This document shows positions 1 to 64,000 of a DNA stretch of 64,000 nucleotides, in pieces. Origin of the DNA: Nemertoderma westbladi (lineage: Eukaryota; Animalia; Xenacoelomorpha); the NCBI GenBank assembly GCA_032718475.1, contig JAUCBJ010008720.1:1-64000 (forward strand), read 5' to 3'. Within the stretch, counting starts at the first letter, position 1. Each line of letters starts with the position of its first letter. The translations under genes were made by a program, and so were the position numbers. Below the pieces are notes generated by a model. That model saw only the letters and a list, made by a program, of their open reading frames with translations, did not search any database and was not told the origin of the DNA.

Positions 1-558
1 AATCAGGCCTACTGGTTACCGGTCGACCGATACTTTCGACTTTATTGCTTACTGCAATAAAGAAGCTATATCCTTTAATGTTCGCGCTTTCAGACCTTTG
101 GCAGTTTAACCCACCAAATCAAGATGTCTTCTAGATATTAAATCTGCTTTTAGTCTATGACAAGTATTTGATTCACTACACTAGTCGAAACCAATCCATG
201 CGCGACCATTCACCCGCTGGATATTCCCGGGAGATTGGGTTCGACGGTTTAATTTTTATTGCTATGTAAGCCTAATGTATTATTCGACTGACAGTATTAT
301 ATAATCTCTGACAATATTATTCACTTTCGGTAATATTAACAGTTCCTTTAGGACGTGGCGCTTTATCTATATAAACAGAGTTATGACTTAAACTACTCAC
401 AACGATATGGCTTAATTATAATACACATATATGGCGCATTCTTTAGGAATTGCTTCTTTAACAGACTCACTCATACACTATGCTGCACAATACTGCACAC
501 TAATCTGCCAATCTTCACTGATTTTAGTCACATATAAAAGGAACACATGGCTGACTCA

Positions 559-1283
559 TGTAGGGTCTATCAAATAACATTAGATTCACTTCAAACCACT
601 TTAACATAAGTCACAATCGTTATTGGTAACCTTTCTCTCTTACCTTCGGTATATCAAGAATATTGGGTTGCGGGGTTATTTATCGTTATTCCAAATATAA
701 TAATTCATCAACCATATTATGAAGAACTGACAGTAAATAGCAGTATAAAACAACAACTGAACAGTTAGGTAGATCGGTACATCAGTACCGGTATGTCAGC
801 AGTGAGATATTTACAGTTAAAGGATATATGCCCTTTATAATTAAACCTACTAGTGTACGACTAAAAAGCAGTACAGCACAAAATACTTCCAAGCCGTTCT
901 TTCTTTGGCTCAAGACTGAATGTAAACACTGCACATAGGCATTGCGTCATTTCTCGGAAATTTTCTGTACAAGGAGCCACAAAAACGCTCTCATTGGCTG
1001 ACTGAACTGAGAGACGCCGTAGAACAAAGGAAATCAACACGTATGAATGTCAGCTGTTAACCGTAGTCATAGTAACTACTGTTCAAGAGTAGCTATCACC
1101 CTTTTGCGTCACGAATTGCCATAGAATCATAAAATATGCCTTTCACAGTACACATACGGAGGAAATAGGTCTTAGATCCTCTAAAAACACCGATACAGCA
1201 ATAATACGGTCTCTTACACTTATTAAATCAACTACAGAGTATTTTAATGTAAAAGATAATAAAAATAACGGGGCAATTCAGCA
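559..1283 (-). mobile_element. Putative 5' LTR of another LTR retrotransposon, with its leader running off the left edge
   Basis: On the minus strand the segment starts TGCTGAATTGCCCC and ends ...GACCCTACA. It is followed by TGAGTCAG, which resembles the GTCAG/GTCAA PBS-like starts of the BEL elements here. It contains CCAAT and TGACGCAA motifs like LTR A. No second LTR or ORF is present in the window to confirm it. Confidence 0.3.
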
Positions 1284-1816
1284 AAGGCTTTTACAAGTTA
1301 CTTTCTACTGTTTATTTGCTTTTATAATATTACCTCAAAAATATTAATAAAAACATTATTATTAAAATATATTATTATATGAAAATGTTATATATGATTG
1401 GGACATTTACAGTTATTACTTCCAGAATTTATAGCATCCTGTATCACTATCCAGACGATGTACTACAGTACTTCATTTGCCTTTGAAGAGAAAAATCCCA
1501 TTTTATGTGGTTTTAAACCTTTACCGTTTTTGCTGCTAAGATAGTGAGTAAACGAAAACAATAGCACCATCGAAAAACGGAACTGCAGTAGAATATAATT
1601 CACGCGTGTGTGTGGTAACCAAAATTAAGTGACCACTATAGCTATAGGCCTTAGATGACCAGGACTGATGTACTGCACTGCTAACTAGAGGACAGCACAA
1701 ACCGACAAGTTGACCTACATAATGACAACGTGAATTAATGACCCATAGGTAATAAAGTGTACTATCAATGGGGGGAGGTTGAGACTGATCTATTATCGAA
1801 TGACCGAGAGAAAATT

Positions 1817-2188
1817 GAAGATTGAACGAATTGATGGTTGCTACACAAGAGTACTAAGGGCAGCCCTAAACATCAGCTGGAGACAACACATGACAAACAC
1901 CGAGCTTTATGGTACAATACCACATGTATCAACCACCCTCCGTGAACGCAGATTAAGATTCAGTGGGCACTGCTGGCGAAGTAAAGACGAGGTCATACCA
2001 GATCTACTTTTCTGGCAACCAACTCATGGAAAGCGTAGTCGTGGACGACCGGCCATAACATATATAGATCAACTTGAAAGGGATACTGAACTTGGGAGAA
2101 ACGAAATTGCGACAACTATGGAGAATCGGGAAGCCTGGAAGGATCTCATTTCCACTGTCCGAGTTCGCTCGACCTAGTAGTAGTAGTA
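1817..2188 (+). mobile_element. RTE-clade LINE 3' fragment inserted in the Penelope pLTR
   Basis: Peptide DGCYTRVLRAALNISW...RRLRFSGHCWR...RSRGRP is a typical RTE ORF C-terminus. (TAG)n tail. 11-bp TSD GAGAGAAAATT at 1806-1816 and 2189-2199. Confidence 0.9.
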
Positions 2189-2203
2189 GAGAGAAAATTT
2201 AGT

Positions 2204-2276
2204 TGCCAATATTTCAGCCACTATATTATAGATTGCAAAACAAACAATAATATAAATACAGGCCTTCATCAGGGCA
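2204..2276 (-). ncRNA. Minimal type I hammerhead ribozyme in Penelope pLTR
   Basis: Minus strand reads TGCC-CTGATGA-AGGCC...long AU-rich stem II...GGCT-GAAA-TA-TT-GGCA. The core is intact, stem I is TGCC/GGCA and stem III is a short palindrome. Confidence 0.8.
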
Positions 2277-2565
2277 TACGGAGATTACACACAAATACAT
2301 ATGTAAAAAACTAGACTACTGTCAACCAGCTACCGGTACTACTTACTACAATACTACTGCTACTGCCTGACTGCACCACTGTATGTATAATGAACGAAGA
2401 GCACTGAACTACAGTATAACACAAACATACAGTATGACAAAACGGGATATAATGTAAATTTGAAGCCGAAGAAATTTAAATGTTACCAATTTTGCATCCG
2501 AAAAATTATATTATTTATTTATTATTGCGTGCAAATCAGAAAAGTGTTATATTTACCGGCACTAC

Positions 2566-4320
2566 CTACCAGCCAGTGTTATGTGGTTGCACGCACTGTG
2601 TATTGAGTGTGGGGTGTAATTGCTGGATGAAATCTTTCTCACTTATTTTCCTATCTGCCCAGTCTTTGCATGTGCGAACTATACGAATTGTGAATGGCTG
2701 TGCGATACTATGTTGTCCAGGGAGTACGTCGAGAAAATGCTCACCAATGGCTTCCTTGCGATTTCTGCAGCGAACGGAGCTGCGATGCTGCATCATTCTG
2801 TTCCTGAGGCGCCCGGACGTCTCCCCTATGTAATTCTCTACCCTCTGAAGGCACAAAGTGCAGGTTATTTCGTAGATTACGTTGCGTACAGTACAGGGTT
2901 TCACCCGCAGGTGATGCATGTGTAACATTCTGTGTTAGTTGGTGCTGGGCAAGTGGCGCCTGTGAGACTGGCTCTGACCAGCTGTTTCTTTAATTTGGGA
3001 CCTGGGGTGTGTACTACTCTTATGTCTCCTCTAAGGTTAGACGTACTTACTATGCGTTGCAACTTTCTACGTAAACCCTCGTTGATGAAAGGTAATACTA
3101 GAGGTACTGGGGAACCATTTCGTGGGGTGTTCATGCGTGTGGGGTGCGGGGGTGCTCCACTGAGTTCGTTATGTATTAATTTGTGGATCATTGAAACAGG
3201 GTAGTCATTGTCCGTGAGAATTGTTTTAATTTTGTCAAGGCTACGCTCACGTCCTTCCAACGTGTTGCTGTTGCGTATGGCTCGCTTGATGGCAGACCTA
3301 ACAGTACTGGTTATTATGTTACGGGGATGGCAGCTGAGAAAGTTGAGAAATATACCTTTATTGGATGGTTTGATATACAGTTCGAAATTGATTTGTCCTG
3401 CGTTATTAATTGTTGTGGTTACGTCTAAAAAAGGGATACTGGTGTAAGATTGTTCCATAGTGTACTTAAGGGTCGGGTGGCAGCCATTGAGGTAATCGAG
3501 AAACTTCTAAGTTCCTCTTCCCCATGTTGCCAGACGGCCCACCCATCATCATAAAATCGAAACCAACATGCGACCGATAAGCTATAATTATTTAAAAATT
3601 CGGATTCCTTAACATGAATATATATTACCGCGAAATGCGCGGCTAAACGTACACCCATTCCCATCCCATCCTTCTGTTGGTAAAATTTACCGTTGAACCG
3701 GAAAAAAGTGAATTCTAGGCTAATTTTGAGAAGTCCGTAAAACTCAGGCATCTCCATACCGAACATATTGATATTGTGTCTATGTTTATTAACAAAGTCC
3801 GAAACTAGGTCAATTCCCTCTTGTATGGGAATATTGGTGTACATGGACACTATATCCAGACTGAAAATAATGTCCCCCGGTTCCAATGGGTCTATCAGTT
3901 TAACTCGTTCAATGAAATCCTTCGTGTTAACTAGACGTTCTAGAACATGGCGTACTGCTTGCCCCAGAACTCTACTGGCCAACCATCCTGGCTTCTCCGC
4001 CGCTGATCCAGATCCAGAAGAGATTGGACGCATGGGTTCACCGGGCTTGTGGGTCTTAGGATTGCCGTAAAGTTCCGGTACACATGGGTGGGTGCTCCTT
4101 AACGCTCTATGTAGATAATCTTGGTCGCTCCGCCCTAAAACGCAGGAAACTCCAGCGTTGATGGTCGTCGTAGCCTTAGGGTTAGGGTCCCTCGGCAATG
4201 GTGCATAGGAATGGGAATCCGAGAGAATGTCCCTCTCCATCCTGTCGATATAACTGCCGCATCCCATAACTGCGAAACCACCGCTTTTATCTGTTTTTTT
4301 TAACGATTATGTCCTTGTTC
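2566..4320 (-). pseudogene. Frameshifted Penelope RT + thumb + Cys-linker + GIY-YIG endonuclease
   Basis: Motifs in order: LYGNPKTHK, PMRPISS, FSLDIVSMYTNIP, YQQKDGMGMG, FRFYDD, IPFLDV, a CxxC-rich linker, then NVIYEITCTLC...YIGETSGRLRNRMMQH. Split over ORFs 3425-4267, 2901-3458 and 2566-2928. Confidence 0.92.
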
Positions 4321-4324
4321 GTCC

Positions 4325-4453
4325 TTTGCAATCTATAATATAGTGGCTGAAATATTGGCAACTAAATTTTCTCTCGGTCATTCGATAATAGATCAGTCTC
4401 AACCTCCCCCCATTGATATGTTTCCACCGGTGACCCGGGCACGTAAGTTCATC
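4325..4453 (+). repeat. Inverted partial pLTR with ~35-nt extension
   Basis: Reverse complement of 1763-2239. The extra tail at 4419-4453 completes an ATG (4418) and carries a GTAAGT donor-like site (4443). Confidence 0.85.
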
Positions 4454-4969
4454 TAAAGTGTACTATACTTATAGGGAGCTGCTCTGTACAGAGGTCAACC
4501 TGTTGTATGAAATGTAACAATAAAGTAAGTATAAACCACTGCTATTGGCTCAGCTATTAATTATCGAGTTTGTTATGGATGGAACCAACTCTAAAGGCTA
4601 ACCTCTAATCAGAGCAAATATAATCACACAATAATATTATGGGCCTAAGATTTCGTTGCTAAGTAGATATCACCAATAAATATAAAGGGAATGCATATTG
4701 GTTCGCGAAAAGTTTATTGGAGAGAGGATGGACAATACAAATATATTGTCATCGCGTTAAGTAATACAGACCTTGACCAAGTTCCCCTTGCTCGAATGGG
4801 AAGTTTACAAACATTGCTATAAAGTTGGTGGAATACACTCTTACTTTCTTACCTTTCGAAATTTACTACGTTTAAGTCTAAGTTTACCTGTAAGTTTGGA
4901 GAATATAATAGCTATAAAGCTATAATAGCTTAAAAAAAAAATAATAATAATACCGAGGTCTTTTTATTA

Positions 4970-6961
4970 ATGAAACTTCAAGAAACTCTTTGGCGTGCCA
5001 TTCTGTACCTTCAGGAACCTTCTGGGACTTCTTCCCACGAACTGGCTTGATTACGGATGAATAGATTGGGGATTACTCACTCTCCAACCATATGTAAGAT
5101 CGACTCTCCTATACGAGGTTTTAGGACCAGAGGGTTGGTCTTCTTCATTGTCATCTGGTAATGATCTTAAGAGTTTACATAGGTTTCAATCATGCTCACA
5201 AATGCATGGAAGTTCGCCCTTAGCGTGCGTGACATTGGTTTGTGGAGAAGTCCAACCCTTCCAATAATTTCCAAAGGGCCGGCCACATTTAGGATTTGAA
5301 CTTCAGACATCACAGAAACGTGTGTTTGGCAGATGTCGAATTATAATAATAAAGCTAACACAAATCCTGCAATAAAATAATTACAAATTTTCAGTGAACA
5401 TTTTTTATTACTGCGGGTGAGAATGGTTTATATGGCTGGTGATAATGCAATGTGCATTTGTCATTCAGCCCACTACAGTATTTATAAGTCTACTCTAAAA
5501 CATTTTCTGTTAATATAATTATTGTAACTATTATAATAATAATTGTATTAAACCACATTATGGGCACAATTGGCAATAAGGTAAAAAAACGCACAATCTG
5601 TTAAAATTTATAATTAGTGATAAAAATAATACAATAATGGTACTACTATAATATTAATGATGAGTGCTTTATCAATAATATAAAGTAATTAATTTGAAGG
5701 TCAGGAATTGGATGAATTAAATGTTCTTGGTGGCCCAGTGTGTCAATGGGTGATGGTTACCGTGGCAACTAAGAAGGTGGTAGACAGAGGCAGCTAGACC
5801 ACATAATGGGCAGACGCAACAGCTGTTAACCTCGTGGTATTCAGAGTTCGAACATATTAGATGGTGGTAACCATGAATTGTAAATCGTGCCGGTTTCGTC
5901 TCTTTGACGCGGTCCATCTGCCGTTTGTAAAACCTATGCTGTTCCAAAATTCGTTTGGTATATCCCGAATATTCTGAGAGATATCGTTAGTGTAAGAAGA
6001 GTAACAAACGATGGAAAGTAGGTCTAACATGTCCTTTATGTAAATGACGCCAAACTGTACATCACAGAGTGCATGGATTGCATATATATTGCATACCAGG
6101 CCATCACCAGTCAGTCGTAATGTAATTATGGAATAAAACTTAACTAATAAACAACGGTGATGATAAGTTTCAGATACCAGGCTGATATGGATATAACTTT
6201 CCCCTGATGAATGCCCGTTAATTAGGAAACAGTGATTTATCATTAATATCGCTTATCACCAAGTCAGTGAACCGCACCTGCTTTTGCCTTTATCATTACT
6301 ATGGCGGATCTCACTAATGAATGTTACAGCAAGAATAAGTTATTTCCTATAACGTTCCTTTTGTCATGAAGCCGACCATAATGCTTGGAGGTGCACCTCC
6401 ATCCAAGCAACTGCAGTACCATCTTCAAGTACCATCTGCAGTATCTTGCATCGGCAAGTACCCTCTTCAGCATCTGCATTACTGTTTAAAAGCACGCCAA
6501 CAACCGTTTAAATACATCTTGCACTTATTGACTTCTTATCGTTTTGTCATCTTTAATGCGTCATTGTTCTTCTCACCCACGCTAGAATTCACAATTTTAA
6601 ATTGGAAACATGTTTGACATCGTAATATTGCACCACCATTTTCGAAGAATGTATTATCACCAGCTCCAAAATTGAATACTTCCAAAGTGTCATGTGATGT
6701 TAGCGTATCTACCAAATTCATAATAGCATGCCTACGTTCCTTTTCTTTGTGATATGATGAGTCAATAACTAGTTGCTCCAGTTTATCATGTTTATGTACT
6801 GTAGATTTTTCCATAACGAGCTTATCGACAAGAGAACATAGTTTATAAACCCTTTTAGATATTGTTTCCAAGTCGGTTTCCAATTTAACAAAAGAGTTCG
6901 GCAGACTTTCTGTCTGTAGCCCAGATTGCTCCGAGTGAGGTCGCTGTGTGCCAATATTCAC
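4970..6961 (-). pseudogene. Highly decayed, probably intron-containing DNA-transposase-like remnants (possibly hAT-like)
   Basis: Protein-like minus-strand pieces (6536-6961 with CQTC; GFVLALLL*FDICQ after a TTGCAG acceptor near 5368) are separated by AT-rich stretches and stops. No catalytic motif or termini were identified. Confidence 0.25.
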
Positions 6962-7869
6962 GAGGGGGGGGGGGGTTATCGAAGGTTGGATATTACTATC
7001 TTAATAAATAATAATAATCTATAAACATCATATTTATACTATCATACTATTTATCATCATTTATACTATCACTATCTATACTATTATACTTTATATTTAT
7101 ACTATATTGCTGTTAATCTTAACTGTATAATGTATGAATGTCCCTAATGACTTTCGCAAGGTAACCCGCGACTCAAAGGCCAATTTTCTTTTAAGATGCG
7201 TCTCAAGAAAGTCATGGGCTGTCCATCAAGCTTATTCACTCCATGGGGGCGCCACAGCACAAGATTATGCACTGGCTGGTTCTCATCGTATAAATAAACA
7301 TATTACAGTATTCCCATATTAATGCAGTAAATAATATGACTCTTTTGAAAATATCCGTTTTAGTAAAGCAAGGTTCACACGAGCAACTTTTGTTGAGGAA
7401 GGTTGTTTCAGCCACATGTTGTGGGCCCTCTCAGTAGAGTATTTACAGTATGTGACTGACGCCGCTTGATTTAGTTACAAAAAATTTACTGTACATCAAA
7501 CAAGTTGCCACAATTAAAGGGCAGTGATTTTTTATGTCATTTTATTTGACTTTTTTTGTCATTTTTTTTTACGAATTATGCATAATGACTTTTGTTGTCC
7601 ATTTAATGACTTTTATTGTCATTTTAATGACTTTTTATGTATGTATTTCTTCAAACTGTCAGACTGGTGATTTCTGGACTGTCAGACAGTTGATTTCACT
7701 ATATGCATGTGCCAAAACATTCCATGATTCCATGATTTATAGACTATGAGATAGAATTCCATATGCGCCTGTGGTAAAAAGACTCTATATTTAATAGTTT
7801 GTGGTTGTTGTCGATAATCGATTACCACATGACGTAGCAAAACACTCATTTTATAGCTAAAAACAATTA

Positions 7870-8596
7870 CCAATTGATGGAAAGGAGCAGGTTAAGGCCG
7901 AGTTTTCTAACCAAAACAATAAACAGTCACTTTACCAAATCAGGGAAAGGAGCAGGTTACAGAGACGGGATTTTCTAACCAAAACAATAAACGATCACTT
8001 AACTAATTGAGGGAAAGGAGCAGGTTACAGAGGCGGGATTTTCTAACCAAAACAAAAAACGATCACTTAACTTATTGAGGGAAAGGAGCAGGTTACAGAG
8101 GCGGGATTTCCTAACCAAAACAATAAACGATAACATTACCAATTGAGGGAAAGGAGCAGGTTACAGAGGCGGGATTATCTAACCAAAACAATAAACGATC
8201 ATTTAACTAATTGAGGGAAAGGGGCAGGTTACAGAGGCGGGATTTTCTAACCAAAACAATAAACGATCATTTAACAAATTGACGGAAAGGAGCAGGTTAC
8301 AGAGACGGGATTTTCTAACCAAAACAATAAACGATAACATTACCAATTGAGAGAAAGGAGCAGGTTACAGAGACGGGATTTTCTAACCAAAACAATAAAC
8401 GATAACATTACCAATTGAGAGAAAGGAGCAGGTTACAGAGGCGGGATTTTCTAACCAAAACAATAAACGATAACATTACCAATTGAGGGAAAGGAGCAGG
8501 TTACAGAGGCGGGATTATCTAACCAAAACAATAAACGATCATTTAGCTAATTGAGGGAAAGGGGCAGATTACAGAGGCGGGATTTTCTAACCAAAC
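7870..8596 (+). repeat. 60-bp tandem array (~12 units)
   Basis: Unit GAAAGGAGCAGGTTACAGAGGCGGGATTTTCTAACCAAAACAATAAACGATCACTTAACTAATTGAGG-like, with a period of about 60 bp. Confidence 0.95.
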
Positions 8597-8846
8597 TGTC
8601 AACGTCTGAGAATGTACGAATCCGTATATACCCTTTATTGGACGAACCTCTTGGCCGTCCGATCCTTTGGGCTAAAAACGGGTCATTGTTTTCGCTATCA
8701 TTGTGACTACCGGTATCAAACGGTAACGGGGTATAACATGTATAAGTAGTTTTTTCGAGTACGGATGAGTTTATGAACTGATCTGTGCTGTTGGAAGTAG
8801 TGGTGCCGCTATCCGTAACACTACTCAGACAGTAGTCATGATCCAT
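8597..8846 (-). pseudogene. N-terminal remnant of a probable transposon-encoded protein (DHDY motif + AT-hook)
   Basis: Reads inward from the right arm: MDHDYC...RIGRPRGS... and is cut off by the array. Copy 2 retains only MDHDYCLSSVTD. Confidence 0.5.
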
Positions 8847-9821
8847 ATATATAATATATATATATATAATATAATCCTTATAAAAATATTACAGTAATAG
8901 GCCTAAATTATGTGAAAGATATTATTCTCCTATCAATTATTTAAAATTTATTAGCACAACCGGTAGGCCAGTAGGCCTACCATTACCGTATTTAAATGGT
9001 AGGCTACACAGTAGGCCTATAGCAGTACCAGTGCCGGTACCGGTACTAAAATACAGAATAACATTAGACTTTTGGATGACATAAAAAATCAAAAAAAAAT
9101 GACAAAAAAAGGATAAAAACGGACAATAAAAATTATTGCGCAATTAAAGTTGGTCATATGAGGTGGCCTGCAACATGTTGCTAAAACAATTTTCCGCCGC
9201 AACCAAATTTGCTCGTCTGAGCCCATCCCCGCAGCCTAAAATAAAATATTAAGATGGCCCAAACAACTAAGGCTAGGCCCTCTACTACTTCTAGAGGATA
9301 TTGAATAGGCCCTACGGTTCTGGAAAACATCGAAATGTTTAAGAGGACAAAGGGGGCTTAAGAATTGAGGATCCGATTTTTCAATGACACAACATTTGAA
9401 AACTTGTGGTGGGACACATGCGGCTGACTCCGACACAGCTATTGACGCATTTCGAAAACACAATGAAAAAGTACCGCGAGAAAGTGAAAGGAGCCATGAG
9501 AACTTGTTCAAGGGAAGGGGCTGAGATGCTGCAGACATTAAATACAAAGGCAGCGTGTTTGGAAGTGGCCATCTGTATGAAATATTAACTAAAAGGTAAA
9601 CACAAGAGTCTTACACCCCACAAACTACAAAAAATATAGAATCAGGACATCAAGCCCAAAATAGTACTCAGGCCATCAAGCAAACAATCAAAGTAACAAA
9701 GTATGGGACATTGAATGGGAGGAAGAAGGTAGTAGTGGGAGATGAGATGGATTTGAATGGATAATTGATATAAATCAATTATATCAGCGGCCCAACATTG
9801 TGCAGTAATATATTAGGTAGG

Positions 9822-10713
9822 CATGGCCGGCGCCAATGGGGTGCAAGGGGAGCAGCTGGTGCAGCTGCTCCCTTTGCACCCCATTGGTGCCGGCCATTTT
9901 GGGGGGTGCCCCCAAAAAGTGAGAACAGGTCCGCAATTTGACGAATATATTTTCAATGTGGACTAATACAAAATTGTTTGCGGAATTCTTAATCCAAAAG
10001 AACACACAGTCATTTGAATCAGAATCTAATCATATTTCTGCCCATGTACTATTACTGGGTGTATTTACTATCAACAGTCAACATTGTACCAATACCACTA
10101 CACACTACACCTCTATTACATTACTTGTTAGTTAGTTATATATTTTCAATGTTTAGTTCATTTACTTTCGTTCGTTCATTTATTTATTATTATTATTAAT
10201 ATTATTTGTAAAGAAAATGTTCCAGAACATGTCAGCTATTCTTTTTAAAAAACAAATCATGTTCTAGAACAAATATATCTTTGTTCTAGAACAATTTTTT
10301 TAGAAAAATTTGGATTCTTTTTAAGACGAATGGAATTGTTTTAAAACGTGTTTAAAAATTAAAATCAATTTTCAAAATTGTTTTATTGATTTTAAACACG
10401 TTTTAGAACGATTCCATGCGTTTTAAATAGAATCCAGATTTTTTCTAAAAAATGTTCTAGAGTCTCAACGCCAAGAATAATTGTACTTATCATACTCATT
10501 TTGTTTCCAATGTCCTACTAACTGATACAAAGTATTAAATATTCTAGGCTCGCTTCGCCGCCGACCATTTTATCCCATTAACAGTCCCACATGTGAATTA
10601 TACTAATATTCATTTTGTTTCCTAAACTGATACCGATTGTTTCCATGGTAACAAAAAAGGTCCGCTTTTTCAACATCTGCACCCCCAAGAAAAATCCTGT
10701 CGCTTGCCATATG
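9822..10713. mobile_element. Probable hAT-type MITE with foldback hairpin at left end
   Basis: Ends CATGGCCGGCGCCAATGGGGTGCA and CTGCACCCCCAAGAAAAATCCTGTCGCTTGCCATATG resemble hAT MITE termini. No clean 8-bp TSD. Confidence 0.4.
10285..10460. repeat. Long imperfect AT-rich palindrome (foldback MITE-like)
   Basis: TCTAGAACAATTTTTTTAGAAAAATTTGGATTC...AAAACGTGTTTAAAA is mirrored by TTTTAAACACGTTTT...GAATCCAGATTTTTTCTAAAAAATGTTCTAGA. Confidence 0.8.
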
Positions 10714-11398
10714 GGTGGTAGAATCTGAGCAGCAGGGGGTAGTAATGGGAATTAAGGGCCCCCTTATAGCTCAACAACCCATCAATCAGATAAAGGTGTG
10801 AATTTATTGTCAAATATCAATGCTTATTGATTACATTGTTATTGGATTTATAGTGATGTAAGCAGTCATTTCACCGGTATAGTTTGTACATCATGTTTAA
10901 CCTTAGGTGACCATGATATATATTATCCTCAACATATGAGATAACTTTGTTATAACTTTCGGAGATTATATCATCATTTCTATTTTCCTTTCACGCCCCC
11001 AGTCTTACTACCAAACACTCAAACGGGATATCTATTACACATCCGATGGCAGGAACCATGAACTTGGCCTGGCTGGATGAAAGACACCAAGATGGGGGGA
11101 ATACACGGTATCTTGATGGATCAAATCGCTTAGCGGAGAAGATTAAATCGCTAAGCTTACATGACTTTATTATTATCACTGGCAATGCACCATAGTTCAG
11201 GCTAATATCCTTATACATACACTTGAATTTTATTATATAATACATATTAGTCATTGCCAACCTTCTTAATTGAAATCTATTGATCAATTGAAATCTTATA
11301 AAGTTTAGTTATTATCATATCAATATAATTAACATTCTGCATTAATCTGTAATATCACCACAATTTATCAATCCTACAGAACCAATTATTTCTACTTA

Positions 11399-11587
11399 GG
11401 CCGCGTTCACATACCGAGTCAAAGTCAAAGTCAAAATACAATATCTAAAACACATCACATGAAATTTAATTTTTTCGAGAATGCCCTTATGTATTATATT
11501 ATATAATGTATTATTATTTATTATTGCTAGCTAGCTATATTTATTTTCTTTTGACTTTGACTTTGACTCGGTAGTGTGAACGTGGCC
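11399..11587. mobile_element. PIF/Harbinger-like MITE
   Basis: ~38-bp TIRs GGCCGCGTTCACATACCGAGTCAAAGTCAAAGTCAAA / TTTGACTTTGACTTTGACTCGGTAGTGTGAACGTGGCC, flanked by TTA and TAA. Confidence 0.75.
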
Positions 11588-11854
11588 TAACAAAATGCCT
11601 ACATCGATGTGTGGATCTTTGAACCTGTGTTCAATGCTATATTAAAGAGATCACTAGTAATATGCAGCTGGTTGAATGAAGATTGTGCATTTTTGATGGC
11701 ACTGTCTACTATATCTAGATAATGAAATATTTGGAGTCTTAATTTTAGATTATTAATTCCACACTTCAACCGATCTTCAACTGAGATTTGATTGTAATAT
11801 AAATGTGATTCATTGAGTTGAACTCAATCTGAACTGATCTATTGACCATGAATA

Positions 11855-12384
11855 CACCATGTCCTGGAATATAATAGTGTCTTTATTCAAGTACCTTGGA
11901 CGTGGACACCCTAAAAAAAATCTTATTAAGAAGGCAATACATTTGAAATATATATAGTTTCATCTCCCTCCTCCTTAGTAGGTTAGCCAACATTTTTTTA
12001 TTTAGTTATTTTTGCATTCATGTTTTAGCTACAACCATTTAAAAAAGGCGTTTCCGTCGATATTGTACCAGTCGTAATGTAGTTCTTCTACAACCTTATA
12101 GTGTTACCATTCATTGGAAAGCTGGCCATGCAAGGTTTCAAGGTGCATGCAACATTCGAATGCCCATAACATAACTCAGCTATTTTCTAACCAAATTCAA
12201 AATATTTTTACATATAAAGCAATAATAAAAATACCCACTAAGGATAAGGGAGGTAAAACTATCTGTATTTCAAATTCCATGCACTCTCATAAAACATATG
12301 TAGAACCATCGGAGGGAGGGGGGGGGGGGGGGGGGGGGGTCAGATACCTGAATAAAGACACTATATTCCAGGCAGGACATATTG
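11855..12384. mobile_element. TA-flanked MITE (Tc1/mariner-type ends)
   Basis: TIRs CACCATGTCCTGGAATATAATAGTGTCTTTATTCAAGTA / TACCTGAATAAAGACACTATATTCCAGGCAGGACATATTG, with TA on both sides. Confidence 0.7.
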
Positions 12385-12644
12385 TACTGCAAGATTTATA
12401 TTTAAGCTGATAAAACCTGTCCCAACTGTAATGATGTGTCACAAGTGTAATTCCCTAAACTGGTGGGAAATTTCATGACAAATTGCTCTGTAATTCTGTT
12501 GAAACTGAATAGCAATAGCTAATATTGCGCAGTCGAATAAGTTTTATATAATATAGGGTGGGGGGGGGGGGGGGGGGGGGGGTGACGATAAAAGATATTT
12601 TATTTTAGAACAATGGAATCCTTAGTTCTGCTAAACATGATTTC

Positions 12645-13490
12645 TTATGTGGGGGCAAGGGATCTATATTTCTTGGAGGCCTCTGTAATATCATCTGATG
12701 TGTATGTTAGGAAGTTAATACAAAGGCATTTTGAAACCATTTGCACTAGTGTAGCAAAGTCAGAAGTCGATGCTAGAACTTTCATCCCTATGCTATGACT
12801 GAATCTTAAACTCTTAAACAGTATATCGTTCTCCCACCCAGCCCGGGCAGGGTCCTTTCCATAGCCACTCTCAGTAAATATTAAATCTATTACGGTATTT
12901 GCTTGTTGGTGAATCTTTAAAATAATCACCAGATTACTCACATTGTTATGACGGGTCTCTAAATCAAGTAGTTTGCTCGCAAAAACAGATGCAGCTCTGT
13001 GGTTTGTATCTTTGCTTATGGCTGCCCATGTGCCCACCTCTCATTTGGACTACCAACATTGGTTTGTACCTTTCTACATAGTGAAACAATGTAGTAACAT
13101 GTACTCGTGTGTGTAAATAGACAGAACTTATCTCCAGAAGACGAGGATTCTTTTCGCTCCAATCCATTTGGATTACTAACGTATCATTTGGCTCTTCACA
13201 GCTTTATATTGGCATTCAAACCATTCTATAAGGAGGAGCAACTCCATGAGAATTGTTACGATCTGGTTTATTCGGAGACGTATTTTGATTGTTTGTTCTG
13301 CAAAAATATTGTTCTCATCAGTGACTTTCTCCTATGATTGGACTTTAATCTCTATATGTTTCACAATATTACAAATATCTATTTTCTCTAATACAGACTT
13401 CCCCCAGTCATCTAGTGCCATCGCATCATCAGCCCTTGAGCTTGATGGTATTAATTTAGCATTAACAAACCATCAACCATGGGCTGGGGG
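12645..13490 (-). pseudogene. Decayed DDD-type transposase fragment (Sola2-like)
   Basis: Ordered motifs IQMDWSE, EISSVY, ISKDTNHRAASVF and IFTESGYGKDPA resemble the DF(S/A)EN / EIQS / SDxxxH / HGKGxxDG pattern. Many stops and frameshifts. Superfamily assigned from memory of motifs only. Confidence 0.45.
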
Positions 13491-16400
13491 TTAATGCATT
13501 GGACGCAGAGACAAGTATCCAAATTCAAAGCCTTTGGTTGCAATATATACTAGCACCAAAGATGCGTCCGTCCAATAGAATAATGTCAAGGTCGTGTCTA
13601 ATTCCTCCTTTATTTGTTTACTCACCTCGACCGATACCACTGCTGCCTGCAACTCTGCACGAGGGACAGTCATGTATTTGATCGGCATTGTTTTTGATCT
13701 AGAAGTAACAGAGGCCGTCTCAAACTTATCCTGACTTACCTCTCGGCAAAGGAAGCCGGTGACACTTGCATCGCTGAATAGGTGGAGTTCCAAATCAGCT
13801 TGGAATACCAACAGATTCGGAAAGTAGGATCGGGGTACATCTATATCTTTCAATAGATGTAATTCCACCTCCCACTCTCTCCACTGCTTCGCATGTATTG
13901 GGGATATCGGCTCGTTACATTCTAAGTCGGACAACCAGATTTTCCTCATACATATTCGCTCTTGTAATATTACCAGACTGAAAAAGTTCATCAGGTCAAA
14001 TAGTCTGCTCATGGTCGACAAGCAGATCCTCTTAGTCAAGGTTTTGACTAAGAGGATCTGGGCTACTGGGCTCAAATCTCACCCTTACCTGGAATTTATC
14101 CGTGTTTGGGTTCCATCCGAGTCCCAGTACTCGCGCCATAGGAATGGGTTCTACAGTCTACACCCAACTTGATGTCTCCACTCCCGCGATCTTTCACCAG
14201 GAATGACTCCAATAAAGCCTCCAAATTGGTGGTAAACTTGGTCAGCGGGAACCCTCCCGTAGCCAAGCACTCCTCCTGTAGACCGTGAGCCACATCTATG
14301 GCTTCTTCTAATGTATCCTTGGACACCAACCCGTCGTCCATATAAAAGTTCCTCAAGATGGACTCGATCACGTCCACTGGATAATTTCCAATCTGGGCTG
14401 ATGCTGTTTTCTTTATGACAAACAGCATACCGTTGGGACTGTCATGGGCGCCGAATATCCTGACGTACATCTGGTACATAACTACTGGACCTGATAGGTC
14501 TTTGTTCTCGTACCAGAGAAATCTGAGGCTGTCTTGGTCCGCCTTGCAGGCTCTCACCTGGTGGAACATCGCCTCAATGTCACAAGTAAAGCCAAATCGG
14601 CATTGTCTAAAGCGTAACAGATCCCTATTAAGTAGTTATTGAGATTGGGGCCATCCATTAGTTCGGAATTGAGGGACATACCTTTATAGACTGCTGCGCA
14701 GTCATTAACCACACGAACCTTGTTTGGTTTATCGGGGTGGATCACATAATGGTGCTGGAGATAGTAGGTCTGGTCCGTCTCAAATGTCGGGGTTCTCTAC
14801 CTTCCCGGCAAATCCCTTGGTTAGATAGTTGTTAGTCTGAGTGCAATACTTCTCCCAAATATCTTGGTTCTTTAACAGCCGCGCTCTTACTCCGGTTAAT
14901 CGTTTCAAAGCTAGGTTGTAGTTATTTTCCAACTTAGGGGGTTGCCGACGCCACAACATTCCAACCTCTAAGAGTCCCATTGGTAACAGGCGTTGTGTCC
15001 TTCATCATTTTCAAAGATCTTTTCTCATCCGCGGACATAGTTAGGTCATAACCACCAGGTTCCATTGCATCCTTATCCAACCATTCGATGGTTCTGGCTC
15101 CTGTCTCGAGGTCTTGGCGTATCAATTCCTTTTGCAACTCCTCTTCACTGAATTGAAAAATGTCAAGGTCTCGATACTTTGCCATCTGACCTTCCACTAT
15201 ATTGGTATACGTCATGACGTTACTTTAATAGGTGGCGTGAGCCACTGAACCAGACCCACGGGTCTGAAAGCAGTAGTCCTCGGGTTCACTATCTGTTCGA
15301 TCGTCATAGAGTGGTTCCGATAATCTAGCATTATCAGGACTCAACTCCTCCTCTGACTCGCTAAAGTCACTGTAATGGTTGATACAGGTTCTCCTAAAAT
15401 CGTCTACATCCGGTTGTTCTTCTAACAATGACTGTGGTATAGGCTGTGAATCGTTGTATCCATCCTTCAGCTTATTGCCACCTGGAAACTCGTATGCGAT
15501 GGGTACGCGTGTATACCAACCTAGTATGGTCCTATGTGTGTGTGGCCAATTTACATATGGCTTAACTGGTCTCGTTTCCCATATTTGGTTGTTCTGCTCC
15601 AATTAACATAGACACATTTCTATAGCCTATCTGGTGTCGCGGTATCTTAAGCTTGTCGAAATACTCCTGTGCTATGGGACTCATCGGTGGCACCTTACCT
15701 AACTGCCTTCTGAATCCCTTCATAGCCAAACACTTAAACCCATCTGGTGGTAGCGCTTTCCTTTCCTGGCGAGTGTGCTCTTCTCTCGGTAGTAGGGGGA
15801 GTCTATTTCTACTGAGATCTTATGTCCCTTGACATATCCTACTCTGTGCATGGATTTCAACTCTATCTTTATTTCCTTAGCATCCTGGAAGCTAGAAACG
15901 GCCCTCACCACTTCTTCATCTATATATGATAATGTGGACGCGGTGTCCAATATTACATATGTTCTCTTCGAACCACTGTCCCCAATGAGTTTCACCGGTA
16001 TCACACTGAATATTTCTGACATGGCCGATGATAGATACGTCCTCGCGCTGGTTGACAGATCAGTGGAATTATCGGTAGTGAATCCTTGACAGGTCACCTC
16101 CCCGCGCTCACTTCCCCGTCCTCATCCAACGAACCTGGTTGATATCCATCGTCTAGGATGCTGGCGTACGTATTCTTCCTTATCGTCATGGGATCTCTGC
16201 TTCCCTTCCATTAGGAGTACTCGGATTGTATTTGTCGATCAAGTTAAATGTTACAGTCGGTTTGTCCTCGTCAAAACTCACCATTGACCTTCCAATAGCA
16301 GGCTTGGTCTCTCTCATGTTCTCTTCTGAGAAGTTCTACTTCATCTCTGCTACCGCGTCTGTAGCTATCACATCATGGATATGTTAGAGCATCAACACCT

Positions 16401-19400
16401 TGTCTTGACCCTCCAGTTTATTCTCTAATTTTCTCCACTTTTGTCAATAACCCATATTTAGGCATCTTATTATACTCTTCAAGACCTCTGCGTGATCACC
16501 ATGATGGGGTAGATTCACCATCTTTAAAATATATACGGCATTTGAAATGGAGTTGGCTAAGTTCAACAATTCCAATGGGGTCGTAATTTTTCCGCCCTTG
16601 CCCAAATCTTCCACTATCGACTGCACCATTTTGGTTTTATTCCCGTAAATGTTGCTAAGTGTCTTCATTGCTAATTCAAATGCCCTTTCAATACCGACGC
16701 AGTTATCGGCAATGGCTCTCGGCTCTCGGTGGAGCATTTGTAATATGTAATTGAATTTTTCATTGGGGGTAAAGGTACTGTCAGTCAACTGCTCATCGAC
16801 ATATGTCTTAAACGTCCTCCAATGCTTATGGTTGCCCATAAACTTCTGGGGTTGTTGCGCCGGCAATCCCTGCCTGGTGGCAAACTTACCTATGTCTCTA
16901 AGGGTGGCATCATTCCTGATCATTAAGTTGGTCATGTCTGCAGGATTGTTAAGTCTGGCCCCTTCTCAAGGGTTTATACTTACCTGCTCTGTGTTACTCC
17001 TTCTTTCCTTCCTGTTTTGGGACTTCTGACGCCTCAAATCTTCCTCTCCATCACTCGAATCGGTATGGTCCCTCTGATCTCGTATTGGTTTGTGGCCTGA
17101 AGCTCTAATCCAAGCTTCTTAAGGGATCTAGCGCATATGACATTTCCTCACGCATGACTAACTAACCTGGGAATCTCCACTGTTTCTGGATGCGTCGTCG
17201 GGCAGAGTAAGTGGCCTCTCCATCGTCGGCAGCACCTCGTCTGGCACTACTACTCCACGCTGCATCAGAAAATTTGTGACTTCTCTCTGATACCTGCGCT
17301 CCTCTTTATCTTGAGTCTCTTCTAGTTTTACTAGATCTCTTAATTCCGCATCACTCACATGATTTGCCTGTGCTTGTGAACCCCATAATAGCCAGTTTTC
17401 TGTCCTAACTCGTCGGAATCGCTCTGAGAGTTATACCCCCTTCTGAGTTCTGCTAAACCTTCCCTTTCGATACCACCAGAATCGGCTAGCATCTTCCTTA
17501 CCTTATCCGGGTTATATGTCCGGCATGTGCGCAGAGTTTCTTCTTTAACGCGACGTCTTGCTCTCTCTCACTTACCTGACTTACACTCGGTGGACTTGAG
17601 GAATTATTACGGGAACTCCGGGTACTCCTCACTGCCACTGGGACCACGGCACTGACCAGACCCACGGGTCTGGAAACCGGTCTTTGGGCTCTCGCTCCAG
17701 CTAAACTGCCCTCCTTACTACTCACCTTTGGCTGGGCTGCTGTACAATCCTTCCTTATAATAGTAGTAGGGGACCCTATTAATATTACCTCACCTTGATC
17801 TTCTTCACTGGTCACTGTCTCATCATCCTGTTCACTAACGTCAGCGTCACTCGCTGCATCGTCATAGTCGGCATGGTCATCAACAGTTATGTTGACACTG
17901 TCGTCAGTCGGCGGTCCAACCGCCGTCTCAGAGCTGTCCTCTAGTGCCTCCTTCTCTGAGACACTCATTTTTTTAAGTATATATATAGTTTTTGCCTTTC
18001 GGCTGAAATCTCGCAAAAATTCGAGATATATATATTAATTTAATCGAAATTTCGATTAAATTATTTGTCAAAATAATTCATTTGGTCTCAAAATATCAAA
18101 TATGAAATGTTAATTCACAATATAAAATATTATGAATTTAATTGTATATAGTTACAGTAAATACCAGTATAATATTTAAACAAAATGTAGCTCTACAGCA
18201 ATTATACAGCATTTAAATTCCGGTATGACACCAAAATATTTTTTGAATCCAATTCAAAAATTCAAAAAAATAAATTTGTCACCCAAAATATATCTAATTG
18301 TATATATCTAGCTCAAATCAGCCTAATTTTATTTTTAAATTTTATATATGTATCCACAGGCGCGTGACTACACCTTCAGGTCATGACACTCTCTCCTTCC
18401 TTCAACTGAGCAATCCAAAACACCATGGCCGGCTAAACCTAACCATCCTAACTAATAAACTGAGTTCAGTTTCGCAGTCAAACAACCAGTAATTTTTTGC
18501 TGCTTCCACAAATATGCTGGTACCAACAGAATAACTAACCTTGTTCGCTGTGAGATTCCACGACCGCGTCCTAGGCTTCAGTCTTGTTGCTGATTGCAAA
18601 CCAAACCCGTAGACCCACACAACAACATCAGAAGTTCCATCTCGCCATGTATCTCCAGATGGTATAAAATAATTAGGTGGTTATCCAACATACTGGTACT
18701 AAAACCCTAAATTTTATTATGTATAATTTTGGCCAAAACTGAATTCTCACAAACCTAGCTACTAATTTTGAATTTACTAATTTTACAATTTACCCTAACG
18801 GCCCAACAAATTACTGCATTCTCTACGACTAGTGAACGAAATAAATAAAGGCTTATTACTGTTAAATATGTCACCCTGAGGACAGTCTACTGTTAAAAGC
18901 ACCCCAGGGTGGTCTTTCCTTCCGATATGTTTGTATTTTTGAAACAAATTTAATCAAGCTATAACACATCAAGCTAATCGTTATAATTTATAAACCAAAC
19001 AGAAATAACCAAAGCAATAAATCTGATTTGGCTTCCTAAGCTACTTAATATGAGGGCGGGTGACTTAGCACTCGGCGTTCACTTTCCACAGAGAAATACA
19101 GGTAGTTTGCTTGGCGGAACAATGTCGAATGTGAGAATATTTTAATATGCAAAAGGTGGGGTATTAATTTCCCTAATGTCGAAACTTTGGCCTTGCACTG
19201 ATTTAATTCAGCGATATAACTACTGCGCTACCCTAGCTACCACTGTAAACCTGCTGACCCGCTACTTTCAAATAACCGCCTAGCGTCGAATATCCTAAAG
19301 TATTTCTAAACATAATCTAACCAATCTATTCTCCGCTATGCAGCGTACAAACTCTTAATTTTATTCTAAGTGCTAAAGTAAATTACAGTGTCTCGAATAC

Positions 19401-20607
19401 ACAGAGTTGCATACTAATTACTAAGTATTCCAGAATGTGTATTACTAATTAATTTTACTATTAATAATTAATTTTAATAATTAGTTATAATAGCAATAGC
19501 CTAAATACTGTATTATTTGACCTAACAGCAATTAACAAGCATAAATTAGAAATAGAAACAATCAAGAAAATAGCGCCTATCTAAACATCACAATGGAGAA
19601 TCAGGCACTTTCTAAAACAACACAACATAAAGCAGCGTTTACGACAGTAAACCACCAATACATTAACAGTGTTAGTGGCGGTTTGTAGCACTGGCGTAGC
19701 ACTAGTATAATAAGCCAAGGCCACCCAAGCTAAATGCGGTCTTCCTAGCTAAACCCATTATAACAGTGCTACAGCCAAACAATACTGAGACAAAATCTTG
19801 TTCACCAGCCCCCAAAAGCCGTAATGACGACCGGTCCCCGGTCCTCTACTTTGATTCACCAGACTACAACTACTGGCCCCTGCCAGCATTGCCGCACATT
19901 GGATCCTCCACCTCTCCTTCCGTCGCTTCCACCGTGAGCCCGCGGTGCCTACCGATACCCTTAGCCCAACATGCTAAATTGAGCAATTACTGTATCAGCG
20001 CAAGCATTAGCAAACAGTCTGACAGTTGAAAGGGAAATCTTTGATTAGGATTTTATACAATGCAAGAATAAGAAATATTCAAGAGTCAGTTCAAGCAGTA
20101 ATCGTTTATTCAAAAGTCATAAATCAAGCAACAGTAACAGCAGAAATCAGCAATTTTACAATCAAACGGAAGTACAAAATCATAAGAAGAATTATACAAA
20201 TCTCAACAAAAAAACTGTAAGAATGACGCAATGTCTAATCCATTGGTCGAACAAAATCCTACTGCTATTAGATCAACCTAAATAGCTAAACCAATGAGAG
20301 AGCCGGATTATGGCTCTTCGCCTCTCGAAATCCCTAAACCAATACCATATATGGTAATGAATCTGTCTCGGTGGGCTTATAGCTCCATTGCCGTAATATT
20401 TATTTGGCGAGTATTAAAGCATAATTTAGGCGTTAATTTAGTAACAACATTGATTTATAGAGAAATACAAATGAAATTAACACAAATACACATTAGATTC
20501 AAATGATATCAAGAAACGGCAAATTCATATTCATGTTTTATAAAAGTTTGCCACTGTAAATTAATATGCTAAGGTTTTATTATAAAAATTACGTAAGTAG
20601 GGCTACA
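13491..20607 (-). mobile_element. BEL/Pao LTR retrotransposon copy A (5' LTR, long leader, deleted gag-pol, 3'-truncated in RNase H)
   Basis: Gag PQKFMGNHKHWRTF, protease ILDTAST, RT NFYMDDGL, RNase H LHLFSDAS and TVPRAELQAA. Colinear with copy B but has internal deletions at ~16215 and ~17130. Confidence 0.93.
20027..20607 (-). repeat. 5' LTR of BEL copy A
   Basis: On the minus strand it begins TGTAGCCC and ends CCCTTTCA, immediately followed by ACTGTCAGACTG (PBS-like; the same sequence occurs in copy B at ~35772-35783). Contains CCAAT boxes. No partner LTR. Confidence 0.65.
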
Positions 20608-20948
20608 TACTGTATAAATTGGTTGAATATAAATGAACTTGCATATTTTATTTTCCCTATCTAATTACGGTTGTCAATCAATACAACTTATCTAATTATT
20701 CTATACTGTATGATGGGTTGTTTTAGTACACAACGCCATATATCGTAACACAGTAGTTTATTGAGCATAATCCTGGTAACATTATGGTCTATAAAGAATT
20801 AGCCAGACGCTTCCTAATTCCTTAGGAAGACATGATGGGTGCATTTGGTACATACAGGCTCCCACAAATTGATCACTATTACCACAATGTATTTTAATTG
20901 TACATACAGTACATTTACTAATTGATTTCATTGATTGATTGATATGAG

Positions 20949-21688
20949 ATGGCCAAGATGGACAAATTTGATACAAATGAAAACAATCGCTCAGGGGAAA
21001 AAGTGGAGCTGAAGAAGAAACTTGGTCTATTCAGTGGTATATCGCTGATTGTTGGAATTGTGATCGGATCTGGTATATTTATATCCCCAGTTGGTGTGAT
21101 AAGATACTCTGGCTCCATAGGATTATCATTAATTGTTTGGGCCATAGCTGGCGTATTCTCTGTGCTTGGTGTGCTCTCGTATACAGAACTCGCATGTGCT
21201 ATTATGAAGAGTGGTGGAGAATACTGTTACATTATGGAAGCTTATGGCCCCTTACCCGCTTTTCTATGTCTTTATATATATTTGGTGATAGCTGGCCCTG
21301 CCGGTGCTGCTATAGTATCGTTAACTTTCGCAAATTATGTCATCCAACCCTTCTTCTTTGACTGCAGTCATCCACAGGAGGCTTTGGGTTTACTCGCGGG
21401 TTTGTGTATCAGCTTCCTAAGCTTTGTTAATGCTGTTTCTGTTAAGTGGGCAGGTCGTGTACAAGTCATATTCACAGCAGCGAAACTCCTTGCTGTGTTT
21501 ATCATAATTATTCTTGGTATGTGGCAGTTGGTGATGGGTAAAACCGAACATCTGCAACCATCTACAGTGTTTGAGGGCAGCACCAGCAACATGGGAGATT
21601 TGTCCTTGGCAATATATTCTAGTCTATGGGCCTACTTTGGTTGGAATAATCTATCATTTGCTGTGGAAGAATTGAAAGACCCTTACAG
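20949..21688 (+). CDS. First coding exon of an SLC7-family heteromeric amino-acid transporter light chain (LAT / y+LAT / b0,+AT-like)
   Basis: Intact frame with LKKKLGL, IVGIVIGSGIFISP, SYTELA, KSGGEY, FFFDC (heavy-chain disulfide Cys), FTAAKLLA and WAYFGWNNLSFAVEELKDPY. Homology stops at the donor AG|GTGTGT (21688/21689); the ORF read-through to 21767 is intronic. Confidence 0.93.
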
Positions 21689-22087
21689 GTGTGTAAACTT
21701 ATTGCTAAATATGTGTTACAAGAATATGTTTACTATTACTATAATTACTATTAATCCAATAATCTAATATAAATTACAATAAAACATATATAACTGCTAT
21801 GCAACTATATAAATCAAAATAAATTATCCATTATACACATTTCCAAAAAGATGTGGGAGTTGGTTTTGTAACAGCCTTCACTTCAGCAAAGGATATGTCA
21901 CCTATGAGTACGGACTCCGACTGTTATTGTTCCACAAGGTAACCAGGCAATACCCTACCAGGTCAATGTCTAGAAGATACTATTCAAAGAGGGCTTTGAG
22001 CCATTGACGTGATCATCTGGAAATTCAGCCTTACTACTACTATCGGCATGCTGCATTCCAGCTGCATTATATATATTACATAGGTAT

Positions 22088-22530
22088 CCCGTCATTAGTT
22101 CCAATGTTCTTTAGTTCTGAATTAAAAAGTACTTTAGTTCTAAAGTTCAGTTCTCTAATCAGGCCGTCATTGTTCCAAACGCAAACGTCACTTATTCTAA
22201 TAACAAACGTCATTATTTCCAATGTACTTTAGTTAAAAGGTACTTTAGGTCTAATTCAAACGTCAGTTGTTCTAATCAGGGCGTCAGTAGTTCCAAACGC
22301 AAACGTCATTAGTTCCAATGTACTTCACATTTTTAGTACTTCATGCAATTGCCGTATCCGTATGTACATACGCTTATGTGCGTATGTAATGGATTCCTAT
22401 GGAGAATAATCCGGGGTCTAACTTTTCACCGTATCCGTATTCGTATCCGTATGCATTTGCCGTATCCGTATGTACATACGCGTAGCGTATGTACATATGT
22501 GACGGATTCCTATGGAGGATAATCCGTATG
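22088..22530. repeat. Two short degenerate tandem repeat clusters
   Basis: CGTCATTAGTTCCAATGTACTT-type units at 22088-22330, and a ~105-bp duplication rich in CCGTATCCGTATGTACATACGC at 22345-22530. Confidence 0.7.
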
Positions 22531-22944
22531 TGATTTTAGAGATTAGGCTTGCAGACCAGTAAGAAGTGCACAGCAAACTTGCAGACTGAAGACAGACAGA
22601 CCTACTTAAAAGCGATATGATTTAAAGAGTGCAGCTGCCGCTACCTAATGGCAAATAAACATTGTAGGTCCAGGATGAGTGACAGATGATGTGCTTCAGC
22701 CCCTTGATGTGCCACAGCGCTTGTTTTCTTGGACTAACTGAAACCTGGCTGCCCGATTGGACTTAGATTAATTACTGGCACCCGGTAGGACTCACTGACA
22801 TATGGTTTGACTAACTGGCACTAGGTTGGACTTGTTGGCACTTGGCTGCCTATGGTTAACTAAATACTGGTCCCGAAACAGCGAAAGTAAAGGTATATAT
22901 TATATAGAATAATGTAGTATACTATATATATGTTAATACATTCA

Positions 22945-23600
22945 CAAAGAAGAACACGTTCGTGGGGACTTCGCGCAGCACGTAGTCGGCAAGCCTTGGC
23001 ATACGGTTCATATAGAACAAATGGGGCATGTCTAGTTTGGACCCAATATCCCATGCTATAAATGTATTTATTCGATATACAATCATATGTTAATCCGCTA
23101 GGTGGTGTCAAATTGTTATTCTGCAATTTCTTACTTACCAGTGCAGCACTGTACAGCAGTACCGTACCGGTAGGCCTATGTCATTACTTCTGAGTCTCTA
23201 GCGGATCCCCAATTAAATGTCTTAACTTTTCAATTTCGTAAAAGATAGACTTCATAATTCTCTACAGGCCACCAAAATTTCAGCTCAGGAAAATGAGGCC
23301 TTCCCGAGAAATTTAACATTTTCTAAAAACCACATAATCTGTCGTAGCTGACGTCAGACTGCATGATTTTTCACCAAACTTTACAAACTTTCTAAACTTT
23401 CTCTCTACTACATACCTACTAAGTTTGGTTCAATTCCGAACCAGCGATGCAGAGAAATTCGCGTTCAAACATTTACCAGACAGACGGACAGACAGACAGA
23501 CGGACAGACAGACAGACGGACATGCCTCATTTGCCCTATATGAACCGTATGCCAAGGCTCGCCGACTACGTGTCTCGCCCCACAGACTGACACTTTTCAA
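22945..23600 (+). mobile_element. DINE/HINE-like (non-autonomous Helentron-type) element
   Basis: ~54-bp subterminal inverted repeats (22979-23032 vs 23519-23572), with a (GACA/GACG)n microsatellite just inside the right repeat. Boundaries are approximate. Confidence 0.6.
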
Positions 23601-26368
23601 TATCTGTGTGAATGTTCATTCCCTTAGCTGTTAGTGCCATAGACTGTAGCAACCAACAGAACATAACACAACACAATCCTGGATTCTATAGTCAGGTTGG
23701 GGGAAAAACAGTTCAAAAGTAAATCACGGTTGGCTGCTGGCTGCTGAGTTAGTTTTCCAAGCGGCGTCAAGAGGATAGGTACTGCACTGCTGGCGCATCC
23801 CAGGGCTGACGAGCACGGGCTGTCACTCATCCTGGACTTCACCTGCATCGTTTATTTGACAAATATGTAAATGATTTATTAAACATCTACAGATCATTTG
23901 ATAGATCAAATCTAGAGTGCGCTGGTTCAATATGGGATAAATGCTCATTTGAGCTAAAAAATAATCTTGAGTTTCTTAACGGGGGGGTAGCGCATTTTCT
24001 GACCAAAAAGACGAATTTTTGAAACATATCCTATCTGATGTAGAATTTCATGCTGAATCCAAATATGGAAACCGTTTTCCCATATCTTGCTTAGTTTTCT
24101 AGATATCTGGGATAGAAGATACTGGCTCCGATATATCGCGATATCGGTAAAGGCGATGAAGTTTGGGGTTTGCATTCAATTTCTGCAAATTTATGTGCCC
24201 AGTGGTGCCAATTGGATGTCTCCACGAGAAAGAACACAAAATTTCAATTGAGAAGGTATTTTTTTATGATTATTGGAGCTACTTGTCACTTTATAAGACA
24301 AATTCAATTCACCGGAATGAAGACAGGACTCGAATAAGCGACTTTCAAATTACTGTACATCTATAGACGGGTTCTAGAACGCGTCTATATGCAGCGTTTG
24401 GAATTGTCTTGGGTTCACTTCTAATTTTTTAAAATTTTTAATTTTCCAAACAATTTATGAAAAAATTTAATTTTGTTTTGATACCCACCAGACAAATTCT
24501 CAACGCAATTCACCACAAACCCGCTCCTATGCATTTCCGAGTATTTGCATTTGAGGAATGCATACGAAGTGAATTTGCGTTCTGACACTAATTTTGTTTT
24601 GAGGCAGAAGACAAATTATAGTCTCCTGTCTCGATGCATGTTTCTTCTAGTAACACGATATTCTGGACCAGCCTGTCCAAGGTGTGCAAACCCTGAGTTT
24701 TAAACTTCTTTTTGTTCGGACATTTGCACCTTATTTTTACAGTGATGGTGCGTACTATATTTTGTACGTCCGGGTGTACGTGCAAGATTACACCAGTCTC
24801 CCAATATTTTCTCTTGACAACTGGTACGGTTATTAGTACATAGTCTCCTCTTTGGAGGCTCCAAACTGTTTTGTACCACTTTGCTCTGGTGGATATTGTG
24901 GGAAGATAATATTCCCGCCAATATTTCCAGAATGTGTACACTATAAACTGGGTTATTTTCCAGCTTTTTCGACTATATAGGTCGGCACTATTGGGTTCTG
25001 ATGCCGGCACAAGAAACGCTGGACTCTGCATAAGCAAATGATTTGGAGTTAGTGCAACACCGCCAGGCAACATAGCTATCGGCCTTGAGTTTAGAGTATG
25101 CTCGATTTCGATGAAAGCTGTTACCAGCTCGTCATCTGTCAGTTGCTTATTCACAGGCAACGTTTTCGCTATGGCCTGTTTTATGGAGCGAACCAAACGC
25201 TCCCAACTTCCTCCTCTCCAGGGACTTTCTGGGGTATTAAACCTCCACTCCACTCTTTGCGGCAAAAGTGCTGCAAAGATTTCTCTGTTCTGCGCCGCCC
25301 TGTGAGCCGCTTTCAACTCGCTATCCCCTCCGACAAAGTTTGTACCCTTGTCAGAGAAGAATGCCTTTACTAGTCCTCTCCTGGCCATAAATCTCTTTAA
25401 GGCCAGGAGCAGAGATTTGGTTGACATGTCTGCCACACGTTCTATATGTACGGCTCTACTAGCCATGCATATCAGTAGCAGGCCCCATCTCTTGTGGATC
25501 AGCCGTCCACTCTTTGCCTCAATCGGGCCAAAGCAGTAAAACCCCCGTATTTGTGAAGGGTGGGTCATATGCCTGCACTCTCGCTTCCGGGAGTTCAGCC
25601 ATCTCCTGTTCCAATACTCTGGTGTTCACTCTCTTGCAAACCAGACAGGCGTCGTACGTAGTACCTACCGCCCTGCTTGGCTGCAACAGAATGAATCGCT
25701 GTCTCGCTGCCGACAAACAGTGTAACCTTACCGCATGATGCAGCCTCTTATGTATATCCCACAGAATCGCTTTTTGCAATTCTATTGGGTGACTAGGGAT
25801 TATCACTGGGAACCTAAACTGTGAGTTTATGTCGACAGTCTGGATTCTCGATCTATGACAAATCAAACCCTTATGGATTAATGGACTCCATTTTTTAAGG
25901 GGTTTATAGAGATTTTAAGGTTAGAGTTAGAGAGGTTTTAAAGGTTAGATTAGAGAGGTTTTAAATTAAAACATTTGAGACATTATCAAATGTGTGCCTT
26001 CCCAAAGGAATTCTATCTGTTATCGGTTCATTTGTTCTCCTAAACACTTTGTATGTTTCAAACAAAGGAACGAAACATATTGGCTTAACCACGCTGCTCT
26101 TTTACAAATTGTCAGCCAAGAGGCGGGCGAATTTAGCAATTTGTCATAAATACTACGTGGCTCTAACGCCAGCGATGGTTGTCCACGAGCCAATGGAAGT
26201 TTCGAATCCAAACCCGCAGGTTTGGAAACCGAAGGCTCCATCTTGTCGGTCATTTTCTGTCTGTCACTTACTAATTGTGACCCTTGTGTAGTCTGTAAGG
26301 GTGGTTTTATGTCATAACTTACCCTTCCAGATCTTGTAGTCACATAAGTCTCTTGGTCTGACAGGTCT

Positions 26369-26451
26369 CCAGGCCGCTCCAATGACTCTTCAGGCCGCTC
26401 CAATGACTCTTCAGGCCACTCCAATGACTCTTCAGGCCGCTCCAATGACTC
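26369..26451 (-). repeat. In-frame 21-bp tandem repeat (ESLERPE x4) in pol of B
   Basis: CAGGCCGCTCCAATGACTCTT repeated four times. Confidence 0.9.
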
Positions 26452-27289
26452 TAGTTTGGCTTTCGACTTAGACTTGGAAACTTTCTCCACTTTGACCTCT
26501 GCATCTATCGGCATTGGATTGGTAACGATCTTCAGTCGCTTTGGCCAATGTTCCTGTGTCCTCGTTAGAAAATCCGGTCCATGTAACCAAAACTCCTGGG
26601 ATTCTTCTTGACAGAATTCCGCCGGCATAGCACCTCTCAAAGTTATTTCGGCCGGGTTTAACACTGCCGGACAATGTCTCCATTGTTCCTTCGTCGAAAA
26701 GTCGACGATCTGGGCGTGTCTATTGGCTACAAATGTCTTTAGTGCAATATTGTCAGCTGCAATATACACTAGCACTAAGGATGCGTCCGTCCAATAGAAT
26801 AATGTCAAGGTCGTGTCTAACTCCTCTATTATCTGCTTACTTACCTCGACCGACACTACTGCCGCCTACAACTCTGCATGAGGGACCGTCATGTATTTGA
26901 CCGGCATTGTCTTTGATCTAGAAGTCACAAAGGCCGTCTCAAACTTGTCCTGACTCACCTCTCGGCGAAGGTAGGCTACCATACCAAAGCCGGTGTCACT
27001 TGCGTCACTAAATAAGTGCAGTTGTAGATCAGCTGGAAATACCAGCTGATTCGGAAAGTAGGAGTGGGGTACATCTATATTTTTCAATAGATGCAACTCG
27101 GCTTCCCACTCTCTCTACTGCTTTGCATGTATAGGGGATATCGGCTCGTCCCACTCTAAGTCGTACAGCCAGATTTTCCTCATACATATGCGAGCCTGTA
27201 ATATTATAGGACTGATAAAGTTCATCGGGTCAAATAGTCTACTCATGGCCGATAAGCAGATTCTCTTAGTCAAAGTCTTGTCTGGGCTA

Positions 27290-28136
27290 TAGATAGATAG
27301 ATTTATTTATACATTATGTAAAAACAATAACAAATACACCAAACAATGTACCGGTATAAAGGTATTGTCCAACATAACATATAGGATTACCCCTAAAGCT
27401 TTGCAGCTTATTTCCAAGGGGGTCCTTTATGTTACTTGGTTACAAATACAATATTACACTACGCTAACCTAAAACCAATATAAACGTAATTACACTATGT
27501 ACATGTACGTACAACTTTACCGAGAGCGTGACAATGTCCGACTCAACGATAAAGATGTAATGTACAGAACAATTTATTATAAAACATAATTACACTATAA
27601 ATAGTAAATAATTAATAAACTAATAACTTACTGTAGGACTATTGTACCTATTTTTACATTGCACACGGAGGTGAGATTTAACTGCAGATTTAAAAGAATG
27701 TTGATTATCTAGGTTTTTAATTTCATTAGGCAGAGCGTTCCAATTTTTAATGCCGTTAAAAAAGAAAGTATCAGATTCGAAGGATTTACAATTCGGGAGG
27801 TAGAAGTTTGAAGCACTAGCTCTGGTACTGTAAGAGTGTGAATCGCTTACTCTGTTAAATTTTTGTTTTAGGTAATTGGGACATTTACCATTATACACTT
27901 TATGCACATGGTTAAGGCGTAGCTGCTTAACTCTACTATCTAAGTTAAGTAGTCCAGATTCAAAAAAGTCAGTGCCTAGCTGGTGCCTAGGTTTGTAGTC
28001 TTTAATAAATCGTACTACTTTATTCTGAGCTACTTGTAATTTACATTTAAGCTGTTTGGTTAAGCCTTCATACCAAGAAGAGCATGCATAGTCCATGTGA
28101 CACTGTATAGCTGACACGATAGCACCATGTGACACT
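27290..28136 (-). mobile_element. CR1/L2-group (Crack-like) LINE 3' fragment inserted in pol of B
   Basis: Peptide IQCHMDYACSSWY...KLQVAQNKVVRF...WNALPNEIK. (TAAA/TCTA)n tail at 27290-27310. GGCTA is duplicated at 27285-27289 and 28137-28141, and removing the insert restores colinearity with copy A. Confidence 0.9.
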
Positions 28137-31100
28137 GGCTACTGGATTCAAACCTAACTCTCACCTGGAATTTATCCGTATTTGGATTCCAACCAAGTCC
28201 CAGTACTCGCGCCATGGGGATGGGTTCTATACCCAATTCAATGTCTCCGCTCCCACGATCCTTCACTGGGAATGACTCTAATAAAGCCTCTGAATTAGTG
28301 GTGAACTTGGTCAGTGGAAAACCTCCCGTAGCCAAGCACTCCTGTAGGCAGTGAGCCACTTCTATGGCTTGTTCCGCTGTGTCCTTGGACACCAATCCGT
28401 CGTCCATGTAGAAGTTCCTCAAAATAGACTCGATTACGTCAACTGGATAATTTCCAATCGGGGCCGTCGCTGTTTTCTTTAAGACAAACAGCGTGCCATT
28501 GGGACTGTTGCGGGCGCCGAATATCCTGACGTACATCTGGTATGTAACCACTAGGCTGGATAGGTCTTTATTCTCATACCAGAGAAATCGGAGACTATCC
28601 TGGTCAGCCTTGCAGGCTCTTACCTGGTGAAACATTGCCTCGATATCACAAGTAAACGCAAATTGGCACTGTCTAAAGTATAGCAGTATCCCTATTAGGT
28701 AATTGTTGAGATTAGGACCATCCATCAATTCTGAATTCAGGGACATTCATTGACCACTCCGACCTTATTCGGTTTGTCGGGGTGAGTCACATAGTGGTGT
28801 GGGATGAAATAAGTCTGATCCGTTACTAACTCGGGGTTCTCTACCTTCCCGGCAAATCCCTTTGTCAAATAGTTGTTAATTTGGGTGCAATACTTCTCCC
28901 TAACATCTTGATTCTTTAGCAACCGAGCCCTTACTCCGTTCAATCTTTTCACAGCCAGGTTGTAATTGTTCTCCAACTTAGGGGATTGTCGACGCCACAA
29001 CATTCCAACTTCAAAGTGTCCTGTTGGTAACAGGCGTATGGTTTCTTCCATCATTTTTAGAGACCGCTTCTCATCAGTGGACATGGTTAAGTCATAACGA
29101 CCGGGTTCCATTGCGTCCCTATCCAGCCATTCGACGGTTCTAGCTCCTGTCTCGAGGTCCTGGTGTATCAATTCCTTTTGTAACTCCTCTTCACTGAATT
29201 GGAAAATGTCGAGGTCTCGATATTTCGCCACCTGACCCTCCACTATATTGGTATAAGTCAAAACGTTACTCAAATAAGTGGCGTGGGCCACTGAACCAGA
29301 CCCACGGGTCTGATAACAGTAGTCCTCGGGTTCACTATCTGTCCGGTCGTTATAGAGTGGTTCCGACAATCTAACATTATCGGGAATCAACTCCTCGTCT
29401 GACTCGCTAAAGTTGCTATAGTGGTCAATACAGGTTCTCCTAAACTCGTCTATGTCTGGTGGTTCTACTAACGGTGGTTGTGTTATAGGTTGTAATTCGT
29501 CGTGTCCATCCTTTGGCTTGTCGCCACCTGAAAACACATAGGACATGGGTACTCGTGTATACCAACCTAATATAGTCCTATGGGCATATGGCCCATTTAC
29601 ATACGGCTCAGCTGGTCTTGTTTCCCATATTTGGTGTGCAATCAGCTGTTCCTCTCCAATTAACATAGACACATTCCTATAACCTACCTGGTGTCTCGGT
29701 ATTCTGAGCTTGTCAAAATACTATTGTGCTATGGGACTCATCGGTAGCACCTTACCTAACTGCCTGCCAAACCCTTTCATAGCTAAACACTTAAATCCGT
29801 CCAATGGCAACGCTCTCCGCTCTTGGCGAGTGTGCTCATCTCTCGGGAGTAGGGAGTCTAGTTCTACAGAAATTTTATGTCCCTTAACGTCTCCTACCCC
29901 ATGCATAGATTTTAACTCTATTTTGATTTCCTCGACGTCCCGGAAGCTAGAAACGGCTCTCGCTACTTCTTCATCTATATAGGATAATGTGGACGCAGTG
30001 TCCAACATCACATATATTCTCTTCGACCCTTTGTCTCCTGTAAGTTTCACCGGTATCACGCTGAATATTTCTGATGTGTCCGATGACAGATACGTCTGCG
30101 CGCTGGTCGATGAGCCATCGGTGGTGAATCCCTGGCAGGTCACCTCCCTCGAGCTCGCTTCACCATCCTCGTCAGACGAATCTGGTTGATACCCATTGTC
30201 TTGGATGCCGGTGTACGTATTCTTCCTTATCGATACGGGATCTCTACTTCCCTTCCTTTGAGGATTCCTCTGTAAATAATGGTCCGTTGGGGTATGGAAG
30301 TCTGAATGTAGCAACTTGTGGTGTAGTCTGCCGCACTCGATGCATCCGTGCTTACTGTTCGGGCACTGGCGCCGTACGTGACCTAGAGCAAGACATGCCC
30401 AACAGGTATCCAATGTCCGCACTTGAACTCTTCTCTGTTCCAAAGTTAATTCTTTGAACCATCTGCAATTGTCTAACTTATGGTCGTCTGATCTTACCTC
30501 TTTTAGTAGGCAGAATTGGCAACCTACAAATCCATCCGGCAACTCCTGTTGCTTCACCTTAGGTCGATCTGACCTCTCACCTGACCATTCTCGCGAGTCT
30601 GGTCTAAAGGCAGTGGTACTCGGATAGTATTTGTCTACTGAGTTAAACGTCACAGTGGTTCTGTCCTCATCAAAACTTACCATTGACTTACCGGTAACAG
30701 ATTTAGACTCCCTCATATTTTCTTCTGAGAAATTTGACTTCATCTCTGCTACCGCATCTGTAGCTATCATGTCAAGGATATGTTGAAGCGTCAATACCTT
30801 GTCTTGACCATCCACTTTATTTTCAAATTTTCGCAATTTCTGTTGGTAATGCATGTTTAAACGTCTTATTATGCTCTTTAAAACTTCGGCGTGATCGCCA
30901 TGGTGAGGCAGATTTACTGTCCTTTAGCTATCTAATGCGTTCGAAATGGCATTCATTAAGTTCAACCGCTCCAACGGAGTCGTAATCCTTCCGCCCTTAC
31001 CCAAGTTTTCTACTATCGACTGTGCCATCTTGGTTTTATTCCCGTAGATGTCGCTAAGTGTCTTCATAGCTAGTTCAAACGCTCTTTCATTGCTGACAAA

Positions 31101-34100
31101 GCTATCAGCAATGGCTCTCGGTTCTCGATGGAGCATCTATAGTAGATAGTTGAATTTCTCGTTGGGAGTAAAAGTGCTGTTGGTTAGTTGTTTGTCGACA
31201 TAGGTTTTAAACGTCCTCCAATGTTTATGGTTGCCCATAAACTTCTGGGGTTGTTGCGTCGGCAATCCTTGCCTAGCGGCAAACTTACCTATGTCTCTAA
31301 GAGTGGCGTCATTCCGGGTTAATAAGTTGTTTAGTTCTGCAGGATTGTTAAGTCTGGTCCTTTCCCGGGGATTCATACTTACCTGCTCCGCGTTGGTCCT
31401 TCTTTCCTTCCGGTTTTGGGACTTCTGACGTCTCAATTCTTCCTCTTCATCGCTCGAGTCTGTGTCGGTTCTCGGCGCTCGCGTTGGTTTATGCGCCGAG
31501 GCCCTGACCCAGGCCTCTTGTATAAATCTTTCCGCCGAATGTTCGAAATTGGGATTGTGAATCGTAGGGACGGGCATTCTTACCTGAGGTCTTTGTGGTA
31601 TTGTTGCCTCCGATATGCGTACTCGTTGGCCAGGTTGAACTCTATCTAGTTCTGGCCTGCTAGGATTCTAGACTTCTTACCTGGGCTGCTTCCTTGACTG
31701 TAAGTTAATAAGCATGTCCATTATAGGTTGGATGTGCGGTGATGTAGTTTGCGCTAGACTGGCGCTTAACTCCTCCCTCGTAATAAATTCCTGGCTGGGG
31801 TTCCGTTGAGCCGCCGGCTCTATTTGGGTAATCCGCTGTCTCTCATATGATCCTTCTTCCGGTTTAACCCGGAAGTTCTCCGTCGAACTGGGTCGGCGAT
31901 TCATCCACGTATTCCAAACCCACAGGTTTGATTCGCCCAATACTCATCCTCTAGGAGTTTCTTCTATAAACTCCTCTTCGTCCCAATAATAGTTTCATAG
32001 CGGCGCACCCCCTCCTGATGGCGTGAATGCTGCGCGATTGGTGAAGCATTAATTCCAACTGGCGTGCGATATGCAGAAAATTGTTTAGCGATCCGAGTAC
32101 TCATAATAGTTGGACCGGGTATAGGAATTCTGGTCGCCGTTGATTCACGTATAGCCGGAGTTCTGCCTCCTGTTCGGCCTTCTGCTGTGCGAACAGGTCT
32201 CGCAACTCGGTACCTACACTCGCCCCACATTCTTCGATCATTCGCATCCCATTTTCGGCAATTTCATTCGCCCTTCTTATTGTCCTTCGCTTTCTAAGTT
32301 TAGTCTTGCACTCTCTAATTGCACCAGTTCATGTTGTTCTTCTTCCCTTGCGAGTCTCGCTGCGCTTTCTTCTTCTAGTCGTGCCTTTTCTTCGTATAAT
32401 GCGCGTCGCTCTTTCTCGACCTCGAGTTCGCATTCCTTGCGCTCGCGTTCGAGTTGGAGTTCGCGTTTCTTCTGTTCGCGTTCCTTCCGTTCGCGTTAGC
32501 GCTCAAGTTGGAGTTCGTGTTCTTCCTGTTCGCGTTAGGCTTGCTCACACTTACTTATGTCCTCCAACTCGCACAGCTTTGCATCTAACTTCCGGTTGCG
32601 CTCCCTTTCTCGTTTGGCTTCCTTCTGTGCCTCCACAGCGCACAAGACCTCTGCCTGTTGTTCATCTAGTTGTCGTCTTCTATCCTCTGCCGAGTTGTGA
32701 GAGACTAGGGATCTGGCACATATAGCCTTTCCTCGCGCGTGACTAACCTGAGAGTCTCCACTGTTTCTGGATGCGTCCTCTGTTCCTCTGACATCCTCTG
32801 TTGGATATTCTCCATCGTCGGTAACACCTGACCCGGTACTACTACTCCACTCTGCATCAACCAATTGGTGACTTCCCTCTGGTACCTTCGTTCCTCTTTG
32901 TCTTGAGTCTCTTCCCACTCCACTAAGTTCCTTAGCTCCGCGTCACTTACCTGAGTCGCCTGCGCTTGCGACGCCCATAGCAACCAGTTTTCTGTCCTAA
33001 CTCGTCGGAATCGCTCCGATAACATGCGGTGCTCCAACAAGGTTGCTAAAGACTTGTTGTAAACCTTCGTCGCTACGTCACTCAACTGAGACTCCACTGC
33101 TCTCTTTGCTAGGACTGCAAGCTCCTTGGTCTGCCTAAATAATGCTGAGTTATATCCCTTTCTGAGTTCTACTAACACTTCCCTTCCGATGTTACCGGAG
33201 TCGGCTAGCATCTTCCTTACCTTGTCCGTTGTCCGGGTTATATGTCCGGCATGTGCGCGAAGTTTCTTTTTTATCGCGATGTCCAGTTCTCTCTCGCTTA
33301 CCTGGCTCACACTCGGACTTGAGGGATTATTACGGGAACTATGGGTACTCCTTACAGCCGCTGGGACCACGGCACTTACCATACCCACAGGTCTGGAAAC
33401 CAGGCTCCAGGCTCTCGCTCCTACTAAACTACCTTCCCTCTCACTCACCTCTGGCCGGGCTGCTGTGCAATCCTTCCTTACAGTAGCGGTAGGTGATCTT
33501 AATAATATTACCTCACCTTGCTCTTCCTCACTGGTCACTGTCTCGTCCTCCTGTTCACTTACGTCAGCGTCACTCGCTGCGTCGTCATAGTCGGCATTGT
33601 CATCAACAGTTATGTCAACATTGTTATCAGTCGGCGGTCCGGCCGCCGTCTCATAACTGTCATCTAGTGCCTCCCTCTCTGAGACACTCATTGTACAAAG
33701 TATATATTTGTTTGCCTTCCGGCTAAAATCTCGCAAAAATTCGAGATATATTAATTTAATCGAAAATACGATTAAATTATTTACCAAATAAATTATTTGG
33801 CCTCAAATGTCAAAATACGAAAAATAAATTTGCAATATAGTATTGTGAATTTAATTGTATATATAGTTATAGTAATTACCGGTATAATATTTAAACGATA
33901 ATATTGCTCTATAGCTATTATACAGCATTTAAATACCGGTATGACACAAAAATATTTTCTGAATCTAATTCAAAAAATTCAAAATGATTTTGTCACCCAA
34001 AATATTTCTAACTATATATAGCTCAAATCAACGTAATCTAATTTTTCAATATTATATATATATCCACTAGCGCGTGGCTACCACTTTAGGTTGCGACACT

Positions 34101-35899
34101 CTCTCTCTTTCTCCCAACTGAGCGATCCAAAACACCATGGCCAGCTAAACCTAACTATCCTAACTAATAAATTGAGTTAAGTTTCGCAGTTAAATGACCG
34201 ATAATTTATTACATCTTCCACAAATACAATGGTACCAACAGAACAACTAACCTTGTTTGCTGTGAGATTCCACATCCGCGTCCTAGGTTTCAGTCTTGTC
34301 GCTGATTGCAAACCGAACCCATTGGCCCACACAAACCCCAAACTCAGAAGCTCTGTCTCGCCATGTATCTCCAGATGGTATAAAATAACTAAGCGGTTAT
34401 CCAACATACCAGTACAAAACTCTAAATTTTATTATATATAAATTTTGGCCAAAACTGAATTCTCACAAACCTAGCTAAAATTTTCAAAAACTTACTAATT
34501 TACAACAACCCTAATGGCCCAATAAATTGCTGTATTTCTGCGATTAGTGAACAAAACACTCTTTACTGTTGAAAGCAACGGCAAAATAAAAGTGTGTCTT
34601 ACTGTTGAACGATACCGCAAACAGCAACTAGGTCTTACTGTTAAGCAGCGCACCAGGCCGTCCGCTAATATTTTACTAGTATTTACTATACAGCTCTGCT
34701 AAATCGCTTGTTCCTTTCTCTGTTGATCGCTCAACAGAGAGCTAACTGTTCGAATCTATGAACCACGCGGGAATAACCAAAACAATAAACCCGAATCGGC
34801 TCCCTAAGCTACTTATAACGAGTGCGGGTGGTCTGACACTCGGCGTTCACTTATCGCAAAATACTGGAATTCACTGGGTAGAATTGTTGAATGTGAGAAC
34901 GTTTAATAATTTACAGAGAACAGATCTATTACTTTATTTTGTCTAAACTTGGCCTTTGGCTGGTTTTAGACCAGCAAACTTACTACTGTATACTGGATGC
35001 TGCTATCAGCCTGTTGCCCTGCTATATTCAAATATCCACCTAGCGTGAATAGTCTACAGTATTCTAAAGCAATTACTTAAACTACTCTCCGCTATGCTGC
35101 GTACAAATTCTTATTTTATTTTAATACCACTAAATTAATTACAGTCATAAATACGAATTTGTGTACTAATTACTAGATGTTCCAGAATACATACTTCTAA
35201 TTTATTACGTACTGGGTTGTACTAGCAACAGCCTAAATACTGTATTAATTGGACCTAATCAGCAATCAATAAAGCATAAACTACGAAATAGAAATAAATC
35301 AAGGAAACGGCGCCTATCTAAGTAAGCATTCACAATTAAGAATCAGGCACTCTTTAGCAACACAACACAAATAGCGTAACAATAAACTAGTAGTACGGTA
35401 CTGCGCTAACTACCAGTCAGCTAGTGCACTAAAACCCGCACATTAGCGTATCAGCATACCAGTATGTCAATTGGTCAGTGTAAGAAACAAAAGACACCCC
35501 AGGCTACATATAGGCTTCCTATCTAAACCCAAGTTCTGCCCCCTAACACTACAAGGTAGAGACAAAATCTGGATCGTCAGCCCCCTAATACTGTACTAGC
35601 GGCTGGTCTCTTGTCCTCACTGACTAGCCCCGACCGCAATGGTGGCCCCCGCCTTGGATCCTATGCACTCCCTTCCGTCGCTTCCCCCCGGTGCGCCCGC
35701 CGCGCCTACCGGTACTTTAGCCCTCCATGCTAGAACAAATAGCTACTGTATTGGCGCATGCTTTCACAAAACAGTCTGACAGTCTAAAGAGAAATCCCGT
35801 AGGATTATCGCATCTCAATTACATAGAAATCAGGAATTAAATGTAGAAATCATAGTTCGAGATTGTAATTAGAAGTAATCATTATCAAATTATTATAAT

Positions 35900-36953
35900 A
35901 TGTGCGCACATATGTGAGATAGTGAGGACCCGACAGGAGTGCGAAACTGAGAGTGGAAAGGGGTCGAGTAATTGGAGTACTATGATATAATATAAGGATT
36001 TGAGGAGTGATGGAGGGCGCGAATTGCGAAAATGTGGGAGTGAGCCGGGTGGAGGATGAGTCCTATGGGACTAATGAGGTGAGGAGGAAGTGATGGCATT
36101 GGACAACAGTATCCAAGTTAAAATTGAGTGAGGTTGAGGGGCAATCATCTAAATATAGACGGCACATGCCTTGGTAGAACTTAGCTCACAGGTGTACCAA
36201 GGATGGGTAGTGAGAACAGACCCAGTGGGACCTGAGTGGAAGACTGGCCCCAGAGAAGATATTTCCACCCCACATCCAATATTAGATTGGATTCCAGCGG
36301 AATGGAGTGCACTTATTGGTTGATGTTATCTTCTCACCGGGAAGATAGCATGTGTGTTAGCGGATCCATACCACTGCACGCCATCTACCGGGAGAATGGG
36401 GAATAGGGTGATTTAGGAATCACAACTAGGTATCCAATATAATATTGCATACCGAGGGATATGAGGTGAGGCGATGCGAGCCAGGAGATGGTTAATAACA
36501 CATCTCAGGGAAGAAGCAAGCATAGGGCCGAGAGAACATGGGGTGACAGCAGGGGGGGAAACCCAACCAATGGGAGGCCTGCACTTGGCAGAAATAACGT
36601 GTATCTATTGGTTAGTCACGACGTATGTAGAAGTGTGTAATAAGTTTCCATACAATTTACATATATATGTTACATACATATATGTTATATACATACATAT
36701 GGTTTTTGACTGTTGTCATTGTCTGTAGTACTTTGATGGGCTGCAATTCACCAACTTGTACTTATATACATATCAGCTATTATTAACAACAATAATGCAA
36801 TAAGTATTTTAACTCTGATGTTCTGTTATTTATACCAGCCTACAACCTTTCAACCTCGACAGTGGTGATGCGTGCTATAGGTGTTGTCGTATACTTGTCG
36901 TGGTGACAATGATTTATCCGGTCGGGATCCTCGCCAACTCAGATCCCATCACA
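35900..36953 (+). mobile_element. 3' remnant (3' UTR + LTR 36355-36953) of a BEL element related to C (C2)
   Basis: 35900-36352 aligns with 49595-50056. The LTR starts TGTTAGCGGATCC and ends GTCGGGATC...GATCCCATCACA like the C LTRs. The G-rich PPT is missing. Confidence 0.8.
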
Positions 36954-37604
36954 AGGAAGGATCCATCATGAATGTTGGGCGGATCCATCATGGATGTTGG
37001 AAGGATCCATCATGGATGTTGGACGGATCCATGTTGGGTGTCCTTAATTCTCATAGGTGTTTGTTTGTTTGTACACACAAATTCTGCCACTTAATGTTGA
37101 TGGAGGATGAAACTTTGATGATAGGTTCATTTTTGGACCTTGTTGTGTATCCAAGGTTTTGGTTGCTAGAGACCTGTTGGTTGTCTAGCAACAGTGATAT
37201 TAATTCTAGAATGACCGATCATAATCGTAGAATTCACTCAATGAAAATTTTGTTGACACCCCATATAGAGCATCTATTGGACATGCTTTCTGCAAAATTT
37301 CGCATTATTTCGTTTAGAAATGTAGGAGAAGATACATTTCTTACAAACAGTGTTTTTTAACATACAATATATACTATGCTATATCATCACACTAGCTAGT
37401 AATTGTATGTATTGTACAGACGGTACTTTGTCCGTGACTTTGTCCAGACGGTACCTTGTACTATGTTTCGTTTTGCGTTTTTCGTTATTAGGCTGCCCTG
37501 CATAGGCGCGTAATTTATTAGAACAATATTGACAGCAATGGATCCATCCATGCCAGCTCGCTGGCAAGCTTATTCTTTAACATGTGCACGAATATAACCA
37601 TTAA

Positions 37605-37896
37605 CCCTATTAAACCCGGTTGGTTTATTAAACCCCCGTGGTTTATTTTGTTATAACTCTGAAGCAAATGTATCTGGGAATCTGAAATTTTATGACTTTT
37701 CCTAAAAGTATATTGTCTTCCTAATGGTGAAAACCGTTTTCAAATATATTGGGAAGTTTTAGAGTTATAGCAACATTTTTTAACCCTATTATTGGCACTA
37801 TTTTAGAGACATTATTTGAAAATTACATTTCATGTCAAAATATGATTTGTAACATCTCTATTTTCGATCTCTATCATCGCTTTTTTCGTAAATTGA
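37605..37896 (+). mobile_element. piggyBac-type (TTAA-CCCT) MITE left part
   Basis: Starts TTAA|CCCTATTAAACCC and is colinear with 63465-63770. Interrupted by BEL element C. Confidence 0.7.
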
Positions 37897-37901
37897 TTGA
37901 A

Positions 37902-38550
37902 TGTAAGCGGATTCAATTCCCTACACAACGCAGCGAAAATGGGACCAGTGGCATTTTACCAATATAGTTGGCGATGCGAGATTACCAATAATAATCTCAC
38001 CTCATAACCAACTCGGGGGGGGGGGGCACCCGCCCCAAGCCACAGAGAGAGGTGAGAGGTCAAACCACCTCAGAGGGACAACCCAGCTAAGGAGGCTAGC
38101 ACCAGGGGATAACACCTACAGGGAGTGGCGAAGTGACAATTAGTATATAAGCCAATAGCGGGCAGAAAAGCACGTGGGAAGGACAGGAGGGCATCCATTG
38201 GGTACCAAAGGCCACAGTAGTGTAGAGCTCAAACCAATATGTATCATTCATATAGTTACTCTGATTACTGATTTACCGGTCAGTTGATTATCACATAGTT
38301 GCGGACCGGCATAGTTTTGACCGTCATTTCATATGGTAATTTATATTACTATACTGTTGCTGTCATCATTCTGTATTACAATCTATATTGTTATTTCATA
38401 TACGACTGTGCTATTATCACTGGAGTTATTAATACTGAGAAACAAACTCTATTATTTTCCGCAACGGCCTTCGGCCAAAGATACTAGCCCAGCAGCCCAG
38501 CAGCACGTACAACCTTACCCAGTCGGGATCTGAGAGTCGATCCTGTCACA
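37902..38550 (+). repeat. 5' LTR of element C
   Basis: Direct repeat of 50066-50708/55269-55285. TATATAA box at ~38144. Followed by GTCAAAAC (PBS-like). Confidence 0.93.
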
Positions 38551-38608
38551 GTCAAAACTACCAACAGTAAACTGCTGTGACCACAACCCACCACAGAGAC
38601 CAAGATGA

Positions 38609-41600
38609 GTGAACAACACGAGGAAGAAAGAATGCCGCCGCAGACCCCGGACGACACCAACCAAACGATCCGAGAGGCCGCGACAAGACGATACCAGCCC
38701 CCCCACCCCGGATTCGCCAATGAGGGACATTCCGGATACCCAAGCGGATGGCGGCCGACAACGAGGAGGGAAAGTCAATGAGGAGTCGACGCGAGGTGAC
38801 GACGGCGGTCAGAGTACTGAAGTGGCCGGCCAACCACAGGCCGAGGAGGGTGACAAATGGCCCACCGGAATGGTGACAGTCGGGCCAAAGGTACGACGCC
38901 GGACGAGGAGGGAAGGTAGAGTCAATGAGGAGGAGGACGTCGGGACAAGTCATTACCTGCGACAGGCCTACAACTCTATCAAGAAGATGTTAAAAGAGCC
39001 AAGGAAGGGAGAAAGGTAGACCAGCCTAAACTATATCAGAGGCTAGGTGAGTCTAATAAACACTTTCGTTATTTAGTCCGTTTTGGACAGGGAGAACTGG
39101 CGAGTGAGAGGGCGAGGGGGGTTGCCACAGAACTATTTGAATTGTGGCGATCCGAGGTGATGGAAGCGGACGTAGTGTACGTAGGGCCTTACTTAGTGGA
39201 TGCCAGGGGAATTAAATTAGTGGGATGGGCGGACCTGCACGACGGCGATTCTGAGGTTAACCCCGAGGATTCAGTATCGTCGGTTAGTAGGAACCCCAGC
39301 AAACGTGGGGAAATTAGTAGGACAGAGAGGCGGCGGGAATCCGTTGCAACCGATAAGTCCGCTACATCCTCCACGAAAGCAAGACGGGTGTTGGAGATAG
39401 ATCTGGCGTATCAACTAGACATTGTTGCGCTGGATCAAAAGGAACTGGAAAGGCAGTTGGATGAGGGAACTGCGTTACTAGAGAGGGAGAGAGAATTGGC
39501 GAGAGAGTGTAAAGAGAGGGCCGAGAGGGTGGTGAGAAACTATAGAGAGCGGGAGGAGAGAGAGATAAACGAGCGCAAAGAGCGGGAGGAGAGAGATAAA
39601 TGAGTGTAGAGAGCGGGAGGCGAGGGAGGCAGAATTAGCCAACCAGAGTATGAGGGAGGATAGAGAGAGAGAGAGAGAGAGTAGGTAAACGGTTGCGGGA
39701 TGATATGCATACCCGGCTGAGGGGGTTAATGCAATATCAGGCGAAGCAAAAGCGCCGGTTAGAACTGGCAAAAATGGGTTTATCGGAGAGCGAGGCTGGT
39801 TCGGGTAGTATTTACGAGGAACCAGAGGTGATGGAAACCTTTGTTAATACCCCACTTACAGGTACCGGATGACAGACCCAGGACTGGTGTGACTGTACGG
39901 GCGGGGGGGGGGGGGGGGGGTAATAATAATAAGGTTTGAGGGAGTTAATATTAATAGTACACTAATAGATAACCCTAATCAAACCTTTCTTGCAGGAAAT
40001 AATATTTTACCCGGTAACAATAATCCTAATGTTTGTGTGCAAAATAATTTAAAAAATAATATTAATAATACCGAACAAAATAATTTAAATAATTTAAACA
40101 ACAATTTAGGTAATAATAATATAATAAATAACCCCGAAGAAATTAATCAGAGTAATATCATTAATAACGGTATAACAAACCAGGGCGTATTTATTAACGG
40201 TGCGTTTAACACAAACGTAGGGGGAACAAGCGAGCCGGCGAATGAGAGCCTGCAAGGCCATGCAGTTGCGCAGGGGGGAGCGGGGGTGAATAAACCCAGC
40301 AATGAGAGCCTGCAAGGCCACGCAGTTGCGCAGGGAGGAGCGGGGGTGAATAAACCCAGTGAGGGTAGAGATAATGCGTCGACTAGAGGGGGGTGTAGGG
40401 GCGAGGTAAGAGGTGATGGATGGGGGTGGGGGCTACGGGTACCCTACCACAAGCGATTAGTGGTGAGAAGGGGGGGGGCAGAGAATGTCCCATAAGCGTC
40501 GACGGGTAATGCGCGCGGCGAGTTAAGTGAGCCATGGCACCCAACGGCGAGCGGGAGGGGGGGGCAGAGAATGTCCCTCAAGCATCGGCGGGTAATGCGC
40601 GTGGTGAGTTAAGTGGACCGCGGCACCCAACAACAAAGGATAGTAGGGGGACTGTGAATATCCCCAGGGCCATCCAACCGGGCGGAGGGAGAGACGTTGG
40701 CGCCGTAAGCGGCGAGCGAGAAAACATCGAGCCCAGTCAGAAGATCGAAGAAGAACAGTGGGGTTTATCCGGGAGGTCGAAGCGAGATCTCATGAGGAGG
40801 AACACTGCACTGAAACGAGATGAGGCGAGGAGAAGCGAGGAAGCGTTGCTACGAGCAACCGGAGGGAAAGGACGGACAGCAAACTGTCAGTAGTCGAGAT
40901 GGAGACAGACAGCCAGTGGGATCACACTCCGGGAGATTGCTATCGCCCCGGAGAAACACAACCTGGTGAGATATACCACACACCAGGAGAGGGTTACAGA
41001 GTGTACTGGTATGAGGATGAAGACAGAAGAGGGGACTGAAGAGAAACTTCCCGTCGGAACGTAGCTGCTGATCGAGAATATGGTAATCGCAGGGAGGACT
41101 TCTTGGAATACTCGAGAAGATTAAACTTCGGTCCGGAAGGACACAGGCAGATTGCAGGACATACTCTAGGCCTTACTGCACATACTATAGGCCATGCTGG
41201 GAGAGATAGTGTAAGCGATTGGGTAGCGCGGACGATGGAATTAAATCTGGAAGTCGCGGCGTACATACTGGTCGGTAGGCAAGAAGTGGATAGGCCTATA
41301 CCGGTACCTGCACACCAGTATAACTATAACATGCAGGGACATAATATTTACCCAGGGGAGGGGGGAGGTATTGCCAATAGCTGCATGGGCCCTAACATGT
41401 TAACATAACACCGGTGGGTGGGGGACAGGGTGATATTCCCACATTGCAGTATCACCAATACACTCAGCCAAGAACAAAAACCCCAAACCCCTCAGACCCA
41501 AATAAGTCATGCGACACAGAGATATGGAGGGGACCGTTATCCCGATGATATATCCAACACAAGGAAAGTCGACGGGCCCGATGGGTGAACCGCACCCAAC

Positions 41601-44600
41601 AGCAAGGGAGTCTGTATCCCAATCATCGAGCGCACTGGAAGTACAGGTGATGGGAATGGCAACACTCATCGACGCGCTGAAGACTAGGATCGAGCTACCG
41701 CCAGTGGAGCCTTTCAAATTCGATGGTAGTAAGCCAGAGGAATACCTGCAATTCCGGCGTATACTAACGAAGAACTTGATGCAGGCGGAGTGCCTTAAAT
41801 ACTTACAAGTCTACACAGGGGGGCCAGCATACGACATCATGAGGCAGTACCAAGGAGGATTGAAGGAGGATTCACGACTGCATGGCGAGCCCTGGACAGG
41901 GAATTCGGGCATCCTGCGAAGATCATCCGACAAACCTTAAGGGGAATAACATCAGGCGGACTACAGGATAACCCTGTCAGCATTAAGACCTTCGCGAATA
42001 AAGTCAAAAAGGTGCTGATTGTGTTAAAGACCCTAGATGCACCTTACGAACTCAACGCATCGAATAACATCACTACAATAGTGCAGGTACTACTGATCTG
42101 GCTGAGGAACAAGTGGAGAAAGATCGCCTTCTCCACCCGGGAGAAGAAAGATGCGGAGCCAGGGCTAGAGGAGATGTCGAACTTCCTTAACTATGAGGCG
42201 GAATTGTTTACAGACCCAGTCTACAGTGAGGACAGTTTGGAGAGGGCGCCGAAAGCTGAATATAACAGGCCTAAACCCGAACACCATGCGGCGAATGCAC
42301 TACCAAAATTAAGACAGTCACTACCGTATGCGGCAACACAGGAGACTTGTAGTCCACAGACAGCTGGGAGTAGAGCCACACTGTGTCAGGGACAGAGACA
42401 AAACAACAACACGAACAAATATAATCCCAATACACCCAGTAGGCCGAGTCCAAATAACCAAAACACTAAACCAGTAGATATGAATCTATGCGCAATAGCG
42501 TGAAGGTCTATACAAGGAACGCTACAATCCAGGATACAAATGTCAATTGCATAGAGATGGAACCCATAAGACCATGGACTGTAAGCATTGGCAGGCGTTG
42601 ATTAAACAAGATCGGGTAGCCTATGCTGGTATAAATGGACTATGTCATTGATGCATGGTAGGAGGACACAGATTCGAAGAGTGCAGAGAGACACCAAGAA
42701 AACACGACGAGGTAGATGGAAATAGAGGCCAAACGATGGCGACAAGCACCACGGGAGCGAAGAGAAGGGGAACGGTACTACTTGGGGTGGTACTGGTAGG
42801 ATAATAGGAGAGAGTGGGTGGTCTGTCACAACGTTAATGTTGGTCGACAGCAGAGCAGCGTTCACGCTAGCGGAAAGTTGGGTGGCCGAAGAGATAGGGT
42901 TGCAGACGAGGCCAAGCAAAATGGCGGTAACTACTATCTCGAGTAAGGACAAGTTCTTGAAGATGAGAACGGGACATTGCGAAATATCAGCGATAGCACC
43001 AAGGTGCGATTATGGGGCGACCATCGACCCCATCCAAATAATAGAATCAATTAATATAAACACCAGGAGGCCCACAAGGATCGAGGTTGAGCAATACCGG
43101 TTCCTGGACGATATCGATTTCTCCGTACCTCAACTGGACATCTAGAAGGTATCTCTCATTGTCGGCATGGACTGCCCGATGGCCCACGAGAGACTACGGA
43201 CCATATTTGGAGGGGATAGAGAGCGAGATCCGATGGCGATTCTTACGCCATTCGGATGGACGCTCAGCGGCCCAATAAGACAAGAATTCCGTTTAGCGTG
43301 TCGGAATCCTCAGGGTGCATGTTCGCTGGAACAATGAAGGAAATGGGGGACGAAGGAGCAGAGGAGCAACTCAAGAAGCTGCTGCAGCAGGACTTCGAGG
43401 GATTGAAGGAGACCGGGGTCGGGACCTCGGTGGAGGACAAGCAGGCGCTGGAGAGCGTGAAGAACTCGGTGAAGTGTGAAGGGGGCGGTGTACCATAGGG
43501 ATGGTATGGAAACAACCAATGTTACCGCTACCAGACAATAGAAGGATGGTCCTGACGAGGCTTCAAAAACTGAAGCAGACACTCAGATGGAGCCCCGAGA
43601 AGGATGAATATATCCACAGGATGATTAAGAAATATGTGGACAAAGGGTGGGCCGTGGAGTTACCGGTGGATGAACCAAACACCGACAGGACCTACTATTT
43701 GCCACTGCATGTGGCTTTGGACCCTAAAAAGGGTAAACTACGGATGATGGTCGACGCGTTGGCCAAGACTAACGGCAAGAGCTTGAATGACTACCTGCTG
43801 GAAGGCCCCAACATTTACAACTCAGGGATAGAGGTCCTGTTGAGATTCAGAAATGGAAGGCACGCCTTCACGTGCGACCTCGAAGGCATGTTCAACCAAG
43901 TCTGAGTTACAGAGGAAGACAGCGATAGTCAGCACTTCCTGTGGTACAACGGCGGCGAAGAACCATCAGAGATACCGATGTACAAGATGGTAGTGCAGAA
44001 CATGGGGGTCAAATCGTCCTCGTTCACAACGACTACGGCTATGAGAGACATGGTGGAGGATAAGGAAGGAGAATACAGTGGGAAGGCGATCGACATGATT
44101 CGACGCGGATTCTATGTGGACGATGGGATGGGATCTGGAAACACGGTTGAAGAAATACTCGAGATAGGGCACGAAGTTTGCGATATCCTAAAAGGATCCG
44201 GGTTCAACCTTACAAAATTCCAGTCCAACTCCAAGGAATTCATGAAGGCCATATAGGATAAACGACCAGAGACAACGATGGACAACCCCACAACGGCAAA
44301 GGGACAGATTATGGCAGACAAGAGGGTGGAGTCACAGCAAAAGGCGCTAGGGATCGTGTGGAACTGGGAGATGGATGAGTTGGAGTATCAACTAGGTCAG
44401 GAGGGTGCCGAAATCCATACCAAATGAGGCTATGTATCGTACATAGCAAGGATATACGATCCCCTAGGCCTGACATCCCCGTTATTAGTCATGGGGAAGC
44501 AAATTCTGAAGAAAGTGTATAAGTCAAAGGACGATTGGGATGTGGAGGTCCCGGAGGAAATAAGTAGACAGTGGAACCCCCATCTTGAGGAGATGGGGAC

Positions 44601-46784
44601 ATACAGTATGCCACGCGTGTACTTCCCGGATGGAGACATGACGGATCTGAGTCTGGATATGTTTTCCGATGCATCCTTGGAAGCATACGGAGCGGAACTG
44701 TATTTGGTACAGCGAAATGGGGCTCATAAGCCCAGGCTTGTGTTTAGTAAAGCGAAGTCGACGCCACCAGATTCAGCATCAGTGCCAAAACTCGAGCAAA
44801 TGGCTGCGAGGTTAGGAGTAAGGGCGACAGCATACTTGATGGACACCATACCCAACATAGTGGAAACATACTACTGGACGGATTCCATGGTAGTGTTAGG
44901 GTGGCTACACAACGAGAAGACGTGATACCCTATATTTGTGGCGAACAGGATAAATGAGATAAGGGCAACGACCGATCTGGAAAAGTGGCACTACTGCCCA
45001 ACCGACGACAATCCAGCAGATCTGTTATCGAGGGGTGTTGTACACCACACTTTCTCGAGAAAGCAGGATTTGTGGCAGCATGGGCCGCACTTTCTTTACG
45101 ATAGGTCGACCTGGCCACCAATGAGGAAGGTAGACCCAGGTACGGAGGAAGTAGCAGTAGAAGAGGAGGGAGAGGATTTTGAAGGGGAAGAGATATACAG
45201 CCAATTGGCGAGGGAGATTAAGGAGGTGCCACAGAAACCGAGAGAACCATGCGACAACCCAACAGATAGGTTGCTCAGTTACAGCTCCACCTGGTACAAG
45301 ACTAAGAAGTTGGTAGCATATTTGAGGGCCTACGGGGATTTCCTCAGGGGAGTTGGTAAGGATACCAAAACGAGACCCATTATCGATCTGGAAGGGGCGG
45401 CCAAAGCCGTGATACGATACGAGCAAAGGAAGGGGTACGCGGATGAAGTGAACAGAGTCAGCAAGCAACAGCACCTTCGTCAGGACAGCGAACTCAACCC
45501 ACTGTCTCCGCAATTGAACGATGACGGGATCCTGGTGATGAATTCCAGAGTGGTAAACAACAATAGCCCAGTCATTCCACCAAAACCCATATTAATCCCC
45601 AATAAGTCACCAATAGTCCACCAGATCATATGGGATTCCCATAAATCGATACTACATGGAGGAACCAATCAGACCCTGACAGAGATACGGAAGACGTTCT
45701 GGGTTATCCAACTCAGGAAGATGGTAAAGGCGGTAGTGGGGCAGTGCCAGACCTGCCGACGGACGAAGAAGGAGAGGGCCGTACAGGAGATGGCGCCATT
45801 ACCGGCCAACAGAGTGAGGCGTGATGCCTCACTCTGTATGTGTAAATGGCGGGTCGTGATGACCCGCCATTTACACACTGCGGCGTGGAAATGTTCGGGC
45901 CGATTAAGATAAAGGTGATGCGCCATACAGAGAAACGCTACGGCATTATCTTTGTCTGCAATAACACGAGGGCGGTGGGAATAGAACTTGCACAGGACGC
46001 TACAGCGTCGGCATTTATTAATGCCTTAGAGAGGTTTGTAACCCGCAGAGGAGGGATGGTAGAGGTGTTATATTCAGATTATGGGACCAACTTCGTGGGC
46101 GCAGAAAACGAGTTGGCCGAGGCTCTCGACAACCTAGAGGGAGATGATGTCAGGGCGGCGATGAGGAAACATCTTATAAAGTGGGAGAGGAGAACGCCAT
46201 ACGCACCACATACATTAGGGTTTGTGGAGAGGCTCGTGGGAAGCTCCAAACGCCTGATGACCATACTGATGAACAACCATATTGTCACGGAAGATGTATT
46301 GAGAATGGTGTTAGCCAAGTGCCAGGGGATCATTAATAGCTGACCACTATATCCTGAGAACAACGACCCGGAATCACTGGACATCCTAACACCGGCTCAT
46401 TTACTCATGGAGAGGCCGGCGACGATTGACATGCGAAGTATAGATCCAGACGACATATATTCGCATCAAAGTTGGAAGGTCGCCAAGGCAATAAGCACGG
46501 AGTATTGGACGAGATGGATACAAGAGTATCTTACAACACTACATAAGAGGAGCAAATGGAGGAATACTGGCAGAGAACTGAAGAAGGGTGACTTGATAAT
46601 TGTCACAGAGGACACAATTATCAATAACCAGTGGAGGCTAGCCAGGGTAGTAGAAACCTACCCCGACGAGGATGAAAGGATTAGGTCAGTGGAAGTGAGG
46701 ATTGGAGGAAAGATAGGGGCCAAAGATGGGAAGACCTACAGGAGGGAGGTAGGAAAGTGTTGCCTATTGGAAGGGTCGCCTTAA
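38609..46784 (+). pseudogene. Disabled gag-pol of element C
   Basis: PFKFDGSKPEEY (gag), LVDSRA (protease), GFYVDDG (RT), MFSDAS and YYWTDSM (RNase H), HGG...CQTC and YSDYGTNFVG/VERLVGS (integrase), WIQEYL (C-terminus). Many stops and frameshifts. Confidence 0.93.
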
Positions 46785-46919
46785 AGTTTAGTTGTCCAAT
46801 ATATTGGACTGAGGGGGTGGGAATGACGGCGAGACGCCCTTCCCACACATAAAATAAAGAAAATAAACAATCAAAATAATAAAATAAGTACTTAGTATTG
46901 TAGGTAGTAGATAGTAGTA

Positions 46920-47095
46920 GGGTACATAGTACCATAGAACCTATGGGCACTGAGGGCGCCATGTGAGGAATTGAGGGGTATGTACGCATACCATAGTATT
47001 AGGGTACATAGTGAGTACCATAGAACCTGTGGGCACTGAGGGCGCCACATGAGGAATTGAGGGGTACACAGTACCATAGAACTTGTGGGCACGTG
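46920..47095 (+). repeat. Short tandem repeat (~2.5 copies) between pol and the extra ORF
   Basis: GGGTACA..GTACCATAGAACCTRTGGGCACTGAGGGCGCCA..TGAGGAATTGAGGGG repeated. Confidence 0.85.
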
Positions 47096-47562
47096 GGTAC
47101 AGCAGGATAGACTGTGTAGGCCGCACGAAACAGACTACTGTACCGCACAGCCCGTAGTGTAAGTATAGGCTATTGTTACAGAGCCAGAAAGCTGTTTGGT
47201 AGGAAGCTAGCGCAGTAATAAAATTATAGCTAGTCTTCTCTGTATACAAATAGAGGGGTTACTTAAGTAAGTAATCTGCTGACAGTTGTTTATAGCACAG
47301 TGAGGGGGGAATATAAATAATATCAAAGTTAGAAAAATAATAAATTATAGCAACTGGGGGGAGGGAATTCTAGAATCATAATTAAAGTAACGGACAGATT
47401 TTGTAAATTAGAGAAAATTGGCACTTTGGGGGTATATTTGCAAAAATATACCAAGAAAGTACAACCTAGGACGTAGGCCATTACTGAACGAAACTTATAA
47501 CATCCTGTTTAACGGCCCTCACTTAAATTGAGCCTTTGTAAGGCCCCACCAATTGGGTGAGC

Positions 47563-49302
47563 ATGGGAAAGTTTGTGATGGCGGAGAGGTTAGTAAGGAA
47601 GAGAAAGGCGGAGAAAACTGGGAAGGAGCTACTAGTGGACTTCACGCAGAGGCATCCGGAGGAGAAAATGAAAGGATACTACTAACCGAAGTATCCGAGG
47701 GAACCATCGAGGAAGGAATGGAGGAGGTTTGTAGAGTCTGTGAGCAGGGGTGGGTACATGGTCCTAGATGACGAAGGGACTGTGGAGGATGACGAGGGTT
47801 CGAGAAGCGGGTCGGCGGGATCGGCTAGAACTATACTACTGCATTTGGCAGCGCCAAACGGAGATATCTTTCTATTCGACCTGGGGACCTACGGGAAGAA
47901 GAGCGGGCCAAAGTTGAACCGGTTGCCGAGGGCGGAGCAGGACCTTGTGAGACAGAAGACTACAGTTAAGGTGGGATCGGCGATCCGCGACAATGCGGAC
48001 AGGATGATTGGACTGGACACCCCCAAACTCCTGGACATGCAAGTAGTCTATATGGCTATGACGGGGCCAGAGGGGTTGGGATTGGTAGAGAACACGCGAC
48101 ATTGTGGAGCCGTGGCGATGGGCCAACTGATGGGGCTCATCTGCCACAAGCCGATGGACTGAGGGAAGTTCCGGGAGGAATACGGAGCAGAACTTGTGAA
48201 CTCGCTGAAATGGGGAGCGAGACCAGGAAAGCAGGAGGTATATCAGTTCCGAAGGGGAGCGATAAAGATATATCAGAAGAGATATATCTTACAGGAGGAT
48301 TGGGTAATGATAGGTTTATTAAACCTATTCATGGCCGTGGTTATCGGAAGAGAGCCGGCGGTGTTTCTACTATCAGGAGCACCTCTAAATTACAGGAGAG
48401 CCTTTAAGGTGGCCTTGGAGGATCTTGTAGACCACTAGGGGCTGAAGGGCGAGTCGGTATACTACGACAGCCGACACCTAGTGGACAGAGAGGTGGATAC
48501 ACCGTACAAGAGGTGGAAGAAGTTGGAAGCGGATAGAGTCGAGGAGAGGAGACTGGAGGAGGTCATGAGGAGAGAAAGGAAGGATCGGAGAGAGAAGCAG
48601 ATATAAGGGGAGAGGAATACGAGTTTGAAGCCCAGAACCTGGATGAGCTGAGGTGGGGATCGGAGACCTTCGGACCTTCGGAGTTTCTAGGGGATGAACT
48701 GGGATGGATGGAAGTCAAACCACTCGAAACAGTCGACATCGGGATTGCAAGCAATGCCCATACCAGGGGGCTCTGAGGGTGATTTTGGAAGGAAGAGACG
48801 GAGGGAGCTGGAGGGGTGGAAAGTCATGGGTGGAAACCAAGGTGGAAAGGGACATAGTGGATCTACCAGGTTACCGGGTTCGGGTCCACTCCCGGCGAGA
48901 GAGGAAGATGACGACGAGTTCGGGGTGATGCCGCCGATAGAGAGAATTGCGACCCCAGCGGGGGAAGAGGGGGAGGATGAGTTCGGCGCGATGCCGCCGA
49001 TTGCGAGGATTGGCCACTCAGATACGGACTGGGTGGGCAGGAGGGTGGTGATGGCCAGCGGGGCGAGAGCCTTCTGGGGCAAACCCGGCAAGCGGGCCTG
49101 GGAGCACGGGGAGCCGGCGATGGATTTTGCGGCAAGTACGATCAGGTTGGGCGAGCAACTGGGAACGGCACCATGGGTAGTGTTTGGGGAGACGATGCCG
49201 ACGGTGGAGGAAGTATGGAAGAAGAGTAAGACGGTATCAGCAAGGATGATGAGTCTCAAGGAGGATAAACCAGAGGGAAGGAAGCAGGCCCAGACAAGAT
49301 GA
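47563..49302 (+). pseudogene. Extra ORF of element C: DEDDy-type 3'-5' exonuclease-like domain + acidic/Gly-rich C-terminal region
   Basis: ATG at 47563. ORF pieces 47740-48162, 48196-48438 and 48694-49302 are all in the same frame. Point stops at 47683, 48160 and 48436; further stops or frameshifts between 48438 and 48694. Motifs in WRN/RNase D order: YMVLDDEG, LLHLAAPNGDIFLFDL, LP...VKVGSAIRDN, LLDMQ, YQKRYILQED. Confidence 0.72.
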
Positions 49303-50065
49303 CGATAGGGGCAAAGAACTCAGATGGTTCCCGAAGACGGAGGAGCGAACTAGAACTCAGGAACAGAGATGTGGGTGTGCCTGCAAGGCACCACATGTAG
49401 GAAAGAGTACAAACTCCTAAGTGCAAAAATAATCAAGTGCAATTAGTATGTACGTACGTAAATAATTAATTAAAACAATATATAATAAATGTGTTTACTA
49501 TAGTCACACACAACCTTTTCCAACTAGCTACTGGGATTGGGGACCGATTGACTATGACAGAAGGACGATTCATAAGACGGATCCCATTTCTCAAGTGTGG
49601 CCACACTAATGATAATGTGGGATCCTGACAGGAGGGCACGAAGAACGGAGTAAAATATCGGTTGAGTATAGGGGAATTGGGGGGAAGTACAGAGAGGATG
49701 CGTAGGGGTGAGAGGAAGTGAAAGGAGTGCAATTCAAGTGTGGGGAGCGAGCATTGATGGAGGATGAGTCCCAAAGGGACTGGTAAGAGAAGAAGGGACA
49801 AAGGTCCATGAGGAAAGTTTGAGAAAAAATAGTGTGGAGAGTGAGGACAATGATCTCAAACAGAGACACCAGATACCTTGGTGCAACATAGCTCGCGATT
49901 GCACCAAGGATGGGTAGTAATAACAGACACAGAGGGAGCGGTGTAGAAAGCCGACCCCGAGAAGAAACTCCACCCCACATCCAAAATTAGATTGGATTCC
50001 AGCGGAATTGAAGCACACTTAAGGTTGATGCTATCTTCTCACCGGGAAAATAGCATGGGGGGGAG

Positions 50066-50708
50066 TGTAAACGGATTCAATTCCCTACACCACCCACCGA
50101 AAATGGGACTAGTGGCATTTTACCAATATAGTTGGCGATGCGAGATTACCAATAATAATCTCGCCTCATAATCAACTCGGGGGGGCGACACACGCCCTAA
50201 GCCACAGAGAGAGGTGAGAGGTCAAACCACCTCAGAGGGACAACCCAGCTAGCGAGGCTAGCACCAGGGGATAACACCTACAGGGAGTGGCGAAGTGACA
50301 ATTAGTATATAAGCCAATAGCGGGCAGGGAAGCACGTGGGAAGGACAGGAGGGCATCCATTGGGTACCAAAGGCCACAGTAGTGTAGAGCTCAAACCAAT
50401 ATGTATCAATCATATAGTTACTCTGATTACCGATTTACCGGTCAGTTGATTGATTATCACACAGTTGCGGACCGGCATAGTTTTGACCGTCATTTCATAT
50501 GGTAATTTATATTACTATACTGTTGCTGTCATCATTCTGTATTACAATCTATATTGTCATTTCATATACGTTAATTAATAATTTTGTTATTAATACTGAG
50601 AAACAAACTCTATTATTTTCCCCAACGGCCTTCGGCCAAAGATACTAGCCCAGCAGCCCAGCAGCCCAGCAGCCAAGTGACGCATACAACCTTACCCTGT
50701 CGGGATCT
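50066..50708 (+). repeat. 3' LTR of element C (main part; last 17 bp displaced to 55269-55285)
   Basis: Matches the 5' LTR up to CGGGATCT. The remaining GAGTCGATCC..CACA lies beyond the LINE. Confidence 0.92.
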
Positions 50709-52224
50709 ATTTATATTTATTTATTTATTTATTTATTTATTCCATACAATATATATATATATATCAATATAATTATTAATTACATACACGTCATCCATAT
50801 TCTACACTAGGGCCTAAAATATTAATTACTAAAAGGAATGCACAAAAATGGTATTATTAACAAATTATCAGTATAACATTGAGGAATCTAACATCGATCT
50901 CATTCTTGAACAGTGCTGTGTTCCCACGGCAACTGTTGATACTAGATTATTAGTGGTAGCATCAATCCTATTAAATAAATTGACTATGGATTTATGACGC
51001 AAATGGATGAAACACGGCAAGCTGTGCACACCAAAAAACAGCGACATACTACCGCGTACTGGTAATGAAAATAGCAATCGAGCAGCACTGTTGTAAGCAA
51101 CTTTGATACGATTATGAACAGAGTGCAAGTAATTATTGCGCGACCACAAGGCGTTGCAATATACCGGAGTTATAAACGACCTAAATAATTGTACCTTAAC
51201 AGACGTTGAGCAGGATTTAAATTTACGCATCAACATGTTACCTCGAGCATAGATGCCACGTGTGGCCTTCCTAATATCGAAGTCATCGTCTCTGGTGTCA
51301 TGTATCACGTGACCTAAATAAGTAAATTTAACTGCACGTTCAATCTGTATGCCATATAAGTACATGGGAGGAAACATACAAAATGAGTCCTTAGCTATAA
51401 AGTACATAACCTTTGTTTTCTTCATATTGAAAATAATATTATGTAATTGTGAATATTTAAAACAATTATCAATCAGCCGTTGTAAGCCAATAGCAGAGTT
51501 CGATATTAGGCAAATATCATCTGCGTACATTGTGATTGAGTCTAGTCCCATCTAACATACAGCCAACACTTGTATCAACTAAACTGAAACTAAGGTCATC
51601 CATATACACATTGAAAAGATATGGTGATAATATTCCACCTTGTTTTACGCCATTTATCACAGTAAAAGATATTGATTTCGTCACGCCCCATTTAACACAA
51701 AGCGTTTGGTTGCGGTACCAAAAAACAATTACTCTTATAATAAACAGGGGTATCTTTCTGTCAATCAATTTGCGCAATAAAATATCATGGTCTATCCGAT
51801 CAAAAGCCTTGCTCGAATCTAGAAAACAGACATATACACTAGAAGAGTTGTGCAAATAAAAATCAATAATTTCCTTTAGTGTATATACACATAAATCAGT
51901 ACCACTGCGGCGTTTAAATGAGAATTGATAGTCACTAGTAATTAAATAGGATTCAATACGAGAAAATATCACATACTCAAAATACCTTACTTAGTAAAGT
52001 CGCAATCGCAACTGGTCTATAATTGGATTTATCACATAGAGGACCATGTTTATCTTTAATAATGGGAATTATAACGCTATGTATTATACTTTCAGGTATG
52101 TACCCATGAACGTTCATAGAACTTAACAGTATCGATAAAAAAGTATTGAGCCGAATGCTATTGCTGTACACAAAATGCTCAGCAGCAATACCATCTGGTC
52201 CAACCGCATTTCCTAATTTTAAAT

Positions 52225-53976
52225 GGCAGTGATTTTTTATGTCCTTTTATTTGACTTTTTTTGTCATTTTTTTTACGAATTATGCATAATGACTTTTGTT
52301 GTCCTTTTAATTACTTTCATTGTCCTTTTAATGACTTTTTATGTATGTATTTCTTCAAACTGTCAGACTGCTGATTTCTGGACTGTCAGACAGTTGATTT
52401 CACTATGCCTGTGCCAAAACATTCCATGATTCCATGATTTATAGACTATGAGATAGATTTCCATATGCGCCTGTGGTAAAAAGACTCTATATTTAATAGT
52501 TTGTGGTTGTTGTCGATAATCGATTACCACATGACGTAGCAAAACACTCATTTTATAGCCAAAAACAATTACCAATTGATGGAAAGGAGCAGGTTAAGGC
52601 CGAGTTTTCTAACCAAAACAATAAACAGTCACTTTACCAAATCAGGGAAAGGAGCAGGTTACAGAGACGGGATTTTCTAACCAAAACAATAAACGATCAC
52701 TTAACTAATTGAGGGAAAGGAGCAGGTTACAGAGGCGGGATTTTCTAACCAAAATAATAAACGATCAATTAACTTATTAAGGGAAAGGAGCAGGTTACAG
52801 AGGCGGGATTTTCTAACCAAAACAATAAACGATCATTTAACTAATTGAGGGAAAGGGACAGGTTACAGAGGCGGAATTTTCTAACCAAAACAATAAACGA
52901 TCACTTAACTAATTGAGGGAAAGGAGCAGGTTACAGAGGCGGGATTTTCTAACCAAAACAATAAACGATCATTTAACTAATTGAGGGAAAGGGGTAGGTT
53001 ACAGAGGTGGGCCTTTCTAACCAAAACAATAAACGGTCACTTTACCAATTCAGGGAAAGGAGCAGGTTACAGAGGCGGGATTTTCTAACCAAAACAATAA
53101 ACGATCATTTAACTAATTGAGGGAAAGGGGCAGGTTACAGAGGCGGGATTTTCTAACCAAAACAATAAACGATCATTTAACTAATTGAGGGAAAGGAGCA
53201 GGTTACAGAGACGGGATTTTCTAACCAAAACAATAAACGATAACATTACCAATTGAGAGAAAGGAGCAGGTTACAGAGGCGGGATTTTCTAACCAAAACA
53301 ATAAACAATAACATTACCAATTGAGGGAAAGGAGCAGGTTACAAAGGCGGGATTTTCTAACCAAAACAATAAACGATCACTTAACTAATTGAGGGAAAGG
53401 AGCAGGTTAAGGCCGGATTTTCTAACCAAAACAATCAAGCAATCAAAACCAAAACAGTCACTTTACCAAATCAGGGAAAGGAGCAGGTTATCCGTAACAC
53501 TACTCAGACAGTAGTCATGATCCATTATTGATTATAAAACTAATACAGTAATAGGCCTAAATTATGTGAAAGGTATATCCACATTTTCCACAATCCTGCA
53601 ATCCAGTTTAGCCTATCAATTATTTAAAATTTATTAGCACAACCGGTAGGCCTACCATTACCGTATTTAAATGGTAGGCTACACAGTAGGCCTACCATTA
53701 CCGTATTTAAATGGTAGGCTACAGTACACAGTAGGCCTATAGCAGTACCGGTGCCGGTACCGGTACTAAAATACAGAAATACCTGCTTTATACCTACATC
53801 TGTACATACAATACAGCAAAATAGTGCTATATATACTAATACCGGTACTGATAGCCTGAGAGAACAGCAGTAGAGAAACCGGTAGCATGGAACCTAACAT
53901 TAGACTTTTGGAGGACATAAAAAATAAAAAAAAAAGGACAAAAAAAGGATTTAAACGGACAATAAAAATTATTGCG
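52225..53976. mobile_element. Non-autonomous MULE-type DNA transposon, copy 2
   Basis: 9-bp TSD ATTTTAAAT (52216-52224, 53977-53985). Same termini as 7520-9140. Confidence 0.9.
52570..53490 (+). repeat. 60-bp tandem array (~15 units)
   Basis: Same monomer as 7870-8596. Confidence 0.95.
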
Positions 53977-55538
53977 ATTTTAAATTTGAGATTGCACAGC
54001 TAATCTCAGATGGGCTGATAATCATATCACTACAATATAATAAATCTTCTAATGAGTTATCTACAAACGACCTGTTGGATTTACTTTCGTCTGAATTAGC
54101 ATCACAACAATTTAAAAGATTACAATATTCCTGCTTAAACATATTACCAATCAACTTCTCACCAACTGCACCACTAACTACATTTGGTAACGGCACCGCA
54201 CTACTATTTTCTTTTTTAACCGAATTCCAAAAAGTGGAATAATCTTTCTTAATTTCGGCCTCTGCAATTTTATTGCACCGAATTACTTTTTCATTTCTTT
54301 TACATTGACGCAAACAGCGTTTAAAATCGGCCTTTGAAACTAAATAGCGCCTGTGCAGCTCCCCCTGTCGGGCTGATCCTGCACCACGCCACATTTTAAA
54401 AATACTTCGACATAAATCATATTTTTCTTTTACAATATCGTTCCATCCTGGAACATTGTGCTTATTAAAACTGTCGCCAGTGAGTTTAACCGGAATAGTT
54501 TTAGCGGCACAATCCAACACAACTTCGGAAATTGAGTCCCAAAAGTTAGACATATCTTGATGGTGGTCCTTACAGTTAGCATTTGTACATTTAACACCAC
54601 TAGGAATAACAATATTACGTAATGAGGCCTCTACACGATTACTGTAGTTCACCAGATTATCTGGGGTAGCTGACCCCCATTGAGGAGAACGCACAGTACT
54701 TCGTGACTTGGGTGCCTCCTCACAATGAATATAATCCGCTACAATTACGTCTAATGAAAATGTAAATGGCATATGATCATCAATACTGAGATCATAGAGT
54801 AGATCAATGTCCTGCACCGATAGTTCTATGCTACTTGAACAAATAACATGGTCCAGCCATGAGGTTGAACCATGAGCTGGACTAACGAATGTGAAACTAT
54901 TTGGTGGTAGTCTCATAACATCCGCTATAGAGAGATTTAATTCTTGACACCATTCAGATAAATCCGTATAAAAGGACTTTCCTGGCGATGCGTTAAAATC
55001 CCCACAGATGCAGTCTTGCTAGTTGGTGCTGTATCTATTATCGACTGTATTTTACCAAGATATTCACTATATAAATCACGATTATCTATATGTTGATACG
55101 GAAAATAAACATTCAGCATCAAAACTTTGGAGCCATCATTTAGATTAATGTAAAAACAGATCAATCTATTGTCCTCACGTGGTAAAAATTCAATGCTATT
55201 AAGAAATTGTTGTCTCACAAGAACAGATAGTCCCCCAAATGGGCGACCTCGGAGGATCCCATCACATTGAGTCGATCCCATCACATTGAAGGACACCTGT
55301 GAAGGATACCGTAGGTTAATGAACTCATTAATAGGGGGGTTCGATTATTACTCCAAATAACGTTTGTAGGCATTAATTTTTGTCACCAGTTGGCTTAATG
55401 AGTTCATTTGAAGTAATAAGGCCACCAGTTGTCTAATTGTGATATTCGACTACTATATCAAACAAGTAATTTGCAAAATAGATCTCTTACTCAATAGTTT
55501 AAAATAGAAAATTAAGGAAAAAATATATTAAAATATAA

Positions 55539-57098
55539 TTAGTTAATAGTCGATTGAGGATGGTAAGGCAATATCAATAAGAATTTAGTTTTATTTACTG
55601 TTTTAATATAATAAAATAAATATATTTCAAGGGCTAAGGGCCCACATTGTCAATAATCAACTGAATGTAAACAGAATTAATGAATTATTACAGCTACCTA
55701 TTTATGAAATGTTTTTAACAGTACAAAGGTACCTAACTACCTAACTAATAAATTACTATACGCACAAAATTATTTAATTTTCAGGAACCCCCCGCTTTCC
55801 AACACTGCTATACTTAGATGATCTAAAGGCCATAAACCGAAATACCCACCCAGAGGTATAGTGTATCAGATACCGTGTTGCTGTGGCAACATATATGTAG
55901 GCCAAACCTTATACAGTCTTGATGTCCGTCTGACCCAGCATCAGGGCGATGTTAAACACCGTAGGCCCAAAGCATCCGAGTTGTCAGGCCATCATGTAGC
56001 TACTGGACACATTCCATTATGGGATAGGGCAACAGTGATAGGGAGAGTGTCAGACTTGCACGGTAGGCTAATATTAGAGAGTATGTATATTAAATCATAG
56101 GGACCCCGGGCAGTTAACAAGAGATTATCCACAGACGTAGATCATTTAAGGGGGGGGTACACCATTTTCGGACAACTCTTTGATTTATCACTCTCAGCGT
56201 TTCAAAATTGTTTGATTTTGGCTAAAATTTGGTATATAGGTGCCTAAGATGCTATTCTACATGACAAGTCAGAAAATTTTTTTTTTTCGCTATTTAATAT
56301 TAGTTAATACTAGTTAACAACAAAAAAAACTTGGTTGCGCTTAAAACCCTAAGGCTTTTACAGTTTTGAACCTAATCACATGAAAGTTTTTTTATATGAT
56401 AGATCAAAGATGGGGCAACATAACTATCAGGCGAAATTTTGTTAAAATAATTCTGCACCGCTAGGTGGCGCTGCAAATTTATGCAAATTTTTAGGTTTTT
56501 TATAAATAGTATTAAATTTTATTAACAAAAAATTTCGAAAAGTTGCCTGATACTTTTATGCAGGGTGGCTATCTAGACACCCACAGGAAGTTTCAGACTA
56601 ATTACTCAAAAATTGTAGAAGTAGTAGGGTTTTGAAGTTGACAATTTCATGAAAAAAATATTTGGAGATAATCGACCTTTCATTATACATAGTAATAGTA
56701 ATTTCAATAGGATTCCGTAAATGGAAATTTACATAACTTGAAAACTAAAAGAGCTATTAAATAGCGGTTTTCAGATTTGGAAATACCATTCAATGGTGCA
56801 TTACAATAGACCATAAAAAAAATTTCGACATATTTTGGACCAAAATGGTGTACCCCCCCCTTAAGTATAGCAGTGTTGTAAAGCGGGGGGTTCCTGAAAA
56901 TTAAATAATTTTGTGTGTATAGTAATTTAGTAGTTAGGCAGTTAGGTACCTTTGTACTGTTAAAAACATTTCATAAATAGGTAGCTGTAATAATTCATTA
57001 ATTCTGTTTACATTCAGTTGATTATTGACAATGTGGGCCCTTAGCCCTTGAAATATATTTATTTTATTATATTAAAACAGTAAATAAAACTAAATTCT
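55539..57098 (+). mobile_element. Penelope-like 3' fragment (GIY-YIG) with upstream inverted pLTR
   Basis: GIVYQIPCCCGNIYVGQT...RLTQH at 55855-56100. 55576-55825 is the reverse complement of 56138-57102 after removing the MITE. 13-bp direct repeat TATTAAAATATAA at 55526-55538 and 57099-57111. Confidence 0.85.
56150..56860. mobile_element. TTAA-flanked MITE with GG termini (Kolobok-type)
   Basis: TIRs GGGGGGGGTACACCATTTT / AAAATGGTGTACCCCCCCC. TTAA at 56146-56149 and 56861-56864. The empty site is preserved in the inverted pLTR copy. Confidence 0.88.
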
Positions 57099-58254
57099 TA
57101 TTAAAATATAAAATTAAAATGAAAGGGACGGCGATAACATGTCTGTATTGTTTGTAATAATTAATTGTTGAAATTAAGTAGGTAGAATGTGTATTATTTG
57201 TGCGAAATGCTATACAACTTTTGAGTGAATCCAATTCCCAAAACATAATTATCACTATGAGACATGTAACGTCGTATGTTTCGAGAATATAATTTATTTC
57301 GTAGAATTACTTGATTTTTAGAAACTCAGTGGTCAAGTAATTGAATTATAGGAAAAGTGACTCATTTATTAGTTTTTGTTTTATTTTTTATTGGGCCCTT
57401 GACACGTCTGATTTTTATTGGGCAAGTGACTGATTGTGCAAATAGCATATTGGATAAGTGACTGAATTCGGAAAAATAGCCTATTTGAGTACAATTTTAT
57501 TAGATATAAGAACTAAAATTTATTTTTTCTGTAATTTAGAATGAAGGCTTGAATTAGCATCAAATATCTCGTGATCTATTGTAATTATATCACGATTTTA
57601 CTCTAGAGTGGGGTCATTTTGATTGTGTATCCAGACACACAAGGGCGGATCCAGGGGGTGGGCCAAGGGGGCCATCCCCGAAAAACTGAAACAAAAAGCG
57701 AACATGAAATGTGGGTTTCACAAATTCAAGACCTGTATTTTTGTATAATAATGACATGCTAACCATATTTAGATAGTTAGTAACCTTATTATTTGGATAA
57801 GTTACCATTCCCAATAATTATTCCTTTCCCTACACGCTCATAAACAGCTTCTATGATATTAGTAAAGTTCCACTCTCTTTCAATATAAACAGTACAGTCC
57901 TCCTGTGAAATAGTCGCCCCTTTCGGGCAGATAGGAGGGGAAACTGGACACACACAGAAAAATTTCTCACCAGGGGAAACTGAACGCAAATCTCAGAAAT
58001 GGTGGATTTGGGAATAAGGTATTTGGGATTTGGGAATAAGGTATTTGGGATTTGGGAATAAGGTATTTGGGTTTGGGAATAAGGTATTTGGGATTTGGGA
58101 TTAAGGTATTTGGGAATATGGTATTTGGGAATAAGGTATTAAAGATTTGGGAATAAGGGATTTGGGAATAAGGAATTTGGGATCTGCCATTATTGGTTCA
58201 CTGAAGAAGATACGCAATGCGTCTCATTACGGCATTACAGGTACCACTAACTCA

Positions 58255-58500
58255 ATCGGTGTGTCTGTTGTTCTGTTGATCTGTTGTTCTGTTGATCTGT
58301 TGTTCTGTTGATCTGTTGTTCTGTTGTTTTGTCGTTCTGTTGTGTCCAATTTTAAACGTTAATAACTCAGCCAAATCTCGATAAAATATATCCAAACTTG
58401 TTACATATGTAGTCTGGCAAAAAATTAGAAATTTTCCAAGTTGAATTTGCGTGGGGTCTTCGTGCAGCATCTGTGTAACTGTCTTGCAGTTATAATAAAT
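58255..58500 (-). mobile_element. Possible HINE-like fragment with (CTGTTGTT/CTGTTGAT)n microsatellite
   Basis: An 8/16-bp microsatellite is followed by AATTTTAAACGTTAATAACTC...CCAAACTT-type sequence. Termini not resolved. Confidence 0.35.
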
Positions 58501-59712
58501 TGATTTACCCAAAAATTATTAGCCTTGGCATCACCTGGTTGCTAGGAGACTGCAGCATATATCAGGTGGGTTTGAAATTCAGTAATACCGGTACAATGCA
58601 GGAATGCAGCAATGTGGTAGGCCTATTTCAGTATTTCACTTTCCTCAGCCATTCCATCCAGCATTTCCAGATTGCAGAGTTAAGAGTACTCAGTTATTCG
58701 CGACTATTCAGCCCAAGGCCATCTAAACAACGGGCTATGACAAGGACCTTGCCTTCAAAATTATCGTAGGCTGACTGTACAGATTATGGCACGGGTGCCG
58801 TAATTCAGGGTGACTTGATACAGTTTTTCCTTTAACTGTGAATATCTTATGAAGATTTTATCCTACACAGATGGAATAAAAAGATTTATTTCAATAGAAT
58901 TTAAATTATTAATAATTATTTATTATTTATTATAATTATTATTATTAATATTTATATTATAAGATTTAAATAGAAAGAGTTATTTAGATGGCCTTGATTC
59001 AGTCATATCATGTACCGGTGCGGTACCTTAATCTTATTAAACATATGTTTTACAGTATGGTACCGGTTCTGTTACAGTGCTACAGAGTTACCGGTACCGT
59101 CTTCAGGTCGTTGGCGCCACCCACCAATCGGCTCGGCAAAGGCAACCATGCAGCAATGGAAGTTTTGAAATTATGCGGACTTAAGACAGACTGCATATTG
59201 TCAGGTTGTACAAGCTGACCTTTATTCCATGTCCCGGTATCCACTACTGCACTAGGCACCCCAACAGCCCAATACTGCAATACCCAGCAACGTTTTGGAT
59301 TTGTACCGGTACTCAAACAACTTGCCATCAAGGCCACCGCCTCTGCCTGTCGCAGTGTCGTTGGCGACCTCGACTTTCGGTATCTCTACTGCGCTAGTGA
59401 TACGGGCAAACTGGACTAACCGATGAGCGAGACCCAAAGACTGAAGAATGCATTGAATTTGTTGAGTAGTTTGACTGTGTGTGGACTTCTATTACATCGA
59501 TGCCAAGCTACCAATGCGAAAATTTCTTTTAAAATAAAAGTTTGGTTAAATTTTCTTAATTATTTATTTAAATTTCTTAAGTACCGATTTTGGGATAGAA
59601 TTGCTCAATTGTAATCTGTATCTAATAACTGACCCTCGTCCTGCGCGAAGGCCCCACGGACGTGTATCTTTACGTTTAAAGTTTTTCATACATATACAAC
59701 GTTTCTTCAGCC

Positions 59713-60200
59713 TCTCCCAAACACTCCACTGTACGAGAACACGCCCTAGACGAGGATCACACCTTCAATTACAATGACTTCTCAATAATAGGTAGAGCTG
59801 ATACTAATTACGACCTATTAATTAAAGAAAGCCTAGTTATCTCCCGCCACAGACCTACTCTAAATATTCAGGGAACCTCATTCCCTTTACTATTGTTCTA
59901 AAAACTACACACACTACATAGACCGTATCTACAGTACTATACAGTATGTATTAATTAATATTGGTGTTGTACTCATTATCAATTTAGTTGTCTGATTTCA
60001 TGATTTTACCGTGCACTATTTTACTTAATTCAGTATTACGTATGCAAGTAGTTAGGCTCCTATATCTTCTCGTATTGTAATGTTTTCACATATTTTGCAG
60101 TAATATTAATAATTTAGAATGTAATTTAAACTTTATGTATCTTACTGTAGTATTGGCTGATGATGGTTTAATGTAATAAATCGAAACGTTCCGCTTAATT
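59713..60200 (+). mobile_element. Penelope-like 3' fragment (GIY-YIG C-terminus + pLTR)
   Basis: 59713-59901 translates SPKHSTVREHALDEDHTFNYNDFSIIGRADTNYDLLIKESLVISRHRPTLNIQGTSFPLLLF*, a typical PLE C-terminus that is not in the ORF track. A hammerhead motif lies downstream. Confidence 0.85.
60155..60192 (+). ncRNA. Minimal hammerhead ribozyme motif
   Basis: GG-CTGATGA-T-GGTTTA-atgtaa-TAAATC-GAAA-CG-TT-CC. The core and stem II are intact and stem III is the palindromic AACGTT, but stem I is only 2 bp. Confidence 0.65.
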
Positions 60201-60379
60201 AATTATGGCATTCTTTTCATTCGCGCTAATTATTATAATTTTACTACGATTACGTTACCCCACTGGGACTTCAATAACCTACGTTTCTCTCTCTCCAGTT
60301 TTTTTTCATGTATATTTAACTCTAACAATAATATTTTAATATATATACGCTATATATGTCTGTGTATTTCGGTGCTTCA

Positions 60380-61760
60380 CTGTAACCTGCTCCTGTACTA
60401 ATCTGCATAATCTTGTAACACGTGTTAAATATCGTTTATTGTTTTGGTTCTATCTACACGCCTCGGTAATCTACCCCTTCACTAAACTGCATAATTTTCT
60501 AACACGAGTTAATCGTTTATTGTTTTGGTTCAATCTATCCGCCTCCGCAACCTGATTCTTTACTAACCTACATATTGTAACACGTGTTGACTATCGTTTA
60601 TTGTTTTGGTTCTATCTACCTGCCTCTGTAACCTGCTCCTTTACTAACCTGTATAATCTTGTAACATGTGTTAACTATCTTTTATTGTTTTGGTTCTATC
60701 TACCCGCCTCTATAACCTGCTCCTTTACTAATCTGCATAATCTTGTAACATGTGTTGACTATCGTTTATAGTTTTGGTTCTATCTACCCGCCTCTATAAC
60801 CTGCTCCTTTACTAACCTGCATAATCTTGTAACATGTGTTAACTATCGTTTATTGTTTTGGTTCTATATACCCGCCTCTATAGCCTGCTTCTTTACTAAC
60901 CTGCATAATCTTATAACATGTGTTAACTATCGTTTATTGCTTTGGTTCTATCTACCCGCCTCTATAGCCTGCTTCTTTACTAACCTGCATAATCTTATAA
61001 CATGTGTTAACTATCGTTTATTGCTTTGGTTCTATCTACCCGCCTCTATAACCTGCTCCTTTACTAACCTGCATAATCTTGTAACATGTGTTAACTATCG
61101 TTTATTGTTTTGGTTCTATCTACCCGCATCTATAACCTGCTCCTTTACTAACCTGCATAATCTTGTAACATGTGTTAACTATCGTTTATTGTTTTGGTTC
61201 TATCTACCCGCCTCTATAACCTGCTCCTTTACTAACCTGCATAATCTTGTAACATGTGTTAACTATCGTTTATTGTTTTGGTTCTATCTACCCGCCTCTA
61301 TAACTTGCTCCTTTACTAACCTGCATAATCTTGTAACATGTGTTAACTATCGTTTATTGTTTTGGTTCTATCTACCCGCCTCTATAACCTGCTCCTTTAC
61401 TAACCTGCATAATCTTGTAACATGTGTTAACTATCGTTTATTGTTTTGGTTCTATCTACCCGCCTCTATAACCTGCTCCTTTACTAACCTGCATAATCTT
61501 GTAACATGTGTTAACTATCGTTTATTGTTTTGGTTCTATCTACCCGCCTCTATAGCCTGCTCCTTTACTAACCTGCATAATCTTATAACATGTGTTAACT
61601 ATCGTTTATTGTTTTGGTTCTATCTACCCGCCTCTATAACCTGCTCCTTTACTAACCTGCATAATCTTGTAACATGTGTTAACTATCGTTTATTGTTTTG
61701 GTTCTATCTACCCGCCTCTATAGCCTGCTCCTTTACTATCCTGCATAAACCTGTAATACG
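60380..61760. repeat. 84-bp tandem array (~16 units)
   Basis: Unit TAACCTGCTCCTTTACTAACCTGCATAATCTTGTAACATGTGTTAACTATCGTTTATTGTTTTGGTTCTATCTACCCGCCTCTA. Homogeneous in the centre and degenerate at the edges. Confidence 0.97.
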
Positions 61761-63161
61761 TTTTATTTACAGATTAAAAATTCCAAATTCCCTGTTTCCA
61801 AAGCCCAAATGATTTTCCCAAATTTCTTTATTTCCAAATCCCAAATTGCTTATTCCCAGATCCCAAAGGGACGCGTTGTTCAACTGAGCCCCGTCAGCGG
61901 AAACAGCCAGTGCCGCTAGTCGGTGGGGTTGACTTGTTACGAGAGGCTATTATGAGGCTTAATGAGATACGCATTGCGTATCTTCTTCAGTCAACCAATA
62001 ATGGCCGATCAACAAATAAAAACCGATAATCACTAATATAATGGCAAATCCCAAATTCCAATTCCCAAATCCTTAATCCCAAATACCTTATTCCCAAATC
62101 CCAAATACCTTATTCCCAAATACCTTATACCCAAATACCTTATTCCCAAATATCTTATACCCAAATACCTTATTCCCAAATCCCAAATACCTTATTCCCA
62201 AATCCCAAATACCTTATTCCCAAATCCCTTATTCCCAAATTCCTTAATCCCACATGGTATTTGCGTCCAGTCCCCCCCCCCCCCCCCTCCTGTCTCCTTT
62301 CGGGATGGCCAGTAGATCACCAGGGACTTAGGATCGTAAATATCCATAGGGGCCTTCTATCCATATTATACTGTATATAATTATCCAGTTATCATCAGTT
62401 TCCTACCATCAATTATATTCTCGGTTTTCTCTTCTAATGAATTTTTAGCGAAATAACAACCCCCCCCCCCCCCCCCCCCCCCCTCACTTTGACTGGCCCC
62501 TCCTGCACAAAAATCCTGAATCCGCCACTGCAGAGACACCACTTCCCATCTGGGTAGGCACAGTATGTAGGCATACTACACTGCCCCAAACGAAAAACCT
62601 ACAAGGAATGCGTGTGCTAGGGGGTGGGTTTAAGTGAGATAATGTATGTATGAGTATGTATGAAGAGGAATTACTGTACAAACCCAAAGCTTATGTTTGC
62701 TTACTGTTTGGAGATAGTGAGTGAGTAACTGAAACTTGCCGGGTTTTATACTTTATTCGCCGCTGGGCCCTCCCTATTGAATAATAGCATTAATATGCCC
62801 TCTCTCTCCATTTATCATATGCTCCAGTTGGTGTTTTATCATTGCGCCTATGGCGTTATTTTTTCGTTTCTGTCTATATTTCGAGCCCACAGGCTATGGA
62901 CGGAGTGGCCGATCATGCCAGGGAACTTAGAATCCGGCCAGCCAGCCGCTGTGAAAATATTTCATCAAAATCGTTAAGAGTAATTTTGGCTGGAGATCAG
63001 TTTAGTTAGTTAGGCAGTCAGCCAGTTTCGAGCAATTCTTACAGTACAGTAAGTATCCTATCGGTTCCTAATAACAAACCTGTAAATTAACCTAAGATAA
63101 CAGTAATAGAACTCCCACCTTCCCTCTATATAACGCCAGTGGAACGGTTCGATCTAATTAA

Positions 63162-64000
63162 CCCTATTAAACCCATGGGGGGGGGGGGGGGGGTGGTCAA
63201 TATAACCACCCCCCCCCCCCCCCCCGTGGTTTTGTTGTTATAATTCTGAAAGAAACGGAGTTGGGAATCTGAAACTGTATGACTTTTCCTAAAAATCTAT
63301 CTAAATCAGAAATGAAATCAGCACCCCTTAAAACCTCCATAGCGATAATGTTAGTTAGTTTGTATTCTTTTTTACGCTTTGACTGACTGACAGATTGAAA
63401 GACCGACGGACTAGATTTTTGTAAACGTGAAACTGGCATCAGAAATGGAATCAGCACCCCTTAACCCTATTAATCCCGGAGGGGGGGAGGGGGTCAAAAT
63501 GACCCTCCCCCGTGTTTTTTTAGTTATAACTCTGAAACAGACGCAGTGAGGAATCTGAAAGTGTATGACTTTTCCTAAAAATCATTGCCTTCCTAATAGT
63601 GAAAACGTTTTCCAAAAATATTGGGAAGTTTTAGAGTTATAGCACGATATTTCAACCCTACTCTTGGCACTTTTTTGAGACGTTATTTGAAAATTACATT
63701 TCATGAAATATGATTTGTAACATCTCTAGTTTCGATTTCTATCATCTCTTTTTTCGTAAATTGATTATTTGAACCTGTTTTTTGCGCAATAGAGTTTTTT
63801 TTGGGGTTCTGGTTTCGATGGAATATTTAAGAGTTGCATCAAAATGGCATCAAAAACCAGGCGCATCAAAATTTTCGGCGCTGTGTGCAAAATTGCACAC
63901 AGTGACAGCACACAACTAACAAAATTTTTGAAAATAAGCAAATTGATCAGTAGATAGTATCATCTTGTTTCTTACGTTATACGGGTTTATGAGGGACCTA
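63162..64000 (+). mobile_element. Two adjacent piggyBac-type (TTAA-CCCT) MITE left ends (63162 and 63465)
   Basis: Both start TTAA|CCCTATTAA and are homologous to each other and to 37605-37896. Confidence 0.7.

Follow-up and report, generated by a model that had tools for sequence, protein, structure and literature searches.

The window is a 64,000-nucleotide stretch of Nemertoderma westbladi DNA (contig JAUCBJ010008720.1, positions 1 to 64,000). It contains one decayed member of a multi-copy family of BEL/Pao LTR retrotransposons; in this copy a third gene, ORF3, lies between pol and the 3′ LTR. The features of this copy are as follows.

37897–37901, + strand: candidate 5-bp target-site duplication TTGAA, 5′ copy
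37902–38550, + strand: 5′ LTR (TG...CA, 649 bp), its 3′ end inferred through a 17-base match at 55269–55285
38609–42660, + strand: long, broken gag region with low-complexity N-terminal pieces, DUF1759 (below cut-off) and a broken zinc knuckle at about 42643
42726–46784, + strand: broken pol with protease, RT (YVDD at 44113), Pao RNase H (Peptidase_A17), integrase H2C2 and core, and DUF5641; stop at 46782–46784
46785–47562, + strand: non-coding spacer of about 780 bases with short internal repeats, separating pol from ORF3
47563–48438, + strand: N-terminal part of ORF3, with a DEDDy-like domain at about residues 47–262 (D69/E71, N144, W217, Y241/E245); stops at 47683, 48160 and 48436
48439–49302, + strand: C-terminal part of ORF3, with a charged helical stretch, an acidic, Gly-rich linker, a two-copy acidic repeat (48891–49012) and a terminal segment of about 90 residues
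50057–50065, + strand: polypurine tract
50066–50708, + strand: main part of the 3′ LTR, with 91% BLAST identity to the 5′ LTR
50709–55268, − strand: later insertion of about 4.6 kb into the 3′ LTR, with LINE-like RT pieces and a nested element carrying a 68-bp tandem repeat
55269–55290, + strand: candidate 3′ LTR end (17 bases) and 3′ TTGAA copy (55286–55290)

A first-pass annotation, made from the sequence alone, had assigned this element to BEL/Pao, and the domain content bears the assignment out. Within gag-pol, the Pao-type domains Peptidase_A17 (E 7e-36), DUF5641 (E 2e-25) and Integrase_H2C2 (E 5e-11) matched Pfam above cut-off, and the order is protease, RT, RNase H, integrase. DUF1759, the aspartic protease, RVT_1 and rve scored below cut-off, yet they fall in the correct order between 41.8 and 46.8 kb. 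The stop at 46782–46784 also confirms the end of pol at 46784, as proposed earlier. The gag-pol region is fragmented into 18 stop-free pieces of at least 70 codons, spread over three frames. With the integrase as the query, viral contigs yielded no related element. Ahead of the gag core, 38609–41500 holds about 2.9 kb of open pieces, which is unusually long, with a stretch rich in Asn and with short tandem duplications; the three pieces scanned from this region had no Pfam match.

The LTR pair is separated by a K2P distance of 0.053 over 622 columns, with 16 transitions and 16 transversions. The polypurine tract had been placed at 50057 and does start there, with the 3′ LTR beginning directly after it. 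The RT pieces in the insertion that interrupts this LTR are ones we take to be LINE-like from motifs in their translations. Beyond the insertion, 15 of the 17 bases at 55269–55285 are identical to the end of the LTR. A TTGAA duplication had been said to close the LTRs, and TTGAA is indeed present on both sides, which makes it a plausible target-site duplication of the element. However, the 3′ LTR is interrupted at 50708 and the DNA beyond 55290 does not resume the repeat that hosts the element's 5′ end, so the duplication is only partly confirmed. No TGG-type or tRNA-Arg/Gly primer-binding site was seen at 38551–38600, after the inferred 5′ LTR end of this decayed copy, and the 64-kb window holds no tRNA genes.

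The element resembles Belpaoviridae (Semotivirus), as described in PMC8742986 and PMC3118150, in its LTRs of about 650 bp, its PR-RT-RH-IN order, its Pao-specific Pfam domains, its polypurine tract and its candidate 5-bp target-site duplication; members of the family have two LTRs of 0.2–1.2 kb, which the studied pair fits. In contrast to the family profile (PMC8742986), it carries a third gene that is not env-like, shows no clear 18-nt tRNA-Arg/Gly primer-binding site and is about 12.8 kb long, which exceeds the ICTV range of 4.2–10 kb and lies inside the bounds of 2–15 kb given in the available text of PMC3118150. The ICTV profile names no genes other than gag, pol and env-like ones (PMC8742986), in agreement with the earlier statement that extra genes of BEL/Pao elements are normally env-like.

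ORF3: reading frame, copies and selection

Read from the ATG at 47563, ORF3 is interrupted up to 48438 by three point stops alone (residues 41, 200 and 292), and all of the peptides quoted in the first-pass annotation are present in it. The other two forward frames have 24 and 5 stops over the same interval. Over the whole of 47563–49302, the ATG frame contains 7 stops, the terminal one included, versus 36 and 13 in the other two, and composition leads one to expect about 29. The description of a frame broken only by point stops holds to 48438, but the stretch onward to 49302 is different. A codon model trained on the element's own gag-pol, and used to pick the frame window by window, prefers the ATG frame to about 48580, the +2 frame at about 48583–48700, weakly the +1 frame near 48763, and the ATG frame again at about 48820–49240. 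By this model, ORF3 probably underwent frameshifts near 48580–48820 after small indels, and the stops at residues 348, 363 and 376 are probably out-of-frame readings. The original product was likely a protein of about 580 residues; two ORFs would be a conceivable alternative.

The codon usage and purine skew of ORF3 are like those of pol. ORF3 does not have the features of an env gene (a signal peptide, a membrane anchor and Cys-rich composition): its N-terminus is charged, it has 2 Cys in 579 positions, and its best 19-residue hydropathy is 1.77, an internal peak on the predicted last helix, with no convincing membrane segment. The earlier reading of the gene as something other than env is thus upheld. 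In the tail (48891–49302), the acidic motif occurs twice and is followed by a Trp- and Gly-rich segment of about 90 residues, which may fold into a small domain. A Pfam search with 48691–49299 gave no match.

Copies of the family were sought in four DNA runs, of which the three large ones represent two samples under one organism label. These three yielded 3957, 5944 and 4035 contigs placed on 46300–50100, and the fourth yielded 48. The contigs fill 30 of 30 bins of this interval, mostly at 80–99% identity. The first-pass annotation had allowed that ORF3 might be absent from other copies, but this is not so, as thousands of contigs cover the ORF and both flanks. No single contig from these runs on 46300–50100 joins pol and ORF3 in another copy, and the continuous cover suggests that the two are linked there.

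We examined the best 40 of 836 variant places, of which 17 fall in ORF3 and 13 in 47563–48438. At three of these 13, the contigs are nearly fixed against the window copy, marking its private changes. The remaining ten, in the exonuclease part, are segregating: nine affect the third codon position and one the first, and all ten are synonymous, as judged by hand against the sequence. With equal positions, at least nine of ten at position 3 has a probability of about 4e-4 by hand arithmetic, a value for rows pre-selected as the best 40 of 836. The exonuclease-part variants in this selection cover residues 206–266 only, and the ten segregating ones were all seen in a single pair of contigs from one run and are not independent. 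At the pol end, eight of the nine variants listed among the best 40 are likewise at codon position 3. Together, the many diverged copies and the synonymous segregating variants support that ORF3 is a real, multi-copy, selected gene of the family, with a synonymous bias in the part examined.

Likeness of ORF3 to DEDDy exonucleases

Blind searches did not place ORF3 in any family. There was no match in Pfam at E values up to 10 with filters, so that the PF01612-type library match expected from the first-pass annotation was not obtained; nor was there one in NCBIfam, in PDB sequences, in 5.8 billion word-indexed clusters (lengths 318–1014 and 160–510), in viral contigs or in phages. The best PHROGs entry, one unknown family at E 0.16, did not amount to a match, and none of 217 pattern matches in metagenome contigs was confirmed. 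Neither E. coli RNase D nor a single bacterial WRN-like domain gave a hit in pairwise BLASTP. Two kinds of candidate were rejected: a Haloferax hypothetical protein without a Pfam family, found in a plasmid search at E 0.2, was attributed to chance, and two insect cuticle proteins, the sole matches in an unfiltered search of 1.84 billion representatives, to repeats summing a short match.

The DEDDy hypothesis was picked by eye from the ORF3 sequence itself and then tested with fetched DEDDy domains, using ORF3 residues 1–291 with X at the stops as the query. As controls, a 14-sequence profile recovered WRN, Mut-7, EXD2, Egalitarian and EXD1 in the PDB, and a 27-sequence WRN-like profile recovered WRN at 1e-30; EXD1 and Egalitarian were unlisted at E 0.01 with the latter, and remote members therefore score weakly. 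For the deepest profile, a 60% identity filter reduced 164 sequences to 66 DEDDy domains, most of them bacterial. In pairwise HMMER comparisons, the ORF3 signal became stronger as the profile deepened: E 0.087 with 14 sequences (235 of 2000 shuffles as good), 0.0036 with 27 (12 of 2000), 0.002 with 42 (1 of 2000) and 2.8e-4 with 66, where none of 2000 shuffles and none of 436 six-frame tiles of the window did as well. This last value corresponds to about 7 at the scale of a Pfam-sized search, that is, not significant blind.

Comparison by hhalign with the 66-sequence profile gave a probability of 44% and a P of 2.3e-4 over residues 47–166, which none of 150 shuffles equalled in local and global mode. 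The match was kept with six random halves of the profile (P 1.3e-4 to 2.3e-3), and it was negative with two shallow profiles (P 0.14). Among the controls, none of 14 other proteins from the window came closer than P 0.029, and with five unrelated profiles P was at least 0.055. Glocal z scores were 4.2–5.0 with the 66-sequence profile and 2.0–3.6 with a 42-sequence WRN-only profile, for which up to 17 of 436 decoys scored as high. The first-pass annotation had called the match to DEDDy domains established; the targeted profile tests support it, but no blind library search finds DEDDy, and the word was too strong. On this match, with published precedent as a prior, ORF3 very probably has a DEDDy exonuclease fold in a very divergent form.

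The positions given earlier for the motifs (D69 at 47767, E71 at 47773, D143–N144 at 47989–47994 and Y241 at 48283) proved correct. In an unguided MAFFT alignment with 34 bacterial domains, to which ORF3 is 12–20% identical, D69, E71, W217 and Y241 occupy invariant columns, and K136, N144, Q238 and E245 fall on conserved ones. The WRN/EXD/RNase D-type assignment is thereby supported in the register first proposed for the ExoI, ExoII and ExoIII columns. The ExoI D-x-E motif, which in DEDDy enzymes ends strand 1, is present as D69/E71. The ExoII column carries N144 in place of Asp in the studied copy, and at ExoIII this copy reads Y241-x3-E245, then D-W, instead of Y-x3-D in the MAFFT register. 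That register, which agrees with the YxxxE-D described before, comes at the cost of insertions of about 12–18 residues before W217 and before ExoIII; in the glocal and hhalign alignments, an acidic residue comes to lie there only if an insertion of 12 residues is allowed, and the ExoIII register is ambiguous. The ExoII Asn had been attributed to CpG decay. This is chemically possible, but there is no strong CpG signature (CpG observed/expected of 0.81 in ORF3; 16 transitions versus 16 transversions in the LTR pair).

ORF3 thus shares with the WRN exonuclease, EXD2, Nibbler (Mut-7) and RNase D (PF01612) the order and spacing of an ExoI DxE, a KxG before ExoII, an xxD strand, a Trp and a Q-x-x-Y. 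It differs from this group in its identity of 12–20%, its lack of a Pfam hit, its Asn at ExoII, its Glu at ExoIII and its insertions of about 12–18 residues. Since two catalytic columns deviate in the studied copy, we file the protein as DEDDy-like and not as a canonical DEDDy enzyme. This copy does not yield a working enzyme, since three point stops cut its frame, the tail has probably been frameshifted and ExoII carries Asn.

The single-sequence AlphaFold model of ORF3 had a pLDDT of 33 and no Foldseek match, and was uninformative. When AlphaFold was run on the DEDDy alignment, the pLDDT rose to 76 and the model matched WRN with Z 14.7 and an rmsd of 2.9 over 166 residues, but this comparison is circular: the alignment supplied the fold, and the match therefore shows compatibility only. 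Foldseek ranked Nibbler and EXD2 first for the alignment-driven model, a ranking that cannot assign a subfamily. For the same reason, a viral origin or subfamily read from the Foldseek/VIA rankings was rejected.

Precedents and candidate roles of the ORF3 protein

The Juno and Vesta lineages are Gypsy-like and carry a dUTPase. As the first-pass annotation noted, DEDDy extra ORFs are described in rotifer elements, namely bdelloid Juno, Vesta and Terminons (PMC5408684), and the available text of PMC6431247 and PMC6338049 repeats the DEDDy ORF3 account of bdelloid elements or Terminons. The Juno/Vesta ORF3 is a DEDDy protein with a DEED motif and intact catalytic residues, its function being undemonstrated (PMC5408684). 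The gene studied here resembles it in being a separate ORF3 between pol and the 3′ LTR, in its probable RNase D/WRN/Mut-7-like DEDDy character without a membrane segment, and in its deviant acidic motif. It is set apart from their descriptions by its BEL/Pao carrier, by reading D-E-N-E in this copy versus DEED, and by a tail of about 290 residues. Terminons and Dada DNA transposons, which belong to other element classes, are also mobile elements with a DEDDy 3′-5′ exonuclease, and in Dada the domain sits inside the transposase with all four catalytic residues (available text of PMC6431247 and PMC3706591).

The word BEL does not occur as a whole word in PMC5408684, and exonuclease is absent from the main text of PMC3118150 and PMC12440569, as far as their available portions go. 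Searches of full-text literature turned up no exonuclease ORF in any BEL/Pao element, in line with the earlier remark that no BEL lineage with DEDDy cargo had been described; Repbase, most subscription papers and supplements (such as the sequences of PMC3118150) lay outside this scope. What would be new is BEL/Pao as the carrier of a nuclease cargo, since such cargo in this slot is already published for other LTR lineages.

Nibbler and Mut-7 trim the 3′ ends of small RNAs, and the class closest to ORF3 includes small-RNA 3′ trimmers and RNA-binding pseudo-nucleases. We favour, at a probability of roughly 0.5, the reading that this BEL/Pao copy carries a divergent WRN/EXD2/Nibbler-type DEDDy gene with a charged tail, whose product acts on RNA 3′ ends and blunts small-RNA silencing. 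Because a 780-base non-coding spacer precedes it, ORF3 would be a separate protein and not part of Pol, presumably made from a spliced or subgenomic RNA, as stated for ORF3s in general (PMC5408684). Its action on RNA 3′ ends would take place outside the particle, and host small silencing RNAs would be its most likely target, with blunted silencing as the aim. Working copies have about an even chance of being catalytically active; small RNAs or their precursors are, overall, a tentative choice of substrate and rather less likely than not. It is rather doubtful that an active Nibbler/WRN-type exonuclease without a detectable relative among 1.84 billion representative proteins, acquired apart from the Gypsy cases, trims or destroys host piRNAs or siRNAs.

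EXD1 and Egalitarian provide model roles for an RNA-binding link to transport or granule machinery. ORF3 could similarly be a pseudo-nuclease of DEDDy fold that lost catalysis long ago, its domain binding RNA and its charged tail linking the element's RNA to such machinery. The deviation of two of four catalytic columns in the studied copy (N144 and E245) points this way, as do the extreme divergence, with no homolog found among 1.84 billion representatives, and the inactive DEDD derivatives retaining RNA binding that are noted in PMC5408684. We nevertheless consider it unlikely. The ExoI pair D69/E71, W217 and Y241 are retained, Glu for Asp is a conservative change, and bdelloid ORFs also deviate (DEED) yet were judged intact (PMC5408684); N144, moreover, may be a private change of a copy against which three of 13 places, among the best 40 of 836, are nearly fixed. 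An active exonuclease might instead serve the element's own replication by trimming the primer, the 3′ end of the genomic RNA or the cDNA ends, or by proofreading RT, and such roles are proposed for bdelloid ORF3s (PMC5408684; available text of PMC6431247) and for the DEDDy domains of Dada transposons (available text of PMC3706591). No canonical TGG-type primer-binding site follows the 5′ LTR where its end is inferred, which could indicate unusual priming but may also reflect decay or a wrongly placed LTR end. We find this role improbable, as ORF3 is unfused to Gag or Pol, lies behind the 780-base spacer with no evident way into the particle, and is dispensed with by most BEL/Pao elements, which replicate without such a gene. 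That spacer also makes RT proofreading the least likely of the three roles proposed in the first-pass annotation.

The gene might also be real and selected but of another or a new fold, its likeness to DEDDy being a chance alpha/beta pattern chosen by eye. Every blind search was negative, hhalign assigned a probability of no more than 44%, and the alignment of the C-terminal third is ambiguous; against these stand a match that rises with profile depth, survives six random halves and beats all shuffles and the other window proteins, and residues that fall correctly, and in the correct order, on invariant columns. We hold a different fold to be quite improbable. Least credible is a fragment captured or inserted just once and without a function for the family: no single contig links ORF3 to pol in other copies, but the thousands of contigs at 80–99% identity over the ORF and both flanks, the synonymous segregating variants listed among the best 40 of 836, and the agreement of codon usage and purine skew with pol largely refute this reading.

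If the DEDDy gene on a BEL/Pao carrier is true, a second major LTR group, beyond the rotifer elements, would have acquired nuclease cargo, and such recurrence would suggest that the cargo brings a shared advantage. The rotifer families have few copies, and variation in their ORF3 seemed neutral where tested, on env-like and GDSL ORFs (PMC5408684); the many diverged copies of the present family make selection on the catalytic residues directly measurable and a nuclease role testable. Should the destruction or trimming of piRNAs or siRNAs by an active ORF3 exonuclease be true, doubtful as we hold it, the protein would be an LTR-retrotransposon-encoded enzymatic suppressor of small-RNA silencing.

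Other elements in the window

Two further BEL/Pao-type copies lie on the − strand (13491–20039 and 24588–35796). They belong to another family, are about 80–84% alike mutually and have about 30% protein likeness to the studied pol; the second is broken near 27283–28137 by a LINE-like piece. By tblastn, neither contains an ORF3 homolog. Within 36120–36420, a run of 233 bases is 80% similar to 49826–50057, the 3′ untranslated region of the element under study, and is followed by a TG-starting sequence unlike the studied LTR, without a G-rich polypurine tract. From its sequence, this is probably a fragment of a related subfamily.

An intact-looking frame of 274 codons at 20943–21767 encodes an amino-acid transporter, which we take to be SLC7-like. 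It is probably a host exon, and no close bacterial relative of the frame was found. On the − strand, 1749–4418 contains pieces that, by their motifs, are presumably Penelope-like RT and GIY-YIG-like, and perfect inverted repeats of 51–54 bases lie nearby. Two copies of the element with the 68-bp tandem array occur at 7514–9152 and 52219–53990, with main blocks 94% alike. A pair of 246-base inverted repeats, 98% alike, is found at 55571–57107, and 57973–62277 holds an 84-bp tandem array within an element with telomere-like inverted ends.
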